DNA of 64,000 nucleotides from an uncultured virus (IMG/VR IMGVR_UViG_3300005083_000004) (IMGVR_UViG_3300005083_000004); one strand, 5' to 3'; shown: positions 1 to 64,000, counted from the first letter of the stretch. Notes: generated by a model from the sequence alone, not told the origin. Program-made: numbers and translations.

Positions 1-2
1 TA

Positions 3-551
3 AATACTCAAGGACAACATACTGGTGATATGGATCCAAATGCTGTTGATTATACTGTATTTGAAGAAAATGGATCAGGAAGAGGAAAAAAGAAATTATC
101 TAAACCTCCTATGAAATCTTTGTCAAAAACTCCAGCAGGAATTGAAGTTATTGGAGCTAAAGGTAAAAAAGAAATTTCATCATTCAAGTTAAATCAAGAT
201 CCAAATATAAATATTAATACATCTTTAGCAAAAGATATATTTTCACAAAGCGGAAAAGGTCAAGAGCAATTAATAGCACAACAAATTGACTATACAAAAT
301 CATTGATAAAAGTAATTGATTTACTCGTATCTATTAATAAGAATACTGAATTATCTAATGATGATATTAAAAAATTGATTAGTGTAATATCAAATGATTC
401 AGATAATAGATCATTATCAAAAAATAGTACCAGAAATTATCAATCAAATAACTCATCATCGAATTCAAATACGTCAACAAAACGATCATCCAGTATACAA
501 ATGCCATCTGGTACATCACAATTTATATTACAACAAGCAAGAGGTTATTAA
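3..551 (+). CDS. 3' end of a gene probably starting before the window (possibly a large virion/tape-measure-like protein)
   Basis: Frame is open from position 3 upstream of the ATG at 30; low-complexity Ser/Asn-rich C-terminus; followed by a hairpin after the next ORF. Confidence 0.4.
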   Translation, partial: NTQGQHTGDMDPNAVDYTVFEENGSGRGKKKLSKPPMKSLSKTPAGIEVIGAKGKKEISSFKLNQDPNININTSLAKDIFSQSGKGQEQLIAQQIDYTKSLIKVIDLLVSINKNTELSNDDIKKLISVISNDSDNRSLSKNSTRNYQSNNSSSNSNTSTKRSSSIQMPSGTSQFILQQARGY

Positions 552-554
552 TAT

Positions 555-743
555 ATGAATAAATATATGAGATATTCTAAGAGAAATAGAAAATTTGATG
601 TTTGTCCAAGTTGTGGATGCTCTTTAGATTTTGGAGAAACATGTCGAGATTGTTATCCATTAGAATCAGTTAATAATAATATTGATTCTATACCTGAAGA
701 CAATATAATTGATAACTCTAATTTGGATAATAGTAAAGTTTAG
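555..743 (+). CDS. Small Zn-ribbon protein
   Basis: CPSCG...CRDC (CxxC...CxxC); starts 3 nt after the previous stop. Confidence 0.5.
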   Translation: MNKYMRYSKRNRKFDVCPSCGCSLDFGETCRDCYPLESVNNNIDSIPEDNIIDNSNLDNSKV

Positions 744-754
744 TTAATAATAAA

Positions 755-781
755 AAATAAGGGAGATTATCTCCCTTATTT
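755..781. terminator. Intrinsic terminator hairpin
   Basis: AAATAAGGGAGA-TTA-TCTCCCTTATTT inverted repeat. Confidence 0.7.
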
Positions 782-854
782 CTATCATATCATATATTTA
801 TGATATAAGGTAACTCATGAAATAACAAATTTAAAAGGAATAAAGGTTGATTAT

Positions 855-3098
855 ATGAATGATAAATATATTGATAAATTATTATATAATATTGGGCAAT
901 CATCATTATATAATAATGATTTTTACGATGATACAATAACAAACAATTTTTCAAAATTGATACATAATACATTATCAAAGATATCATCAAATTACTCAGG
1001 TAATTCAAAAGATTTAATTAATAGATTATCAAGTATCGATTTATCTGTAGATAAAGATAATAATTTTATCGAAGCATTGAAAAGTGGACATACCGAATTT
1101 GCAAGTTATCGAAGTGATAAAGCATCTGCATTAAATCATGATGTTGAATTGATATGTTCACAATTCCCTGAATTAGATGAAGCTGTTAATATTTTAACTA
1201 ATGCAGTATTAGAAACTGATACAATTCAAGGATATTTAAAAATTGATATATCAATCGATAATGAAAACATCAATATTGATAGTTTAATTGATCAGATAGA
1301 AGAGAAACATCATATAAAAAGAAATATAAAAAGATCTATTGGATCCCAATTAATTCGATATGGTCAAGGATATTATTATATCATTTCATATGAAAAGATA
1401 TTAAATAGAATAGAAGCAATTTCACAAAATCAAAATAATTTGAAAAAAGAAAGTTTTAATTTATTTGAATCTGTTCAGAATATATCTGATAAAAAAATAA
1501 AATACGAACAATTGAAACCTTTATTAGAATCAGTAGAAAGTATTATAAGTAGTACAGACGATAAATGTGATGCTCAAATATATTTAAATAATATATTAGA
1601 AAATTTCCATATTAATAAGGATATGATTGATGAATTAATATATGAATATGGTATTGATGGATTAAAAGAATTATTACGAATAGAAAATATTACTAAAGAA
1701 AATCAAAATAATAATAGTATTTTTGAAGGATATTTAAATAATGTTTCAGATTTATCTCAACCAGATGGCTTTACATTATCTGACTTAGAAGATCGAACTG
1801 ATAAAAATGGAAAACCAATTAAAAATGTTTATAATCAATTTAGATCAGCATATGTTAAATTTTTACCAGCAACTCAAGTAATCCCATGTAAAATTGGAGA
1901 TGTAATATTAGGATATTATTATGTCAATGCAAAAAAGAATAGTGAGATGGAAAATAAACAATCATTTATGAATGGTGTTATTGACATAACAAATATGGAA
2001 CGATTGAATAGTAATGTTGGATTTCTGCGTAATATTACAGATATAATTATTAAAAATTTTGATAAATCATTTGTAAGTAAAAATATTGATTTTATGAATG
2101 ATATTGTATCATTATTAATGGAACAACGATTTATTGATAATCAAATTGCGGTAACATTTATTCCTGTCGATGATATTATTCCTTTAATCGTAAATGCTGA
2201 TGAAGATAATAATGGTAAATCCATGTTATTAAAATCTTTATATCCAGCACGTTTATATATAATGATGATGTTAAATAATATCATTAATATTTTAAACAAT
2301 AGACCAACTAGATCATATTTCATTAAAAGAAGCGTCACAAATACAAATACATCAAGAATGGTACAAGATTTCAAAAGAAAATTATATAGTAAACGTGTAG
2401 GTATTAATGATGTTAATGGTAATTATACAGGAACCATTAATAAAATTGGCGGAATATCTGATATGGTTATTCCGACAAATAAAGATGGAACACCACCATT
2501 TACAAAAGAATATGATGAAGGTGCAAATATTCCAATATATACTGAATTGATTGAAATGTTAAAACGCCAAGCATTAAATCAAACGAACGTACCTGCACTA
2601 TTAATTGATTCTTCTGATACAGTAGAATATTCTAAAGTTGCAGAAATGCAACAAGCAAAATTTTTACAAATGGTTCAACAATATAAATCAGATCTTTCAG
2701 TATGTTTAACGGATATATATCGTAAAATATTATCAATTGAATATGATATTCCAGCAAATATCATTAATACATTTTTTGCAACTATTCCAATGTCTAAGAC
2801 ATCAGAATTGACAATTAGTAGTGATATGATAAATAATTTAAATGTATTATCTGATCATATATTGAATATAATGTTTAGTCCTGCTGAATTAGTCGATCTT
2901 GAAAATAAACCTTCTGATATTGCTCGAGAAATGAAATATGAATTAACAAAAGAATATCTTAATAGTTTAAACTTTACAAAATTAGAAGAAATGAAAAATA
3001 AAGTAATGATAAAAGCGAAAAAAGATGAATTAATTAATTCAATTAAATCTTTAGATGATTTCAATGATGATGATTTAATGGAAGACGAGGAAAAATAA
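855..3098 (+). CDS. Portal protein (T4 gp20-like, jumbo phage type)
   Basis: 747 aa; FPELDEAVNILTNAVL, GKSMLLKSLYPARLY, NVPALLI and AKFLQMVQQYKSDL segments resemble conserved T4 gp20 portal blocks in the same order. Confidence 0.65.
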   Translation: MNDKYIDKLLYNIGQSSLYNNDFYDDTITNNFSKLIHNTLSKISSNYSGNSKDLINRLSSIDLSVDKDNNFIEALKSGHTEFASYRSDKASALNHDVELICSQFPELDEAVNILTNAVLETDTIQGYLKIDISIDNENINIDSLIDQIEEKHHIKRNIKRSIGSQLIRYGQGYYYIISYEKILNRIEAISQNQNNLKKESFNLFESVQNISDKKIKYEQLKPLLESVESIISSTDDKCDAQIYLNNILENFHINKDMIDELIYEYGIDGLKELLRIENITKENQNNNSIFEGYLNNVSDLSQPDGFTLSDLEDRTDKNGKPIKNVYNQFRSAYVKFLPATQVIPCKIGDVILGYYYVNAKKNSEMENKQSFMNGVIDITNMERLNSNVGFLRNITDIIIKNFDKSFVSKNIDFMNDIVSLLMEQRFIDNQIAVTFIPVDDIIPLIVNADEDNNGKSMLLKSLYPARLYIMMMLNNIINILNNRPTRSYFIKRSVTNTNTSRMVQDFKRKLYSKRVGINDVNGNYTGTINKIGGISDMVIPTNKDGTPPFTKEYDEGANIPIYTELIEMLKRQALNQTNVPALLIDSSDTVEYSKVAEMQQAKFLQMVQQYKSDLSVCLTDIYRKILSIEYDIPANIINTFFATIPMSKTSELTISSDMINNLNVLSDHILNIMFSPAELVDLENKPSDIAREMKYELTKEYLNSLNFTKLEEMKNKVMIKAKKDELINSIKSLDDFNDDDLMEDEEK

Positions 3099-3105
3099 AT
3101 AAAAA

Positions 3106-3132
3106 AAATAGAGGGATTTATTCCCTCTATTT
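3106..3132. terminator. Bidirectional terminator between convergent portal and helicase genes
   Basis: AAATAGAGGGA...TCCCTCTATTT with A/T tracts on both sides. Confidence 0.75.
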
Positions 3133-3134
3133 AT

Positions 3135-5762
3135 TTAATCTAATAATTCTAATTCTTCATCAATAAGATCTAAATATTTTTTATTTTTTTCTTTTTTCAT
3201 TTTCTTTTCTTCATTTAATAATGGAGATGCTAATGATTCAACTGATAATGATGTTGTTTCATTAATATCATCAATCAGTTGAATTGGACAGTGTATATTA
3301 TACGGATGAGCAAAATATATACAATTATTTTTGGCTGATCTATGTTTTAATCGTTTAAATGATTGATACATTTGAGATGAATTCGATTTCATTTCCCGAT
3401 GTATTGCAATAATACAATCTGCGACTTCTACAATATCATATGCACTTCCAGTTGTATCAGTTGAATGTAATTTACCAACATCCGATTGAGATTTTAATGT
3501 TGAATCATTTAATCTTTGCGCAGCTACTCTATTTGGTTGATAAGCAGATATAACCGGAATATGATATGTTAGTGCTAAAGCTTTTAGTTCATTCATTATC
3601 ATTCCAATTTCATGTTTTTCATTTTGTGGATCTGGAATACTTGGTTCAATTCTTTTTATATAATCTAATATCAAACCAATGACTTCTCTATTTTCATCAT
3701 TCAATTCTTGAATTTTTGTATATAGATCATCTGTACTAATACTTCGATATTTACAAAATTCCATAACAATATCAATATTATGATCTTCATCAAAAATAAA
3801 ACCATTTTGTTTTAAATATCGTTGAGCTTCATCTATTGTATAATTAACTAATGAATCTCCTGTAATCATACTAAACATTCTATCTTGTGTTTCAGTTTTA
3901 GTATTTTCCATAACAACTAAATATATAGTTGGAATCTTTCCTTTCTTTTTTGGTTTTATTGGTTCATTATATATTTTCATATCTAATGCAGATTTTAATA
4001 GAAGGATACTATTATGAGTTGGAATGAATTGTTCGGTTAAATATATATGCCGATAATCACTAACTAAAATACATCTTTGAGATGTAGGTTCAACTTTTTC
4101 TATTTTACATATTTGAATATGATCATGATTACAAATTCTTTTATAAGTAAGAGCTTCAAAATCTTTTTTAGATTTTTTTCCAATCGAAAATATTTTAATC
4201 ATTATTTGATTTGGAATATTTATATTTAATTGATATTCATCATGTGTATGTTGTTCAACTTCTCTTTTATAATATGAATATGATAATCCTAAAGAATGTA
4301 ATAATATTCCAATATCTTCAACTAAACCAAATGATGTCGTGGAATATGATATTTTGAATCTTGTATTACATGATTTATTATTAACAAATATACATCCATC
4401 ACTATCAATTAGACCTTTTAGAAGTTCGAATCGAATATTTTCAGTATTGAATATATATTCTTTTGGAATTCGTTTTTCATGCAAATATTTATTATATATT
4501 TCTGAAATATTACCAATCATATCTTTTATTTTTACTCTTGATTGATTTTTATCTACAAAATAATATGAATAATTCAATCCATGTTCTTTTGTAAAACTAT
4601 ATCCCAGTATTTTTAACATTTTATCTGGACATGATATAGATATATCATTTTCTCCGCAACATTCATTTCCAATTAAATATCCGATGATCCATGGATGAAT
4701 ATCTATTGTTTGTTCTTCAAATCTAGCAATTCCATTATTTGGAATAATATATTTATAATGTATTTTATCTGAAGAATTTGGTGCAATATATTCATAATCA
4801 TCTATCATATCAGATAATTTTCTTACAATTGGAATATATTCATTATACTGATTTTTAGATAATGTATACCATAAATGGTCTATATTACATCTTGTAGATC
4901 TTCCATCAGTGAAAGTAACTTTATAAGTATCTTGAACTCCTTGTGGAAATATATTCAAGACTTCAGTAGGTTCTCCATCCAAATTAAATACTTTATCTCC
5001 AATTTTTAATTCATCCAATCTTTTTAATCCAGTTGGTGTTGGTATTAATGTGTCATCTGGTTGTGCCTTACCATGACTTGGTAAACTACCATACATATAT
5101 AATCGGTTTGTTTCATATCCACCTCCAAGCATCTCATTTAATTTTTGAATACCCGTTCGATAAAATCTGGATGATGATAATATTTCATTTAAAGTTTCAT
5201 TTAATGATTCTTTAAAATCTAATGGATCACTTATACAAAATGATGAATCGTTATCAGTTACAATAATATTGCGTTGCAAGTTAATAATTGTATTAGATAT
5301 TCTATATAATTCTTTTTTGGTTTCATTAAAAGAATTAGCGTTATCCATATTAATATTATCTAATTTTGCAATCATATCATCTTTTTTTTCAATAATAAGA
5401 TAATTACATAATCTATCTTCGATATATTTTACTAATGATTTTATATCATATGGTGATAATCGTCTTGAAATTTTTTCAATATCTAATAGAATATTTTGAA
5501 TAATATCATCATATATTTTGGATGATTGTATTTTAGTAATCATAATTTCATTCATTGTACAACCTTCCATGATGATGTCAGTAATGAATTTCAATAATTT
5601 ATAACGAGATATGAATTCTTGACTTTCGGTAGATTTTTTTATACAAATAGAAAATAAAGTATTTGTATTCTTGATAAATCTTGGTGTTGATCTCTCTTTA
5701 CAATCTCGAAACATTACTCCAATAATACTATCAAGAATTCCAATTTGAAAATTAAATGTCAT
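3135..5762 (-). CDS. Replicative DnaB-like (SF4) helicase, intein-containing
   Basis: TGIQKLNEMLGGG, Walker A GSLPSHGK|S (split by the intein), Walker B LILDYI, PVISAYQPNR, KHR arginine-finger region. Confidence 0.85.
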   Translation of the reverse strand: MTFNFQIGILDSIIGVMFRDCKERSTPRFIKNTNTLFSICIKKSTESQEFISRYKLLKFITDIIMEGCTMNEIMITKIQSSKIYDDIIQNILLDIEKISRRLSPYDIKSLVKYIEDRLCNYLIIEKKDDMIAKLDNINMDNANSFNETKKELYRISNTIINLQRNIIVTDNDSSFCISDPLDFKESLNETLNEILSSSRFYRTGIQKLNEMLGGGYETNRLYMYGSLPSHGKAQPDDTLIPTPTGLKRLDELKIGDKVFNLDGEPTEVLNIFPQGVQDTYKVTFTDGRSTRCNIDHLWYTLSKNQYNEYIPIVRKLSDMIDDYEYIAPNSSDKIHYKYIIPNNGIARFEEQTIDIHPWIIGYLIGNECCGENDISISCPDKMLKILGYSFTKEHGLNYSYYFVDKNQSRVKIKDMIGNISEIYNKYLHEKRIPKEYIFNTENIRFELLKGLIDSDGCIFVNNKSCNTRFKISYSTTSFGLVEDIGILLHSLGLSYSYYKREVEQHTHDEYQLNINIPNQIMIKIFSIGKKSKKDFEALTYKRICNHDHIQICKIEKVEPTSQRCILVSDYRHIYLTEQFIPTHNSILLLKSALDMKIYNEPIKPKKKGKIPTIYLVVMENTKTETQDRMFSMITGDSLVNYTIDEAQRYLKQNGFIFDEDHNIDIVMEFCKYRSISTDDLYTKIQELNDENREVIGLILDYIKRIEPSIPDPQNEKHEIGMIMNELKALALTYHIPVISAYQPNRVAAQRLNDSTLKSQSDVGKLHSTDTTGSAYDIVEVADCIIAIHREMKSNSSQMYQSFKRLKHRSAKNNCIYFAHPYNIHCPIQLIDDINETTSLSVESLASPLLNEEKKMKKEKNKKYLDLIDEELELLD
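4011..5066 (-). mobile_element. Intein (352 aa, class 3 signature) with LAGLIDADG homing endonuclease, inserted in the helicase P-loop
   Basis: Starts AQPDDTLIPTPTG after GK; block B RCNIDHLW; LLKGLIDSDG; block F QRCILV; ends PTHN followed by Ser. Confidence 0.9.
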
Positions 5763-5856
5763 TTATACCTCTCTATTTTTTAGATTGTTTATATTCATAT
5801 CATATAGCAAATAGTTCGTGGTGTGACTCATGTAAACCCCATTTTATCTTCTATTT

Positions 5857-6396
5857 TTATTCTCCTCTTTTGTAAATATATTTATCATTCTGAAATAAAT
5901 ATATTAAAATTTTTATAAAATCGTATTGAATTTCTAAAACTTTTAAATTTCGATAATCTCCTTCAGTTGGATTTGGTACACCCATAATATCATCCATTGC
6001 CAATAACATATATCCAGTAGAATATAATATTGATAATGCATCTCGATTTAACTCGTCTAAGATATCTTTATGATCAACAAATGAATGATTATTAAAATAA
6101 TCACCATGATTATTTATTTGATCTGAAATATAATGTATAAATTGTTCTACTGATTTAATATTATCTTGTGTAACAATAATTTTTAATTTTGAATCAGTTG
6201 TTATAGGAATAATCATTTGATTATAATTATATTCATAAAAATTAAGAAGATCATATCTACTCATTTGAGTAACTTCCATTTTTAAATGATTTAATCCCCA
6301 TAATTGTTGATATTGAAATACCATCTCTTTTTTTAAACTCCATGCAATTAATTCATTATCTCTCAAAGAATGTATTGAATGTATTAAATATTTCAT
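5857..6396 (-). CDS. Hypothetical protein
   Basis: 179 aa ORF in a run of minus-strand genes. Confidence 0.6.
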   Translation of the reverse strand: MKYLIHSIHSLRDNELIAWSLKKEMVFQYQQLWGLNHLKMEVTQMSRYDLLNFYEYNYNQMIIPITTDSKLKIIVTQDNIKSVEQFIHYISDQINNHGDYFNNHSFVDHKDILDELNRDALSILYSTGYMLLAMDDIMGVPNPTEGDYRNLKVLEIQYDFIKILIYLFQNDKYIYKRGE

Positions 6397-6853
6397 TTGT
6401 TCTTTTCCTTTTTGTATTTAAATACATGATCCAAGATTGTAATGTTGGTTGTACAATACTGGAATCATAATTCATATCAGTAATTAGCTGTGAAGAATAT
6501 GGTAAATAACAAATTGACATTAATAAATCATATATATCCGTATTTAAATATTCCAAAATCATATATGTATTTGGAAGATCAAAATCAATAAATTTAAAAA
6601 TAAAATCATTAAAATTTAATAATATTTCATATTCATAATTCGTCATCAAAATTTTTTGATTATCGATCAATATAAAATGTATAATATAATCATCTATATC
6701 TTTATAATTATAAGGATCATATATAAATTTATCAATATTATATAATATACCTTGACGTTGATATTTAAATATACTAATTATTTTTAAATCAAAAGCATAT
6801 CTAATATCATTGTAATCATCAAATTCATTATATATTTTATATATAAATTTCAT
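6356..6853 (-). CDS. Hypothetical protein
   Basis: 165 aa ORF with upstream AGGAAA. Confidence 0.6.
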   Translation of the reverse strand: MKFIYKIYNEFDDYNDIRYAFDLKIISIFKYQRQGILYNIDKFIYDPYNYKDIDDYIIHFILIDNQKILMTNYEYEILLNFNDFIFKFIDFDLPNTYMILEYLNTDIYDLLMSICYLPYSSQLITDMNYDSSIVQPTLQSWIMYLNTKRKRTNEIFNTFNTFFER

Positions 6854-6960
6854 ATTTTACTTTCCTATTGTATATATATATATTCTTATATAACATATAT
6901 AACTAATTTAAAAGACTCAATTTTAATTAGTTAATTTTTTAATAAGGAGAATTTATATTT

Positions 6961-8139
6961 ATGACGTCATATATATTTTTAAATGATAATAAGATGACAC
7001 CTCATCTCGTAGATGATCGTATCGATCCAGAATCAATTATTATATATAAAGATAAAGTAAAAACAATATATGGTGAATCATGTGCAAATAAAGGACTCGT
7101 TCAAGATTTGAATGTGGATGTTGCTCCAGTTCCATATGATCATTATAACAAAGAAAATTATTTTGATCATGATGATCATTTTAGTCATTTTGATCATGAT
7201 AATCATTTCAATCATAATAATCATGATCATGATCAGTTTAATGATGACTATTTTGGTCATAGTCATGAAGAAAGATATCATCGTCCACATCATCCGCCAC
7301 ACTGTAATTGCTATGAATGTCAACGTGAGAGAGATAATGGCAAGTATTTTAATTTTAACCGTAAACCTATAGAAAATAGATATGTATTTAATTTGAAATA
7401 TTTGGCTTTTCCATATGAATCTAGCACTTATAAAAATCAAACAAAGACATATATTGGTCTAAATCATTCTGATAAAAATATTGATGTTCTTAGTAAAAAA
7501 TTTAATATTGTATATAAATATGCAATTGTTGGATATGAAGATCATAATAGAGTTCAGACTGAGGATCGTGAAATTCGGACTACTGCAGAATTTAAATATT
7601 TCCGAGACGATTCATCTAAAAATGGCGAATATTTAAATTTTGTATTTAATGAATTTATTGCTGAAGATATAATTACAATTCCTCGTATTGGTAATTGTGA
7701 ACGTTATCAATTAAAATTTTTGGGGTTTAAATTACTTGGAAATGTAATTGATAGAAGAATAAGTATTGATCAAAATAATTTAATATTTACAAAAGGTTCA
7801 CCTTATCAGGTAGAATTATATAATAAAGATTTTGAATCAAAAATCAATCAATTTACATACAATATTAAACCGCATGATAGAATTCGATTGGTATTTGATG
7901 TGATTTTTAATAATTTATCTTTTTTCAATGATTTAAATTATATCGAAAAAGTTATGACAAATGGTATTGATTATCGATTTATTGATGATGCAACATTACC
8001 GGCATATAATAATTTGACAATGTATTATAATCGTGATATTCCGTTATCATCGATTTTACCTATTGCAGATTTAGATGGAAATCATAATATTATGTTAAAT
8101 GATTTATATGATAGATTATCCAGAACATATATACATTGA
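6961..8139 (+). CDS. Hypothetical protein with His/Asp-rich tract and CxCxxC motif
   Basis: AAGGAG RBS; HDDHFSHFDHDNHFNHNNHDHD...HHPPHCNCYEC; lies just upstream of the sheath gene. Confidence 0.75.
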   Translation: MTSYIFLNDNKMTPHLVDDRIDPESIIIYKDKVKTIYGESCANKGLVQDLNVDVAPVPYDHYNKENYFDHDDHFSHFDHDNHFNHNNHDHDQFNDDYFGHSHEERYHRPHHPPHCNCYECQRERDNGKYFNFNRKPIENRYVFNLKYLAFPYESSTYKNQTKTYIGLNHSDKNIDVLSKKFNIVYKYAIVGYEDHNRVQTEDREIRTTAEFKYFRDDSSKNGEYLNFVFNEFIAEDIITIPRIGNCERYQLKFLGFKLLGNVIDRRISIDQNNLIFTKGSPYQVELYNKDFESKINQFTYNIKPHDRIRLVFDVIFNNLSFFNDLNYIEKVMTNGIDYRFIDDATLPAYNNLTMYYNRDIPLSSILPIADLDGNHNIMLNDLYDRLSRTYIH

Positions 8140-8185
8140 ACATTTTATTAAATTTATTGAAAATTAATTGAAGGAGAATGTGATT

Positions 8186-10390
8186 ATGGCAAGAGCAAAC
8201 CAAATAATTCCTGGATATAAATCTCCACACGTTGCCAAATATATTAACGATTATTCACAATATACCGAATTAACTCCAGAACTTAACATGGAAGTTGATA
8301 CTAGTATAAAGACTGTGGTTGTTGGAGGAGCTGATAGAGGTCCAGATAACAAGTTTGTTAGATTTAATCCTAATACTTGGAATATATTTCAACTTATATA
8401 TGGAACTCCAAGATTTAAAAAATTTGGACAATCATGTTTATATCCATATTATTTCTTGAATGGAAGTAGTGAATTAGCACAACCAAATACTACGGTATGG
8501 TATATGCGTGTTATGCCTGATGATGCTGCATATGCTAATGCTATATTAGTTGCAAAATTTGGAGTCCAAACGGTATCTGAATTGGTAACTAATCCTGATC
8601 ATCCTGCTGATCCTCCTACTACAACAACACATAAAGAATTCCAAATCATGTATAATGTTGAAAGTTATACACCAAACACATCAACAGGGGATTTAGGTTG
8701 TTTATATGATGAGGGGACAACTAATTCTTTAGCTTACGCTGAAAAAGCATTAGAAAACTTAAGTGTTGATGGAAATGGATGGTATACATTACCATTGATG
8801 ACATTAAGAGCTGTAGGACATGGGGATTATGGTAATAAATTATCATTTAGATTTGAAAAGAATTTTGTTGGTGAACAAGATACGATAACAAAACAATATA
8901 TTCTTACGACACTTGATAATTTTGATTTGATCCAACGTTCGAAATCATATGTTGGATCATTAGTAAATGCTGAACTTCAACATATCGGTGTGACAACATT
9001 TGAAGATGTTGTATTGACATATGGCGATGAAGCAAATATATATGTTAAATCATATATTGAAAATGTCAATTATATTTATCAACAGTATATGGCGTTTTTA
9101 GCAACTATCTCTCCTTCGACAATTACTGATCCTGACCAATTAGAAATTTATAATAAATCATTGACACTTATTCCTGAAACATTTGATCCAATATTTGCTA
9201 CTTTTATAGCATCTGAAACTTCGCCTTATATGTTGAGAGTTATTGATACACCATTAGCAATGTATAATAATCCGAATACACCTGATCCTCGTTATACAAG
9301 TGCCGTTAATATCAAAGAAGGCGTTGGTGTACCGTTGCAAGGTGGAACTGAAGGCGCATTTGACAGATCTAAAACTCCGGCTAATACAGTATATGAAGAT
9401 TATCTTAGAATTCAATTAAACAAAGAATATGTAAATGCATTTAATGGATTGAAAGATAAACGAATACTTTCAACTTCACGTATTCCTTATGACTTTATTT
9501 TTGATGCTGATTATATGTTCACACCTGATGACGATTCAACTAATGTTAAACGAACAATGTATCGTTTGAATAATACGCGTTGTCGTAACCCGTTTGATGC
9601 ACCTGATGAAGGATGTGGATCGCTTTTATTCTTAGATGCCGGGACGCAATTATTTGATATAGCCACTACGGCAAGTAACACAAAAGATATGACTAATCCA
9701 AATTATCGGTTTAATAGTAATACAGAACTTCTTCAACTTATTCAGAGTTATTCTGTATTTGCAAATAGATTAACAAGTAAAGAGTTCCAGCATTTTACAA
9801 TGTATGATCCCTTTACAAATAAAAGAATTGTTGTTACATCAATAATTAATGCTGTAATGAGGTTCATCCCTAATCTTCAAAATAATGGTTTGGAAAAACC
9901 ATTTGCAAATCAGAGAGCTCCGTTAACATCAGCAGTTAGAGGAACATTTGTTGAACCTGTTCTTCAAGATATAGATATGGATTGCAAAGATGAACTTGTT
10001 GCTCAGAGATTCAATTATTATGAATATGGATATAATGAAACTTTATCTCGTATGAATCAAGAGACATCACAAGTTATTTCATCTGCATTACTTGAAGAAA
10101 ATAATATGGTTGTATTGAATTCTTTGATGAATGGTGTTGAAAAATATAACCGTTCAATATTGTTTGATCATGCTGATGCTGCTGCACGAGCACAATTTAC
10201 AGCTGATGTAGAAAAAATGTATGGAAGTTGGGCAGGAACAAAACTTCAGAAATTCAATGTTCATTATGAAGCAAATGAAGTTGAAATTGAACATCAATGG
10301 TTACACTGCTATCTAGAAGTTTCATTTAGAAATATTGCGAAGATTATTATACAAGAGATTGATATTAATAAAGCGGATTATACACTTTAA
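8186..10390 (+). CDS. Tail sheath protein
   Basis: About 734 aa; likely start ATG 8186 after AAGGAG; N-terminal SPHVAKYINDYS, GGADRGPDNKF, YGTPRFKKFGQ, YMRVMPDDA; C-terminal sheath-like LLEENNMVVL...LEVSFRNIAKIIIQEIDIN; followed by a tube-sized gene. Confidence 0.8.
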   Translation: MARANQIIPGYKSPHVAKYINDYSQYTELTPELNMEVDTSIKTVVVGGADRGPDNKFVRFNPNTWNIFQLIYGTPRFKKFGQSCLYPYYFLNGSSELAQPNTTVWYMRVMPDDAAYANAILVAKFGVQTVSELVTNPDHPADPPTTTTHKEFQIMYNVESYTPNTSTGDLGCLYDEGTTNSLAYAEKALENLSVDGNGWYTLPLMTLRAVGHGDYGNKLSFRFEKNFVGEQDTITKQYILTTLDNFDLIQRSKSYVGSLVNAELQHIGVTTFEDVVLTYGDEANIYVKSYIENVNYIYQQYMAFLATISPSTITDPDQLEIYNKSLTLIPETFDPIFATFIASETSPYMLRVIDTPLAMYNNPNTPDPRYTSAVNIKEGVGVPLQGGTEGAFDRSKTPANTVYEDYLRIQLNKEYVNAFNGLKDKRILSTSRIPYDFIFDADYMFTPDDDSTNVKRTMYRLNNTRCRNPFDAPDEGCGSLLFLDAGTQLFDIATTASNTKDMTNPNYRFNSNTELLQLIQSYSVFANRLTSKEFQHFTMYDPFTNKRIVVTSIINAVMRFIPNLQNNGLEKPFANQRAPLTSAVRGTFVEPVLQDIDMDCKDELVAQRFNYYEYGYNETLSRMNQETSQVISSALLEENNMVVLNSLMNGVEKYNRSILFDHADAAARAQFTADVEKMYGSWAGTKLQKFNVHYEANEVEIEHQWLHCYLEVSFRNIAKIIIQEIDINKADYTL

Positions 10391-10412
10391 ACAAGGAGGA
10401 GAATTATAGATT

Positions 10413-11546
10413 ATGGTAGAAAATAAAATAATTACCCAACAAACAGGTGGTAATCCGTATATTGGTGGAGAAAATATAATTGATTACCAGTTGCTTCTTG
10501 GTCTTAATGCTACAAATTCAGCAATAAGAAATATCACTCCACTTATAAGTGGACGATATAGATTATTTTTTGTTAGGCCACCCGCATTTGTTGCAAGGTA
10601 TTTTTCAGTAGATAATAGTGAAAAGAGTAAGAAGTCATTATGGATGCAAGTTAAACATATCATGGAATATTGTTTACTTTCAACAAGTGATATTCTATTC
10701 ACTAATTTATCAACAGATGCAATCCAAGGAGGACCTTCAGGTAGATCTGTAAGAATTGCAACTGCAAATGAAGCTGAACCTACAACAACTTTTCAGATTA
10801 CAGTTCCTGAATTTGCAGGATGTCCTGTACGACAAGTTATTCAGGACTGTTGGAAAAATGGTATTATTGATCCTAATACGGGTATGACACATTATATGGG
10901 ATTAGCTGCAGTAGATCAATGGGGTAATCCTCTTGTTATGAATGGAACTCCAGCAAGTGATACTACAGGTATGTCATCCGAAGGATTTTTCATTAATGAA
11001 GCAAATCATTCGGCTGAAGCAATTTTTATCCAAACGGATAGAACTGGATTGAATGTTGAAAATGCATTTTTCTTGTCTCATATGTATCCAACACAATTCC
11101 AATATTCACAAGCGATTGGGCAAGCAGGTGGAGCAGATGCTAATCCGATGAATGCACAAATCACATTCAATGTTTCTGTATATCAAAGTGTACCAACAAC
11201 TGCATATGCCGATAGATTGTTGAAGAAATTCTATACTGCTTCTAATAGTATCAACCTTAATCCTGAACTTTCACATATCTTCAATGATGAATTTGAAATT
11301 GATACTCTTGGAGTTTTGGGACCGCGTGCAGAAGAAAGGGCTCTTGGTACTAATCTTGGTAACAGACCTGTTTGGGAATATAAGCCTGCTACTCCGAATA
11401 TTCCGTATAATGTATATAATATTGGTGACGGATATCCGAATCGTCAAGCTCAAGCATCTGCAGTATTCCCAAGTGGTTCATCTGCAAGTGTACCAAATAT
11501 CATGTATAAAGAATATGGTACAACATATGAAGAAGCAGTCAAATAG
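10413..11546 (+). CDS. Tail tube protein (probable)
   Basis: Directly follows the sheath with AGGAGG RBS; FQITVPEFAGCPV...WKNGIIDPNTG and MYPTQ motifs typical of myophage tube proteins. Confidence 0.7.
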   Translation: MVENKIITQQTGGNPYIGGENIIDYQLLLGLNATNSAIRNITPLISGRYRLFFVRPPAFVARYFSVDNSEKSKKSLWMQVKHIMEYCLLSTSDILFTNLSTDAIQGGPSGRSVRIATANEAEPTTTFQITVPEFAGCPVRQVIQDCWKNGIIDPNTGMTHYMGLAAVDQWGNPLVMNGTPASDTTGMSSEGFFINEANHSAEAIFIQTDRTGLNVENAFFLSHMYPTQFQYSQAIGQAGGADANPMNAQITFNVSVYQSVPTTAYADRLLKKFYTASNSINLNPELSHIFNDEFEIDTLGVLGPRAEERALGTNLGNRPVWEYKPATPNIPYNVYNIGDGYPNRQAQASAVFPSGSSASVPNIMYKEYGTTYEEAVK

Positions 11547-11697
11547 ACCTGTTTGGATATATAAGCCCACTACACCAAATATACATTATAACGTATATAA
11601 TATTGGAGATGGACATCTAAATAGACAGGTTATGGCATCTGCAGTATTCCCAAGTGGTTCATCTGCAAGTGTACCAAATATCATGTATAAGAAATAT
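11361..11697 (+). repeat. Direct duplication (about 155 bp, offset 181) of the tail-tube 3' end
   Basis: 11361-11516 vs 11542-11697; 11454-11509 identical to 11635-11690 (56 bp); 5' part diverged. Confidence 0.95.
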
Positions 11698-11726
11698 AAT
11701 TGATAATACTATCTGATAGAATCAAA

Positions 11727-11760
11727 AAATAAAAATGGGACAATTGTCCCATTTTTATTT
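11727..11760. terminator. Bidirectional terminator (34-bp perfect palindrome)
   Basis: AAATAAAAATGGGACAATTGTCCCATTTTTATTT between convergent genes. Confidence 0.8.
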
Positions 11761-11996
11761 TATGTTAGTTTTTCAAATAGTTCATCTGGATCAATGAAAA
11801 ATTTATTTGGATTTTTTTTCAATCCATCAATTAAGTTTTGTAATCTTTGAGTATTTTCCAATATTTCATCATCTGTCTGATCAGGTAGATAAATTATCTT
11901 ATGTTGATAAAAGAATTTAAATTTTATAAGACTAAAAATAAAATCTTTTATACATTGATCATATAATTTTTTACGAGATTTAAGATTATTATTCAT
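11760..11996 (-). CDS. Hypothetical protein
   Basis: 78 aa; AAGGA RBS; AATTATATATTAT motif upstream (12039-12051, minus). Confidence 0.6.
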   Translation of the reverse strand: MNNNLKSRKKLYDQCIKDFIFSLIKFKFFYQHKIIYLPDQTDDEILENTQRLQNLIDGLKKNPNKFFIDPDELFEKLT

Positions 11997-12049
11997 ATAT
12001 TATTTATTCCTTTATTTTATTTATGATTTTTCAAATAAATAATATATAA

Positions 12050-12691
12050 TTATCTAGAAATTATATAACCTAATTCAGAACAATTACTCAATACAAATGG
12101 CGAGTAACATAATTTTTCCGGATCTCCAAGTATTTGAGATGATGCAATATAATTTATTATAGTATCATTATTATTTAAACAATCAATCGATTGTTCAGAA
12201 ACAACTTGTTCTAAAGCATCTTGATATGATATATTATACTTTCTTATTTTTAAATCAATTTGATTATAAATATACTGTGTTGGATATGTTATTGAATCGA
12301 TATATGTATTATATAAATATTTTAATACTTCAATATCATCTATCGATTGAGTTTCATTCATATATAAACTGATTCCAAAATATTTAACAAATAATTGATT
12401 AACAAAATTCCAAAATTCATCATATAATAGTCTTAAATTGTAAATATCATCTTCATCGACTAATAATACCATTGAATCAGAATACGTATTTGAAAAGTAA
12501 TTTAAATAATCATTATCTATATCAATAAGATCTTCGTTTATATAATTTGAACATGATTCAAATTGTTCTTGTAATGATGATTTTAATTCATCATACCCAA
12601 TGATACCATTAAAAAGTCGGGATCTGACATTATCAACAGGATCAATTAATCCATTTGATAATTCATCATTATCTAAATTTTCATATTCCAT
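12050..12691 (-). CDS. Hypothetical protein
   Basis: 213 aa acidic ORF; AGGAGG RBS. Confidence 0.7.
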   Translation of the reverse strand: MEYENLDNDELSNGLIDPVDNVRSRLFNGIIGYDELKSSLQEQFESCSNYINEDLIDIDNDYLNYFSNTYSDSMVLLVDEDDIYNLRLLYDEFWNFVNQLFVKYFGISLYMNETQSIDDIEVLKYLYNTYIDSITYPTQYIYNQIDLKIRKYNISYQDALEQVVSEQSIDCLNNNDTIINYIASSQILGDPEKLCYSPFVLSNCSELGYIISR

Positions 12692-12707
12692 TTATAAAAT
12701 ATCCTCC

Positions 12708-13280
12708 TTACTCCCATGATTTTTCTAATGATGTTATGACCTGTTTAGCTTTATCGAATGTAATACCAATATTAATATAATCAATCAATGATCCATCATT
12801 ATTATTTTCATTACGTTTTGATGATTGAAATCTTAATATAATGACAGGTTCATTGTTAAATAATGTCTTCTCTATTTTGAAAAATGATTCATCATTAACA
12901 TAAATTGCTAATTTAGAACATTGAGTTACGATATCATTTAATAAGTCATCTTCCGTAAATTCATCATAGAAACCTAATAGATATTTCTTTATATTAATTC
13001 CGAGATTTGGTATAGATGGATATTGTCCGGGAATCATATTTAATAATCTTAACACTGTATTTGCTACAGTTTCTAATCCTGCTAATAGTGTTCCTTCGCC
13101 ATATTTATTAGGAGGAATTTGTGTATCAAATCCAATTGTTGGTATTGTGCTATCTCCTAGTGTTGGTAAATATTTTGGGTCTATTTCATTATTATCACGA
13201 TCATATATACGTTTGATATTTGTATCAAACATTTCACGAACATATACGCTAAGTATTGCCATATTATTTTGACCATCCAT
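12708..13280 (-). CDS. Baseplate gp25-like (sheath initiator) protein
   Basis: LRLLNMIPGQYPSIPNLGINIKKYL matches the gp25/GPW 'PGERPxxPxFG' pattern. Confidence 0.6.
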   Translation of the reverse strand: MDGQNNMAILSVYVREMFDTNIKRIYDRDNNEIDPKYLPTLGDSTIPTIGFDTQIPPNKYGEGTLLAGLETVANTVLRLLNMIPGQYPSIPNLGINIKKYLLGFYDEFTEDDLLNDIVTQCSKLAIYVNDESFFKIEKTLFNNEPVIILRFQSSKRNENNNDGSLIDYINIGITFDKAKQVITSLEKSWE

Positions 13281-13328
13281 GAATTAATAATAACATTATG
13301 GAAAGGTTGAAAATTAAAGTAAATAAAA

Positions 13329-13359
13329 AAAGAGAAAGAGTTTTAAACTCTTTCTCTTT
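13329..13359. terminator. Terminator hairpin
   Basis: AAAGAGAAAGAGTTT-T-AAACTCTTTCTCTTT. Confidence 0.7.
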
Positions 13360-13616
13360 ATATGATTATAAATTTTTCAACAAAATATAATTAATTAATT
13401 CATGTAATACAGAATTTGTATTATATAATATTGAATCATGAGTAGTATATTTATCTGGATATTGGTCTTTATCTTTTTCTAATATATACATATTTTTTGC
13501 TACAATATCCATACATTGAATTAGTTTAAAACTATTTTCATTCATAATATTATTTTTAAACTTATTGAGTATTTAAAAAAGGCAAATTTAAAATTTGCCT
13601 TTTTTAAATATTTTTA

Positions 13617-14270
13617 TTACCACCATTTTCTATGTTTGTTCTTTTTATGTTTTTTAGTTTTGTTCCAAACATAGTTTTTGATATCTTTTTTAACGATATC
13701 ATAGATTGATCTATTTCGTCCATCCTTCAATTCACCAAGAATAATTTTTGATGCAATCTTAATTCCATTATATATATTAACTTTATCAGATTTATATGAA
13801 TAATTTTTTTCAGTTAGTGAATTATTAATTATATCAACTGCTTTTCGAAATGCATCAACGTCATCTAATATATTCATAAGATTATCAATAAAAGATTCAA
13901 ACTCATCAATAGTTGAAAATCCATATAAACCTTTTCCTGAACTAAAAGGTTCTGTTAAATATTCATCTAATAAATCAAATATTTTCTTATTATTTTTACA
14001 TTCATCTATTCCTTTTCGAATCATATCAGTATCTATAACAAGATCGCGATTAAATATATCTATTTCACTATCAATTCTCTCAACCTTATTATCAACATCA
14101 TCAATACTTGTATATCCTATACAATTATAACCGAGATCTTCAATCTTATTACAAAGATTATATATATCACTTGATCTTTTCAAATCATAATCATTCTTTA
14201 CATGATCTAGAGTCAATTTATTGTTCTTAATAGTTGCATTAATGATTTTTTTATTATTTAAAAATAACAT
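13617..14270 (-). CDS. Hypothetical protein
   Basis: 217 aa; translationally coupled; hairpin at 13570-13610 downstream. Confidence 0.65.
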   Translation of the reverse strand: MLFLNNKKIINATIKNNKLTLDHVKNDYDLKRSSDIYNLCNKIEDLGYNCIGYTSIDDVDNKVERIDSEIDIFNRDLVIDTDMIRKGIDECKNNKKIFDLLDEYLTEPFSSGKGLYGFSTIDEFESFIDNLMNILDDVDAFRKAVDIINNSLTEKNYSYKSDKVNIYNGIKIASKIILGELKDGRNRSIYDIVKKDIKNYVWNKTKKHKKNKHRKWW

Positions 14271-14473
14271 TATATATTCCTCCTAGATTTATTTGAACTT
14301 GTATTATTGAAATTTTTCGTTTCTAAGATTTCAATAATATTTAATATTGACAAATTTAAATGCATAATGAATGATTTTATATCATCACGATTTAATGAAT
14401 TTTCATTCACAATTTTCTTTAAATCATTTTCAGCAATATTTTTAATATTATTCAAATTTAAATTCATATTCAT
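14270..14473 (-). CDS. Hypothetical protein
   Basis: 67 aa; overlapping start/stop with both neighbours. Confidence 0.55.
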   Translation of the reverse strand: MNMNLNLNNIKNIAENDLKKIVNENSLNRDDIKSFIMHLNLSILNIIEILETKNFNNTSSNKSRRNI

Positions 14474-15393
14474 ACCTCAGATTTATTTATTTTCTTTTCT
14501 GCTAAAGTTAATGCATTTGAATCATTTTTACATCCTAATTTCATTGAGAACAATGGTTCCATATAAACATATTTATCACGATAATTTGCTATATCAGCAT
14601 CCACCATGTGTATTTGGAAAATTCCAAATACATTTAAACTGACATGTGATTCTGTTGATGATTTGATATGCATGTAATTTAACATTGATTCATAGAATTC
14701 ACCAAATAATGCCCAATATACATTACTTGGTAATTGAAATTTTATATCACCGAGCCAACATTTGATCAATTGATGTATATTAGCCGTTAATACTTGTAAA
14801 TTCTGAAAGTCCATATTAATCCTAATATAATCATTTATTATATTTGATATTATCGTAGATTTTGGAGTTGTTTGAACATCATATGTGAATTTTATCGTTT
14901 CTTCTGGAAATTTATTTTCTCCGAGATGTTCAATAAAAGCTTGAAAATTTCCAATATTTTCATTATCAGCATTTTCATTATTTAAATACCCAATATGGAT
15001 ATTAGACATCAATGCTAATGAATATTCAGAATATTTCTTTTGTTGTGAATATAAATAATCTATTACTGATTCTAATGCGGCTTTAAATACCAATGAAGCC
15101 ATTAAATGAAATTTTAATGGAATATTAATATGAAATTTATTATTAAACATCAACAAAGCTGATTCACCAATATCAGCTAATTCTTTTTTATTCGCTACAA
15201 CTCGAGAATTCCAATAATTATTTAGATTTTTAATTATATTAACTTCTTTAATAGATTCTTTTTCAACTTCATTATTATCTTCTTTTTTATTTTTTATTCT
15301 ATTAGATCTTTTTTTAACAATTCTGATATTTTTATTGGCATCTTCATCAATATCATCATTATTATCATTTTGAATTATATCATTATCTATCAT
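14470..15393 (-). CDS. Hypothetical protein
   Basis: 307 aa; AAGGAGG RBS; coupled to the upstream gene. Confidence 0.7.
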   Translation of the reverse strand: MIDNDIIQNDNNDDIDEDANKNIRIVKKRSNRIKNKKEDNNEVEKESIKEVNIIKNLNNYWNSRVVANKKELADIGESALLMFNNKFHINIPLKFHLMASLVFKAALESVIDYLYSQQKKYSEYSLALMSNIHIGYLNNENADNENIGNFQAFIEHLGENKFPEETIKFTYDVQTTPKSTIISNIINDYIRINMDFQNLQVLTANIHQLIKCWLGDIKFQLPSNVYWALFGEFYESMLNYMHIKSSTESHVSLNVFGIFQIHMVDADIANYRDKYVYMEPLFSMKLGCKNDSNALTLAEKKINKSEV

Positions 15394-15971
15394 TATAGGT
15401 TACCTCCTTTAGTAATAAATCTAGAATAATATTTGTATGACTTGTCGTCTAATGATATATAATATGATATATCACATAATGTCATATCTTCGACACTTGT
15501 AATAAAAATCTTAGCAGTATCAATATTACGCTTAGATAAATACATAAGATCATTTTTCAATTCAAATGAACTAATGTTGATAACATTTTCACCTTTTAAA
15601 AATTTATTAAATTTATTCATGTCATCATCAAAAAGTATTTTCATTAATGGATATTTAATATTATCATTCATTAAAGATAATAATGTCATTTTTTGATTAT
15701 CAGATAAATTATTAAAAACTGTTCGAACACTCAATGGAGCTGAATTATCATCATTGAGTATAATTATATATAAATAATCATCAAATTTATTTTCCTCCCA
15801 TGGAGGATTATCATCAAATTGAATGATTTTGTTTAATGATATATAATCGAATGCTATGTGCATAGAACTATCATATATAATTTTTTTTCCTATATATTTA
15901 TCTAAGAACTTGCACATTTTTTTATCTAATTGAGATGTATCTGTTGTTATGAGATCATGTATTCCTTGCAT
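15393..15971 (-). CDS. Hypothetical protein
   Basis: 192 aa; AAGGAG upstream. Confidence 0.65.
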   Translation of the reverse strand: MQGIHDLITTDTSQLDKKMCKFLDKYIGKKIIYDSSMHIAFDYISLNKIIQFDDNPPWEENKFDDYLYIIILNDDNSAPLSVRTVFNNLSDNQKMTLLSLMNDNIKYPLMKILFDDDMNKFNKFLKGENVINISSFELKNDLMYLSKRNIDTAKIFITSVEDMTLCDISYYISLDDKSYKYYSRFITKGGNL

Positions 15972-16143
15972 CTATTTTTTCATCTCCTTTTGTATCTTTT
16001 TTTCTTTCGTATCTTTTTTCATTCTTTTCTATTGCATTTACCCTATCAATTTCATGAAACTGAATAAAGATAAGATTTTCCATCGAAATAATTCTCGATA
16101 TTTGATCATCGATTTCTTTGGCTGTTCTGATTACGTTTTCCAT
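15955..16143 (-). CDS. Hypothetical protein
   Basis: 62 aa; AGGAG RBS. Confidence 0.55.
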   Translation of the reverse strand: MENVIRTAKEIDDQISRIISMENLIFIQFHEIDRVNAIEKNEKRYERKKDTKGDEKIDARNT

Positions 16144-16198
16144 TTAATATTTTCTCCTAAAATATATTTGAATAACAAATATATCATATATAATTAAA

Positions 16199-17281
16199 TT
16201 ACTTTAACCATGTAAAATGAACATCTTGATTAGAAAAATAATTCGTTAAATTATCGAATTTTGTATGAATCAAACTATCTTTTTTACATAATCTAATTCC
16301 ATGAACATTTCTAATCATATTATAATAATATTCTAAATCTAATGCATTATATGATAATGCAAAATCATTATCATAATTTTGTTTAGTTAATATACGTGGA
16401 ATTATATCTTGATAATAACAATCTAATTCTGAATATTTAGGGATTGTTTCATTCTCAAATATTTCACTTATTCGATCAAAAAATTGTTTATACATTTTAA
16501 TTCCACGAATATTTCGTATTCGTGATCCATGTAATGCAATTAGACATTTTATATTAAAATCAGTGAATCCCTTATTAACCGAATCATATACACCGTTATT
16601 ATACTCTTTTGAAAACAATTGATCATTAAAATTTGGAATAAAGTGTCGTATGACACTTTCTATATCAAACATTTTTTTATCTTTTTTATATTCTCTTTTT
16701 GTATATATTATATTGAATCCATCATATATCGAATATATACAATCAAACATGTCCATGGTACATATAAAATTTTGATAATTTTCTGATGATTCTTTATTTA
16801 TAATATATGGAATTAAAAATGAATCGAATGAACTTGATTCAATTAAATGAACAGTAGAACAATCATTAATTATATTTTTTAATTTTGGAAGAATTTCTTC
16901 TTCAAATAATTTTCCGAATGATGATAATTTTGGATCTTTTAAATATTTATTTTTATAAGATAGCCGATAATTGTTTATTTTATTATTAATTTCACAATGT
17001 AAACTTGTATAATATAATATTATCTCATAATTATCACCCGAATTAAAATGAGAAAAATGTGCGATAATATTTATCGCACATTCTAAACTCATCTTAACAA
17101 TTTTATCTGGTTGATATATTGATTTATATCCAATATCAGGTGATAATGAAATCAAGTTCAATATAGATTCCAAATTAATAAACCATCTAACTTTTTCTTT
17201 TGGATTATATGATTTTGATTTCATCAATGTTGATAAAATATTATATTTTGGACACATTGACGTATATAAGACGTACATCAT
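16199..17281 (-). CDS. Hypothetical protein, possibly a degenerate 5'-3' exonuclease/PIN-like fold
   Basis: N-terminal FINLES strand, FICTMDMFD, and helix-hairpin-like LIALHGSRIRNIRGI; weak resemblance only. Confidence 0.35.
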   Translation of the reverse strand: MMYVLYTSMCPKYNILSTLMKSKSYNPKEKVRWFINLESILNLISLSPDIGYKSIYQPDKIVKMSLECAINIIAHFSHFNSGDNYEIILYYTSLHCEINNKINNYRLSYKNKYLKDPKLSSFGKLFEEEILPKLKNIINDCSTVHLIESSSFDSFLIPYIINKESSENYQNFICTMDMFDCIYSIYDGFNIIYTKREYKKDKKMFDIESVIRHFIPNFNDQLFSKEYNNGVYDSVNKGFTDFNIKCLIALHGSRIRNIRGIKMYKQFFDRISEIFENETIPKYSELDCYYQDIIPRILTKQNYDNDFALSYNALDLEYYYNMIRNVHGIRLCKKDSLIHTKFDNLTNYFSNQDVHFTWLK

Positions 17282-17291
17282 ATTTATCCTC

Positions 17292-18008
17292 TTAGAGATT
17301 TAATATCTTCTTAAAGTCAACATTATCAGGATTGATGGCTATTGCATTATAATCTTTACATACATTCCCTTCATTGTCAAGATGAGCAATTCGAACTAAT
17401 ACAGTATATGAAATAAGATTGTTTTTCTTATCATAGTTAAATGTAATATTTTCAATAAATGATCCATCTTCATTAAGTAATATTCCATCTAAAACTTTAT
17501 CAGGACGCAATGCCATAATAACGAATGTTTCATTCTGTACAGTAATCAATCTTGGTTTAGCATATGATATAATCATATCTAATTGAGTCTTTTTAATATA
17601 TATATCTTTAGGACAATCACGATATTTGATTAATGATGGTATATCATAATTATATTTTGATATAATTTCTCTATATACATTCGGTTTAAATTTTAAATAT
17701 TGACTTATTAGTGAATATTCGATAAATTTATTGATATTTGATACAGGTTTTTTATCACTATCTTCTGCTAATATTGAAGAGTTAAATAAACATATTAATG
17801 TTGATAATTGTTTATTATTAATTTTCTTATCACCTATTCCTATTTGAATTGGAATAGCTTTTACAGAAACCCCAATCTTTTCATTAGTTACATATTCAAA
17901 TTGATCTTTAATAAAATTTGCTATTTCATTAATCGATACTGTATATCTGATAATCATATCTCCTTCAATACAGCCTGGGTTATCATACTTCAAATCGCTT
18001 ATAAACAT
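17292..18008 (-). CDS. Hypothetical protein
   Basis: 238 aa; AGGAG RBS. Confidence 0.7.
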   Translation of the reverse strand: MFISDLKYDNPGCIEGDMIIRYTVSINEIANFIKDQFEYVTNEKIGVSVKAIPIQIGIGDKKINNKQLSTLICLFNSSILAEDSDKKPVSNINKFIEYSLISQYLKFKPNVYREIISKYNYDIPSLIKYRDCPKDIYIKKTQLDMIISYAKPRLITVQNETFVIMALRPDKVLDGILLNEDGSFIENITFNYDKKNNLISYTVLVRIAHLDNEGNVCKDYNAIAINPDNVDFKKILNL

Positions 18009-18057
18009 AATTATTTTCTCCTATTAATGTTATTCTTTTATTTAGAATATATAATTA

Positions 18058-18561
18058 TTATTTTTTCTCTAATATGTCTAATCTATTCTGAATTGATAAT
18101 ATTTCTGCTTGTTGTTTACCTAATAATGCATTTGATTTTTGCATATCATTTATTAAATTATCAAAAGTAGATGATAATAGCAATTCTTGAAGTGTTGATG
18201 CAACACATAATGATATATTCGTTATTTGATCTTCATTAATTTTTAGAACTCTGCAAATATTATTTAATTTATCTTTAGGATAATTAAATTCTTGAGAAAT
18301 TAAAATTAATGGATCTTGTTTTTGATCTTCTCTATTAGCCAATTTTTCATTAATAGTTTCAACTTCAATTTGTTTATCCGTTATAACCTTTAAGATGGAT
18401 ATCAACAATGGTAATCTGATTGGTTCAGCAACCATTTTAACAACTTGCAGTGTCTTATCAATAACTTCACGGGATTTCTTTTCTTGGTCTTCTTGAATTG
18501 ATTCTTCAATTCCTTTATTGATGTTTTGTTCAACTGTGTTATCATTTATTTGGTTTCTCAT
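18058..18561 (-). CDS. Hypothetical coiled-coil protein
   Basis: 167 aa; AAGGAG RBS. Confidence 0.7.
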   Translation of the reverse strand: MRNQINDNTVEQNINKGIEESIQEDQEKKSREVIDKTLQVVKMVAEPIRLPLLISILKVITDKQIEVETINEKLANREDQKQDPLILISQEFNYPKDKLNNICRVLKINEDQITNISLCVASTLQELLLSSTFDNLINDMQKSNALLGKQQAEILSIQNRLDILEKK

Positions 18562-18591
18562 AGTATTTTTTCTCCTTTAAATAATTTTTTA

Positions 18592-20646
18592 CTAAACTTG
18601 GAATAATGGTGTCAGATAAGAATCTTCACTCTTTTCATATGTTTTTGAAGATATTAACTGTCGTTGTAATTGCTCATATGATAATCCCAATAGAACATTA
18701 TTATGATTAATAATAGCTTTTCCTATATCTATTATATTCTCATTTACTACTAATTGTGTATAATTCGGATGATTATTATTTTCATCAATAATCAAACGAT
18801 TTACAATTACTTCAACTTGAGAAAAACATAATCCATCTGAATCCATCTTTGCTAATAACATCTTTTCAATTAAATTTTCAACATATTCATCAACAGATAA
18901 AGTTGATGGAGATTTTAAAATATTTTTAATATCGGTTAATTGTGTTATCACAGATTGATTATACAATTCAAATATAATATTCGATAAATCATTTCCACTG
19001 TTTATTATGTCATCTAAATCAGTATTTGATATTACATAATAATACTTTTTTTTGATTAATCGTCTTGTAAATTTATGAAATAATCTACCTTGAATTGTTA
19101 ATTTTTTAAATTGAACTTCAATTGGAATTAACTCTTTATTTATATAAACATAAAATGTATTGGATGTATAATTAACACCAATAATATTTGATTCCACTTC
19201 AGATTTTAATTGTTCAACAATATAATCTTCATCAAAAGCGATTAAGAAATCTAATTTATTTCTTTTTAATAATATCTGATCATCATTAATAATAAAATAT
19301 TCATTAAATTTATCATTTAATTTAATTTCATCTGAATTAACATTTACCAAATGTTTTACACTTAATATATCTTGTGATAATTTACGTGTTATACTTTGAA
19401 CATTTAGAATACTCATTCCTGGTAAATGTAAAACATCTTTATAGTTTGTACCATAACATTTATGACAACATTCATTAGTTAATCCACATTTAATTATTGA
19501 TCTAATATATATTGTTTTACCAACTAAATGAGTATCTATCTTCGAGTTTACAATTTTAAGATCTGTTATATTTGATGGAGATAACGAGTAATATTTATTA
19601 TGAATCATTTTTAAATATTTTTTATCTTTCACATGAAATTTTAATAGATGTTTAGTTCCACAATCATCAACATATTTTGATAAACTTAATGTTCTCGCTA
19701 ATAACCAAATGTTACGTTGTAAATATCCAGCATCTCCCATATACATTTTATTTATTATATTTGACATTCTTGATGCAGTTGATTGAATATAGAATGATGT
19801 TATATCCTTAATACCTCTTAATCCATTTCCTTCCATGAGATACATAATAATATTGCCATAAACATTTGGTATTTGTCCATATGAAATAAATATTTCTTGT
19901 ATTTGACGTCGTTTAATCTTTATACCAGATTTCATGATATTATATAATGTAGTATTATGTTTTTCAAAAATATCAAATAAATGATCTAATTTAGCATTAA
20001 TTTCATTTGAAATTTCCTTAGGTAATTTATTTCTATCAATTGGTTCATCTAATAATTTTTTAACTTTTGGATCTGATTGATAAATTTTTAAGAAATCATT
20101 TTCTAATGATAATGATATATATTGATTATTTTCAATTTGATATGATATAAATTCTAACATATTTACAATTTTAGAAAGATAATATGATCTAATTTTAAAA
20201 TCAACACCATATTCAGTTATTGTATCATTTAGATTTTGTAAATAATTATTAAATAAATTTCCGTTAAATGTTGCAATTAATTTAAATCCAGTATCACATA
20301 TCATAATTAAATCTTTATCTGTAATTTTATATTCATTATTAATCATTATCAATGGATATAATAATACAACTATAATTATGAACTCTTTGATATTACATTC
20401 ATAAACTTTATAAGGATTCATATCTTTTTTAATCTCGAATTTAATACTAGTTTGCTTTAGATCTATAACATTGAATGAGTTAATAATAATATTCAATAAT
20501 AAATTTACAAATTTAATATATTCACTTTTACTTCTAAATGAATTTAAATAATATTTATTCTCAATATATTTATTTAAATCATCAATTGAATTAATATTAC
20601 TTCCATGAATGTCTTTGAATCGATATATACTTAGATATTCTTCCAT
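18592..20646 (-). CDS. Phage multisubunit RNA polymerase, beta' C-terminal subunit (split RpoC homolog)
   Basis: Bridge helix GDAGYLQRNI...DDCGT, Zn site RSIIKC-x5-CCHKCYG, trigger-loop-like SQDILSVKH, LSYEQ; no NADFDGD, so it is the C-terminal half, as in phiKZ/AR9 split RNAPs. Confidence 0.85.
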   Translation of the reverse strand: MEEYLSIYRFKDIHGSNINSIDDLNKYIENKYYLNSFRSKSEYIKFVNLLLNIIINSFNVIDLKQTSIKFEIKKDMNPYKVYECNIKEFIIIVVLLYPLIMINNEYKITDKDLIMICDTGFKLIATFNGNLFNNYLQNLNDTITEYGVDFKIRSYYLSKIVNMLEFISYQIENNQYISLSLENDFLKIYQSDPKVKKLLDEPIDRNKLPKEISNEINAKLDHLFDIFEKHNTTLYNIMKSGIKIKRRQIQEIFISYGQIPNVYGNIIMYLMEGNGLRGIKDITSFYIQSTASRMSNIINKMYMGDAGYLQRNIWLLARTLSLSKYVDDCGTKHLLKFHVKDKKYLKMIHNKYYSLSPSNITDLKIVNSKIDTHLVGKTIYIRSIIKCGLTNECCHKCYGTNYKDVLHLPGMSILNVQSITRKLSQDILSVKHLVNVNSDEIKLNDKFNEYFIINDDQILLKRNKLDFLIAFDEDYIVEQLKSEVESNIIGVNYTSNTFYVYINKELIPIEVQFKKLTIQGRLFHKFTRRLIKKKYYYVISNTDLDDIINSGNDLSNIIFELYNQSVITQLTDIKNILKSPSTLSVDEYVENLIEKMLLAKMDSDGLCFSQVEVIVNRLIIDENNNHPNYTQLVVNENIIDIGKAIINHNNVLLGLSYEQLQRQLISSKTYEKSEDSYLTPLFQV

Positions 20647-20744
20647 AATAATGTATTAATCTCCTATATTTAATTAATTATTTAAGTTATAATCGAATAA
20701 AATAAATAAATATATGAGGATAAAAATATCCTCATATATTTATT

Positions 20745-23135
20745 TTAATTTTTAATAAATGCATTAATACATCGACAATCAGCATCTATATAATTTAATC
20801 TACTCAATGGTGAATTCATTGTTAGTATAGGTAATTCAGATATATTAATATCATATGACTTTAAATCTTCAGATATTATTCGAACAATATCTGTACTATT
20901 TACGTTCATTATTTTAAATAATTTATCTTGTGATGGCAAATCAACAACTTTAATCAAATCAAATTTGTTTGTACGAATTCCCAAATGTTTTGATCTGTTT
21001 AATCTAACTTTTCCTTTCTTTGATATATATAATAAAAATTCTCGATCTTCTATTTTATATGCGTTACTAATAGTATCACCGTTTAATTTGAATACTGCAT
21101 TATTACCTTTTGCATCACCACTTGATAGTTTAATATCAGAAGATTTGATTTTCTGTACATATCCATTTTTTGTATATATTATAATATCTGAATTTGGATT
21201 TTCTAATTTGACATTAATAATTGAAATAATTTCATCATCATCAGTTACTTCAATACATTTTGAAATTTTTCGTTTTTTAGTCAATGTCAATGGATCTATA
21301 CGTTTAATACATCCATTTTTTGTTATGATAATAATCGACATGTTTTTACCATCTAAAGATGATATATCAATTATTTCTGATTCAATCTTATTAATAAAAT
21401 TAACAACTGGAACTTCAACATTAGTTGGAATATCTGAAATATTAGCTATGTCATAATTTCCATATTTATCAATTATCAAAAAATCACTATTATTTGAAAT
21501 AATTTCAATATGATTAGGAGGTAATATATTAATCAATGTTCGATCTTCATTTGAAATATCACACATACTAATTTTACGAATATTACATTTATTTTCTGAT
21601 AATAAAATAACATATTCATTTGAATCATAATGATCTATTTTAATATCTTTATCGACAACTTTTGATCGACGTGGATGATTATATAACTTAATACCTTCAT
21701 TAAGTTCTTTCTTTAATGTAATCATATCTCCATTATTATTGATCAAATCTTTTAAATCTATTATCAATCCAATAAGTTCTTCTGCTCGTTTTAAATAGTT
21801 ATTATATGCTGCTTGACCAAATTCAACCGATGTCATTCTGCTAATTGATTCGGCTTGTTGTGAAGTCATATGACATTCATCATTACCATATCGATCAACT
21901 AATCGTTTTATTAAATCTTTTTTATCATATGCTTGTTTGAATATTCTAGTAGTTTCTTCTAAATGATTTCCATCTAATATAAATAATTTAATATTAATAA
22001 TATTTTGTTCAGAAATATAGTTTGTTAATTTATTTACCAATACAATATTCAAAGTTTCTAATCGTAATCTAATCCATTCAAGAATCAAATTTCGAATTGA
22101 ATAATGAACAATATTATTATATTGAACAATATTAACATTTGCATTGAATGTTTTTTGAAAAGGTGTATTATTATATAACTTTTTCAAAAATGTATATGGA
22201 TTACATCCTTTTCTTAATTTAAATTCAACCCAGATACCTTTTTCACGTCCAGATAAATCTTGTATTTCTTCCAATTCATGAAAAGATACATTATCTCTTT
22301 TTAATTGTTCTATATTAAATAAAACATCTTTAAGAATTACTTTCATTGGAAGAGAAGTTATAACCACAATATTTTTTACAAAATCAATCTGATATGTTGA
22401 TCTTTGTACATAATAACCATATCCATTTTCAAATATTTGTTGAAAATTGTCTTTAAATCCATATGTGCCATTTTCTCGAACAATGTTTGCATATGAAGGA
22501 CTATCCGGAATAAGATATCCTTTATAATTCGGATTTTCAAGTAATTTCAATGTTATTTCTAATACTTCTTTAGGATTATAACCAGGGATTGAAGAGGATT
22601 TAGCATATGCAATACCTTCGCTAGGATTAAATAATATCACAGGATATTTAGTTGGAATTTCATCAGGAATTTCAATTGTTTCATCATAATTCCATATCAT
22701 TTTGGGACATGATTCTTTAAAATTTCTAAAATAACAATCTTGAGCAAACTTTGATAATTCAACACTAATATATCGTCCTGCTGCTGCTTCATCACCTGAT
22801 CTTGATCCAAAGTTACCTTCACCACCTCCTGGGTCTAATAAAGGCATATTATTTTCCCAATCTTGGACCATTCCAACTATTGTTCCATATAATGCAGAAT
22901 CACTATGCGGATGTATTTTAATAGTTGCTCCACTCAATGATGCAACTTTCATAATTTTCTGTCCTGATGTATATAATGTATATAGTATTGCTCTTCCACC
23001 AGGTTTTAATCCATCGAGACTTACAATAGCTCGTTGAATACATTTATTCAATGCAAAAACATAACTATAGTCCTCACAAAGTATCCCTATATTATTTAAT
23101 ATAACATTCTGATCATATTTATCGAAATCATTCAT
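20745..23135 (-). CDS. gyrA: Type IIA topoisomerase subunit A (GyrA/ParC-like)
   Basis: DGLKPGGRAILY, HPHSD, GNFGS, AAAGRY (catalytic Tyr), IPGYNPKEV, C-terminal beta-pinwheel-like repeats (IITKNGCIKR, IYTKNGYVQK, YISKKGKVRL). Confidence 0.9.
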   Translation of the reverse strand: MNDFDKYDQNVILNNIGILCEDYSYVFALNKCIQRAIVSLDGLKPGGRAILYTLYTSGQKIMKVASLSGATIKIHPHSDSALYGTIVGMVQDWENNMPLLDPGGGEGNFGSRSGDEAAAGRYISVELSKFAQDCYFRNFKESCPKMIWNYDETIEIPDEIPTKYPVILFNPSEGIAYAKSSSIPGYNPKEVLEITLKLLENPNYKGYLIPDSPSYANIVRENGTYGFKDNFQQIFENGYGYYVQRSTYQIDFVKNIVVITSLPMKVILKDVLFNIEQLKRDNVSFHELEEIQDLSGREKGIWVEFKLRKGCNPYTFLKKLYNNTPFQKTFNANVNIVQYNNIVHYSIRNLILEWIRLRLETLNIVLVNKLTNYISEQNIINIKLFILDGNHLEETTRIFKQAYDKKDLIKRLVDRYGNDECHMTSQQAESISRMTSVEFGQAAYNNYLKRAEELIGLIIDLKDLINNNGDMITLKKELNEGIKLYNHPRRSKVVDKDIKIDHYDSNEYVILLSENKCNIRKISMCDISNEDRTLINILPPNHIEIISNNSDFLIIDKYGNYDIANISDIPTNVEVPVVNFINKIESEIIDISSLDGKNMSIIIITKNGCIKRIDPLTLTKKRKISKCIEVTDDDEIISIINVKLENPNSDIIIYTKNGYVQKIKSSDIKLSSGDAKGNNAVFKLNGDTISNAYKIEDREFLLYISKKGKVRLNRSKHLGIRTNKFDLIKVVDLPSQDKLFKIMNVNSTDIVRIISEDLKSYDINISELPILTMNSPLSRLNYIDADCRCINAFIKN

Positions 23136-23170
23136 TTATAAATCCTCCATTATTATTTTAATATTTTTTC

Positions 23171-24457
23171 TTATTGAGATAACTTCATTTTTTCACTATT
23201 ATATTCTAATATATAATCATATGCTTTTAAAATATCAAATTTTGATCTAATCAATTCATCATAAGTCCTTTGTTTATTTTTATCAATTCTGATAGAATTT
23301 GCATAATCCGAAATAATTAATATTTGTTTAAATAATGAAAACTTTTCAGATGGTATTTTATGACATCTAATTGAATCTAATATATTAATTTCTTTAATAT
23401 TAAATAATCTATATAGAATTATAGCACCAATAATACCATGCAGATATATTATGTTATTATATTCAAATGTATTAATAGGTGTTAATGAATTTAATATTGT
23501 ATCTTTTTGAATTCTCTCATGAGCTATAATATTAATCATATTATCAATAGAAATCTCTTTTGCTATATCATGAAATATTGATGCAATGATCATATGTTGA
23601 ATATTGATATGCTTTTTAAATTTTGATGATATTTTTATACTCATTTTTGCAGTTTCAATTGCATGAGGTATTCTTAAGATTGAAATTTTTTCATTTAGTA
23701 ATATATTTACACATCTATCAATCAATTCATCATTTGATAATTGTGAAATATCGGATAAATTTAAATTGATATTTTGATGATTATCAAACATTAATCTGAT
23801 AATTAATTTAACATTATTTTTTCCATAAAAATTATAATCTTTAATTAATTTTATAATATTATCAATAGAGCGATAATATTTAAAGTCATTGATATTATAT
23901 TCAGTTCTATTAGTAATCTTATATGAAGTTGAAGATTCTAATTCAACGATTATCATATCTGCAATTGTTCTCGTTATTATATTTTTTATATCTATTAAAT
24001 TTATATATTCATCTATAATTGCTAATCTTTTCTTATATTCTAAATCAAATGTTAAAGTTTTTTGAATATTGAAATTATCTTTGATGAAGTTTAATTGATA
24101 TGGTGTTAATCCAATATTAGAATATGAAAAATCACGTAAAATTAAAACTTTTTTAGAATCTTGATTTTTAAATTCAAATGTTAGATTTATCGTCTTAATT
24201 ATACAATTATCTGATGTAATTGTATCTTCATATTCCCAATAATATCCAACACGTTTAAATATTAAAAGACTATATTCATCTTTCATTTCATCATAATGAA
24301 AAATAGCAATTTTTAATATTATAGGATTTAGATTTTCTAATAATCTAGGAATCGCATTAATATACACTGTCTCTGGTGCAATATAATCTCCAATTTTTAA
24401 CTTGTGCTTGATCAATTCCTGATTATATAAATAATCAACATCATATACAGTATTCAT
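23171..24457 (-). CDS. HD-domain phosphohydrolase (YqeK-like C-terminus) with unknown N-terminal extension
   Basis: RIPHAIETA, IASIFHDIAKE, LHGIIGA, ILDSIRCH, ILIISDY in the YqeK order. Confidence 0.75.
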   Translation of the reverse strand: MNTVYDVDYLYNQELIKHKLKIGDYIAPETVYINAIPRLLENLNPIILKIAIFHYDEMKDEYSLLIFKRVGYYWEYEDTITSDNCIIKTINLTFEFKNQDSKKVLILRDFSYSNIGLTPYQLNFIKDNFNIQKTLTFDLEYKKRLAIIDEYINLIDIKNIITRTIADMIIVELESSTSYKITNRTEYNINDFKYYRSIDNIIKLIKDYNFYGKNNVKLIIRLMFDNHQNINLNLSDISQLSNDELIDRCVNILLNEKISILRIPHAIETAKMSIKISSKFKKHINIQHMIIASIFHDIAKEISIDNMINIIAHERIQKDTILNSLTPINTFEYNNIIYLHGIIGAIILYRLFNIKEINILDSIRCHKIPSEKFSLFKQILIISDYANSIRIDKNKQRTYDELIRSKFDILKAYDYILEYNSEKMKLSQ

Positions 24458-24508
24458 TATCTCTCCTCCAAAGATATTTATTTTTTACTTAGCAAAGTTA
24501 TAATATAT

Positions 24509-24550
24509 AAATAAAAAGTTAAAGGGTTTAAACCCTTTAACTTTTTATTT
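24509..24550. terminator. 42-bp perfect palindrome (terminator-like)
   Basis: AAATAAAAAGTTAAAGGGTTT/AAACCCTTTAACTTTTTATTT. Confidence 0.65.
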
Positions 24551-24714
24551 TAAAAAAATATAATATAATATAATCTTATTTTATTATATTATATTTTTTT
24601 AATTGATATGTAATTGATAATAATATAAAATTATATGATTATTCAATATTTAATAATAAATCGTATTAAACTTTGATAATAATTATCAAATAGATTATAA
24701 GGAGATAAACTATA

Positions 24715-25701
24715 ATGGCAAATATATATCAAGATTTTTTTAAATATCGAAGAGATAAATTAAAAAACTTAGAGAATGAAAATAAACGACTTAAAAATGA
24801 AATTAAGTTATTGAAAGAATATCCACACATTCGAGGTGTGGTAGAAATTGGTACTGATCCTTATTATACTGAACGAAAAGATATAAATGGGAATATTGTA
24901 AGGTTACGTCATTTTAATAATGTACATTGTATGAAAAATAATTTAATTATTATTGGTGGAAATCAATATTGTATGTGTAAATTAGCAAATCTTCCATATA
25001 CAGTTACTGATGGATTACATGCTGCACCAATATCAAATGTAGTTCCAGGATTTGTTGCTGATCAGAATCAATTAAATTTTGATATAAAAGCTCACGTTGC
25101 TTCTGAAACAACTAAAAATATATCTATTTCTGCATCACATTATATAGTTGGATTTATGGCTGGATATGGAGGTGCAACTGAATCTAATATAGTTGCAAGA
25201 GATGTCAACTATAAAGGAAGAACTTTGTATGCTCCGATACCATTTAGATATACAACACAAGATCGTACAACAGCAGAGTTGATGAAGTATGGCGGAATAT
25301 GTACAATTAATAGTTCAACAGGAGTCTCAACTAAAGCTTATTATATTAAATCATTGGATACTCCATATCAAATTTATCATCTTTGGAAAGATAACGGATT
25401 AGAAGATGGAACTCCTACAACTAACTCTATTTTTGATACTATTGAAGATAATGGTATTGATATGGAATCATTTTGTGAATGTCAATTATCGATCAATAAA
25501 TATGATATCGTAGATTATTTTAGACAATTTATTGATGGCGAACCAGCACGTGTCAATGAAATTGGTTTAATCGCTGCTAAATGGGATGACACATATAAAG
25601 AATTTCTTGATCCTGTTCTAATTTCACATATGTGTTTTCCAACATTTGTATTGGGCACAGGAATTGAATTACTATTTAATTACAGATTATATTTCAAATA
25701 A
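24715..25701 (+). CDS. Putative virion (baseplate/tail-collar-like) protein
   Basis: AAGGAG RBS; C-terminal RVNEIGLIA resembles the 'IxEiGL' motif of tail-collar/baseplate proteins. Confidence 0.4.
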   Translation: MANIYQDFFKYRRDKLKNLENENKRLKNEIKLLKEYPHIRGVVEIGTDPYYTERKDINGNIVRLRHFNNVHCMKNNLIIIGGNQYCMCKLANLPYTVTDGLHAAPISNVVPGFVADQNQLNFDIKAHVASETTKNISISASHYIVGFMAGYGGATESNIVARDVNYKGRTLYAPIPFRYTTQDRTTAELMKYGGICTINSSTGVSTKAYYIKSLDTPYQIYHLWKDNGLEDGTPTTNSIFDTIEDNGIDMESFCECQLSINKYDIVDYFRQFIDGEPARVNEIGLIAAKWDDTYKEFLDPVLISHMCFPTFVLGTGIELLFNYRLYFK

Positions 25702-26088
25702 ATCAAAAAAAAAAGAGGGTATTATTCCCTTTTTTTTTTAATTAAAATTAATTTTATTTTTTTCAAAAAAATCAAATTTCGAATATAAAAAAGGATAGTA
25801 TATAATTGCTATTTTCAAATATATGTAAATCAGAGTGTGAGAACACGCTGAGAAAANNNNNNNNNNNNNNNNNNNNNNNNNNNNNNNNNNNNNNNNNNNN
25901 NNNNNNNNNNNNNNNNNNNNNNNNNNNNNNNNNNGAGAACACGCTGAGAAAATCAATTAGCTAAAAATAATAAAATGAAGGAGATTTTAATCTCCTTCGT
26001 TTAGTTGATAAAGTCATTTACTCTATTACTGATATCAGAAGAAACAAAAATATTAAGTTTGAATACAGTAAATAAGGAGAAAATTAAT

Positions 26089-26976
26089 ATGAACCTACAT
26101 AAAGTTCTTGCAACAAATAGTGCTTGTTATAAAGCAAATCAGAAAATAACAGGTAATCCAAAAGGTATTGTTGTTCATAGCACTGGAGCACCAAATGCTA
26201 CATTGAAAAGATATGTTGGACCTAATGATGGTTTATTAGGTGAAAATCCTAATAAAAATTATTTCAATTCTTCTGTTAGTCAAGTATGTCCTCATGCAGT
26301 CATTGGTAAACTTGCAGATGGATCAGTTGCAACATATCAAATTCTTGAATGGAATCAAATATGTTGGTGTAGTGGAGCTGGAACAAAAACATTAGCTTCA
26401 TCTAACGGATTTTCATTAAACAATGCTAATTTTTTGGGATATATTCAATTTGAGATTGCTGAAGATGGTTCAACCACTGGAAGCCCTGCATATGATAAAA
26501 GTTATTGTGATGCAGTATATAAAGAATCAGTTGAATTATGTGCATATTTAGTTAAAACATATGGAATTCCAGTAACAAATAAAACTCTTATTGATCATAA
26601 TGAAGGAAGATTACTTGGTATATGTAGTTCACATTATGATGTATCACATTGGTTCCCAAAATTTGGTTACTCAATGGATAAATTTAGAGCTGACGTTATA
26701 GCATTAGCAGAAAATAATATACCAGTAACAACACCATCTACTACAACAACATCTACAACTAAAAAAACAGTAACCCTTCCTGTAATTGTTAAAGTTACAG
26801 ATGGACCATTGAATATTAGAGACAGTTACTCATTCACATCTAAAGTCAACGGTGTTATTCAAACAGGATCTTCATATACAATAGTTGAAACTAAAGTTAA
26901 TGGATCTGAAACATGGGGTAAACTAAAAAGTGGTGCTGGATGGATTGCATTAAGTTATACGAATTATGGTAAATAA
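26089..26976 (+). CDS. N-acetylmuramoyl-L-alanine amidase (Amidase_2) with C-terminal SH3-like wall-binding domain; endolysin
   Basis: Likely start ATG 26089 after AAGGAG; IVVHSTG, PHAVIG, IQFEIAED, DHNE...SHYD; Thr-rich linker; LNIR...WGKLKSGAGWIALSYT. Confidence 0.85.
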   Translation: MNLHKVLATNSACYKANQKITGNPKGIVVHSTGAPNATLKRYVGPNDGLLGENPNKNYFNSSVSQVCPHAVIGKLADGSVATYQILEWNQICWCSGAGTKTLASSNGFSLNNANFLGYIQFEIAEDGSTTGSPAYDKSYCDAVYKESVELCAYLVKTYGIPVTNKTLIDHNEGRLLGICSSHYDVSHWFPKFGYSMDKFRADVIALAENNIPVTTPSTTTTSTTKKTVTLPVIVKVTDGPLNIRDSYSFTSKVNGVIQTGSSYTIVETKVNGSETWGKLKSGAGWIALSYTNYGK

Positions 26977-26985
26977 ATATATATA

Positions 26986-27023
26986 TTAAAAAAGAAGGAG
27001 ATTTAAATCTCCTTCTTTTTTAA
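26986..27023. terminator. Terminator (38-bp perfect palindrome)
   Basis: TTAAAAAAGAAGGAGATTT/AAATCTCCTTCTTTTTTAA after the amidase stop. Confidence 0.8.
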
Positions 27024-27066
27024 TTTTTTATTTTAATATTCTTTCTCTTAATAAATTTAGGATTTT

Positions 27067-27079
27067 AATTATATATTAT
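27067..27079 (+). promoter_or_regulatory. Putative early phage promoter AATTATATATTAT (one of several copies)
   Basis: Same 13-mer sits upstream of genes, in sense orientation, at 36197, 60618, 62071 (+) and 12039-12051, 51229-51241 (-); ATTT variants at 27493 (+) and 24500-24512 (-). Confidence 0.6.
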
Positions 27080-27185
27080 ATATACGAATAAAGAAAAAGA
27101 TACATTCTTTATTTATTATCTTTTACATGGTGTAAGAGATAAAAAGTTTTGTATCATCCCTACTAAATAGGGAAAGGAGTTTGCT

Positions 27186-27482
27186 ATGTCGGAGTTAGAA
27201 ATTTTGAAAGGATGTCTGAATATGTTAAAACTCGAAAACGATTCAGAAACAATCAAAATTATTCTCAACAAAGTAGATGACACATTGAAACCAGTATACG
27301 AGTCAATAAATGCCATGATATCTTGCTTACCATATGGCAAAGAAAACACTGACATTTTAGAAAGCTGCATGGCAGCTATTGATTTCAGAAAGCGACATTG
27401 TCATACTATTAGTGAGATTGAAATACTGATTAATGATATTCGGAATATCGTTAATTGGTCTATGTTCTTGAATAGAGATTAA
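27186..27482 (+). CDS. Hypothetical protein
   Basis: 98 aa; AAAGGAG RBS. Confidence 0.7.
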   Translation: MSELEILKGCLNMLKLENDSETIKIILNKVDDTLKPVYESINAMISCLPYGKENTDILESCMAAIDFRKRHCHTISEIEILINDIRNIVNWSMFLNRD

Positions 27483-27525
27483 TATATAAAAAATTTATAT
27501 ATTATACTTTGGAGGGAGAATTACA

Positions 27526-28242
27526 ATGAGTAAAACTTTAAAAAATCTTAAAATCCTCACAACGTCCATAATTAATGAAAATGGACAAACTGAAATAGAT
27601 ATCAATATCTATCAAAATAAAATAATTACAGGGAATATAACTGTAATGTGTTTAAAGAGAGGATTACATTTAGATTACTCAACAGCTATTAGTGACTCAA
27701 TATATCAATGCATACCGGTAACAATTAAATTCCCAAAAAGTAATAGATCTAGAAATTTAATTTCTTGGGAATTAAACTTTGACCCGACCAACGATGAACA
27801 AGCATTGTATGTTGTAGCATCAAATCAAATTACGATATACAATATTCAAAAGGATTCCAAAAAACAAAATATTTTCTCAATCGCTATAATGGTAGATCCA
27901 AAAATCAAATCAGAAAATTGGAAGGATCTTCTAAACGGTTTCAACGACGATTATAAACGAAATTTGGATTCAAATGGAAGTTATTTTTATAATCGTTTAA
28001 ACAAGTTAGGGAAGGATATTGATATTCTTCCCTATAAAACAATTTTGATTCATGGGGTAAAGGTAAAGCACGATCAAAAATCTGATCCGTATTTGAAATT
28101 CATAAATGATAAACTCAATGTTTCAAAATCGAGATATAATGAATATATAGATTTAGTAAAGATGAAATCTCCGATATTGAATCTAATCTCCAGTGAAGTG
28201 ATCTCTCAGTTAGATAAATATTTATCTAATACATTGTTCTAG
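27526..28242 (+). CDS. Hypothetical protein
   Basis: 238 aa; GGAGGGAG RBS. Confidence 0.7.
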   Translation: MSKTLKNLKILTTSIINENGQTEIDINIYQNKIITGNITVMCLKRGLHLDYSTAISDSIYQCIPVTIKFPKSNRSRNLISWELNFDPTNDEQALYVVASNQITIYNIQKDSKKQNIFSIAIMVDPKIKSENWKDLLNGFNDDYKRNLDSNGSYFYNRLNKLGKDIDILPYKTILIHGVKVKHDQKSDPYLKFINDKLNVSKSRYNEYIDLVKMKSPILNLISSEVISQLDKYLSNTLF

Positions 28243-28301
28243 CCGATTATATTTACTTTTAAAAAATAAAAAGGGATTATTCCCTTTTCATTTTTTTTTG
28301 A

Positions 28302-28790
28302 TTATTTAGGATTTTTATTTTCTATACATGGATGCCAGTTCTTTAATCTAAATGCTCCAAGTATATGTTTTGTTTGAAATGATTTTACTGAAAATTCTGA
28401 ACCTGGCATTGCACCTAATTTTCCACCTTGATTTTGTCCAAGAATTGGGATACTTCCATTTACAATATCTCCATCAGAATATCCAATATGACCATATGCA
28501 CAGAGTGTTGTATTAAATACAACTACATCACCTCGTTTAATTTGAGTTATATCAGTAATAATATCAAAATCATTTCCTGCATTTGCTACACGAGCTGTTA
28601 CATTGGCAAATGTCCCATATGCTCCACCTGTTCCGCCAGATGATAAAGATCTTCCTAATAATTTCCATAATAGATTTGCTCCATCAAAGCATTGTATTCC
28701 ATATACTCCATCTGGATCAAATCCTTTACCTTCAACATCTTTTTTGAATGTATCATAAGATGTTATATCAATATTATAAGTATTAGCCAT
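28302..28790 (-). CDS. Stand-alone CHAP-domain peptidoglycan hydrolase
   Basis: DPDGVYGIQCFDGA (catalytic Cys), GDVVVF, YGHIG (His), ILGQNQGG, GAFRL. Confidence 0.85.
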   Translation of the reverse strand: MANTYNIDITSYDTFKKDVEGKGFDPDGVYGIQCFDGANLLWKLLGRSLSSGGTGGAYGTFANVTARVANAGNDFDIITDITQIKRGDVVVFNTTLCAYGHIGYSDGDIVNGSIPILGQNQGGKLGAMPGSEFSVKSFQTKHILGAFRLKNWHPCIENKNPK

Positions 28791-28804
28791 AAATATCCTC
28801 CATT

Positions 28805-28993
28805 TTATATATAAGGATTTCCTTCAGCATAGTTCCATAATTTTTCATAATCTGGACCCATTACTTGTCTCCATATTTCATCAATATCTAAATCTGTTAT
28901 TGGGATATTGATGCCATAAAATTCTAAAGTATGCCTTCCTATAATATGGACATTATTCATTTTCGGAATATTTTTAATATTGTCTCTATCCAT
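28805..28993 (-). CDS. Hypothetical protein
   Basis: 62 aa; AAGGA RBS. Confidence 0.55.
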   Translation of the reverse strand: MDRDNIKNIPKMNNVHIIGRHTLEFYGINIPITDLDIDEIWRQVMGPDYEKLWNYAEGNPYI

Positions 28994-29051
28994 TTATTAA
29001 TTTCCTTTGTATATTTATAAATTATAAACTTGTAAAATCATTAAAATATGC

Positions 29052-29072
29052 AAAAACTTTTCAGATAACATT
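29052..29072 (+). promoter_or_regulatory. Putative late promoter element AAAAACTTTTCAGATAACATT
   Basis: Identical 21-mer at 54923-54943; both lie about 10 nt before an AAGGAG RBS. Confidence 0.6.
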
Positions 29073-29099
29073 ATAGAATATAAGGAGAATATATATATT

Positions 29100-30302
29100 A
29101 TGGCTAATTTAGTATTTGATGAATATTCATTATATGAAGGATCTATTAAAAAAATGGATCGACGTTTACATTCGCCATTAAATAAATTTCATGGTGGACA
29201 ATTATTAGTAACATATTATTCAATTGATCGAAATAGAACAACAACAGATAGAGGATTTAGAAATATTGATGAATTACTTGGTCCAGGATCTCCATTAAGA
29301 TATAATAAAATTAAAGATTTTCCAATCTCATTGGTAGCTCCACAAAATCCAGATGTAGGAGAAGATATTCCTGATGTATATAATGTTCAAGTTGCTGGAG
29401 AATGTATTGTATTTCCATCAACATTATCACCAAATCCTGATGATTTTTTTATAATTCAATCATTAGAAATGACTCAATTATTTAGAGTAATTGGTGTTGA
29501 TTATGATAATATGACCCAAGAGCAATTTTATAAATTAGATTATAAATTATTTAGTACAGATCGTGAAACTATTGCTCAATTAGAGAAACAAGTAATTGGT
29601 AATTTTAATACAAAATTAGAAGATTTTGGTACTGAAGTATCTCCAATTGTTAAATCAACTGATTATGAATATATTAGAAAATTAGAATTTATTCAACAAG
29701 ATATTGCAGAACAATATAAAGCAATGTTTTATGATGATCGTCATGATACTATTCTTTATAGAAATGAAGTCGAGATTTTGTATGATCCCTGTCAGATTCA
29801 ATTTATACAAAATCATTCTTTATTAAATATAAGAAATTCTCATAATGTTATTATGTTAGAACAAAAAATTGAAGACTATCGTCTACCTCAGTATTATATG
29901 GATTCTGTTTATAAATGGATGGAAAGAGATGCACCTATGAAATATCTTCATAAATTTAAATATCGTACTATATCAATGGGAAGTTATCCAATGTCATCAT
30001 TTGCATTATGGAATTTAAATGAAAGAGGAGGAAAAATTATTATTCCATTATATCAAGATTATATAAGTGAAGGGGTGGAATTTTTCCCGGTTAGAATGAT
30101 GGACGTATTAGAGGGATATTCTAAACCATTATCAAAATATGAAAGAGTTATGATGTTATTTGCAACAAATAAACTTACTAAACCACAAGATATTCCATTA
30201 TCGATTTTTGAAGAAATTATGGATGAACGAAATTCATTTAATATTTATCGATATACACCATTGATTTTATATATAATTAAAATCGCCTTAAAATTAAGAT
30301 AA
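29100..30302 (+). CDS. Hypothetical protein, probably virion structural
   Basis: 400 aa; AAGGAG RBS; shares its upstream 21-mer with the 54968 gene; hairpin terminator at 30302-30335. Confidence 0.5.
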   Translation: MANLVFDEYSLYEGSIKKMDRRLHSPLNKFHGGQLLVTYYSIDRNRTTTDRGFRNIDELLGPGSPLRYNKIKDFPISLVAPQNPDVGEDIPDVYNVQVAGECIVFPSTLSPNPDDFFIIQSLEMTQLFRVIGVDYDNMTQEQFYKLDYKLFSTDRETIAQLEKQVIGNFNTKLEDFGTEVSPIVKSTDYEYIRKLEFIQQDIAEQYKAMFYDDRHDTILYRNEVEILYDPCQIQFIQNHSLLNIRNSHNVIMLEQKIEDYRLPQYYMDSVYKWMERDAPMKYLHKFKYRTISMGSYPMSSFALWNLNERGGKIIIPLYQDYISEGVEFFPVRMMDVLEGYSKPLSKYERVMMLFATNKLTKPQDIPLSIFEEIMDERNSFNIYRYTPLILYIIKIALKLR

Positions 30303-30438
30303 AAAAATAATGGGGATATATCCCCATTATTTTTTGTTAAATTAAAATTTCAATTTAACATACTTTATATAATACCAATCTTCTCCTAACGATTTATATA
30401 TATGAATAATAATCCCTTTCATATTAACCTCCTTTAAT

Positions 30439-30636
30439 TTATTCAGTAATAAATGTTACATTGCTATCATTTGATTCTGTTTCCATTAATTTTTTATTAT
30501 ACGAACAACAATTACATTTACATTCGTCACAAAAATCCAATAAAGATTTATTTTTTGTTTTCGATAATATACAATCAATATTGTACTTATCAAAATTATT
30601 CTCATCTACTTCAATGTTACCATATTTTTTCAACAT
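30439..30636 (-). CDS. Small Cys-containing hypothetical protein
   Basis: AGGAG RBS; CDECKCNCC. Confidence 0.5.
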   Translation of the reverse strand: MLKKYGNIEVDENNFDKYNIDCILSKTKNKSLLDFCDECKCNCCSYNKKLMETESNDSNVTFITE

Positions 30637-30648
30637 AAAAAATTCTCC

Positions 30649-30693
30649 TATATTTAATATTTTTATATTTAATATTCTTATATTTAATATTCT
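30649..30693. repeat. 15-bp tandem repeat x3
   Basis: TATATTTAATATT(T/C)T three times, directly upstream of the 30636 minus-strand gene. Confidence 0.8.
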
Positions 30694-30815
30694 TATAAGA
30701 ATATAATTTTCAATTTTAAATTAGTTGTTAATCAATTATCAATTTATAAATATTATTATTCTAGCTGGCGGCATCTAGAATATTAATTTATATAATCAAT
30801 AATCGATTTTATTCG

Positions 30816-33800
30816 TTACCCGAATAATCCTGAAAAGAATGACCCAATTCCGGATACAACGGATCCAATTACTGATGCAACTTTTGCTCCAACGGATACA
30901 ACTGTCGATACAATTTTCGCTCCAACGGGTATAACTGCCGATACAACTTTCGCTCCAACGGATACAACTGTCGATACAACTTTCGCTCCAACGGATACAA
31001 CTGTCGATACAACTTTTGATGCAATTGATGATAGAATTGGAGAGCCACCAATACATGCTGTAACCCCAATACCAGCTGCGATGGTTATACCAGGATGTTC
31101 GGCTATCCATTCTACTGCTGATTGAATAGTATATTTAACTTTTCCAAAAATATCACCAATGACATTTTTAATATAACTAATGGGACCTGATGATACATTT
31201 TTTCCGAATGTGCTCTTAATTATCTTTGTCGTCTTTTTATCATCAACATCTAAAGCTGCAGCAATATTTTTAACATCTTTTGGTGTGTCACATTCGATGA
31301 TCTTATCTACTTTTTTAATTTTAGCTTCCTCGCCTTTCTTTGTAAAGAAAGGTAAGTTAGATATATATTTATCTATATATAGATCATTTATATCATAATC
31401 AAAAGTAATATATTTGTCTTCAACCACATTCGTAAATAATCTTAATACAATAATATCGACTTTTGAAAATAATTCACCATTTTCATCATCTATTAACTCA
31501 AAAATATAGTTAAATTTATTTTTTAAATCATCAAGTATAGGATTTACATTTTCATCATCTTTATCATCATCTTTATCATCGTTTTCATCATCGTCTTCAT
31601 CTTCATCTATCATAGCATATTTACTAATTCCAGATTCATCCATGTCATATGCGTTTATAAAATCTTGTTCAAGCTGTAACATATCTTCGTTTTCTTTGAT
31701 CTTATTATCATATTTTTTGATCTTATCATCATACTCTTCACTATCAGGATTATCTGAATCATCAATCAGATAACTCAGATCATATTTAACAACTAATTGA
31801 AGCATTTTATTAAATTCTTGTGATGCCTTATTTAATTTACCAGAATCAAAATATTTATTAAATGCATCGAACATAATATGAAAATCCTTAAGCTGTTGTC
31901 TTCCAAACAAACCTTCAATGATTTGTCCATTGGTCTTTCGTAAATTATTATATTTTTTCATATTAGAATTTATCTTATTTATTTTATTTTTTATTATTTG
32001 TCTATTTCTACGATTTCTTAGTTTTTCTAAGTGTTTTTTCCTATTGGCATTTATTTGTCTTTGTTGTTTTCTTACTTGTTTAAGGGTTAATTTTTTTTTC
32101 ATGATTGGTTTCCTCCTATCCAATTCATTTACATTTTGCTTAACATTTTTAGTCTCTTTTTTAGGTAATGCTATCTGTAATGCTTCATCAATTTGATCAT
32201 CATTATAATATTTTAATAAATATTTAGTAGGTAATATTTTCCGTGTACTAATAAGGACATTGGGAACAACATCTTTTAAACTATAATAGATTAAACTAGA
32301 AGATGAGTTTTCGTACCTAATAAGTTTATTCTTATTAGAAAACGATATGTTATTTAGAACTATATCCATTAATACAGGTTCATATGATCTATCAACATTT
32401 TTTAGATATGATTGGTATTTTAATCGAGTTCGACTAAGTAAATCGTTTAGATCTATTTCTTTATCGGTTTCTATATTTACTATAGCTGGCGATATAAATT
32501 GATCAAATGTAATTAACTTTTCTTGTGTCTTTGTAAAAGCTAATACAACATTATTATATTTATTTATAAATACAAAATACGTTGAAATTGGAGCATTCTT
32601 AAATTTTGTTATAAATGAATCTGCATTATTAATAATAAATTGATCTACAGAGCTTTCTTTAATATTAATAACCAAAGTATCATTAACATGTCTGAAACAT
32701 TGTTTATATTGTGGATCCTTTTTTACCATCGGAACATATTGTATACCTTTATTAGATATAATATAATAAAATTTGTCATTCCTACTGTCATGCTGCATAA
32801 TAGGTTGGATAGTTGAATTGATAATAGAACTTTCGTTAGCTATTAAATCAATTGATTTATTTGTCATATTCATAATAAAAATCTCCTTTGTATTATAATT
32901 ATAATACGTATGTCTCGATGATGTATCATTAATTAATGCATTCATATCTGATATTAGATATGATTTAATTTTATCATCATTAATTAAATACATCATTTCA
33001 AGACGAGCATTTATTTTATTTTTTCGGATGTCTAAAGATCCAATATATACATCATCTCCAAACACCCATACTCGAGAATGTTCAAGAGCATCCGGATGAT
33101 AGAAACGATGTATTCTGAGATTATCAGGTTGATCATCAATAATTTTCGGATGAATGAATCCCGATCGACAAACAATATCAACTTGAGCTCCTTTTTTAGC
33201 TGCTAATATTAATTCAATCAAAATTTCATCACAATCAAAACTATTACATTTAATGAAGATTCTACCGTTTGGTTTGGATTCCCTTCTAATATATTTCAAA
33301 ATATATGTAGTCATATTATTTTGAGTAATCAATATATTTTCATTCCCAAGGTAATCCCAAGGTATATTCTTTTCATTATGACTAAATATCGATTTCATTA
33401 TTGTTATAATCATATTGATATCGATAGGATTAGTTATTTCAAGAATATAATCTTCATATAGATACTGGGTATCTTCATTCCAATTTCCAGTAGAAATTAT
33501 ACTTCCACATATATTTCCCTCCCATGCAATTACTTTTAAATGAGCTTTAAGATCTCGAAACACAAAGACCTCGGCGCCGAGGTCTTTGAATTCTTGTATT
33601 AAAATATTATTGTAATTCTCATCACCTCTAGCTTTATTTTCAATTATTAATGAAACCTTTTTTCCATTTTTAATGGCTTTAATTAATAATTTTTTATAAA
33701 TCGAATCATTTTTTGATATTCTATATATTGTTATCCAGATTCTATCAATATTTGGATCATCAACAATACTTTCTAATCTTTTAAAAATACAATTGAGACT

Positions 33801-34403
33801 CTGTTTAGTATTAAAACCGGGATATGCCGTTTTTATAAATATAGGCATATTTGATTCATCTATAATCTGTGTACGATTAATCATTGGATAATCTTTATAT
33901 TTATATGAATCTGAATTACTCTGATCTATGGTTAATGTTATATACATCTTTAATTTATGATACATATCAATCAATTCATTATCTGTTTCGGCATCTTCAT
34001 CAAGTTTTCTTAACATTTCATCAATGATCTCAATTGCAGCTTTTCGGAACATAGATCTTTGACATCTGTTGAAATCGTTGTTTTGAGATTGAAATATTAA
34101 TGTTAATATTTGTACTATATTTAACACTTTTCGATTTATATAATCAAATGGTAATTTGTAATTAAATAAATGACGATTATTTATATCTAATTGATAACCG
34201 ATTTGATTATATAATTTAAAGAATTGATTATGTAAATCATGCATAACATCATTACCAATAACCATTTTTTTCAATTTTGATTGTTTTGTTATAATGTCAT
34301 CACTTAAGTTATAGAAATTATTTTTTATATTTATTTGATCTAATTTTTGATTAGATAGCAAATTAATATAACTGAAGATCCTATTTTCATACTTGACATT
34401 CAT
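30816..34403 (-). CDS. Polyphosphate kinase 1-like (PLD fold) N-terminal region fused to uncharacterised modules and a hydrophobic repeat tail
   Basis: ITIYRISKNDSI, IENKARGDENYN, LKAHLKV, ISTGNWNE, IKCNSF, LEHSRVWVF, YIGSLD...RLE match PPK1 motifs within the first ~490 aa. Confidence 0.8.
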   Translation of the reverse strand: MNVKYENRIFSYINLLSNQKLDQINIKNNFYNLSDDIITKQSKLKKMVIGNDVMHDLHNQFFKLYNQIGYQLDINNRHLFNYKLPFDYINRKVLNIVQILTLIFQSQNNDFNRCQRSMFRKAAIEIIDEMLRKLDEDAETDNELIDMYHKLKMYITLTIDQSNSDSYKYKDYPMINRTQIIDESNMPIFIKTAYPGFNTKQSLNCIFKRLESIVDDPNIDRIWITIYRISKNDSIYKKLLIKAIKNGKKVSLIIENKARGDENYNNILIQEFKDLGAEVFVFRDLKAHLKVIAWEGNICGSIISTGNWNEDTQYLYEDYILEITNPIDINMIITIMKSIFSHNEKNIPWDYLGNENILITQNNMTTYILKYIRRESKPNGRIFIKCNSFDCDEILIELILAAKKGAQVDIVCRSGFIHPKIIDDQPDNLRIHRFYHPDALEHSRVWVFGDDVYIGSLDIRKNKINARLEMMYLINDDKIKSYLISDMNALINDTSSRHTYYNYNTKEIFIMNMTNKSIDLIANESSIINSTIQPIMQHDSRNDKFYYIISNKGIQYVPMVKKDPQYKQCFRHVNDTLVINIKESSVDQFIINNADSFITKFKNAPISTYFVFINKYNNVVLAFTKTQEKLITFDQFISPAIVNIETDKEIDLNDLLSRTRLKYQSYLKNVDRSYEPVLMDIVLNNISFSNKNKLIRYENSSSSLIYYSLKDVVPNVLISTRKILPTKYLLKYYNDDQIDEALQIALPKKETKNVKQNVNELDRRKPIMKKKLTLKQVRKQQRQINANRKKHLEKLRNRRNRQIIKNKINKINSNMKKYNNLRKTNGQIIEGLFGRQQLKDFHIMFDAFNKYFDSGKLNKASQEFNKMLQLVVKYDLSYLIDDSDNPDSEEYDDKIKKYDNKIKENEDMLQLEQDFINAYDMDESGISKYAMIDEDEDDDENDDKDDDKDDENVNPILDDLKNKFNYIFELIDDENGELFSKVDIIVLRLFTNVVEDKYITFDYDINDLYIDKYISNLPFFTKKGEEAKIKKVDKIIECDTPKDVKNIAAALDVDDKKTTKIIKSTFGKNVSSGPISYIKNVIGDIFGKVKYTIQSAVEWIAEHPGITIAAGIGVTACIGGSPILSSIASKVVSTVVSVGAKVVSTVVSVGAKVVSAVIPVGAKIVSTVVSVGAKVASVIGSVVSGIGSFFSGLFG
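30874..31017 (-). repeat. 33-bp tandem repeat (11-aa unit VGAKVVSTVVS), about 4 copies
   Basis: Plus-strand unit GATACAACTTTCGCTCCAACGGATACAACTGTC, repeated with few changes. Confidence 0.9.
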
Positions 34404-34474
34404 AACGCAATCCTTTATTTTGTATTTATTTTTCTATATATATAATNNAAAATAAATATGTAGGAGAATAAGAA

Positions 34475-35284
34475 ATGAATATTTTACGTGATTATTTGTT
34501 TAACACTCAATCCAAAATTATTAGATTCAATAATGACAGTACTGAATTTGTCTTTAGTTCAATATTAGCAGGATTTGCAATAAGTCTTGGAGCAGCATTA
34601 AGTTGGAGCGCATCAGTAAACATAACCGATCCATTAATACAATCAATTGTACGATCCGCTATATTTCCGATAGCACTAATATTAATCCTTGGATACAAAT
34701 TAGAATTGTTCACTGGAAATGTATTAACAATATTATATATCGGGAAACATTTTACTATTAAGAATTATATCACTCTATTATTTATGACTCTTATTGGAAA
34801 TATTGTTGGAACCTTCATGGCTGCATTCTGTTTTTCTTTAATGGATTTAATATTAAGAATTACACCTACTGAGGCATTTACCAATTTATATGTATCAAAA
34901 AATACTATTGAATCGACACCAATTGAAATTTTAAAAGTGATTGGTGAAAGTATTATGGCAAACATTATGGTGTGTACAGCTGTATTATATAATTCATTAA
35001 ACAAATCGAAAATTAGCAAATTGATATGCACATATGTATGTGTCTTTATATTCGTATTTGCTGGTTTTAGACATAGTATTGCTGATTCATATTATGTGGT
35101 ATTTTCATTAGATATTTTTGGATCTGCAGCTAGTAACATACCGTTGTTACAAAGATTATCCGATATAAACTATATACTTATTTTATTTGAAGCATTTTTC
35201 AATTTTATAGGAGGTATCATTCTTATATTTTTGACTGGTATACTTCGTATGATAATCAAAAATATGAATTCAAAGAGAGATTAA
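34475..35284 (+). CDS. Formate/nitrite transporter (FNT family channel)
   Basis: LAGFAISLG, FPIALIL, ELFTGN, GNIVG, ANIMVC, FVFAGFRHSIAD; multiple TM segments. Confidence 0.9.
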   Translation: MNILRDYLFNTQSKIIRFNNDSTEFVFSSILAGFAISLGAALSWSASVNITDPLIQSIVRSAIFPIALILILGYKLELFTGNVLTILYIGKHFTIKNYITLLFMTLIGNIVGTFMAAFCFSLMDLILRITPTEAFTNLYVSKNTIESTPIEILKVIGESIMANIMVCTAVLYNSLNKSKISKLICTYVCVFIFVFAGFRHSIADSYYVVFSLDIFGSAASNIPLLQRLSDINYILILFEAFFNFIGGIILIFLTGILRMIIKNMNSKRD

Positions 35285-35326
35285 AAAATCTCTCTTTTAT
35301 TTTTTATATAAGGAAAAAATAATATT

Positions 35327-35860
35327 ATGAATAAAATATATTTAACAAAAAATGGAATCATTGAAGAATCTATAGTAGATGGTCCAGGACTTAGAATGGT
35401 TATTTTTATGGCAGGATGCCCACATCAATGTGATGGATGTCATAATCCTACAAGTTGGGATATTACAAAAGGAATTGAATATCAAATAAATGATTTATTT
35501 GATATTATCCAATCCGAGTTCCATGAACCAAGTATATTATCAGGAATAACAATTTCTGGTGGTGAACCATTTATGCAGTATGAAGCATTATATGAATTAT
35601 TAAATAAAATTAAATTTATCAAAAGAGATGAGAAAATAAACATTTGGGTATATACAGGATATGTATTTGAAGAATTAATATCTATGGAAAAAATATATAC
35701 AGATATTTTAAAATATATTGATGTTTTAGTTGATGGAAAATATATTAAATCGAAATATATAGAGAAAAAATTAAAATGGATAGGTTCATCAAATCAAAGA
35801 ATAATAGATTTAAATAAAACATTTAAATTTGGAAAAATAGAATTACTTGATATAGAGTAG
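35327..35860 (+). CDS. nrdG: Anaerobic ribonucleotide reductase activating enzyme (radical SAM)
   Basis: SIVDGPGLR, GCPHQCDGCHNP, GITISGGEP, IWVYTGY, DVLVDGKY, GSSNQRII. Confidence 0.92.
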   Translation: MNKIYLTKNGIIEESIVDGPGLRMVIFMAGCPHQCDGCHNPTSWDITKGIEYQINDLFDIIQSEFHEPSILSGITISGGEPFMQYEALYELLNKIKFIKRDEKINIWVYTGYVFEELISMEKIYTDILKYIDVLVDGKYIKSKYIEKKLKWIGSSNQRIIDLNKTFKFGKIELLDIE

Positions 35861-35936
35861 GGAAAAATTCCCTACTCTATATTTATTCATTAATTACTTT
35901 ACTAAATTAATTAATAAATATAAAGGTATTTCTTTA

Positions 35937-36194
35937 ATGATTTCATTAATTTTAACAATATTGATCAGTATATGTACAATATATAGTTATATACCTCAAT
36001 TAATTCAATTATTAAAATTTAAAAGCAGTAGAGATATCAATTTACAAAGTTATATTATATCTATTATTATATGTATTTTATATTTGATATATTATATCAT
36101 TTATAATAATGATACATATTTGATTTTTTTATGTTTAATTCAAGTCATATTATTAATATGGACAACATATCTTATTATAATATATAAAAAATAA
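35937..36194 (+). CDS. PQ-loop / SemiSWEET-like 3-TM transporter
   Basis: 85 aa, very hydrophobic; YIPQLIQLLKFKSSRDI motif. Confidence 0.75.
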   Translation: MISLILTILISICTIYSYIPQLIQLLKFKSSRDINLQSYIISIIICILYLIYYIIYNNDTYLIFLCLIQVILLIWTTYLIIIYKK

Positions 36195-36244
36195 TAAATT
36201 ATATATTATAATATTGAAGTTATAATAATTTAAGGAGATTAATT

Positions 36245-37087
36245 ATGAAAATAACAAATACAAATGTCTATAATATAGACAATGCTATTAGAGGTATGCG
36301 TAACCCAATGAATAGTTGGAATAATTCAGATTCATATTGGTCACATTCTAACAATAGAGATTTTAGTTACTATGTTATTGGCCCAAATGATATGAAACTG
36401 ATAAAAAGTCTTATAGGAAATACAGAAAACAAACAAATTGCTATTGGAGAAAAAATTAAAAAATTATTAGACGATGCTGTTCTTAATAATATAACGTTCA
36501 ATAATGATGTTCTACCTGAAGATATTCATGATACAGTTCTAAATACTATTATTGAAAATATTCCAAAACAATATAATGGATCAGAACATGCAAAATTCTT
36601 AAGACAAATATTTGTCTCATGTGATATTGATGCTCCATTATATTTTTGGAGTGAGATGGATACCTATAAAGTTGGCACTACAGCTAATTCAACGTCGACA
36701 ATGCATCGTATTGTAAAAGATGGTGTATCCAAAGATGATTTTGAACAAATTGATGCTAAGACTATGGACGGTCTCCAAGTTGATAAATATGCAATACCCG
36801 TAAATTTAGATATTGTAAGAGAACAGATATTTGAAGATATTTTAATATATTTTAAAGAGTTAAAAGATCTTTCAAATAGATATCCAGAAAGAATTAATGA
36901 TATAAGGAGATTAATGAAAGAGGTTCTTCCAACTTCTTTTAAACAGAAAAGAACATGGACTGCAAATTATGCAGTCGTTAGAAATATATATCATCAAAGA
37001 AAAAATCATAGACTTCTAGAATGGAGTAAAGTATTTGTAGATTGGGTGTATTCTTTACCATATGCAGAAGAGTTTATAATTTCTTAA
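36245..37087 (+). CDS. ThyX-like (flavin-dependent thymidylate synthase fold) phage protein
   Basis: HAKFLRQI, APLYFWSEMDTY, LPTSF...TANY...QRKNHRLLEW; lacks the canonical RHR motif. Confidence 0.55.
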   Translation: MKITNTNVYNIDNAIRGMRNPMNSWNNSDSYWSHSNNRDFSYYVIGPNDMKLIKSLIGNTENKQIAIGEKIKKLLDDAVLNNITFNNDVLPEDIHDTVLNTIIENIPKQYNGSEHAKFLRQIFVSCDIDAPLYFWSEMDTYKVGTTANSTSTMHRIVKDGVSKDDFEQIDAKTMDGLQVDKYAIPVNLDIVREQIFEDILIYFKELKDLSNRYPERINDIRRLMKEVLPTSFKQKRTWTANYAVVRNIYHQRKNHRLLEWSKVFVDWVYSLPYAEEFIIS

Positions 37088-37122
37088 ATTCATTTTTCAT
37101 AAGAAAGGAGTTAAAAAATATA

Positions 37123-37527
37123 ATGTTATTTTATACTAATAATTTAGCAATAAATGAAAATGATAATAGCTTATTTCAGTCAATAAATAAATTTATGATG
37201 AAACATATATCTGAAGAAAATGATAATTCATTGATAATACATGATTCTCTTTCTGGAAGAATATATGTAGTTTTTGTTATGGAGGAATTAATTATTCAAT
37301 GTAATAGTAAATATAATGATACTGCTATCATTAATGTAATATATCGTGAGTTATATTCAAAAGTGATTAAAAAGCATAACTTGAACCTTAATGAAATCTC
37401 GATTGCACGCTGTATCAAATATTTTCTCAGTAGAAATAATATTCGTATGCCAATATCTGAATATATTTACAATATGTATCATAAAGTGATTTGTCATTTA
37501 ACAAATGATTTGACCGTATATCAATAA
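37123..37527 (+). CDS. Hypothetical protein
   Basis: Likely start ATG 37123 after AAAGGAG. Confidence 0.6.
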   Translation: MLFYTNNLAINENDNSLFQSINKFMMKHISEENDNSLIIHDSLSGRIYVVFVMEELIIQCNSKYNDTAIINVIYRELYSKVIKKHNLNLNEISIARCIKYFLSRNNIRMPISEYIYNMYHKVICHLTNDLTVYQ

Positions 37528-37647
37528 ATTAAAAAAAAAGAGATTATTATAATCTCCTTTTTTTTTAATTTATTGATATAAAATATTTGCCATATCAATA
37601 CAACTCAATAAAAAAATATTAATATTATAAAGGAGGAATTGACATAT

Positions 37648-38430
37648 ATGAAATATATTGAAATTTATCATATAAATGATTACTCATTTGAAGACACAGT
37701 TGATAGTTTAAAACCGAGCTGTGCCATACGATATAATGTAAAATATGTAACAGTAATTCCAAATAAAACTCATGATGCAATATTAACAACTAATTTTTAT
37801 GAATGTGATGATTCAATTATTAACACAAAAGACAATGATGATATTAAGCCTGCAATATTAATGAATACTATTATGATTATTCCAACACAGTCAACAAATT
37901 TCAAACAAACTGAATTGATCAAACCATCATCTACAAATATTGAATTGGATATACCAAATGAATATTATCAAGATATTCAATCATATTTATTGAAAGTAAA
38001 AAGAACTGTATCATCAAGATTTGATAATGATGAGATTCAATTTAATATCGAATATTATGATAAACATATTAATCCTGTTCCTGAACAAGTTGTTCATTTA
38101 TGTCGAGATATATTGGTAGATAAATTACAAAGTAATGATATTGTTATTAAAGATTGTAAAGGATTAAATCAAACTATATTTTTTAATAAAATATCAGAAA
38201 ATGAGATATATTATAAAATGAATCAAATTGAAAATAACATTAAAAATTTCTTTCAATCAACTATGGATAATTTTGATAGTTTCAGTAGAACACTAGATAT
38301 GTTATTAATGTTATATAAGAATGATGTTAATAATAATCATGATCATGATATATCAAATATTATGAAAGATTATGATTCATTCATAAAATATATTGAATCA
38401 ATTCGTCAAGAATTACAAAATAATTTATAA
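37648..38430 (+). CDS. Hypothetical protein
   Basis: AAGGAGG RBS; start at TTG 37639 or ATG 37648. Confidence 0.65.
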   Translation: MKYIEIYHINDYSFEDTVDSLKPSCAIRYNVKYVTVIPNKTHDAILTTNFYECDDSIINTKDNDDIKPAILMNTIMIIPTQSTNFKQTELIKPSSTNIELDIPNEYYQDIQSYLLKVKRTVSSRFDNDEIQFNIEYYDKHINPVPEQVVHLCRDILVDKLQSNDIVIKDCKGLNQTIFFNKISENEIYYKMNQIENNIKNFFQSTMDNFDSFSRTLDMLLMLYKNDVNNNHDHDISNIMKDYDSFIKYIESIRQELQNNL

Positions 38431-38455
38431 ATTAATTTAATTATAGGAGATAATA

Positions 38456-40282
38456 ATGAAACTAAATAAAGTTACTATTACAAATAAAATATTTAAAGTT
38501 TTTACAAAAAACGAAGTTCCTATAAAATCTTTTGATTTATTATTAAACTTAAATAGAATTATACCTCAAGAGTATGTTATTGATAATGAATTAACTGAAT
38601 TAGATATTATTAAATTTGAAATACGTAATATATTTATGACAATTCATAGTACCGAAATTAGTAAATATTATGAATACTCTAACTATGAAGAAATTATGAA
38701 GTATTATGATGAACATACGATTGTTCCCGATTATTGGTTTATGTGCATTAGTCGGGCAATATCATATATGTGTCATAATCAAGATTATTATAAAGATATA
38801 TCCATATTGTGTATTTTCCCTCATAGTATTAATATATATTCAATTGATATGAAAGATTATTCAATCCGTTATGTTAAACAATTTGATGGTAATATTGATG
38901 ATATTTATAATCATAATGATTATTATATAGATTTTAATTTACTAAGTGAATACAACACACTTTTTACTTTACCAATATTTCATTTATATAAATATGCTGT
39001 TGATTTATATAATAAAATATGGACCAATGATAATATTCCAGTATTATCAGAAATGAAAAATTTTTTATATGATGAATGGAATGAATATCATAATGATATT
39101 TTCAGATATGAAAGTATTCATTTCAAAATGGATATAATAAAGAAAAATATTCACTGGATTAATGGTGTATTATTTGGATATTTTCAATTTGATTTTGATA
39201 TATTACGAACAATAGTATGGGAATCATTAGAGAATGAATTTGATGTAGAGATAGATGTTGAAAAAGAATATCAATCATATATAAATAATTCACCTGGAAA
39301 TTATATTTCATTCAAAATACCCATATCACAAAATCATGATGGATCATATATATTTTATGATTATAATCTTCCGATTTTATTTCATGCTGATACTGATATA
39401 TCATTTTTTAAAATATCGAATACTTATCTCAAAATCGGTGAAAAAATATATATTGAATATAATGGTATCTATTATGAAAAACAAGTTAAGAAAATAATAG
39501 ATGATCAAATAATATGGGAAAATCCTTTCATGATAACAATGATTGATAAAAATGATTTACCTGCTAAATATAATGATGATGTGCAAAATGTTATGGCACA
39601 AGGAATTGTTAAATATATATTACTATTTGGATCTCGAATAATAAATAATAGTGATAATTTCTTAAGAATGGTTTATAATAATATAATTAATGCTTTTCGT
39701 TTTGTAGATAAAGTAAAAAATGATCATTATCAAATGAACGATAGAATATATATGCATGACTTACAATTGTATATTGATAAGAATAAATATAATGATTCAA
39801 TCATATTACCAATTATAAAATCTGAAGATTTACGAATTGATTATTATTTAAAAGAAGAATTAAAAAAATATCAATCATTGGAAACATTTGTGTCAGATTT
39901 TAAAAAAAATGAACATACGATGAACTTATATTTTGATAACGATATATCTGCATTAGTAAAACAAATTATTCCATATAATGACAAAATTAACTGTTATAGA
40001 ATATTTGATAACACAACAGGAAATTTTTGTTATATATGTTTAAAACATGATAGTGATATAGAACAATATAGTGAATTATTAAGTGAAATGAATAATAATC
40101 ATCAATTTACTTTATCTAAAGAATGTGAATGTGATTCTTCATATATAATAGTTCCAAGAAATTATATTAGATTCAATGATATAATGTTGTATCAAAATTA
40201 TCATAATATTGATGAACAATTTTTGGGGAATAGATCATTTTATGAATTATTAGCTATTGATGATAATACAGATTTATTCTAA
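38456..40282 (+). CDS. Hypothetical protein upstream of the radical SAM gene
   Basis: 608 aa; AGGAG RBS; same orientation as the rSAM gene with a 24-nt gap. Confidence 0.7.
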   Translation: MKLNKVTITNKIFKVFTKNEVPIKSFDLLLNLNRIIPQEYVIDNELTELDIIKFEIRNIFMTIHSTEISKYYEYSNYEEIMKYYDEHTIVPDYWFMCISRAISYMCHNQDYYKDISILCIFPHSINIYSIDMKDYSIRYVKQFDGNIDDIYNHNDYYIDFNLLSEYNTLFTLPIFHLYKYAVDLYNKIWTNDNIPVLSEMKNFLYDEWNEYHNDIFRYESIHFKMDIIKKNIHWINGVLFGYFQFDFDILRTIVWESLENEFDVEIDVEKEYQSYINNSPGNYISFKIPISQNHDGSYIFYDYNLPILFHADTDISFFKISNTYLKIGEKIYIEYNGIYYEKQVKKIIDDQIIWENPFMITMIDKNDLPAKYNDDVQNVMAQGIVKYILLFGSRIINNSDNFLRMVYNNIINAFRFVDKVKNDHYQMNDRIYMHDLQLYIDKNKYNDSIILPIIKSEDLRIDYYLKEELKKYQSLETFVSDFKKNEHTMNLYFDNDISALVKQIIPYNDKINCYRIFDNTTGNFCYICLKHDSDIEQYSELLSEMNNNHQFTLSKECECDSSYIIVPRNYIRFNDIMLYQNYHNIDEQFLGNRSFYELLAIDDNTDLF

Positions 40283-40306
40283 ATAATTAAAAAAGGAGAT
40301 AATGTA

Positions 40307-43300
40307 ATGACGCATACTTTTAAATTTCAACTTGCAAAGGACGCAATAAACCACGATGATATATATAAAAATATAATAAAAGAAATAGTTTGTTATAAAA
40401 TATCTCATGTACTATCAAGACGACTAACTCAGATATATTCAATGTATTCGAATAACAAATCTCAGTTAACAATGCAGATGGTTAAGATTCGAGAACGAAA
40501 ACAAAAAGTTGTTTTATGTCATCATGAAAACACAATTATATATGCTAAGCAATTTATCTATAATATATTACATTTAAAATATCCAAACATAAGCATTGAT
40601 GATATAAGGATCAAAAGATGTATAGATACTGATCCAAATAAAGTATTGATAGAGGCAATAGTGATTAATGGAATAGATAGTGATATAAATATAGAAAGTA
40701 TCACTTCATTGATTAAATATAATCCAACATATGATGTTGTATTATCTCAAAATGAAACTATATCATATGGTCAAGAAGAAGCCGACGCAACTCCAAATAG
40801 ATTTCGATTAAATTTGAATGTATTACCAGATGATCATAGATGTATAACAACATTAAATGATGATAATGCCAATTATAAAGTTTCATTACGTGGCATCAGA
40901 GAATTTACATTCCAAGTTACTGAAGGATGTAATCTAAGATGTTTTACTGGAGATACTAAAATAAAAATTAGACAATTGATCAAGAAAGGTAGTGAATTAG
41001 AAGGAACAGTTGATAAATATGTATATCAGGAAATAGAAATTGGTAAATTAGTAAATAAATTTACAAATATTTTTAGTAATATAGAATCTGATGATTATCA
41101 ACTTCTCCTAAGAAAAATTAGATATACTCCAAATGGATATAAAGAGAAAATACTTGATGCATATCATGGTCAGAAAATAAAAGTATGGAAAAGATATCCA
41201 GAAGATGCACATTATGTTCCATATCCAAGTTTAGAAGATATTCAAATTCAGGAAAAATTTATTAAAGGTCTTGAAAGAGAATTAGAAGAAGATCTTGATA
41301 ATACTGAAGAAGGATATGAACATTATTTAGAAGAATCAGTATCAATGGATATATATGACCCTGATAATAGATATATTTATAATAAAGGATATTTCTTAAA
41401 ATATGATGGAGATTGGTATCAAATAGTAGAATGTTGGAAAGGATATAATATTGATGACATCGAAGTATATTCTACAGAAAACAGATATAAAAAATTATTA
41501 GCTGTTTCTAAGCAAATTAACAAAGATGCTATTAAACAGAATGGTGGATTATGGGCAATATATGTTAAAAATAAAAAAGATCCAATTTTTAAAGTTACAG
41601 GAAATCATGAAATAAGTGTTTATATTCGAGACGGAAATCCTGAAGATCAAACATTATGTGTGAAAAATATTATTGGACAAATGATGATTTATCATGATAT
41701 TGCAATGAAAGATATTAATAAAGATCTAGTCTATATAAAAGCAATTGTACCTATTCCAGAAGAAGATTGGGAACCGGTTTACAATATTGAAGTTGAAGAT
41801 GATCATACGTATTATGCTAATGANNNNNNGATACTAAAATTTTAATATCAAATACCAAAACAAAAGAAATTAAATACATTAATGTTGGTGATCGTATTCT
41901 TGGAATAAATGAAAATGATAAAACATGTGGCATAAGATTTGGAACGGTTACCCATGTATTTAAACGTAAAGCAAAATGTTTAAAGTTGATTCATGATGGA
42001 AAAGAAACGCTTGTAACCGAAGAACATCCATTTTTAACACAACGAGGATTTGTTAAAGTTAAAGATCTTAAAAAGTCTGATGTTTTATATAAGTATAATA
42101 TTGATATATACCAATATAATTATAACATTGGAGATGAATTAAAATGTATACCAATAACGGATTTTGAGATTATTAAAGATTTTACATCAAATGAAATTGA
42201 TGTTTACAATATTGAAACGGATTGTCATACCTATATCGCAAATGATTTATTGGTTCATAATTGTTATCAGACNNTGTAAAGTTACAAATTCAATGAAATT
42301 TAAAGATGCTAAAAAAGCGATTGATGAATTATTAAATGATAATTTTGAATATTTAAATTGTTCTATAACAAATGGATTAATTTTAGATTTTATTGGTGGA
42401 GATCCATTATTAGAAATTGATTTGATCGAGAAAATTTATGTATATTTCCTTCAAGAATCATATAGACTTGGACATTCAGCATTTTTATTCAATAGAATAT
42501 CATTATGTTCTAATGGATTATTATATTTCAATAAAAATGTTCAGAATTTCTTTACTAAGTATCACAATGAGATCTCTTTTAATATATCTATTGATGGAAA
42601 TCAATCTTTACATGATTCATGTCGAATTCAACCTAATGGTGAAGGATCATATGACATTGGAATTGCTGGAGTTCACCATGCACATAAAATACATGATATA
42701 GCACAAAGTTCAAAAATGACATTATCTCCAGCAAATATTCCATATTTATATGAATCCGTTATTGAATTAATAGGTAATAAATATTCACATGTGAATTTAA
42801 ATGTTGTATTTGAAAATGTATGGACAAGTAAAGATGCAAATGTATTGTTTCATCAACTAATTAAAATTGCAGATTATATTGTAAATGTAAAAATGGATCC
42901 GTTTTTCCATTTGTCAATATATCGACCATTATATGACGATTCTAAATTAACGATTGTAAATTGTGATGAAACATCAAGAATTATTAATTATACAGATAAA
43001 AGAGGATTGCTTAAAGAAGATGCATTTTTCTCTACATCAAATGCATGTGGTGGAAATGGAGCAATGCTTGCTTTAGATCCAAAAGGAGATTTTTTTCCAT
43101 GTATTAGATTAATGAATAGCTCCTTAAATAATGAACAAAAAGCTATAAAAATATGCAATGTTAATGAAATTGATAATTTTGAACAATCGATGGATATATT
43201 AACGAAAATGGCAAATATTACATGTACAACACAATCATCTGATATATGTATATCATGTCCATTTTTAAGTTCATGTGGATGGTGTACAGGGTACAATTAT

Positions 43301-43525
43301 CAAAAATTTGGGACTTTTAATAAAAGATGCACATATATATGTGAATGTATGAAAGCCGAAGTAGCAGCTTCATATTATTATTGGTTTATTTTCATAAAAA
43401 AATTCAATTCTGCATATTTTGGAAACCAACTCAAATTACCTAGGGTGGATTATTATTTACAATATAAAGATGTAGAATCATTTTTGTCTGAAGATGAATT
43501 TAATATATTAAAAAATCTCAAGTAA
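40307..43525 (+). CDS. Radical SAM/SPASM peptide maturase, CXXX-repeat target family (TIGR04115-like), with two inteins; split across three track ORFs by assembly Ns
   Basis: FTFQVTEGCNLR|...|CYQ...SMKFKDAKKAID, LDFIGGDPLLEIDLI, SNGLLY, ISIDG..LHDSCR..G.GSYD, CGGNGAMLALDPKGDFFPCIR, CISCP...CGWCTGYNY...KRCTYICE (SPASM). Confidence 0.85.
40940..41829 (+). mobile_element. Intein 1 in the rSAM CxxxCxxC motif (end hidden in N gap)
   Basis: CFTGDTKI right after GCNLR; block B KVTGNHEI; block F PVYNIEVEDDHTYYAN; no LAGLIDADG seen. Confidence 0.85.
41830..42261 (+). mobile_element. Intein 2 (mini-intein; first residues hidden in N gap)
   Basis: Frame from 41830 reads DTKILISNTKTKEIKYINVGDRILG...LVTEEHPFLT...VYNIETDCHTYIANDLLVHN followed by CYQ. 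Confidence 0.85.
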
Positions 43526-43576
43526 TGAATACTCTTCGACTTTTGATTAAAAATTAAAAAAAGAGAATTTATTATT

Positions 43577-45331
43577 ATGAATATTGGAATATTACATGAG
43601 ATCTTAAAACGTCAATTAGATGAAGAAAATAATTATTATGAAATTTATCCATATTTGATAGTATCAGATGTTTATTCATCAACTGATTTTTCCGAATCAT
43701 TATTAGATATAATTAATGATTTTCAAACTAGAGCTGATGATTTATATAATATACCGCCCCCTGTTACATCAGTTAATGGTAAAACAGGGGATGTTGTTCT
43801 TAATAAAAATGATGTTGGATTAAATAATGTAGATAATACGTCAGATTTAGATAAACCTGTATCTATAGCAACGCAAAATTTTATTAATAAATCTTTTACT
43901 GATGATTTTAATGATGAATTTAGAGAGATGGTCGATAATTTAGCAGCAATTCATAATCATTTTAGAAATCAGAATGTGATTGAAAATATAGAATATAATA
44001 TAAATTATTATGGAACTGACTATATTGATTATTCAATTAAAGCTCCAGATATTGGATATGATCCACATATGATGAATAAAGCCGATATTGGATTAGATGA
44101 TATTATTAATATAGATATCAGGGAAATGATTCATACAATAACATCAACTCATAATAATTTAGATATATTAACAACTTATTTACATCCTAATATAAAAGAA
44201 AAATTAGTATATATCAATGAAAAATCAGATGAATTACAAGAATTAATTATAGATTTCAAACCTGGAGATATTACATCATATATGATAGAACAAGCATTAA
44301 ATATACATCGTGAAGATCCATCTTCTCATAATACTATAGTATTGAAAATAAATGATCTTAAAGATACAATAAACAGATTAGAAGATGGAGAATATTGTGA
44401 AAATGATGAGTCTATTGAAAGAACTAAATATCGATTTCTAAGCACAATGGCGTTTGATGATTTTGATACATATAAGGATTATTATCCTTCCATGGCGTAT
44501 GTCGATAGTCTATCATTAAATGTAACCGGATTTGGTATTCAATTTATCAATCATATGGTATCAATATTTCCGTCAACTTCACAACTATATTTCAACTATA
44601 AGGATACATTATTTCAATATTATGATGAATCTACAGGTTCTTTGTCTACATTTAAATATATACTTTTATTAATGTTATATGATGATGCTGCTCAACATGA
44701 TATCAGCTGGTTTCAATCAAATTATCCGACTTTAAATGTATTTCATATGTATACTGAATCAATTAATGCTACAAGAATAGCGTATTGGAATAAATCAACA
44801 TTATATGATAAATTACTTTATAATAGAATTAGTTATAATTCTGATTTTTTTTATATGTCTGGAACCGGAGTAAATAATTATATTATCAATACTAATAAAT
44901 ATACAATTACAAATACTAATGATGGGACAGTATGGAGATATTATCCTGATGCTAGCGGGTATATATCATACGTTGTCCAAACTATTCCCGTAACTAATGG
45001 TATGGCATTTGTAACTTCTGGTTCTCGCATTATATATTATTATCTTTCTAATACAATGAAAATTCAATATTATGTTGATATGTATTTATATCAAAGAAAT
45101 CACATTAATAATACAACATCAACATTATCAGTTGAAGCAATTGAAAATATTGAATCATCATTTGGTACATTATCAACATTAAATATTGATTTATCTGGAT
45201 TAACGGTATTATCATTTAACCTTGATGAAAATGTAGTAAATAACAAACAAATTGATTATACATTAAATACAACAATTCCATCAACAAATATTACAAAATT
45301 AATATTTTCTATTATATCTAAATACTATTAA
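43577..45331 (+). CDS. Tail fibre-like protein (paralog of 49075-50817)
   Basis: VTSVNGKTGDVVLNKNDVGLNNVDNTSDLDKPVS, PHMMNKADIGL and His-spaced motifs typical of phage fibre shafts. Confidence 0.7.
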   Translation: MNIGILHEILKRQLDEENNYYEIYPYLIVSDVYSSTDFSESLLDIINDFQTRADDLYNIPPPVTSVNGKTGDVVLNKNDVGLNNVDNTSDLDKPVSIATQNFINKSFTDDFNDEFREMVDNLAAIHNHFRNQNVIENIEYNINYYGTDYIDYSIKAPDIGYDPHMMNKADIGLDDIINIDIREMIHTITSTHNNLDILTTYLHPNIKEKLVYINEKSDELQELIIDFKPGDITSYMIEQALNIHREDPSSHNTIVLKINDLKDTINRLEDGEYCENDESIERTKYRFLSTMAFDDFDTYKDYYPSMAYVDSLSLNVTGFGIQFINHMVSIFPSTSQLYFNYKDTLFQYYDESTGSLSTFKYILLLMLYDDAAQHDISWFQSNYPTLNVFHMYTESINATRIAYWNKSTLYDKLLYNRISYNSDFFYMSGTGVNNYIINTNKYTITNTNDGTVWRYYPDASGYISYVVQTIPVTNGMAFVTSGSRIIYYYLSNTMKIQYYVDMYLYQRNHINNTTSTLSVEAIENIESSFGTLSTLNIDLSGLTVLSFNLDENVVNNKQIDYTLNTTIPSTNITKLIFSIISKYY

Positions 45332-45366
45332 ATTAAAAAAATATTAAAATTATAGGAGAAAAAGTT

Positions 45367-45651
45367 ATGAATAAAATTACTGTATCAATTTCTGACGCAG
45401 GAATTTCGCCGGAACTATTCGATCAATTATATAATGAACACAAGACATATGTCATTATATCAACATATATCAATTCATTAAAATTATCTGAATTAATGTT
45501 AAAAAAAGATGAAGTTTATGAAATATTACAAAATTATTCAAAGATTAAAGATCAGATTACTGCGAATATTAAGAAAAAATATCCATCTTCAGTATCATGG
45601 GAGATTGACGATTTTAATCGAAAAGAAATAGGTATTGTTATTAATAATTAA
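45367..45651 (+). CDS. Small protein resembling the CXXX-repeat modification system accessory protein (TIGR04116-like)
   Basis: 94 aa, helical; C-terminal SWEIDDFNRKEI recalls that family's 'WEIDF..xEI' ending; AGGAG RBS; context. Confidence 0.45.
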   Translation: MNKITVSISDAGISPELFDQLYNEHKTYVIISTYINSLKLSELMLKKDEVYEILQNYSKIKDQITANIKKKYPSSVSWEIDDFNRKEIGIVINN

Positions 45652-45653
45652 TA

Positions 45654-45689
45654 AAAAATAATATCCCGATAATTCGGGATATTATTTTT
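45654..45689. terminator. Bidirectional terminator between the two convergent halves of the rSAM locus
   Basis: AAAAATAATATCCCGA-TAAT-TCGGGATATTATTTTT. Confidence 0.8.
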
Positions 45690-45848
45690 ATCGTCAAAAT
45701 ATTATATCATCTAATGTGATTTTGATATTGAAAAAACTGTTAACTATACCAATCATTTCTTCCATAAATTTTAATTCAAAAAACATACCATCTATATCTG
45801 ACATATGTTCACTCGCATTGATCATTTTATTATTAATATAATATTTTA

Positions 45849-47630
45849 TTAAATTCTCCATAATCTATACCACTCCTGTTCACCATTATTATTAGCTAAT
45901 GATCCGTCGTCAAATTCATTTCCTCTTGTCGATGGATGATCGCTATTTCCATAACCATATGTGTAGTTAAATAAATTCAAATGGTTATCAAGGGAATTAC
46001 CTACAATTCCGCCATTCCATGCAATACACGATTGTACACAAGTTAAGAAACACTTATAATCACAATTGGTACAATTGGTTGTACAAGCAATATCACAATA
46101 CACTGAACAATTTTCTCTACATCCCGCACACCTATCCAGGCATGTAACAATACATTGTTCTTTACATCCATAATTACATGATGTACAATATTCATCACAA
46201 CCCGAACATGCTAACATACATGTGAAAACACAATAATCTTCACATATTATCATACATAACTCTTCACACCCATCACCATCTTCAGTTGATGCGCAATGAT
46301 TATGACATACCGATATGCATTTACCAGTACACTCTGATTCGTCACAAGAATCTTCACATGTATTTTCACAATTATCTGTATCACATCCTGCCTGGCATAG
46401 TACTTCGCAACCGGATTGTGCACCTGCGCATCCACCATGTTCGCCATCTGCACATGATGCTGTGCAAGTATCATCACAAGTGCCTCCACAAGTATCATCA
46501 CAGGCATCATCACAAGTATCATCACAAGTATCATCACAGGTATCATCACAGGTATCATCACAAGTATCATCACAGGTATCATCACAAGTATCATCACAGG
46601 TATCATCACAAGTGCCTCCACAAGTATCATCACAACCGCTAACGCAGTTATCAGCACATTCTGCAGTACATTTAGTATTACAATTACCACCATCACATTT
46701 ATCTGCACACGTAGCTGTGCATGAACCACTACAACCAGATGAACATGAACCACTACAACTACCTGTGCATGAACCACTACAACCAGATGAACATGAACCA
46801 CTACAACCAGATGAACATGAACCTTTACAACCAGATGAACATGAACCAGTACAACCTCCTTGACAATTACCATCATCACATTTATCTGCACAATCTTCAC
46901 ATTCTTTCTTTTTAGCTACTTCTACTTTACATCCACCTGTACATGCTGAATCAAATATTAATTTGCCATCGTAACCTGCCCCACACGTCCAACTGGAACA
47001 TCCGAAACAATAATGTCCGACTTTGGAAGGACCAGCTGGAAGTGTATCTGTTGTTGTTCCACTATAGGATTTACACGGATTGCCACCGCAATAGGTTTTG
47101 CACAAGGTTGTTCTACATGAAGTTAGGCATTCCCAAAAGCAAGCATGACTGCCTAAATTGCCACATAACATATTATTGCTACCCTTACAATTAGAACAAC
47201 TGTCCATACAAAAACTTGTGCATGCACTATCTATACACGAATGACTATTCGTGCTATCTCCTGGAGGATCCCCACATTTTGCTACACAAGTATCTGTACA
47301 AAGAACAACAATAATATCGTTAGATGATCCATATACGTTATCTTTTCCAATTATTTTACACTCATCACTGCTACAACTAGATAGACAATCTGAACCACAA
47401 ATGTTATTACATGCGCTAGAACTTAGACATTTCGCACAATATATTTTATCATATCCTAAGCAAACGGCATAACAAGCCTGATTGCAGTCCCCAAAACAAT
47501 CAATAAGACAAGTAGAAATACATGTTCCAATGCAGTCGGTATAACATCCTCCATCACACTCTACAGTACAACCATATTTACAATATGTTTTTGTTCCTGG
47601 ATTACACGAATAATATCTTATATATGCCAT
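45849..47630 (-). CDS. Large Cys-rich CXXX-repeat protein (about 110 Cys), putative rSAM target
   Basis: Likely start MAYIRYY at 47630 after GGAGG; Cys every 4th residue over most of the length; CSGS/CSSG and CDDT arrays. Confidence 0.85.
   Translation of the reverse strand: MAYIRYYSCNPGTKTYCKYGCTVECDGGCYTDCIGTCISTCLIDCFGDCNQACYAVCLGYDKIYCAKCLSSSACNNICGSDCLSSCSSDECKIIGKDNVYGSSNDIIVVLCTDTCVAKCGDPPGDSTNSHSCIDSACTSFCMDSCSNCKGSNNMLCGNLGSHACFWECLTSCRTTLCKTYCGGNPCKSYSGTTTDTLPAGPSKVGHYCFGCSSWTCGAGYDGKLIFDSACTGGCKVEVAKKKECEDCADKCDDGNCQGGCTGSCSSGCKGSCSSGCSGSCSSGCSGSCTGSCSGSCSSGCSGSCTATCADKCDGGNCNTKCTAECADNCVSGCDDTCGGTCDDTCDDTCDDTCDDTCDDTCDDTCDDTCDDTCDDACDDTCGGTCDDTCTASCADGEHGGCAGAQSGCEVLCQAGCDTDNCENTCEDSCDESECTGKCISVCHNHCASTEDGDGCEELCMIICEDYCVFTCMLACSGCDEYCTSCNYGCKEQCIVTCLDRCAGCRENCSVYCDIACTTNCTNCDYKCFLTCVQSCIAWNGGIVGNSLDNHLNLFNYTYGYGNSDHPSTRGNEFDDGSLANNNGEQEWYRLWRI
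46467..46634 (-). repeat. 12-bp tandem array x14 encoding CDDT (with CGGT/CDDA variants)
   Basis: Plus-strand (A/G)GTATCATCACA units. Confidence 0.95.
46722..46853 (-). repeat. 12-bp-period array x11 encoding CSGS/CSSG/CTGS/CKGS
   Basis: TGAACCACTACA / ACCAGATGAACA units, flanked by a duplicated CADKCD(G/D)GNC segment (46681-46709, 46864-46892). Confidence 0.9.
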
Positions 47631-47671
47631 AATTATAACCTCCATTAAAATATATTATATTTAAAATTACA

Positions 47672-49072
47672 TTAATCATCATCATCATCATCAGGTTCAG
47701 GAGGTGGTGGAGCAGTATGGGCTTTACATCCAGTGTAGCAAGGTCCTGTACAATCATCCATACATGCTGGTACACAATCACCTTTACATGCGTTTTTACA
47801 TGTACCATAACAATTTCCTAGACATAATGTAGCATCTTTATTAAAACCACATTGTTCGAAACAACAATCTTTACAATGTTGCATACAATCAGTACCATGA
47901 TCATTCCCATCACTCGTCCAGACATTGCATTCATGTACACATGATTGTCCGCCGGGTTCAACACAAGCTTGCTTATGTTGAACATAAGCATCACAACTAG
48001 ATGCACACGTTGAACAATTTGCATCTGTTGAACCCGCGTGATAATCACAGACAGTTTGACAAGCATTGCCACCAGATCTTCCTCCACAAAACTCAAGACA
48101 ATCTGTAATACAAGTTGCTCCACATCCTAAATGGTCTCCAGGATAATTTATACATGTATATCCACAATCATCATCACATAAATATACACAACTTTCCATG
48201 CAAACTGTAAAACAGGTTATTGTACATAATCCTGTACAAGCAACATGACACGATGAATGTAACGCGTTATCATCACGTGTAGTTCCTCTAAATGTAACAT
48301 ATGTCGGATTATGGCTATTACGTTTTTCAGCGAGATCGTTTGGTCCCGGCTCATATATCCCTTCATGTGGACCTGCTGTATATGTCCAGTCTGTTTCATA
48401 TGGATAATCATAAGTTCGATACCATATCTCTTGGTAGTGATTAACTCCACGTGCAGGACTAGATACAACACATCGAGGCTGTTGTTTTAATATATCAACC
48501 CAATCTTCAATTGATTGAGTTTGTCGATATGCATTTGCAACTCTTGACCAATATTGTGGATCTGGATGTCCAGTTGGGTGTGGAGCTATTCCTACTGGAG
48601 CTGTGCTACCGACACCATAATATTTATCAATATCTATTATGTGACATAATCCATCGATGAGTGTTAAAAACTGTTCTACCGTCCAAGTTCGTTGTTCTTC
48701 TGGAGGTTTCCAAGTACCTAAAAATCTATCCATGCCATTCCAATAATAACATGTTCCACGGGGATCATATGGTAAATAACTATTATTTCCTGTCCATGGA
48801 TCATATGCGTTAACTGAACCTTGATTTATATGATTGCCATCTGAATCTGTAAATTGTTCACTTGCACTAGTATAGTCATAATAAGCAAATAATCCACCAG
48901 ATAAACTTTCCTCATCTGAACATCTTCTAGCATATTCAGTATCTAATTTTGCTCTAATACTATCCAAATATGATTTACTGATAGTATGTTGATTTGTCTG
49001 TAATGGAACAGCAAAATTTGTTGTTGTGTATGCATGACGATTAGGCATTAAGTTAGTATCAATATATGCCAT
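47672..49072 (-). CDS. Protein with a ~270-aa N-terminal domain and C-terminal CXXX-repeat region, putative rSAM target
   Basis: SSCHVACTGLCTITCFTVCMESCVYLC...CYGTCKNACKGDCVPACMDDCTGPCYTGC; ends PPPPEPDDDDDD; starts 2 nt after the fibre gene stop. Confidence 0.85.
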   Translation of the reverse strand: MAYIDTNLMPNRHAYTTTNFAVPLQTNQHTISKSYLDSIRAKLDTEYARRCSDEESLSGGLFAYYDYTSASEQFTDSDGNHINQGSVNAYDPWTGNNSYLPYDPRGTCYYWNGMDRFLGTWKPPEEQRTWTVEQFLTLIDGLCHIIDIDKYYGVGSTAPVGIAPHPTGHPDPQYWSRVANAYRQTQSIEDWVDILKQQPRCVVSSPARGVNHYQEIWYRTYDYPYETDWTYTAGPHEGIYEPGPNDLAEKRNSHNPTYVTFRGTTRDDNALHSSCHVACTGLCTITCFTVCMESCVYLCDDDCGYTCINYPGDHLGCGATCITDCLEFCGGRSGGNACQTVCDYHAGSTDANCSTCASSCDAYVQHKQACVEPGGQSCVHECNVWTSDGNDHGTDCMQHCKDCCFEQCGFNKDATLCLGNCYGTCKNACKGDCVPACMDDCTGPCYTGCKAHTAPPPPEPDDDDDD

Positions 49073-49074
49073 AC

Positions 49075-50817
49075 TTATTTCCTCCCATATATTATTAAAT
49101 TGATATAAAATGTTGAATTTATCGATATATTAGTTATATTTAATATAACTTGTGTTCCTGATATTGTTTCTGTGTGCTCAAATATTATATTTGAATTTGT
49201 TGTTAAATCAATATTCATTCCAGTTATACTAACAAAACAATCAGTGACTGTAGATAATGATGACGGAACGGTTGTTGATCCAGTCTCTGTTATAGTCATA
49301 GGATGTAATTCAGTAACCATTCCCATCATATTATAAGTAAATTGTAATGTATTATTTTTGAAATATTGTATGCATCTATTATTTGGATCTGTGACAAAAA
49401 TAAAACCTGTATTATTTAAAAAATTATATGATGTTATATCTGTAACCGGATTAACACTTGTATCAGCATTAAGATTAAAATCAACGGCTTTTAATGGTGT
49501 TCTAACAATTGATGAAGTAGAAACTGTAAATTGAATAAACCCGGATACTTGAGGATTTGATATTGTCATTGTATCACAAAAAATTATCGTATTTTTCGTT
49601 AATCCCATAGATAGAATATCCGCATTACTTGGTTCAGTTGTCTTAAATAAGAAATCAATTCCTGACGTATAATTATTATTTGCAATTATACTCGCTTGTT
49701 TTATTTTATTATAAAAATAAGATATCCTTGTTGTATCATAATCTTCACTGAATACAATTACATTACCATTTGTTGTTGTTGAGTCAGTAGATGATACTTC
49801 GATTATTGGTGTATTTTGAACTAAGTTAAATTCCGTACCGTTGCTGTATATATAATTATCGTAAAAATATATATAAGAATTATCTGGATTAGTACTGGAT
49901 GGTCTATCGAATATGACACCTTTTGATATACCTGAATCGCCGCCATTTAATATGCTATATAAATATCCCATTGATGGATAATGTATATCATCTATAATAA
50001 CCGGTGAGTCCATTGTAATCTTACTGGCTCTATTTTCATATCCAACAATAGATCCATAATGATAAATTATACTATCCATTGTGGAATGAAGTGTATCTAG
50101 ATCTGATAATATAGATGGATGTGATTCACCATCCAGATTATGTTCACTTATTTTATTTGAAATAATCGTATCGACATCAACATTTATGTTTCCCTCTAAA
50201 TTACTAAGCTGTCCACCTAAATTTGTTAGTTCATTCATCAATTCATCAATATTACTTTTGATAGTAGGATGAGCATCAACATCCATATTATGTGATTCTG
50301 GAACTGCAGAAAAACTATTCATACCAACCATTTTATTGATAGTTTCGATGATATCCATATTTTCAATTAGTTCTAATCCGATTTGTTTTTTTGTGACTAG
50401 GTGAGGATTATTATAATTTTCGACATGATTTAGAAAATCTGCTTTATCATTTTGAAAAGTTGTATAATACAATGTGGCAGTATCAAATGCTTGTTGTATA
50501 GCAATTCTTGTAGGATTTGATACAGGTTTATTTAAATCTGAAGTATTATCTACATTACTTAATCCGATATCAGCTTTAGTAATAATGACATTTCCATTTT
50601 TTTTACCATTAACAGAACTGACGGGGAATATTATATTTTTAGCATCTTCAATTTTATAATCTATCTCTTGAAGTGTGGATCTTAAAGTCTTATCTTTATT
50701 TATATCCATATATATATCTTCAAGCAACGCAACGGGATATACTTCATAATAGTCACCGTATATATTATCAATATCCAATCGTCGTTTCAATATTTCATGG
50801 ATACGTTTAACCAGCAT
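49075..50817 (-). CDS. Tail fibre-like protein (paralog of 43577-45331)
   Basis: HEILKRRLD...YEVYP, VSSVNGK..NVIITKADIGLSNVDNTSDLNKPVS, NPHLVTKKQIGL, HNMDVDAHP, HNLDGESHP. Confidence 0.7.
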   Translation of the reverse strand: MLVKRIHEILKRRLDIDNIYGDYYEVYPVALLEDIYMDINKDKTLRSTLQEIDYKIEDAKNIIFPVSSVNGKKNGNVIITKADIGLSNVDNTSDLNKPVSNPTRIAIQQAFDTATLYYTTFQNDKADFLNHVENYNNPHLVTKKQIGLELIENMDIIETINKMVGMNSFSAVPESHNMDVDAHPTIKSNIDELMNELTNLGGQLSNLEGNINVDVDTIISNKISEHNLDGESHPSILSDLDTLHSTMDSIIYHYGSIVGYENRASKITMDSPVIIDDIHYPSMGYLYSILNGGDSGISKGVIFDRPSSTNPDNSYIYFYDNYIYSNGTEFNLVQNTPIIEVSSTDSTTTNGNVIVFSEDYDTTRISYFYNKIKQASIIANNNYTSGIDFLFKTTEPSNADILSMGLTKNTIIFCDTMTISNPQVSGFIQFTVSTSSIVRTPLKAVDFNLNADTSVNPVTDITSYNFLNNTGFIFVTDPNNRCIQYFKNNTLQFTYNMMGMVTELHPMTITETGSTTVPSSLSTVTDCFVSITGMNIDLTTNSNIIFEHTETISGTQVILNITNISINSTFYINLIIYGRK

Positions 50818-50906
50818 ATATTTATAAACTCCTTTTAATTAATTTATAATTATTTTAAAAGTCGAACCAATAATATATATATGTATAAAGCATAAAAAAA
50901 GAGAGA

Positions 50907-51191
50907 TTAAATCTCTCTATTTTTTGTGTATTTTAAAGTATTAAAAATTTTATAAAAGTTTACACAGATATCAGTCGCCCAATCTTCCCATGAAATAATC
51001 ACTCGATTAATCGGATCACCTCTTTTTTCACAAATATCAAAGATAATTCGTTCTAATGAATTTACTCGATGTTGTTCATGTAAATAATTCATTATCATAT
51101 AATATTCTTGATTAATATGAAGATTCAAGTTTTGCATGGGACCATCATATATAGTCCCATTGCTGTAAATTGGAAAAATAATTTCTTTCAT
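50907..51191 (-). CDS. Hypothetical protein
   Basis: 94 aa; AAGGA RBS; AATTATATATTAT upstream. Confidence 0.6.
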   Translation of the reverse strand: MKEIIFPIYSNGTIYDGPMQNLNLHINQEYYMIMNYLHEQHRVNSLERIIFDICEKRGDPINRVIISWEDWATDICVNFYKIFNTLKYTKNREI

Positions 51192-51248
51192 TGTTTTATT
51201 TCCTTATAAAAGTATTTATTATAATTATATAATATATAATTCATTTAT

Positions 51249-53408
51249 TCAAAAGATAGTTGAATTATCATCATTATTATCATAATAAACAACATCATTC
51301 ATGAAATCGGTAAATGAATCCTCATGTTCAACTCGAACTAAATCTTTACTATCATTATGCAACATTCCAATTTTATTTAATATATTAATTTCATTATTTA
51401 ATTGATAATCAATATCTGATATCTCTGGTCGAAAGTAATCTGATGCATTTTGAAAATTATGTTCATTTAGAGCTTGTTCAAATCTTGTTTCAGGTTCATC
51501 TCCAGTAATTGGATGTGCACCTTTATTAAAATTCCATCGTAATAAATTATCACCGTGATAATACACCCACATGACCATGCTCCATGCCATCCACATATCA
51601 TCATGCTCACCTTTAGATGCTTCAATTCTACCAGTGTTCGTAATAATCAAATTCGATAAATCTTCTACCAGTGCTTTAGTATTAATTGTATCTCTATATG
51701 AATTAACATGTCGAATCCATATCTGTTGCATTTGGCTTCTAATTCTATTAGAAGTAGCAACACCATAATATTTTTTCAGTTGTGATGCTACTTCTGTTCC
51801 TGATGCAAATTTAATATTCTCACGAACATCTGCTTTTGTAGGATCCTCAGCATCAAGTGATGTATATAATTGATCGTCTAAATAAGTTCTTCTTAGATAT
51901 GCAATTAAAGATTCACCAGAGCTTCTTTTTTCTATAATTATTAATGAATTAGGAATCATTTTCATTATATCCATTATTATTTGAACTTGATCAGGCTCAT
52001 CCATATATGGAGATCTAAATTCAGCTGCAACTTTAAATGTTCTTGGGTCAACAATACAAATTGCTGTATTATCTCCTCCACTACCAGTAGCTGGGTCAAT
52101 TCCAATAAAATATACATTGTTTTTATCAAAAAATCCTACAACGGAATATGATAAATGTTTATATAAATCTAATCTATATTTATTCATTAATAACATACTT
52201 CCATCCGGATTTCTTTTATGTTCAAATATATATTTTATATCATCTTCATTAAATGGCGAATTTGGTCTGAAATCTAATCTCATTAACAATATATCTGTTA
52301 AAAATGATGCCATTGATCCTTTAGCTCTAGCAGCAGATAACATTTCTCGAGCCCATTTTTCATCTCTGCCAATTTGAGAATATGAATATTCGATATACAT
52401 AATCTTTGAATATCCATCACCATTTCTCAACATATATTCTTCAATTTCTTCATTTGTAGAATCATATAATTTTTCATCCCATCTTGGTAATCTTTTAATC
52501 CAATCCGTATTTTCTCTACCAGTCCTACAATCAGAAGTTAATGCTGGTGTAGATGTAAATATACGACATGCAGGAATTCCTAATTCTATTGCTTTCACCC
52601 TTGATTCAGAATATGCATATGATGATGCATCCATTATATCTAATAAATAATTAATCCATTCGGCTTCATCAAAATACATTATAGGAAGTGCACTACCACG
52701 ACCCATTGTTTTAGCAGCTGCAATTGAAGTTGCTTTACTATTTATTTTAACACTATTATTTGACACAGGATTTTTTATTGATAATACATTTGATACTTTT
52801 TTGTTTTCTGGATCCTTAACCATTTTAGATTTCTTTGCTTGTTGAATTAATGATTGTGGAGCTGAGTCAAATGACATATATTTTGGAAGTGCTCGTAAGA
52901 ATGATTTCATATATTCTAAGTTTTCTATTGTTTTTGCTTGATCATATGTGAACATTGCAAACTTAGAATTTCGTGTTCCAAAATTATAACTCCAACACAT
53001 TGGTCCAGCTAAAAAATTTGTAGTTTTATAATTACGACGAGATAAACATAATACATTATCAACATAATTATGGAATAACCAAAATTGTGCTGCAGCTCCT
53101 CGATGTAAATAAAGATGTACTTTTTGTCCACCTTCAAGAGGCATTCTCACAACTTCACGATAATAATACCATGGATTTAATCTACATTCAGTTAGAACTC
53201 TTACTGCCATATCTCTTGATATATTTGGATCATATGGATCAACTCCAAATAATGATAAATCTTTTAATTCTAACATGAAATGATTATTTTTTATTCCAAG
53301 AAATTGTAATTCATTACATGTATTAATAAATGATGTATTTGTTGATTTAGTTACATAATACCGATATTTTTGAGACTTTATATCGAACTCTTTAACAATA
53401 TCATTCAT
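51249..53408 (-). CDS. Terminase large subunit
   Basis: ECRLNPWYYYREVVR, Walker A-like SRRNYKTT, GRG...YFDEAEW, TSTP, nuclease IGIDPATGSGGD, GEHDDMWMA. Confidence 0.9.
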   Translation of the reverse strand: MNDIVKEFDIKSQKYRYYVTKSTNTSFINTCNELQFLGIKNNHFMLELKDLSLFGVDPYDPNISRDMAVRVLTECRLNPWYYYREVVRMPLEGGQKVHLYLHRGAAAQFWLFHNYVDNVLCLSRRNYKTTNFLAGPMCWSYNFGTRNSKFAMFTYDQAKTIENLEYMKSFLRALPKYMSFDSAPQSLIQQAKKSKMVKDPENKKVSNVLSIKNPVSNNSVKINSKATSIAAAKTMGRGSALPIMYFDEAEWINYLLDIMDASSYAYSESRVKAIELGIPACRIFTSTPALTSDCRTGRENTDWIKRLPRWDEKLYDSTNEEIEEYMLRNGDGYSKIMYIEYSYSQIGRDEKWAREMLSAARAKGSMASFLTDILLMRLDFRPNSPFNEDDIKYIFEHKRNPDGSMLLMNKYRLDLYKHLSYSVVGFFDKNNVYFIGIDPATGSGGDNTAICIVDPRTFKVAAEFRSPYMDEPDQVQIIMDIMKMIPNSLIIIEKRSSGESLIAYLRRTYLDDQLYTSLDAEDPTKADVRENIKFASGTEVASQLKKYYGVATSNRIRSQMQQIWIRHVNSYRDTINTKALVEDLSNLIITNTGRIEASKGEHDDMWMAWSMVMWVYYHGDNLLRWNFNKGAHPITGDEPETRFEQALNEHNFQNASDYFRPEISDIDYQLNNEINILNKIGMLHNDSKDLVRVEHEDSFTDFMNDVVYYDNNDDNSTIF

Positions 53409-54679
53409 TATCTTGTGACTCCCTGTAATATTCCTGATGTAGCAATTTGATAATAACTACCTCTATTTGTAAAACCATGTTTAACAGATGATAATCGATA
53501 TTTCATCGGTTTTGTTGAATCAATTTTTCTAACTGAATCATATACTAAAATATATTCTTTATTCGGAGTAAATGCTGTCATATCGTAATTAAATCCAATA
53601 AATTCAATAATATTTCGTAAACCATATAATTGTTCACTTAATACTGATTGGGATTGATCATTGGTCGTTGTATATGAATATACCGTTGTATTTGGAAATA
53701 GTAAATCACTCATATTCAGCATTGAGTCTCGCAATATATCATTATCAACATTAATAATTTTTACTGTACTGCCTAATTGAGTTAACTCTTGTCCTTTATC
53801 TTTAAATTGAATATTTATATTATTGATATTTAAAAAAGTATAACTGTTATTTGAAATCTTAGTCATACAATCATGAGCTTTATCTGAATCAAAATTATAA
53901 ATATTGAAATTAAACCTAGGAGATTCATTTTCAATAAATACTGTTCCAACATCATTGACATCAAGTAAGTAAGTTATATTCGTATCAAAAAACAACATCA
54001 TTCCTTTTTTAAATAATGCATATTCACGATCTAAATAAGAAATTGCTGCATATAATGATACAGGAGGAACAAATAATTCCTCATATATTGTCGAATTTGT
54101 TATCGGATTCATCAAAAGATTTTTAATTCTACATTTACTCATTAAATATAGTACAGCATGTTGTAAATCCGTTTTTGTAAATATAGTATCTACAATAGTA
54201 TTAATTTTTTTATCTAATTCATCATCATATAATGATAATAATAATGATTCACCATTCATGGTTTCAAATTCATTTGGAACTGCACTTGAATTTTGACTAA
54301 CTGCATCTCTATAAAGTTGATTCTTTTCACTATGATAAGTATTATCAATATCATATAGTAATCGAAATTTACCATCGATGATTGTGATTGGAACACTCAA
54401 TGAATCAGTTGAATCATATGTTGTTTTATATGATTGAATTGATAGTAATATATAAACATTTTTCCAATACTTATTTATCCATATTTTCGTATTAGTATCA
54501 ACAACAACAGATAAATTTATTATTGGTTTAATAAAATTATCGAAATCTTTAATAATCTCAAATATAGGAATATTCATTTGATCTAAATTAATAATATCAT
54601 TATTTTCATTTATTAATTGAAATTTATTAATTTTATATCGATAATATTGTTCTTGTGTAGATGATGAAGTCGTTGCCAT
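53408..54679 (-). CDS. Hypothetical protein, possibly baseplate hub-like
   Basis: 423 aa; GGAGG RBS; coupled to terminase; C-terminal YRLSSVKHGF resembles hub-protein endings (weak). Confidence 0.4.
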   Translation of the reverse strand: MATTSSSTQEQYYRYKINKFQLINENNDIINLDQMNIPIFEIIKDFDNFIKPIINLSVVVDTNTKIWINKYWKNVYILLSIQSYKTTYDSTDSLSVPITIIDGKFRLLYDIDNTYHSEKNQLYRDAVSQNSSAVPNEFETMNGESLLLSLYDDELDKKINTIVDTIFTKTDLQHAVLYLMSKCRIKNLLMNPITNSTIYEELFVPPVSLYAAISYLDREYALFKKGMMLFFDTNITYLLDVNDVGTVFIENESPRFNFNIYNFDSDKAHDCMTKISNNSYTFLNINNINIQFKDKGQELTQLGSTVKIINVDNDILRDSMLNMSDLLFPNTTVYSYTTTNDQSQSVLSEQLYGLRNIIEFIGFNYDMTAFTPNKEYILVYDSVRKIDSTKPMKYRLSSVKHGFTNRGSYYQIATSGILQGVTR

Positions 54680-54967
54680 ATTTATATATCCTCCATAATA
54701 ATTTATTACAAGGAGAGTTAGCTTGTTTTATACATAATAATTAATATATTTTCTTGGATTGAAAATTTCAAGAAAATATATTAATTATTGAGACGCATCT
54801 TATTTTCTTTCTTTCTTTTTTATTCCTGTTCTTTTTTTAATTTGTATTTATTTTCTGATGAGGGATATCCCTCATTTTTTATTATCAAAATATATGAATA
54901 ATATATATTAATTAAATACACTAAAAACTTTTCAGATAACATTTTTTAAAATAAAGGAGATTAATAA

Positions 54968-57172
54968 ATGGACGAAATATTACCATTTTCTGCTGAAGAT
55001 CTTTCAGTGTTACCACCAGAATTTGAAAATGAAGATTATATTCGAACACCTGCAGAAGTTAAAAAAGTTTTAAATCCTGCTGGATTAAAACATCTATTAT
55101 CACTTATTCGAGAAACAATGCTTCTTAAAGTTGATAAACAAGTTGATCAAGCTTGGCATTTAACAAATTCAGGAAGCAGCCCAATTCCATATGGATCAGG
55201 AAATATTACAGCTGACGGGGGAGTTATAAATTATACAACAAAAGTAGAAAATTTTGGTAACACATTTTATGTAGATATAATCCCAAAAATGGAAGTAGAT
55301 AATCCATTACCAGATTCTGTAATTACACATATTCAATTATTAATGGATGCTAATACACATTGGCATATGGATGCAACAACACCTATTCATGAAACTCATA
55401 TTAGAAGTGATTTCATTCAAGGTAAACTTCAATTTATAACAAAAGACAGAAGAGATGATACACATACATCTACTGAAATGTCTAATGATGGAAATCCAGA
55501 AACTATAGCAAATATGGATTATGATTCTGATCATTTGTATTTAGCACCATCTTCTAGAAATTCACCTATTAAAACCAAAAATTATCAAGATATAAAAGCG
55601 TTATCTTTAGATCATATAACAAGAATAATAGTTGATGGAACTAATGGTAGAGCATATTATTTATCATCAAAAGATCCAATTGAATATATAAATGAATTGA
55701 GTAGAAGAATAGATGGTCAATTTGAACCATTAGCTAGAGAGCCTGAAACGATTGCACGAATAGTTGATATTCCTGTTCATATTCAAGATTTAGAAAGCTT
55801 TATTCCAACATTACCATTTTCCGGATCTAAAGCAATGGATGATATGAATTTTGATTTCTATTTACCTTATACATCTGGATATACAGGTGTGGAAAATAGA
55901 GAACAGGCAACTGTTGATGATCTATATACACGTAAAAATGATTTCAACTGGTTTTGGAATCATTATATTAATAAACAAAAATATATTGATTTCGATCGAA
56001 ATAATATATGGACTGGTATTAATAGAATTAGAAACACTGGAAATTATCTTGGATGGGTTTGGTCATATCGAGCATTGGAATCTATTGGTGCACCACAATC
56101 AGGAATTCCAAGAACAGGTTGGTCAACGACTTGGGGAGCATTGAGAGGAATATTAAATTGTGATACAAATAGAATGGCATCAGATAATGATATATTCATA
56201 GTTCAACATAATAATGATTCGCAAGTTTATACTTATAAACAGACATCTGATCCTGCTGCAGTAACACAACCTGGATTACCGCCAACTCCTGTTGGTGGTA
56301 GAGCTAATGGTGTCGATTTAAGATTAAACTTTCAAGCTATTAAAGGAAATGGAATTTTAGTACAAACAGAATCTACAAATAATGGTGATCATGGTATGGG
56401 CGGTGCCAATTCTGTATCACCATCTGCAATTAATACATCTGCATTACGAGCATATATTTCTGCAAATTTTTATGATAATGAAGATCCACCAAGTATAACA
56501 GTCCAAAATACAATTGATAATTATGTTTATAATATTAATTCATCAAATCCAAGTGGACAAACTTATCCAGAAACATCTGCTGCAGATGGAGTAATAAAAG
56601 GAACACCATCTTCACCATTATGGTCTCAATATTCAACTGATGGATATTCACAACAACCAGATATGTATACTTTTAGAAGTAGAATATATCGTATTATAGT
56701 TAATGATGTTAATAAATATGGAAAAACATCATATGAAGGAATGGCTAATTCAACACCGATAACAATTTATCCGGAAGCATGGTTAGATCAATATGCAAGA
56801 AATTTTACAGATACTAGAATGCCTTTAGGAAGAGGACAAATAAAAACACAAGAACTTGAAGATCATTCTGTATCATATCATAAATTAGAACCAATTGTTC
56901 AACAATGGTTAAAAACACAATGTAGATTAGTTGTATATTCAAGTTCAAATCCTCAACCGCCAAATGTTACTTTGATAAACCATCGTATATATGATTGGAG
57001 AGAGTCAGCTAGAAGTGAAGAAAGAACACAAGGTTGGAATGTTGCATATAATTCATATACACGAGTTATGTGGGTATGTAAAAAAGGGGATGGCAATGAT
57101 GGCAATGAAAGTCAATTGGCCAATGAAGGTGTTGGAACATGGTGGCCATGTGCGGGTACAATATTCCCATAA
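54968..57172 (+). CDS. Hypothetical protein, probably virion/tail-associated
   Basis: 734 aa, rich in N/T/S/G/P; AAGGAG RBS; conserved upstream 21-mer; hairpin at 57191-57215 downstream. Confidence 0.5.
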   Translation: MDEILPFSAEDLSVLPPEFENEDYIRTPAEVKKVLNPAGLKHLLSLIRETMLLKVDKQVDQAWHLTNSGSSPIPYGSGNITADGGVINYTTKVENFGNTFYVDIIPKMEVDNPLPDSVITHIQLLMDANTHWHMDATTPIHETHIRSDFIQGKLQFITKDRRDDTHTSTEMSNDGNPETIANMDYDSDHLYLAPSSRNSPIKTKNYQDIKALSLDHITRIIVDGTNGRAYYLSSKDPIEYINELSRRIDGQFEPLAREPETIARIVDIPVHIQDLESFIPTLPFSGSKAMDDMNFDFYLPYTSGYTGVENREQATVDDLYTRKNDFNWFWNHYINKQKYIDFDRNNIWTGINRIRNTGNYLGWVWSYRALESIGAPQSGIPRTGWSTTWGALRGILNCDTNRMASDNDIFIVQHNNDSQVYTYKQTSDPAAVTQPGLPPTPVGGRANGVDLRLNFQAIKGNGILVQTESTNNGDHGMGGANSVSPSAINTSALRAYISANFYDNEDPPSITVQNTIDNYVYNINSSNPSGQTYPETSAADGVIKGTPSSPLWSQYSTDGYSQQPDMYTFRSRIYRIIVNDVNKYGKTSYEGMANSTPITIYPEAWLDQYARNFTDTRMPLGRGQIKTQELEDHSVSYHKLEPIVQQWLKTQCRLVVYSSSNPQPPNVTLINHRIYDWRESARSEERTQGWNVAYNSYTRVMWVCKKGDGNDGNESQLANEGVGTWWPCAGTIFP

Positions 57173-57226
57173 TTAATTTCTAATTAGAATATAAAGGAGA
57201 CAATGTCTCCTTTATTTTAATATTCT

Positions 57227-60200
57227 TTAATCACTATGAGTAATAACGATATCACTACAAACTATTCGTTCTGGAACATATAATTGCATTTCCAATTCAC
57301 TTAAATCATCAACATTTGGAGAAATTACTGAAATTATTTGATATTTCGATGGATATGATGTATAATAATACAATTGACCATGGTCATCATAATCTGTTGC
57401 TAAAAAAGTCGACATGTCAGTTGATCCATCTAATATTAATGAATCTATACCGTTAAATATTAAATATTTGACATTTTCGATATTTAATTCTAGATTACGA
57501 ATTATATTTGAGATATATACATTTGCTATATCTGCTGAATTAATTAATTCAATTTGTTCTCGTATTGATTTTTTAACATCTTCAACCGTCGATAAATATT
57601 CATCTTCCCTATGGACACCCAATGAAAATTTAACTCGTAATGTTACAGATGCCAATCTTAATGACCTTAATTTTTGATCAGGTTCATTAACCTCCGATGT
57701 ACTAATATATGCAAATGATGATCTACCTGATGTATTATATAGTTTGAAATCAATCATTGTATTTTCCATTAAACGATCACTCATAAGATGACTAATTGAT
57801 TCATATATTGCATTCATTTCATATATAACATATTGTAAATTATCTTGGTCCACTGCAATATCATATCTAATAAAAGGAACTAATCCAAATGTATAAATTT
57901 TCGTACTTATAAAAGTTAGTGTTGATCTCATTTGAATCATTAATCTCATGAAATATAAATCTTCATATTCATTTTTAAAATAATCGGTTTCAAAAAATCC
58001 TCTAAATAATGGATCACCAAATTTGGCTGGAGCACCATAAGCTCTCCATCTATTAGTCGCAGGATAATACCGATATGTCACTCCAGTATGAGTATCAAAA
58101 TATGTTGAATTTTCCGTAGGTGTTCCAGAATAATGAGAGGTTAATGCAGTTCCAAATACCGAAGGATCTACTGGATATCCATATGACCAGTTTATTCCTC
58201 CGTCATTAAATGTTGTAAAATCAGATTGTTGAGCTAACGCCGGATCTGGAATAAATTCCCCTGATCCAATTGATTTACATAAAGTATATACTCTCAATCG
58301 ACATTGTTCTGATTCCATATATACTTTTCCTTCTGCATCTAAAGTTATTGCACGTAATCCATATATCCCAGCTTGTGGTGATAATTGAATTCTATTCAAA
58401 CCTGATAATGGGTCAATAGATGCTACATCCGTTGTATATATATCTCCTTCATAAGTATATACGTTATCAGAGGTTCTTTCAGTACACATCAATTCCAAAT
58501 AAGCATATTCATAATCAAGTATACCAACACTAACAACTACTTTCAAAGGAAATGTATCATTTGTGATCGGAATCCATTCTTTGATTGTATCATATATATA
58601 TTTATTATTCATTATGCTAACTGATGGATCAGTATTATAAACCGTGAATCCAAGTTTAGGTTCTTTTCCATATATTGTTTGGATATATGCTGTCAATTCA
58701 AAACTAAATGTTGATGATGATGGATTAATTGGAGTACTACTTCCTGGAGGATTTGCGAAGTTAAATGAAAATGTATTATCTTTATCAGTTGGATATGCAT
58801 AATGAAAATCTTGATTAGTATCATTTGCATTAAAAAATGAATCATCTAATGTTCCACCCAGTTTAATAGTAATATGATAGGATGGTGATGTTATATTTCT
58901 ATATATAGTTATTTTATTCAATATAAAATGTTCTAATGTTCCCTCATTTGAATCTTCTTGAATTAAAATTGATTCATGTGTTGTTAAAGGATTATACATA
59001 TTGACAACATTAGGAGATTCACTAAATTGTATTATAAATGGATTTACCCAAGCACGTTGCATGTCAACATCAGATGATGGTAATATATTATCAGCATTAT
59101 TAAATTGAGACATATTTAATCCAGATATCATTGCTAATGAATCACGGCTATATGTTGTATTCCAAGATAATGGCATATAGTTACAATTACCATCATCATA
59201 GTATTTCCATATATTACCGCTTTTCAAAGTGGTAATAATACTTGTTCCAGTAGAATAACTATATCCATTAACTGAATTTAATGTGTTATTTCCATTATAA
59301 TAAACTCTACTTGTTAATGTAGGAAATAAATATCCATTTCTTGATATCATGCTGAACATAGCAAACATTCGTCCCATCGGATCATCACGACGTTTAAAAA
59401 AGAAAACAGATACTCCGGTTCTTTGACTATATGTGTCAAAATATCTTTGAATATCATTATCACTACTTAATACATGAGCTGTATTCATAGCATTAATTGT
59501 TTCTTGACGAACCATCTCAACATCCGGTTGATCCATACCTCCAGAACTTGCAGAATATGGAATAGCAACCATTTTTAAATTTTCATTTGATATATATCTA
59601 TCACCAGTTCTTGTCACACTAACTTCTATATCATCATTAACAATAAAATTTGATGTATCACCATTACATGTATAAATAGTAAAATTAATTTTACTATTAT
59701 AAACCGGAGTCCAATATTTTTTAACATTCGAAAATGAAACTCTGATTGTTTGTTCATTATGCATAATTTTATACAAAAATGGTGTTAATAATCCTTTGCT
59801 ATATTTATATTTCTGAGTCATCATTGTTACATGACCATTTGAATCAGTATATAATGCATCAAATCCAGCTAATTGATTTGAATAAGTTAGATCAATCGGT
59901 TCTGCAGTAAATACTTGATTATTTGTAATAATTTCTTCTTGATAAGTTCTAGTATATTCACGTCCATTTATAAATAATAATAACCATTTATCTGATACTG
60001 AATTTTGAATATATTTTGTCTTAATATCAGAAATAGAATTAGGATAATCAATAATATATTCTGTTTCGAATCGAATTAAACCATTGATATATAAATATCG
60101 AATAGTTATATCATAATCTAGAGAAAATATATAATCTCCGACTGTAATTTTTGTATCTTTATCAATATATATAACATTACCAATTGAATTATTTAATATA

Positions 60201-60532
60201 TCTGGAATATAAACCTCTAATACTAATGGCAATGTTGCTGGAACAGCTGTATCATATCCTAAATCATAATTGGCTGCTCTAGCATATATCGATTCATCTA
60301 ATATTGCTTTATTAATCAAAGATTCATTTAATGCTAGAACATTACCAAACATTCCATCTTCCATGATATTTGCTAAATATTCACTTATTATACCTATTTC
60401 CCCAATATTCAATTGGTTAACAGGTATATTTGGAAAATATTTTGGAAGAAGAATATTCATTAAATAATTTTTTGCATTTGCATTATCAATATTATTACGA
60501 ATAACATTTTCGCCTAAATATTCGATCCCCAT
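57227..60532 (-). CDS. Baseplate wedge protein (T4 gp6/baseplate J-like)
   Basis: 1101 aa; NESLINKAILDESIYARAANYDLG, YTCNG, SSGGMDQPDVEMVRQ match the gp6/J layout. Confidence 0.65.
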   Translation of the reverse strand: MGIEYLGENVIRNNIDNANAKNYLMNILLPKYFPNIPVNQLNIGEIGIISEYLANIMEDGMFGNVLALNESLINKAILDESIYARAANYDLGYDTAVPATLPLVLEVYIPDILNNSIGNVIYIDKDTKITVGDYIFSLDYDITIRYLYINGLIRFETEYIIDYPNSISDIKTKYIQNSVSDKWLLLFINGREYTRTYQEEIITNNQVFTAEPIDLTYSNQLAGFDALYTDSNGHVTMMTQKYKYSKGLLTPFLYKIMHNEQTIRVSFSNVKKYWTPVYNSKINFTIYTCNGDTSNFIVNDDIEVSVTRTGDRYISNENLKMVAIPYSASSGGMDQPDVEMVRQETINAMNTAHVLSSDNDIQRYFDTYSQRTGVSVFFFKRRDDPMGRMFAMFSMISRNGYLFPTLTSRVYYNGNNTLNSVNGYSYSTGTSIITTLKSGNIWKYYDDGNCNYMPLSWNTTYSRDSLAMISGLNMSQFNNADNILPSSDVDMQRAWVNPFIIQFSESPNVVNMYNPLTTHESILIQEDSNEGTLEHFILNKITIYRNITSPSYHITIKLGGTLDDSFFNANDTNQDFHYAYPTDKDNTFSFNFANPPGSSTPINPSSSTFSFELTAYIQTIYGKEPKLGFTVYNTDPSVSIMNNKYIYDTIKEWIPITNDTFPLKVVVSVGILDYEYAYLELMCTERTSDNVYTYEGDIYTTDVASIDPLSGLNRIQLSPQAGIYGLRAITLDAEGKVYMESEQCRLRVYTLCKSIGSGEFIPDPALAQQSDFTTFNDGGINWSYGYPVDPSVFGTALTSHYSGTPTENSTYFDTHTGVTYRYYPATNRWRAYGAPAKFGDPLFRGFFETDYFKNEYEDLYFMRLMIQMRSTLTFISTKIYTFGLVPFIRYDIAVDQDNLQYVIYEMNAIYESISHLMSDRLMENTMIDFKLYNTSGRSSFAYISTSEVNEPDQKLRSLRLASVTLRVKFSLGVHREDEYLSTVEDVKKSIREQIELINSADIANVYISNIIRNLELNIENVKYLIFNGIDSLILDGSTDMSTFLATDYDDHGQLYYYTSYPSKYQIISVISPNVDDLSELEMQLYVPERIVCSDIVITHSD

Positions 60533-60682
60533 TAAAATAATCTCCTTTTATCAACTATTATTACGTTATTACTCAAGTTTTACGAACATATTTTATTTAT
60601 ATTTGAATTTTATTTAAAATTATATATTATATTAATATAAAAATAACGTATACGTTAATTTATTATGAGGAGAAATATTATA

Positions 60683-61960
60683 ATGGAAAAAAAATCTTTT
60701 GATAAAAATAAATCATTAACTGATATATCTCTGATGGCAGATTTAAGATCAGACGATAAAGACAATATATTTTGTAGCGATGTTAGTGTCGCATCATTTT
60801 TAACAGGTTTTCCTGTTTTAGATTATAATTTGGGATATGTCATCGCAGTTCGCGGAAATGATGGAACAATTTCAAATTATAAGATAGCAAAAGGAATAGT
60901 CGCTGGTTCATATAATTTATTTTGTGGACGTAGTGGTGTTGGGAAATCAAGTTGGGTCATTCAGATATCAGCAAATATTATTAGACCATATCGAAATGGT
61001 GGAATTTATCACTTTGATGTTGAACAAGCTACTACACCAACAAGAATTCAACAACTAGCAAAATTAGACATTTCAGATTTTGATCCAAATAATGAAAATG
61101 CTCGGTATATATTAAAACAAGGAGCATGTGATAGTTCTGTTATTCAAAAAACGATTGCTAAATTTTATAAAAAGAAAACTTCATATCCTGAAAAGTATCA
61201 GTTTAAAACAAATCAAATTGATGAATTTGGAAGATCAATAGTATCATATGAACCTACTATTATCATTATAGATAGTATTCCAATGTTAGCTTCAGTATTA
61301 GATGTAGATAATGTTAAAGATGCAAAAAAAATGGATGATATAGATAGTAATACTGCAGGTGCAGCATATGCTAAACAATTTAAATCAGTAATGAGAAAAT
61401 CATTACCATTAATGAAAGAAGCAAATATAATCATATTAGGAGTAACGCATATTAATAAAAAAATTGAAATTAATCCTATGATACATACTGAAAAAGATAT
61501 GAGAGGATTAGGTCAAGATGAAGTATTGATGGGTGGTGATGCAGTTAAATATGGAGCCACAAATATCATTAAATTAAGTGCTAAATCAGGGAAATATTTA
61601 ATTGATGAAGGAGATGGATTTAATGGTTTTGATAGTTATGTGACCATAGTTAAATCACGAACTACTCAAGATGGTCGCGGTTTTTCAATGATATATGATC
61701 AAAATACAGGTATGGATACATTAAGATCAACAATAGTTTGGGCAAAACAGAATGGAATTGTCGATGGCAACCGTAATAAAATGAGGTTTGTTGATGAACC
61801 ATCGACAACTTTTAGTATGATAAATATATATAAAGATTTTAATGAAAAACCAGAATTCAAAGAATGTATGAAGAAATTTATTTATCCAAAATTAGAAAAT
61901 ATTCCGGTTAAACCATCAATCGATGTTATGGAATATAATAGTTTGTTATTGGATTATTAG
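60683..61960 (+). CDS. RecA/UvsX-like recombinase
   Basis: Likely start ATG 60683 after GAGGAG; TGFPVLDYNLG, Walker A GRSGVGKS, FDVEQA, IIIDSI, GGDAVKYGA, VKSR. Confidence 0.88.
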   Translation: MEKKSFDKNKSLTDISLMADLRSDDKDNIFCSDVSVASFLTGFPVLDYNLGYVIAVRGNDGTISNYKIAKGIVAGSYNLFCGRSGVGKSSWVIQISANIIRPYRNGGIYHFDVEQATTPTRIQQLAKLDISDFDPNNENARYILKQGACDSSVIQKTIAKFYKKKTSYPEKYQFKTNQIDEFGRSIVSYEPTIIIIDSIPMLASVLDVDNVKDAKKMDDIDSNTAGAAYAKQFKSVMRKSLPLMKEANIIILGVTHINKKIEINPMIHTEKDMRGLGQDEVLMGGDAVKYGATNIIKLSAKSGKYLIDEGDGFNGFDSYVTIVKSRTTQDGRGFSMIYDQNTGMDTLRSTIVWAKQNGIVDGNRNKMRFVDEPSTTFSMINIYKDFNEKPEFKECMKKFIYPKLENIPVKPSIDVMEYNSLLLDY

Positions 61961-62150
61961 TAAGGAAGATAAGTGGATAGATTTAGGAATATGATACTTT
62001 GGTTAATTAACAAAAGATTTTACCCAAGATTTAAAGGGAGATTAAGTCTCCCCTTCTTTTTTAAAAAAATAATTATATATTATCTATACACAAATAAAGA
62101 AAAAGATACTATCTTTATTTATTATCCCTACTAAATAAGGAATAACATCT

Positions 62151-62274
62151 AAACAAAATCCAAATTCTAATATTTGGTATGAAAAAACAAAGGAGGAAAT
62201 ACCTATGACTTCAATTAAACAGAATCCAAATTCTAGTACTTTGTATGAAAAAACAAAGGAGGAAATACCTATGA
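62151..62274 (+). repeat. 66-bp-period tandem duplication containing RBS+ATG
   Basis: 62151-62208 vs 62217-62274, both ending GTATGAAAAAACAAAGGAGGAAATACCTATGA. Confidence 0.9.
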
Positions 62275-64000
62275 TTGACAATCATCCAGTTTTAAATGAA
62301 CATGTGTTAACTGGTTTAAACCTGATTACCAAAGAAGAATATTCAAATTTAGTAAATTTTGTATTTAATAAAATAGCAAATATATTAGAGAAATCTTATG
62401 GACCATTCGGGTCCCATACAATTATTAATAAAGCGAACTATCAATTTGCGACCAAAGATGGATATCGAATATTAATGCATACATTATTTGAAGGAGATAA
62501 ATTTTATCGAATTATCCATAAACAATTATTCGACGTATGTGAAAAACTGAACAATCGGGTAGGCGATGGTACAACGACAGTAATATTACTATCAAGATTA
62601 CTCAATAATGTTTTTAATGAAGATTTGAAAGTTTTTATTGAAGAAGATCCAGTAGGCTACCATAGGCAGCCAAAAGCTATTATGGAAGCGTTTGAACAAG
62701 CTGTTGAAACTGTATGTAAAAAAATTGATCAACGAGCAAGAGAATGCTCAATTGATGATATTTATAATATAGCAATGATTGCTACAAATTCAGATCAAAA
62801 GATTAGTGCAATTATCAGTGAATTATACAAAAAACATGAAGATCCCGATATTCAATTATTAGAAGATTCTCAATTTGGTATCAGATACGAGACTAGAGAT
62901 GGGTTAAAAGTTCCATTATATTTAATGGACGGCGTTTATATCAATAATACTGTTGAACAAACATGTGATATTCATGACGCAAATGTCATTATATTCAATC
63001 ATAAAATTGGAGATATGGCATATAATAACATAATTTATCTATTAGAACAAGAATTTGCTTTGACAAATAAAAGATTAGTTGTTATTGCTCCTGCGTATGA
63101 GGAAAGTTTCCTCTCCGGAAAATGGAGAAGAGATGCAGCAGATCAATTACGACATAATGGATCGATTCGTACAGTATTGGTAAAATACAATCCAACAATA
63201 TTAGGTTCAGCAGGGGCAAGTGATTTATCAATATTTGTTGATACAAATCCGATTGACACCGAGTTGGTCAAAACATTTTCTTCTGATATGAATATTATAT
63301 TTGAAAATAATAGATTTTATATCACAAATAAATATTCATATCAACTACCAATCGGATATATCGGCACTGCCCGATTCGGTATAGAAAATTCATATTTGGA
63401 AGGATTAAAACCTAATGAATTATTATTAGCAGCTCAACAAGAAAAAGCTCGTATAGAATATGAGCAAATAGAGGAAAATCTCACTACATCAGAAAAAGAA
63501 TTCTCTTCAAAATTATCTAATGCGAAAAAACGATATAATCGATTACTGATGAAGACGTGTACTATTTATTATGGTGCACCGACAGATCTTGAAAGAGAAA
63601 ATCTGCACGACTGCATTGAAGATGCCATTAAAGCTTGTGAATCAGCAAAACGATCAGGCATAGTTCAATCACAGCATCTTGAGTTAATACAAGTATTGTC
63701 AAGTATACAATATGATCCATCACTAGTAACAGAGCAAGAATATATTGAAGAATATACAAAATATGGATGGTGGAAACAATTTGCTATATATGTAATGTTC
63801 AAAGCAACATCTCAGTTAGTATATTCATTATACAAAACAAATAAATTATTAGAGTTGGATGTTGAAGATAATTTAAATCAATATCATAAACAAAATCCAA
63901 TATTAAATAAATTAAGAGAACTTGATCAAAAATATTTTGATATATTTTCATTAAATTTAACTCCATCCGACAATATTAAACATCGTCTCCGATATATGGA
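62205..64000 (+). CDS. GroEL-like chaperonin (3'-truncated by the window; absent from the ORF track)
   Basis: Manual translation: KSYGPFG, ATKDGYRIL, VGDGTTT, IAMIATN, YGAPTDLERENLHDCIEDAIKACESA; starts at ATG 62205 or 62271. Confidence 0.88.
   Translation, partial: MTSIKQNPNSSTLYEKTKEEIPMIDNHPVLNEHVLTGLNLITKEEYSNLVNFVFNKIANILEKSYGPFGSHTIINKANYQFATKDGYRILMHTLFEGDKFYRIIHKQLFDVCEKLNNRVGDGTTTVILLSRLLNNVFNEDLKVFIEEDPVGYHRQPKAIMEAFEQAVETVCKKIDQRARECSIDDIYNIAMIATNSDQKISAIISELYKKHEDPDIQLLEDSQFGIRYETRDGLKVPLYLMDGVYINNTVEQTCDIHDANVIIFNHKIGDMAYNNIIYLLEQEFALTNKRLVVIAPAYEESFLSGKWRRDAADQLRHNGSIRTVLVKYNPTILGSAGASDLSIFVDTNPIDTELVKTFSSDMNIIFENNRFYITNKYSYQLPIGYIGTARFGIENSYLEGLKPNELLLAAQQEKARIEYEQIEENLTTSEKEFSSKLSNAKKRYNRLLMKTCTIYYGAPTDLERENLHDCIEDAIKACESAKRSGIVQSQHLELIQVLSSIQYDPSLVTEQEYIEEYTKYGWWKQFAIYVMFKATSQLVYSLYKTNKLLELDVEDNLNQYHKQNPILNKLRELDQKYFDIFSLNLTPSDNIKHRLRYM

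Follow-up and report, generated by a model that had tools for sequence, protein, structure and literature searches.

What does a phage do with a radical SAM (rSAM) enzyme and two very cysteine-rich proteins encoded among its tail-fibre-like genes? The question is raised by positions 40,307 to 50,817 of a 64,000-nt stretch of DNA from an uncultured virus (IMGVR_UViG_3300005083_000004), referred to here as the window. The segment consists of two convergent transcription units (Table 1), one on the plus strand with the rSAM/SPASM gene, fibre paralog A and a 94-aa gene, and one on the minus strand with fibre paralog B followed by a 466-aa and a 598-aa protein. ORF coordinates bear out the gene order and strands proposed in an initial sequence-only reading, including the start of the 466-aa gene 2 nt past the fibre B stop. 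The hairpin proposed to be shared by both units does end both of them, but at unequal distances, lying 3 nt past the stop of the 94-aa gene and ~160 nt from that of the 598-aa gene. Beyond a second hairpin lies another 94-aa ORF (50907-51191), which did not resemble the ORF at 45367 or the small-protein families in sequence and profile comparisons. The presence of an NrdG-like gene in the window suggests an anaerobic host.

Table 1. Features of the rSAM and cysteine-repeat locus, with the evidence for each
Feature	Position	Strand	Basis
rSAM N-terminal extension, 207 aa	40307..40927	+	Typical of jumbo-phage clade; relatives of ~600 aa comprise a ~190-aa extension and the core
Start of CX3CX2C motif (Cys1-Asn-Leu-Arg), final extein residues ahead of Hint module 1	40928..40939	+	Comparison with intein-free relative P0001
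Hint (intein) module 1, at least 294 aa, ahead of Cys2 of CX3CX2C; C-terminal end masked by N run	40940..41823	+	TIGR01443
Hint (mini-intein) module 2, 144 aa readable; His-Asn end, then Cys3 of CX3CX2C	41830..42261	+	PF07591
rSAM/SPASM core (C-extein), with 2-N run at 42273-42274	42262..43525	+	TIGR04115, phrog_1802
Fibre-like paralog A, 584 aa	43577..45331	+	PHROG matches at residues 54-127; paralog of B
94-aa protein, probable small accessory of CXXX system	45367..45651	+	Predicted fold
Bidirectional terminator-like hairpin, end of both units	45654..45689	.	Perfect 16-bp stem, 4-nt loop, A run upstream, T run downstream
598-aa CXXX-repeat protein (593 aa from second Met), C-terminal half of split target	45849..47645	-	Cys count, alignment A4
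466-aa protein, conserved N-terminal leader-like domain and CXXX repeats, N-terminal half of split target	47672..49072	-	N-domain HMM, alignment A2
Fibre-like paralog B, 580 aa	49075..50817	-	Tail collar fibre, minor tail and tail fibre PHROGs, best E 3e-11
Second terminator-like hairpin, between upstream 94-aa ORF and fibre B	50900..50918	.	Hairpin search

The enzyme is most closely allied to the CXXX-repeat system of NCBIfam, a bioinformatic definition that comprises a target repeat (TIGR04114), an rSAM maturase (TIGR04115), a small protein (TIGR04116) and a second maturase (TIGR04119), and for which our literature search found no experimental paper. The rSAM gene is read in three plus-strand pieces (40307-41845, 41986-42279 and 42164-43525), and its C-terminal part matched TIGR04115 at 276.4 bits (E 4.4e-82), the top of 23 NCBIfam matches. 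The sequence-only reading had called it a TIGR04115-type maturase, which holds for the best family but not for the curated cutoff of 350 bits; the scored part is without the first 27 profile positions, and an intact relative (L001) also stays under the cutoff at 300.6 bits. The core matched phrog_1802 (E 2.6e-41). A SPASM domain with conserved auxiliary-cluster cysteines is recognizable, with seven invariant Cys in the C-terminal half (C258, C276, C325, C328, C334, C337 and C356; alignment A1) and a TIGR04085 score of 25.4 bits, just below the cutoff of 27. The N-terminal extension shares 19-22% identity with seven jumbo-phage extensions (alignment A3) and matched nothing in Pfam, PHROG or NCBIfam.

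The iron-sulfur motif of this enzyme is interrupted. Cys1 and Cys3 of CX3CX2C can be read and flank two Hint modules, while Cys2 falls inside an N-masked stretch. Module 1 begins with Cys and matched the intein C-terminal region TIGR01443 (17.5 bits, cutoff 15.6), with a weak match to Pfam Intein_splicing (E 0.2), and its insertion site is also occupied in three relatives (L005, L006 and L009). Module 2 matched PF07591 (29.6 bits, cutoff 27.7) and is 37% identical (E 5e-14) to the P0073 intein, which occupies the corresponding site. On the strength of the Hint domains and the conserved insertion sites both insertions are classed as intein elements, the His-Asn/Cys end being readable for module 2. 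An intein had been proposed here from the outset; the insertion is present, as two modules and not one.

The proposed targets are as cysteine-rich as first described, the ORFs and Cys counts agreeing with a 466-aa domain-plus-CXXX protein and a protein of ~593 aa with ~110 Cys, the latter length being counted from the second Met. The 598-aa ORF encodes 110 Cys, with a spacing of exactly four in 79 of 109 successive Cys-Cys gaps, and its gene carries tandem DNA repeats (period 12, 14.2 copies; period 24, 5.7 copies). The 466-aa protein has 39 Cys and the same spacing in 24 of 38 gaps. Cys makes up 21% of the repeat region. Both window targets have the TIGR04114-like trait of a Cys at each fourth residue over long stretches. 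An HMM of the N-terminal domain, built from related loci, selected the 466-aa protein as its sole match among 101 window ORFs (E 6.5e-13) and also matched Cys-rich ORFs in 37 of 79 bacterial-genome loci outside its building set. This domain is 25-29% identical to eight jumbo-phage N-domains, with common blocks that include Cys-x2-Ala-Cys-Thr-Gly-Leu-Cys (alignment A2). The 598-aa protein is without this leader-like domain and aligns in register with the Cys regions of nine jumbo-phage proteins at 27-35% identity; of the 64 invariant columns among these ten proteins, 57 are Cys (alignment A4). Because the N-domain HMM matches and the Cys columns stay in register across ten proteins, the targets are judged to be truly homologous across loci, beyond mere Cys richness. 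In related jumbo phages a single protein of 770-1072 aa is the counterpart of the 466-aa and 598-aa proteins combined. That the substrates are far larger than RiPP peptides proved general for the phage clade, with targets of 92-1072 aa (median 271) in viral loci and a conserved N-domain, compared to the ~90-aa peptides of the NCBIfam system.

A split target and an interrupted enzyme could be taken as signs that the window copy has decayed and lost its function. The reading frame differs across both N runs that mask the rSAM junctions (41824-41829 and 42273-42274), and the target lies in two ORFs of different frames. However, all of the pieces are long open frames with catalytic and SPASM residues conserved, the intein sites are common to relatives, and the target of another locus (L004) was split independently. 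The frame changes in the enzyme fall exactly at the N runs, so that gaps in the record are the simplest reading, and we consider decay highly improbable.

The remaining NCBIfam families had also been invoked by the sequence-only reading, and here the profile searches did not follow it. The 18-residue TIGR04114 model did not match the 466-aa or 598-aa protein even at E≤10, while the target of the L001 relative reached 21.3 bits (cutoff 20). Among 11 ORFs of 37639-53408 an NCBIfam scan found no separate TIGR04119 gene, the sole trace being a 15.5-bit stretch inside the rSAM; among the loci examined this partner occurred only in an Ignavibacteria-type locus (L122, 247.9 bits) and was not seen in phage-type loci. 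The 94-aa ORF had no NCBIfam match at E≤10, TIGR04116 included, and its likeness to that family is one of predicted fold. An ESM Atlas model of the protein (pLDDT 0.82) resembles a 92-aa cluster annotated 'CXXX repeat peptide modification system protein' (TM 0.63), viral clusters of 93 and 97 aa (TM 0.77 and 0.69), and a segment of a 578-aa viral cluster of CXXX-family rSAM proteins (TM 0.52). A small-protein profile ranked it first of the 101 window ORFs, but weakly (E 0.015), hhalign against small-protein families was similarly weak (E 0.01), and a prophage homolog (L106) matched TIGR04116 at 16.9 bits, well short of the cutoff of 50. The model makes it probable that the 94-aa protein is the small accessory of the CXXX system.

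The locus shares with the NCBIfam system its best enzyme family, a Cys at each fourth residue and a small protein of the same predicted fold, but differs in a sub-cutoff enzyme that belongs to a separate clade, in the tail context, and, for the jumbo phages, in the fused ~190-aa extension and the inteins. In the rSAM tree the window enzyme groups with jumbo-phage enzymes (11 rows, support 99), and this clade is nested within a larger one whose members are partnered by large CXXX proteins (54 rows, support 99); enzymes that have short Cys peptides as partners branch apart in a clade of their own (25 rows, support 100). A large Cys-rich ORF, defined as one with at least 20 Cys and a Cys content of at least 7% that lies no more than 5 kb from the rSAM, was present at 70 of 80 viral loci, 65 of these on the same strand and less than 1 kb away, and at 50 of 79 bacterial-genome loci, 46 of them adjacent. 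Hundreds of phages and prophages from anaerobes carry this gene set, which is identified as a real, widespread and uncharacterized phage form of CXXX-repeat rSAM system. The system was not seen in the isolated phages of the collection, and our literature search found no paper describing it in phages.

The tail connection begins with the two fibre paralogs, whose proposed identity agrees with 28% mutual identity (E 7e-33) and with matches to 15 (A) and 20 (B) PHROG families, mostly labelled tail fibre or minor tail. The best match of fibre A is to an unannotated family (E 1e-12), followed among tail-labelled families by phrog_13892, a minor tail protein (E 2.6e-12). These matches are confined to residues ~47-200, mainly one conserved motif of 40-60 residues, and a Pfam search returned no match; A and B are assigned as tail-fibre-like proteins through this motif. 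Synteny of the rSAM and large CXXX genes with tail or fibre genes, which the sequence-only reading had asked to be checked elsewhere, recurs in other phages and prophages: of 30 non-redundant loci, 20 had a PHROG 'tail' match (E≤1e-6) in any of the four nearest ORFs of at least 150 aa. The lack of such synteny and the lack of a TIGR04115 match were two of the outcomes by which that reading could have been refuted; it survived both, and its interpretation is supported in part. One such locus (L037) has an Mtd_N/tail-fibre-repeat protein immediately upstream, and another (L106) runs from baseplate wedge and tail fibre through CXXX protein, small protein and rSAM to holin and endolysin. The upstream neighbour is co-oriented in 21 of the 30 loci, with a gap of 30 nt or less in 15, and the GC content of the rSAM gene differs from that of its flanks by a median of -0.008 (30 loci). 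The module is tightly packed within the neighbouring operon and resembles the adjacent late genes in composition.

The same neighbourhoods also suit a different role, in which the module is cargo and what the rSAM makes of the CXXX proteins is no part of the virion but, for instance, a released or cell-bound polymer, a multi-core peptide precursor, or a protein against hosts or competitors. The slot between tail fibre and lysis genes is a classic cargo (moron) position in prophages, and lysis genes occur within the four flanking ORFs in 11 of 30 loci. No tail gene is found among the four neighbours in 10 of 30, nor any phage signal in 5 of 30, and the L038 group lies outside the tail region beside SSB and peptide deformylase. 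Additionally, relatives in which short Cys peptides are accompanied by large genes downstream resemble ordinary RiPP clusters. Against a cargo role stand the close packing and similar composition just described, the retention of the module in jumbo phages, the 2-nt fibre-to-target junction in the window, and the layout of several related targets as N-domain, repeat rod and C-terminal domain; the loci inspected showed neither a peptidase nor an exporter within the phage-type module. Cargo is, in our judgement, fairly unlikely. Less likely still is a role of the CXXX proteins and rSAM in assembling the neighbouring fibres, as a scaffold of chaperone type that is absent from the finished particle. 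Tail-fibre assembly chaperone genes usually follow the tail fibre gene, as the CXXX gene does in L106, and distant rSAM genes of related SPN3US-type phages sit close to a tail assembly chaperone. Known fibre chaperones, however, do not resemble proteins that reach 1072 aa and keep their Cys ladders in register, and the window fibres carry only 1-2 Cys each, making them unlikely rSAM substrates.

If the Cys-rich proteins are indeed what the enzyme modifies, its relatives suggest the chemistry. The second-best NCBIfam match is the PapB/freyrasin ranthipeptide maturase (NF047865) at 107 bits (150 for the L001 relative). PapB is likewise a SPASM rSAM that acts on repeated Cys motifs with three-residue spacers, forming Cys-X3-Asp thioethers, and the window repeats contain many Asp, Thr and Ser residues. 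In the window repeats, though, the residue after the spacer is Cys, and membership in the PapB-type RiPPs was rejected, with 107 bits against a cutoff of 340 and precursors of 466 and 598 aa in place of a short leader-core peptide. The closest solved chain by profile search is PDB 5wgg (E 6.3e-29), which we take to be CteB, the thioether-forming SCIFF maturase of Clostridium thermocellum (entry title 'Radical SAM domain protein'). This relation is distant (TIGR03974, 49.7 bits), and SCIFF peptides, ~45 aa long with six Cys, differ from the large window targets. QhpD, which installs Cys-Asp/Glu thioethers within a subunit of functional quinohemoprotein amine dehydrogenase, offers a precedent for rSAM staples in a working protein and not a secreted peptide; the match is weak (TIGR03906, 54 bits), and its three cross-links in one small subunit, with no phage context, differ from the up to ~150 Cys here.

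Such a density of Cys could instead bind metal or iron-sulfur clusters free of cross-links, the rSAM performing other chemistry, for example oxidation as in anaerobic sulfatase maturases, or acting on another substrate. The Cys content of the repeat region and a weak anaerobic sulfatase maturase match (31 bits) fit this idea. The nearest characterized families nevertheless form thioethers (PapB, the SCIFF maturase and 5wgg), and the conserved pairing with a leader-like domain suggests that the target itself is enzymatically processed; we therefore regard metal binding as improbable, on a par with the scaffold.

The reading we prefer is enzymatic cross-linking of an appendage. The two inteins would splice out and restore CX3CX2C, and only afterwards would the rSAM/SPASM enzyme be active. 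Probably aided by the 94-aa accessory, it would recognize the leader-like domain of the 466-aa protein and modify the Cys of the CXXX arrays in both target proteins. Cys-to-carbon thioether cross-links would be the likeliest product, as the nearest characterized relatives of the enzyme form thioethers. This would yield a rod or appendage that is stapled covalently and insensitive to reduction, made together with the fibre paralogs and probably mounted on or beside them. We think it likely that the rSAM acts on the Cys-rich proteins; the thioether chemistry, argued by analogy from the enzyme family, has about an even chance of being correct, and inclusion of the Cys proteins in the virion could as easily prove right as wrong. 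The full explanation, that an AT-rich jumbo phage of an anaerobe carries a variant of CXXX-repeat rSAM maturation inside its tail-fibre gene cluster and builds a cross-linked appendage beside its fibres, is likewise balanced between true and false. Since the gene set recurs among anaerobe phages and prophages, chemical cross-linking of a tail-associated protein is probable for some phages. A more specific picture is possible but doubtful, in which the appendage shaft in many anaerobe phages is a ladder of rSAM-made thioether rings, with one ring for each CXXX unit and as many as ~150 per protein pair, the jumbo-phage enzyme being gated by two inteins on its own iron-sulfur ligands.

Should the cross-linking be real, it would be the first case of an enzyme cross-linking a structural protein of the virion, and the product would be a novel protein material that needs no disulfides for its rigidity and withstands gut proteases and reductants. 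To our knowledge there is no dedicated radical enzyme for a virion protein, and a literature search found none. Virions are known to be reinforced covalently or by repeats, as in the isopeptide chainmail of the HK97 capsid and in collagen-like tail fibres. These resemble the proposed appendage in stabilizing a particle covalently or supplying a low-complexity repeat shaft, but are autocatalytic or unmodified. Collagen-like minor tail PHROGs were also observed near one prophage module.

The radical SAM/SPASM enzyme (rSAM) of the window and its Cys-rich CXXX proteins belong to an enzyme-target gene pairing that is conserved, as is the leader-like domain of the target, and that lies mostly within tail modules. 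A word-based protein search returned 339 rSAM relatives, the best 120 of which are mostly about 600 aa in length, many on contigs of 225–293 kb. An alignment-based pattern scan of viral contigs confirmed at least 438 stretches (the scan from the single protein gave no match), and one-genome-per-species bacterial contigs contributed a further 141 confirmed stretches, mostly from anaerobic Clostridia with some Ignavibacteria and Bacteroidales. The pairing of rSAM and CXXX genes described by the sequence-only reading recurs among the best 80 of the viral and the best 79 of the 141 bacterial-genome loci: 70 of the 80 and 50 of the 79 have a Cys-rich ORF (≥20 Cys and ≥7% Cys) no more than 5 kb from the rSAM, and in 65 and 46, respectively, it shares the strand of the rSAM at a distance of up to 1 kb. 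An HMM of the N-domain of Cys-rich neighbours at related loci matches Cys-rich ORFs at 37 of these 79 bacterial-genome loci, none of which was used in building it. The usual gene order is a tail or fibre gene, the N-domain plus CXXX protein, a protein of about 100 aa and an rSAM of about 440 aa, with placement of the CXXX gene after the rSAM as an alternative. The jumbo-phage order is a fibre-like gene, an rSAM of about 600–770 aa, a CXXX protein of 770–1072 aa and a protein of about 90 aa.

The association with tail genes, likewise proposed from the window, extends to other phages. For 30 non-redundant loci (rSAM <60% identity) with complete flanks, the survey took in, on either side of the module, the two ORFs of ≥150 aa closest to it. 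A PHROG 'tail' match (E ≤ 1e-6) occurs in 20 of the 30, a raw count that stands without a formal random-gene background; lysis genes occur in 11, and five (L034, L038, L070, L122, and L128) have no phage signal. In locus L106 the genes run baseplate wedge, tail protein, tail fibre, CXXX, a 185-aa protein, a small protein, rSAM, holin, and endolysin, while L093 has a baseplate hub and wedge upstream and a tail fibre downstream, and L037 has a Mtd_N/tail-fibre-repeat protein immediately upstream. The phage group of L038 and L067–L072 is a counter-example, in which the module adjoins a peptide deformylase and an SSB-like gene and not tail genes. The module fits closely among the genes around it. 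It shares its strand with the upstream neighbour in 21 of 30 loci (15 with a gap ≤30 nt) and with the downstream neighbour in 28 (18 with a gap ≤30 nt), and rSAM GC matches that of the flanks (median difference −0.008; above 0.05 in six of 30) over loci with a GC range of 0.29–0.65.

Within the window, the ORFs that the sequence-only reading placed in 40307–50817 match those found there, and its two convergent units do meet at a single hairpin, which has a perfect 16-bp stem and closes both units. The paralogous fibres A and B (28% identity, E 7e-33) both have matches among numerous PHROG families for tail fibres and minor tail proteins, solely via a conserved N-proximal motif.

Features of the window discussed in the text
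Feature	Coordinates	Strand	Remark
875-aa ORF	3135-5762	-	
N run	25857-25934		
N run	34447-34448		
NrdG-like anaerobic ribonucleotide reductase activating protein	35327-35860	+	phrog_626, E 8.6e-45
rSAM gene	40307-43525	+	
Hint modules 1 and 2	within 40928-42264	+	
N run	41824-41829		inside rSAM gene
N run	42273-42274		inside rSAM gene
rSAM C part	42275-43525	+	
Fibre A	43577-45331	+	
94-aa ORF	45367-45651	+	candidate accessory protein
Hairpin	45654-45689	.	perfect 16-bp stem
598-aa CXXX protein	45849-47645	-	
In-frame tandem DNA repeat	46465-46635		period 12, 14.2 copies
In-frame tandem DNA repeat	46720-46856		period 24, 5.7 copies
466-aa CXXX protein	47672-49072	-	
Fibre B	49075-50817	-	
Hairpin	50900-50918	.	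between unrelated 94-aa ORF and fibre B
Second 94-aa ORF, upstream of fibre B	50907-51191	-	cut off from fibre B by hairpin 50900-50918
Large terminase	51249-53408	-	

The 598-aa protein contains 110 Cys, with 79 of the 109 successive gaps being exactly 4 residues, and the 466-aa protein contains 39, with a gap of 4 in 24 of 38. Both are more than low-complexity sequence, as the match to the N-domain HMM and the jumbo-phage alignments show. The 466-aa protein is the sole match to that HMM among 101 window ORFs (E 6.5e-13) and aligns to eight jumbo-phage N-domains at 25–29% identity, and the blocks in common take in the beginning of the repeat array. For the 598-aa protein, the alignment is in register with the Cys regions of nine jumbo-phage proteins (27–35% identity), where 57 of the 64 invariant columns are Cys and the C-terminal tail is common too. 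In these relatives both parts reside in one protein of 770–1072 aa, and thus the window target is a split version; the target of locus L004 is also split (551 + 421 aa). A word-based homolog search with the 466-aa N-domain recovered only itself and a profile search with the alignment of that domain recovered 28 representatives at E ≤ 0.001, such that the long N-domain form constitutes a small family. Pfam searches of five large CXXX proteins and their neighbours returned no match on the CXXX proteins. AlphaFold2 models from the alignments of the 466-aa N-domain and the 598-aa protein were both unusable (mean pLDDT 34.9 and 34.7), and the predicted complex of the rSAM N-terminal extension with the leader-like region yielded no verdict (score 0.01). 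Targets at L002, L012, and L078 possess a non-Cys C-terminal domain beyond the repeat array, to which no family or fold was assignable but which suits an anchor-shaft-tip layout, and the tandem DNA repeats in the 598-aa gene could allow variation in repeat number.

The family assignment of the sequence-only reading, a TIGR04115-type maturase with TIGR04114-type targets, stands in part. TIGR04115 ("radical SAM peptide maturase, CXXX-repeat target family") is the top of 23 NCBIfam matches to the rSAM C part (E 4.4e-82), but at 276.4 bits falls short of the curated 350, and the TIGR04114 repeat model has no match to the 466- or 598-aa proteins. The next NCBIfam matches are the PapB ranthipeptide maturase family (107 bits) and other SPASM peptide maturases. 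The SPASM half has seven invariant Cys, and the closest solved chain, using a profile of the rSAM and 11 homologs, is PDB 5wgg (E 6.3e-29).

Comparison with intein-free relatives (e.g., P0001) and the intein-bearing relative P0073 indicates that the rSAM consists of a 207-aa N-terminal extension, Cys1-Asn-Leu-Arg, Hint (intein) module 1, a junction hidden by Ns, and Hint module 2. Module 1 (≥294 aa) is inserted ahead of Cys2 of the CX3CX2C motif, at a site also filled in L005, L006, and L009. Module 2, of which 144 aa are readable, scores above the PT-HINT cutoff, has a His-Asn end ahead of Cys3, and shares 37% identity (E 5e-14) with the P0073 intein at the same site. The modules are 3 residues apart and each abuts a cluster-ligating Cys, and therefore the rSAM acquires the ligands of its radical SAM cluster only once both have been spliced out. 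Splicing could gate rSAM activity, and inteins on adjacent cluster-ligating Cys are an instructive example of how inteins choose their sites and, possibly, of conditional activation. Relatives have one or the other site occupied, and two inteins may likewise be present in L005 (1083 aa). The frame shifts across each of the two N runs within the rSAM gene, two of four short runs in the window, and so the N count does not stand for true length.

In an enzyme tree (FastTree, 86 rows; 45 of 94 rows with mid-sized targets kept at random, rSAM ORFs <370 aa and duplicates dropped), the window enzyme falls in a jumbo-phage clade (11 rows, support 99) nested in a clade of enzymes whose partners are large CXXX proteins (54 rows, support 99). 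Those paired with short Cys peptides make up a clade apart (25 rows, support 100). The window branch is long, making its exact placement less sure. Several related arrangements were also observed. Further rSAM genes (phrog_1802) adjoin the CXXX module in L004 (7321–9275) and L080 (15351–16565), the latter with three CXXX proteins, and Ignavibacteria-type loci have several 185–216-aa CXXX proteins and a TIGR04119 maturase (L122). A separate subfamily in Clostridia and relatives (L134, L136, L137, L142, L145, L156, and others) has an rSAM of about 720–730 aa followed by an 85–94-aa Cys-rich peptide and then genes of 550–770 aa, and looks like an ordinary RiPP cluster.

CXXX-repeat rSAM maturation is a bioinformatic definition in NCBIfam, from which the window system differs in the clade of its enzyme, the size and architecture of its targets, the lack of a second maturase among the 11 ORFs scanned in 37639–53408, the tail context, and an rSAM with a fused extension and two inteins. 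Among 50,697 phage records, close rSAM relatives occur only in uncultured "Bacteriophage sp." entries, the nearest at 34–35% identity, and isolates have only distant SPN3US-type rSAM genes. The latter were ruled out as the same system; 22–23% identity and no Cys-rich neighbours denote a different one. In Salmonella phage SPN3US (L161, 135174–146166), two such genes have a DUF4376 protein, a tail assembly chaperone, and an endolysin close by and form one more unexplained pair of rSAM genes in the tail region of a jumbo phage. Full-text literature searches, with subscription journals outside coverage, turned up no account of a phage CXXX/rSAM tail system.

The rSAM probably acts on the CXXX proteins. 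The nearest characterised relatives of the enzyme form Cys-to-carbon thioethers, and by analogy the chances that the rSAM does so are evenly balanced; the same even odds hold for the product being a virion appendage. Should the CXXX proteins turn out to be part of the virion, phage particle assembly would come to include radical SAM chemistry, RiPP-type enzymes would gain a role on proteins of 200–1000 residues, and a gene set present in hundreds of phage contigs from the gut and from anaerobes (at least 438 viral and 141 bacterial stretches) would be explained; a proven structural role would be categorically new virion biology. Genome-mining tools may misleadingly class such loci in prophages among the peptide natural-product clusters. 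Prophage versions occur in cultured Clostridia, which opens the system to direct testing; cultured carriers include Desnuesiella massiliensis (L106), Neglectibacter timonensis (L093), Anaerolentibacter hominis (L103), Gemmiger formicilis (L158), and Anaerobacterium chartisolvens (L131).

The 94-aa ORF downstream of fibre A has no family match, and its ESM Atlas model (pLDDT 0.82) resembles a "CXXX repeat peptide modification system protein" cluster (TM 0.63), viral clusters of 93 and 97 aa (TM 0.77 and 0.69), and part of a viral 578-aa CXXX-family rSAM cluster (TM 0.52). It is the top match to the small-protein HMM (E 0.015; hhalign E 0.01), both values being weak for an accessory role, and one prophage small protein matches TIGR04116 (16.9 bits). 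The rSAM N-terminal extension gave a probability of 9.6% against the small-protein family (hhalign) and only sub-threshold matches in the ESM Atlas. By hhalign, the 'middle' genes of prophage modules (roughly 145–220 aa) form several unrelated groups, the three largest (144–204 aa) without likeness to the N-terminal extension or the small-protein family. The second 94-aa ORF, upstream of fibre B, has no relation to the first or to the accessory families and is probably part of the terminase unit.

The window is AT-rich (about 21–38% GC in 2-kb bins), and a protein-collection record assigns the 466-aa protein to a 180,450-base contig. The large terminase has 27–30% identity to its counterparts in Staphylococcus S6-like, Bacillus, and phiKZ-like jumbo phages, and other jumbo-phage genes include a tail sheath, an RNA polymerase beta-like subunit, topoisomerase II, endolysins, and a GroEL-like gene. 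The NrdG-like protein is a second radical SAM enzyme in the window and a sign of an anaerobic host. In the 875-aa ORF, residues 616–840 match a DnaB-like helicase and residues 228–593 match PHROGs labelled terminase, primase, and helicase loader; the ORF may be another interrupted or fused replication gene.
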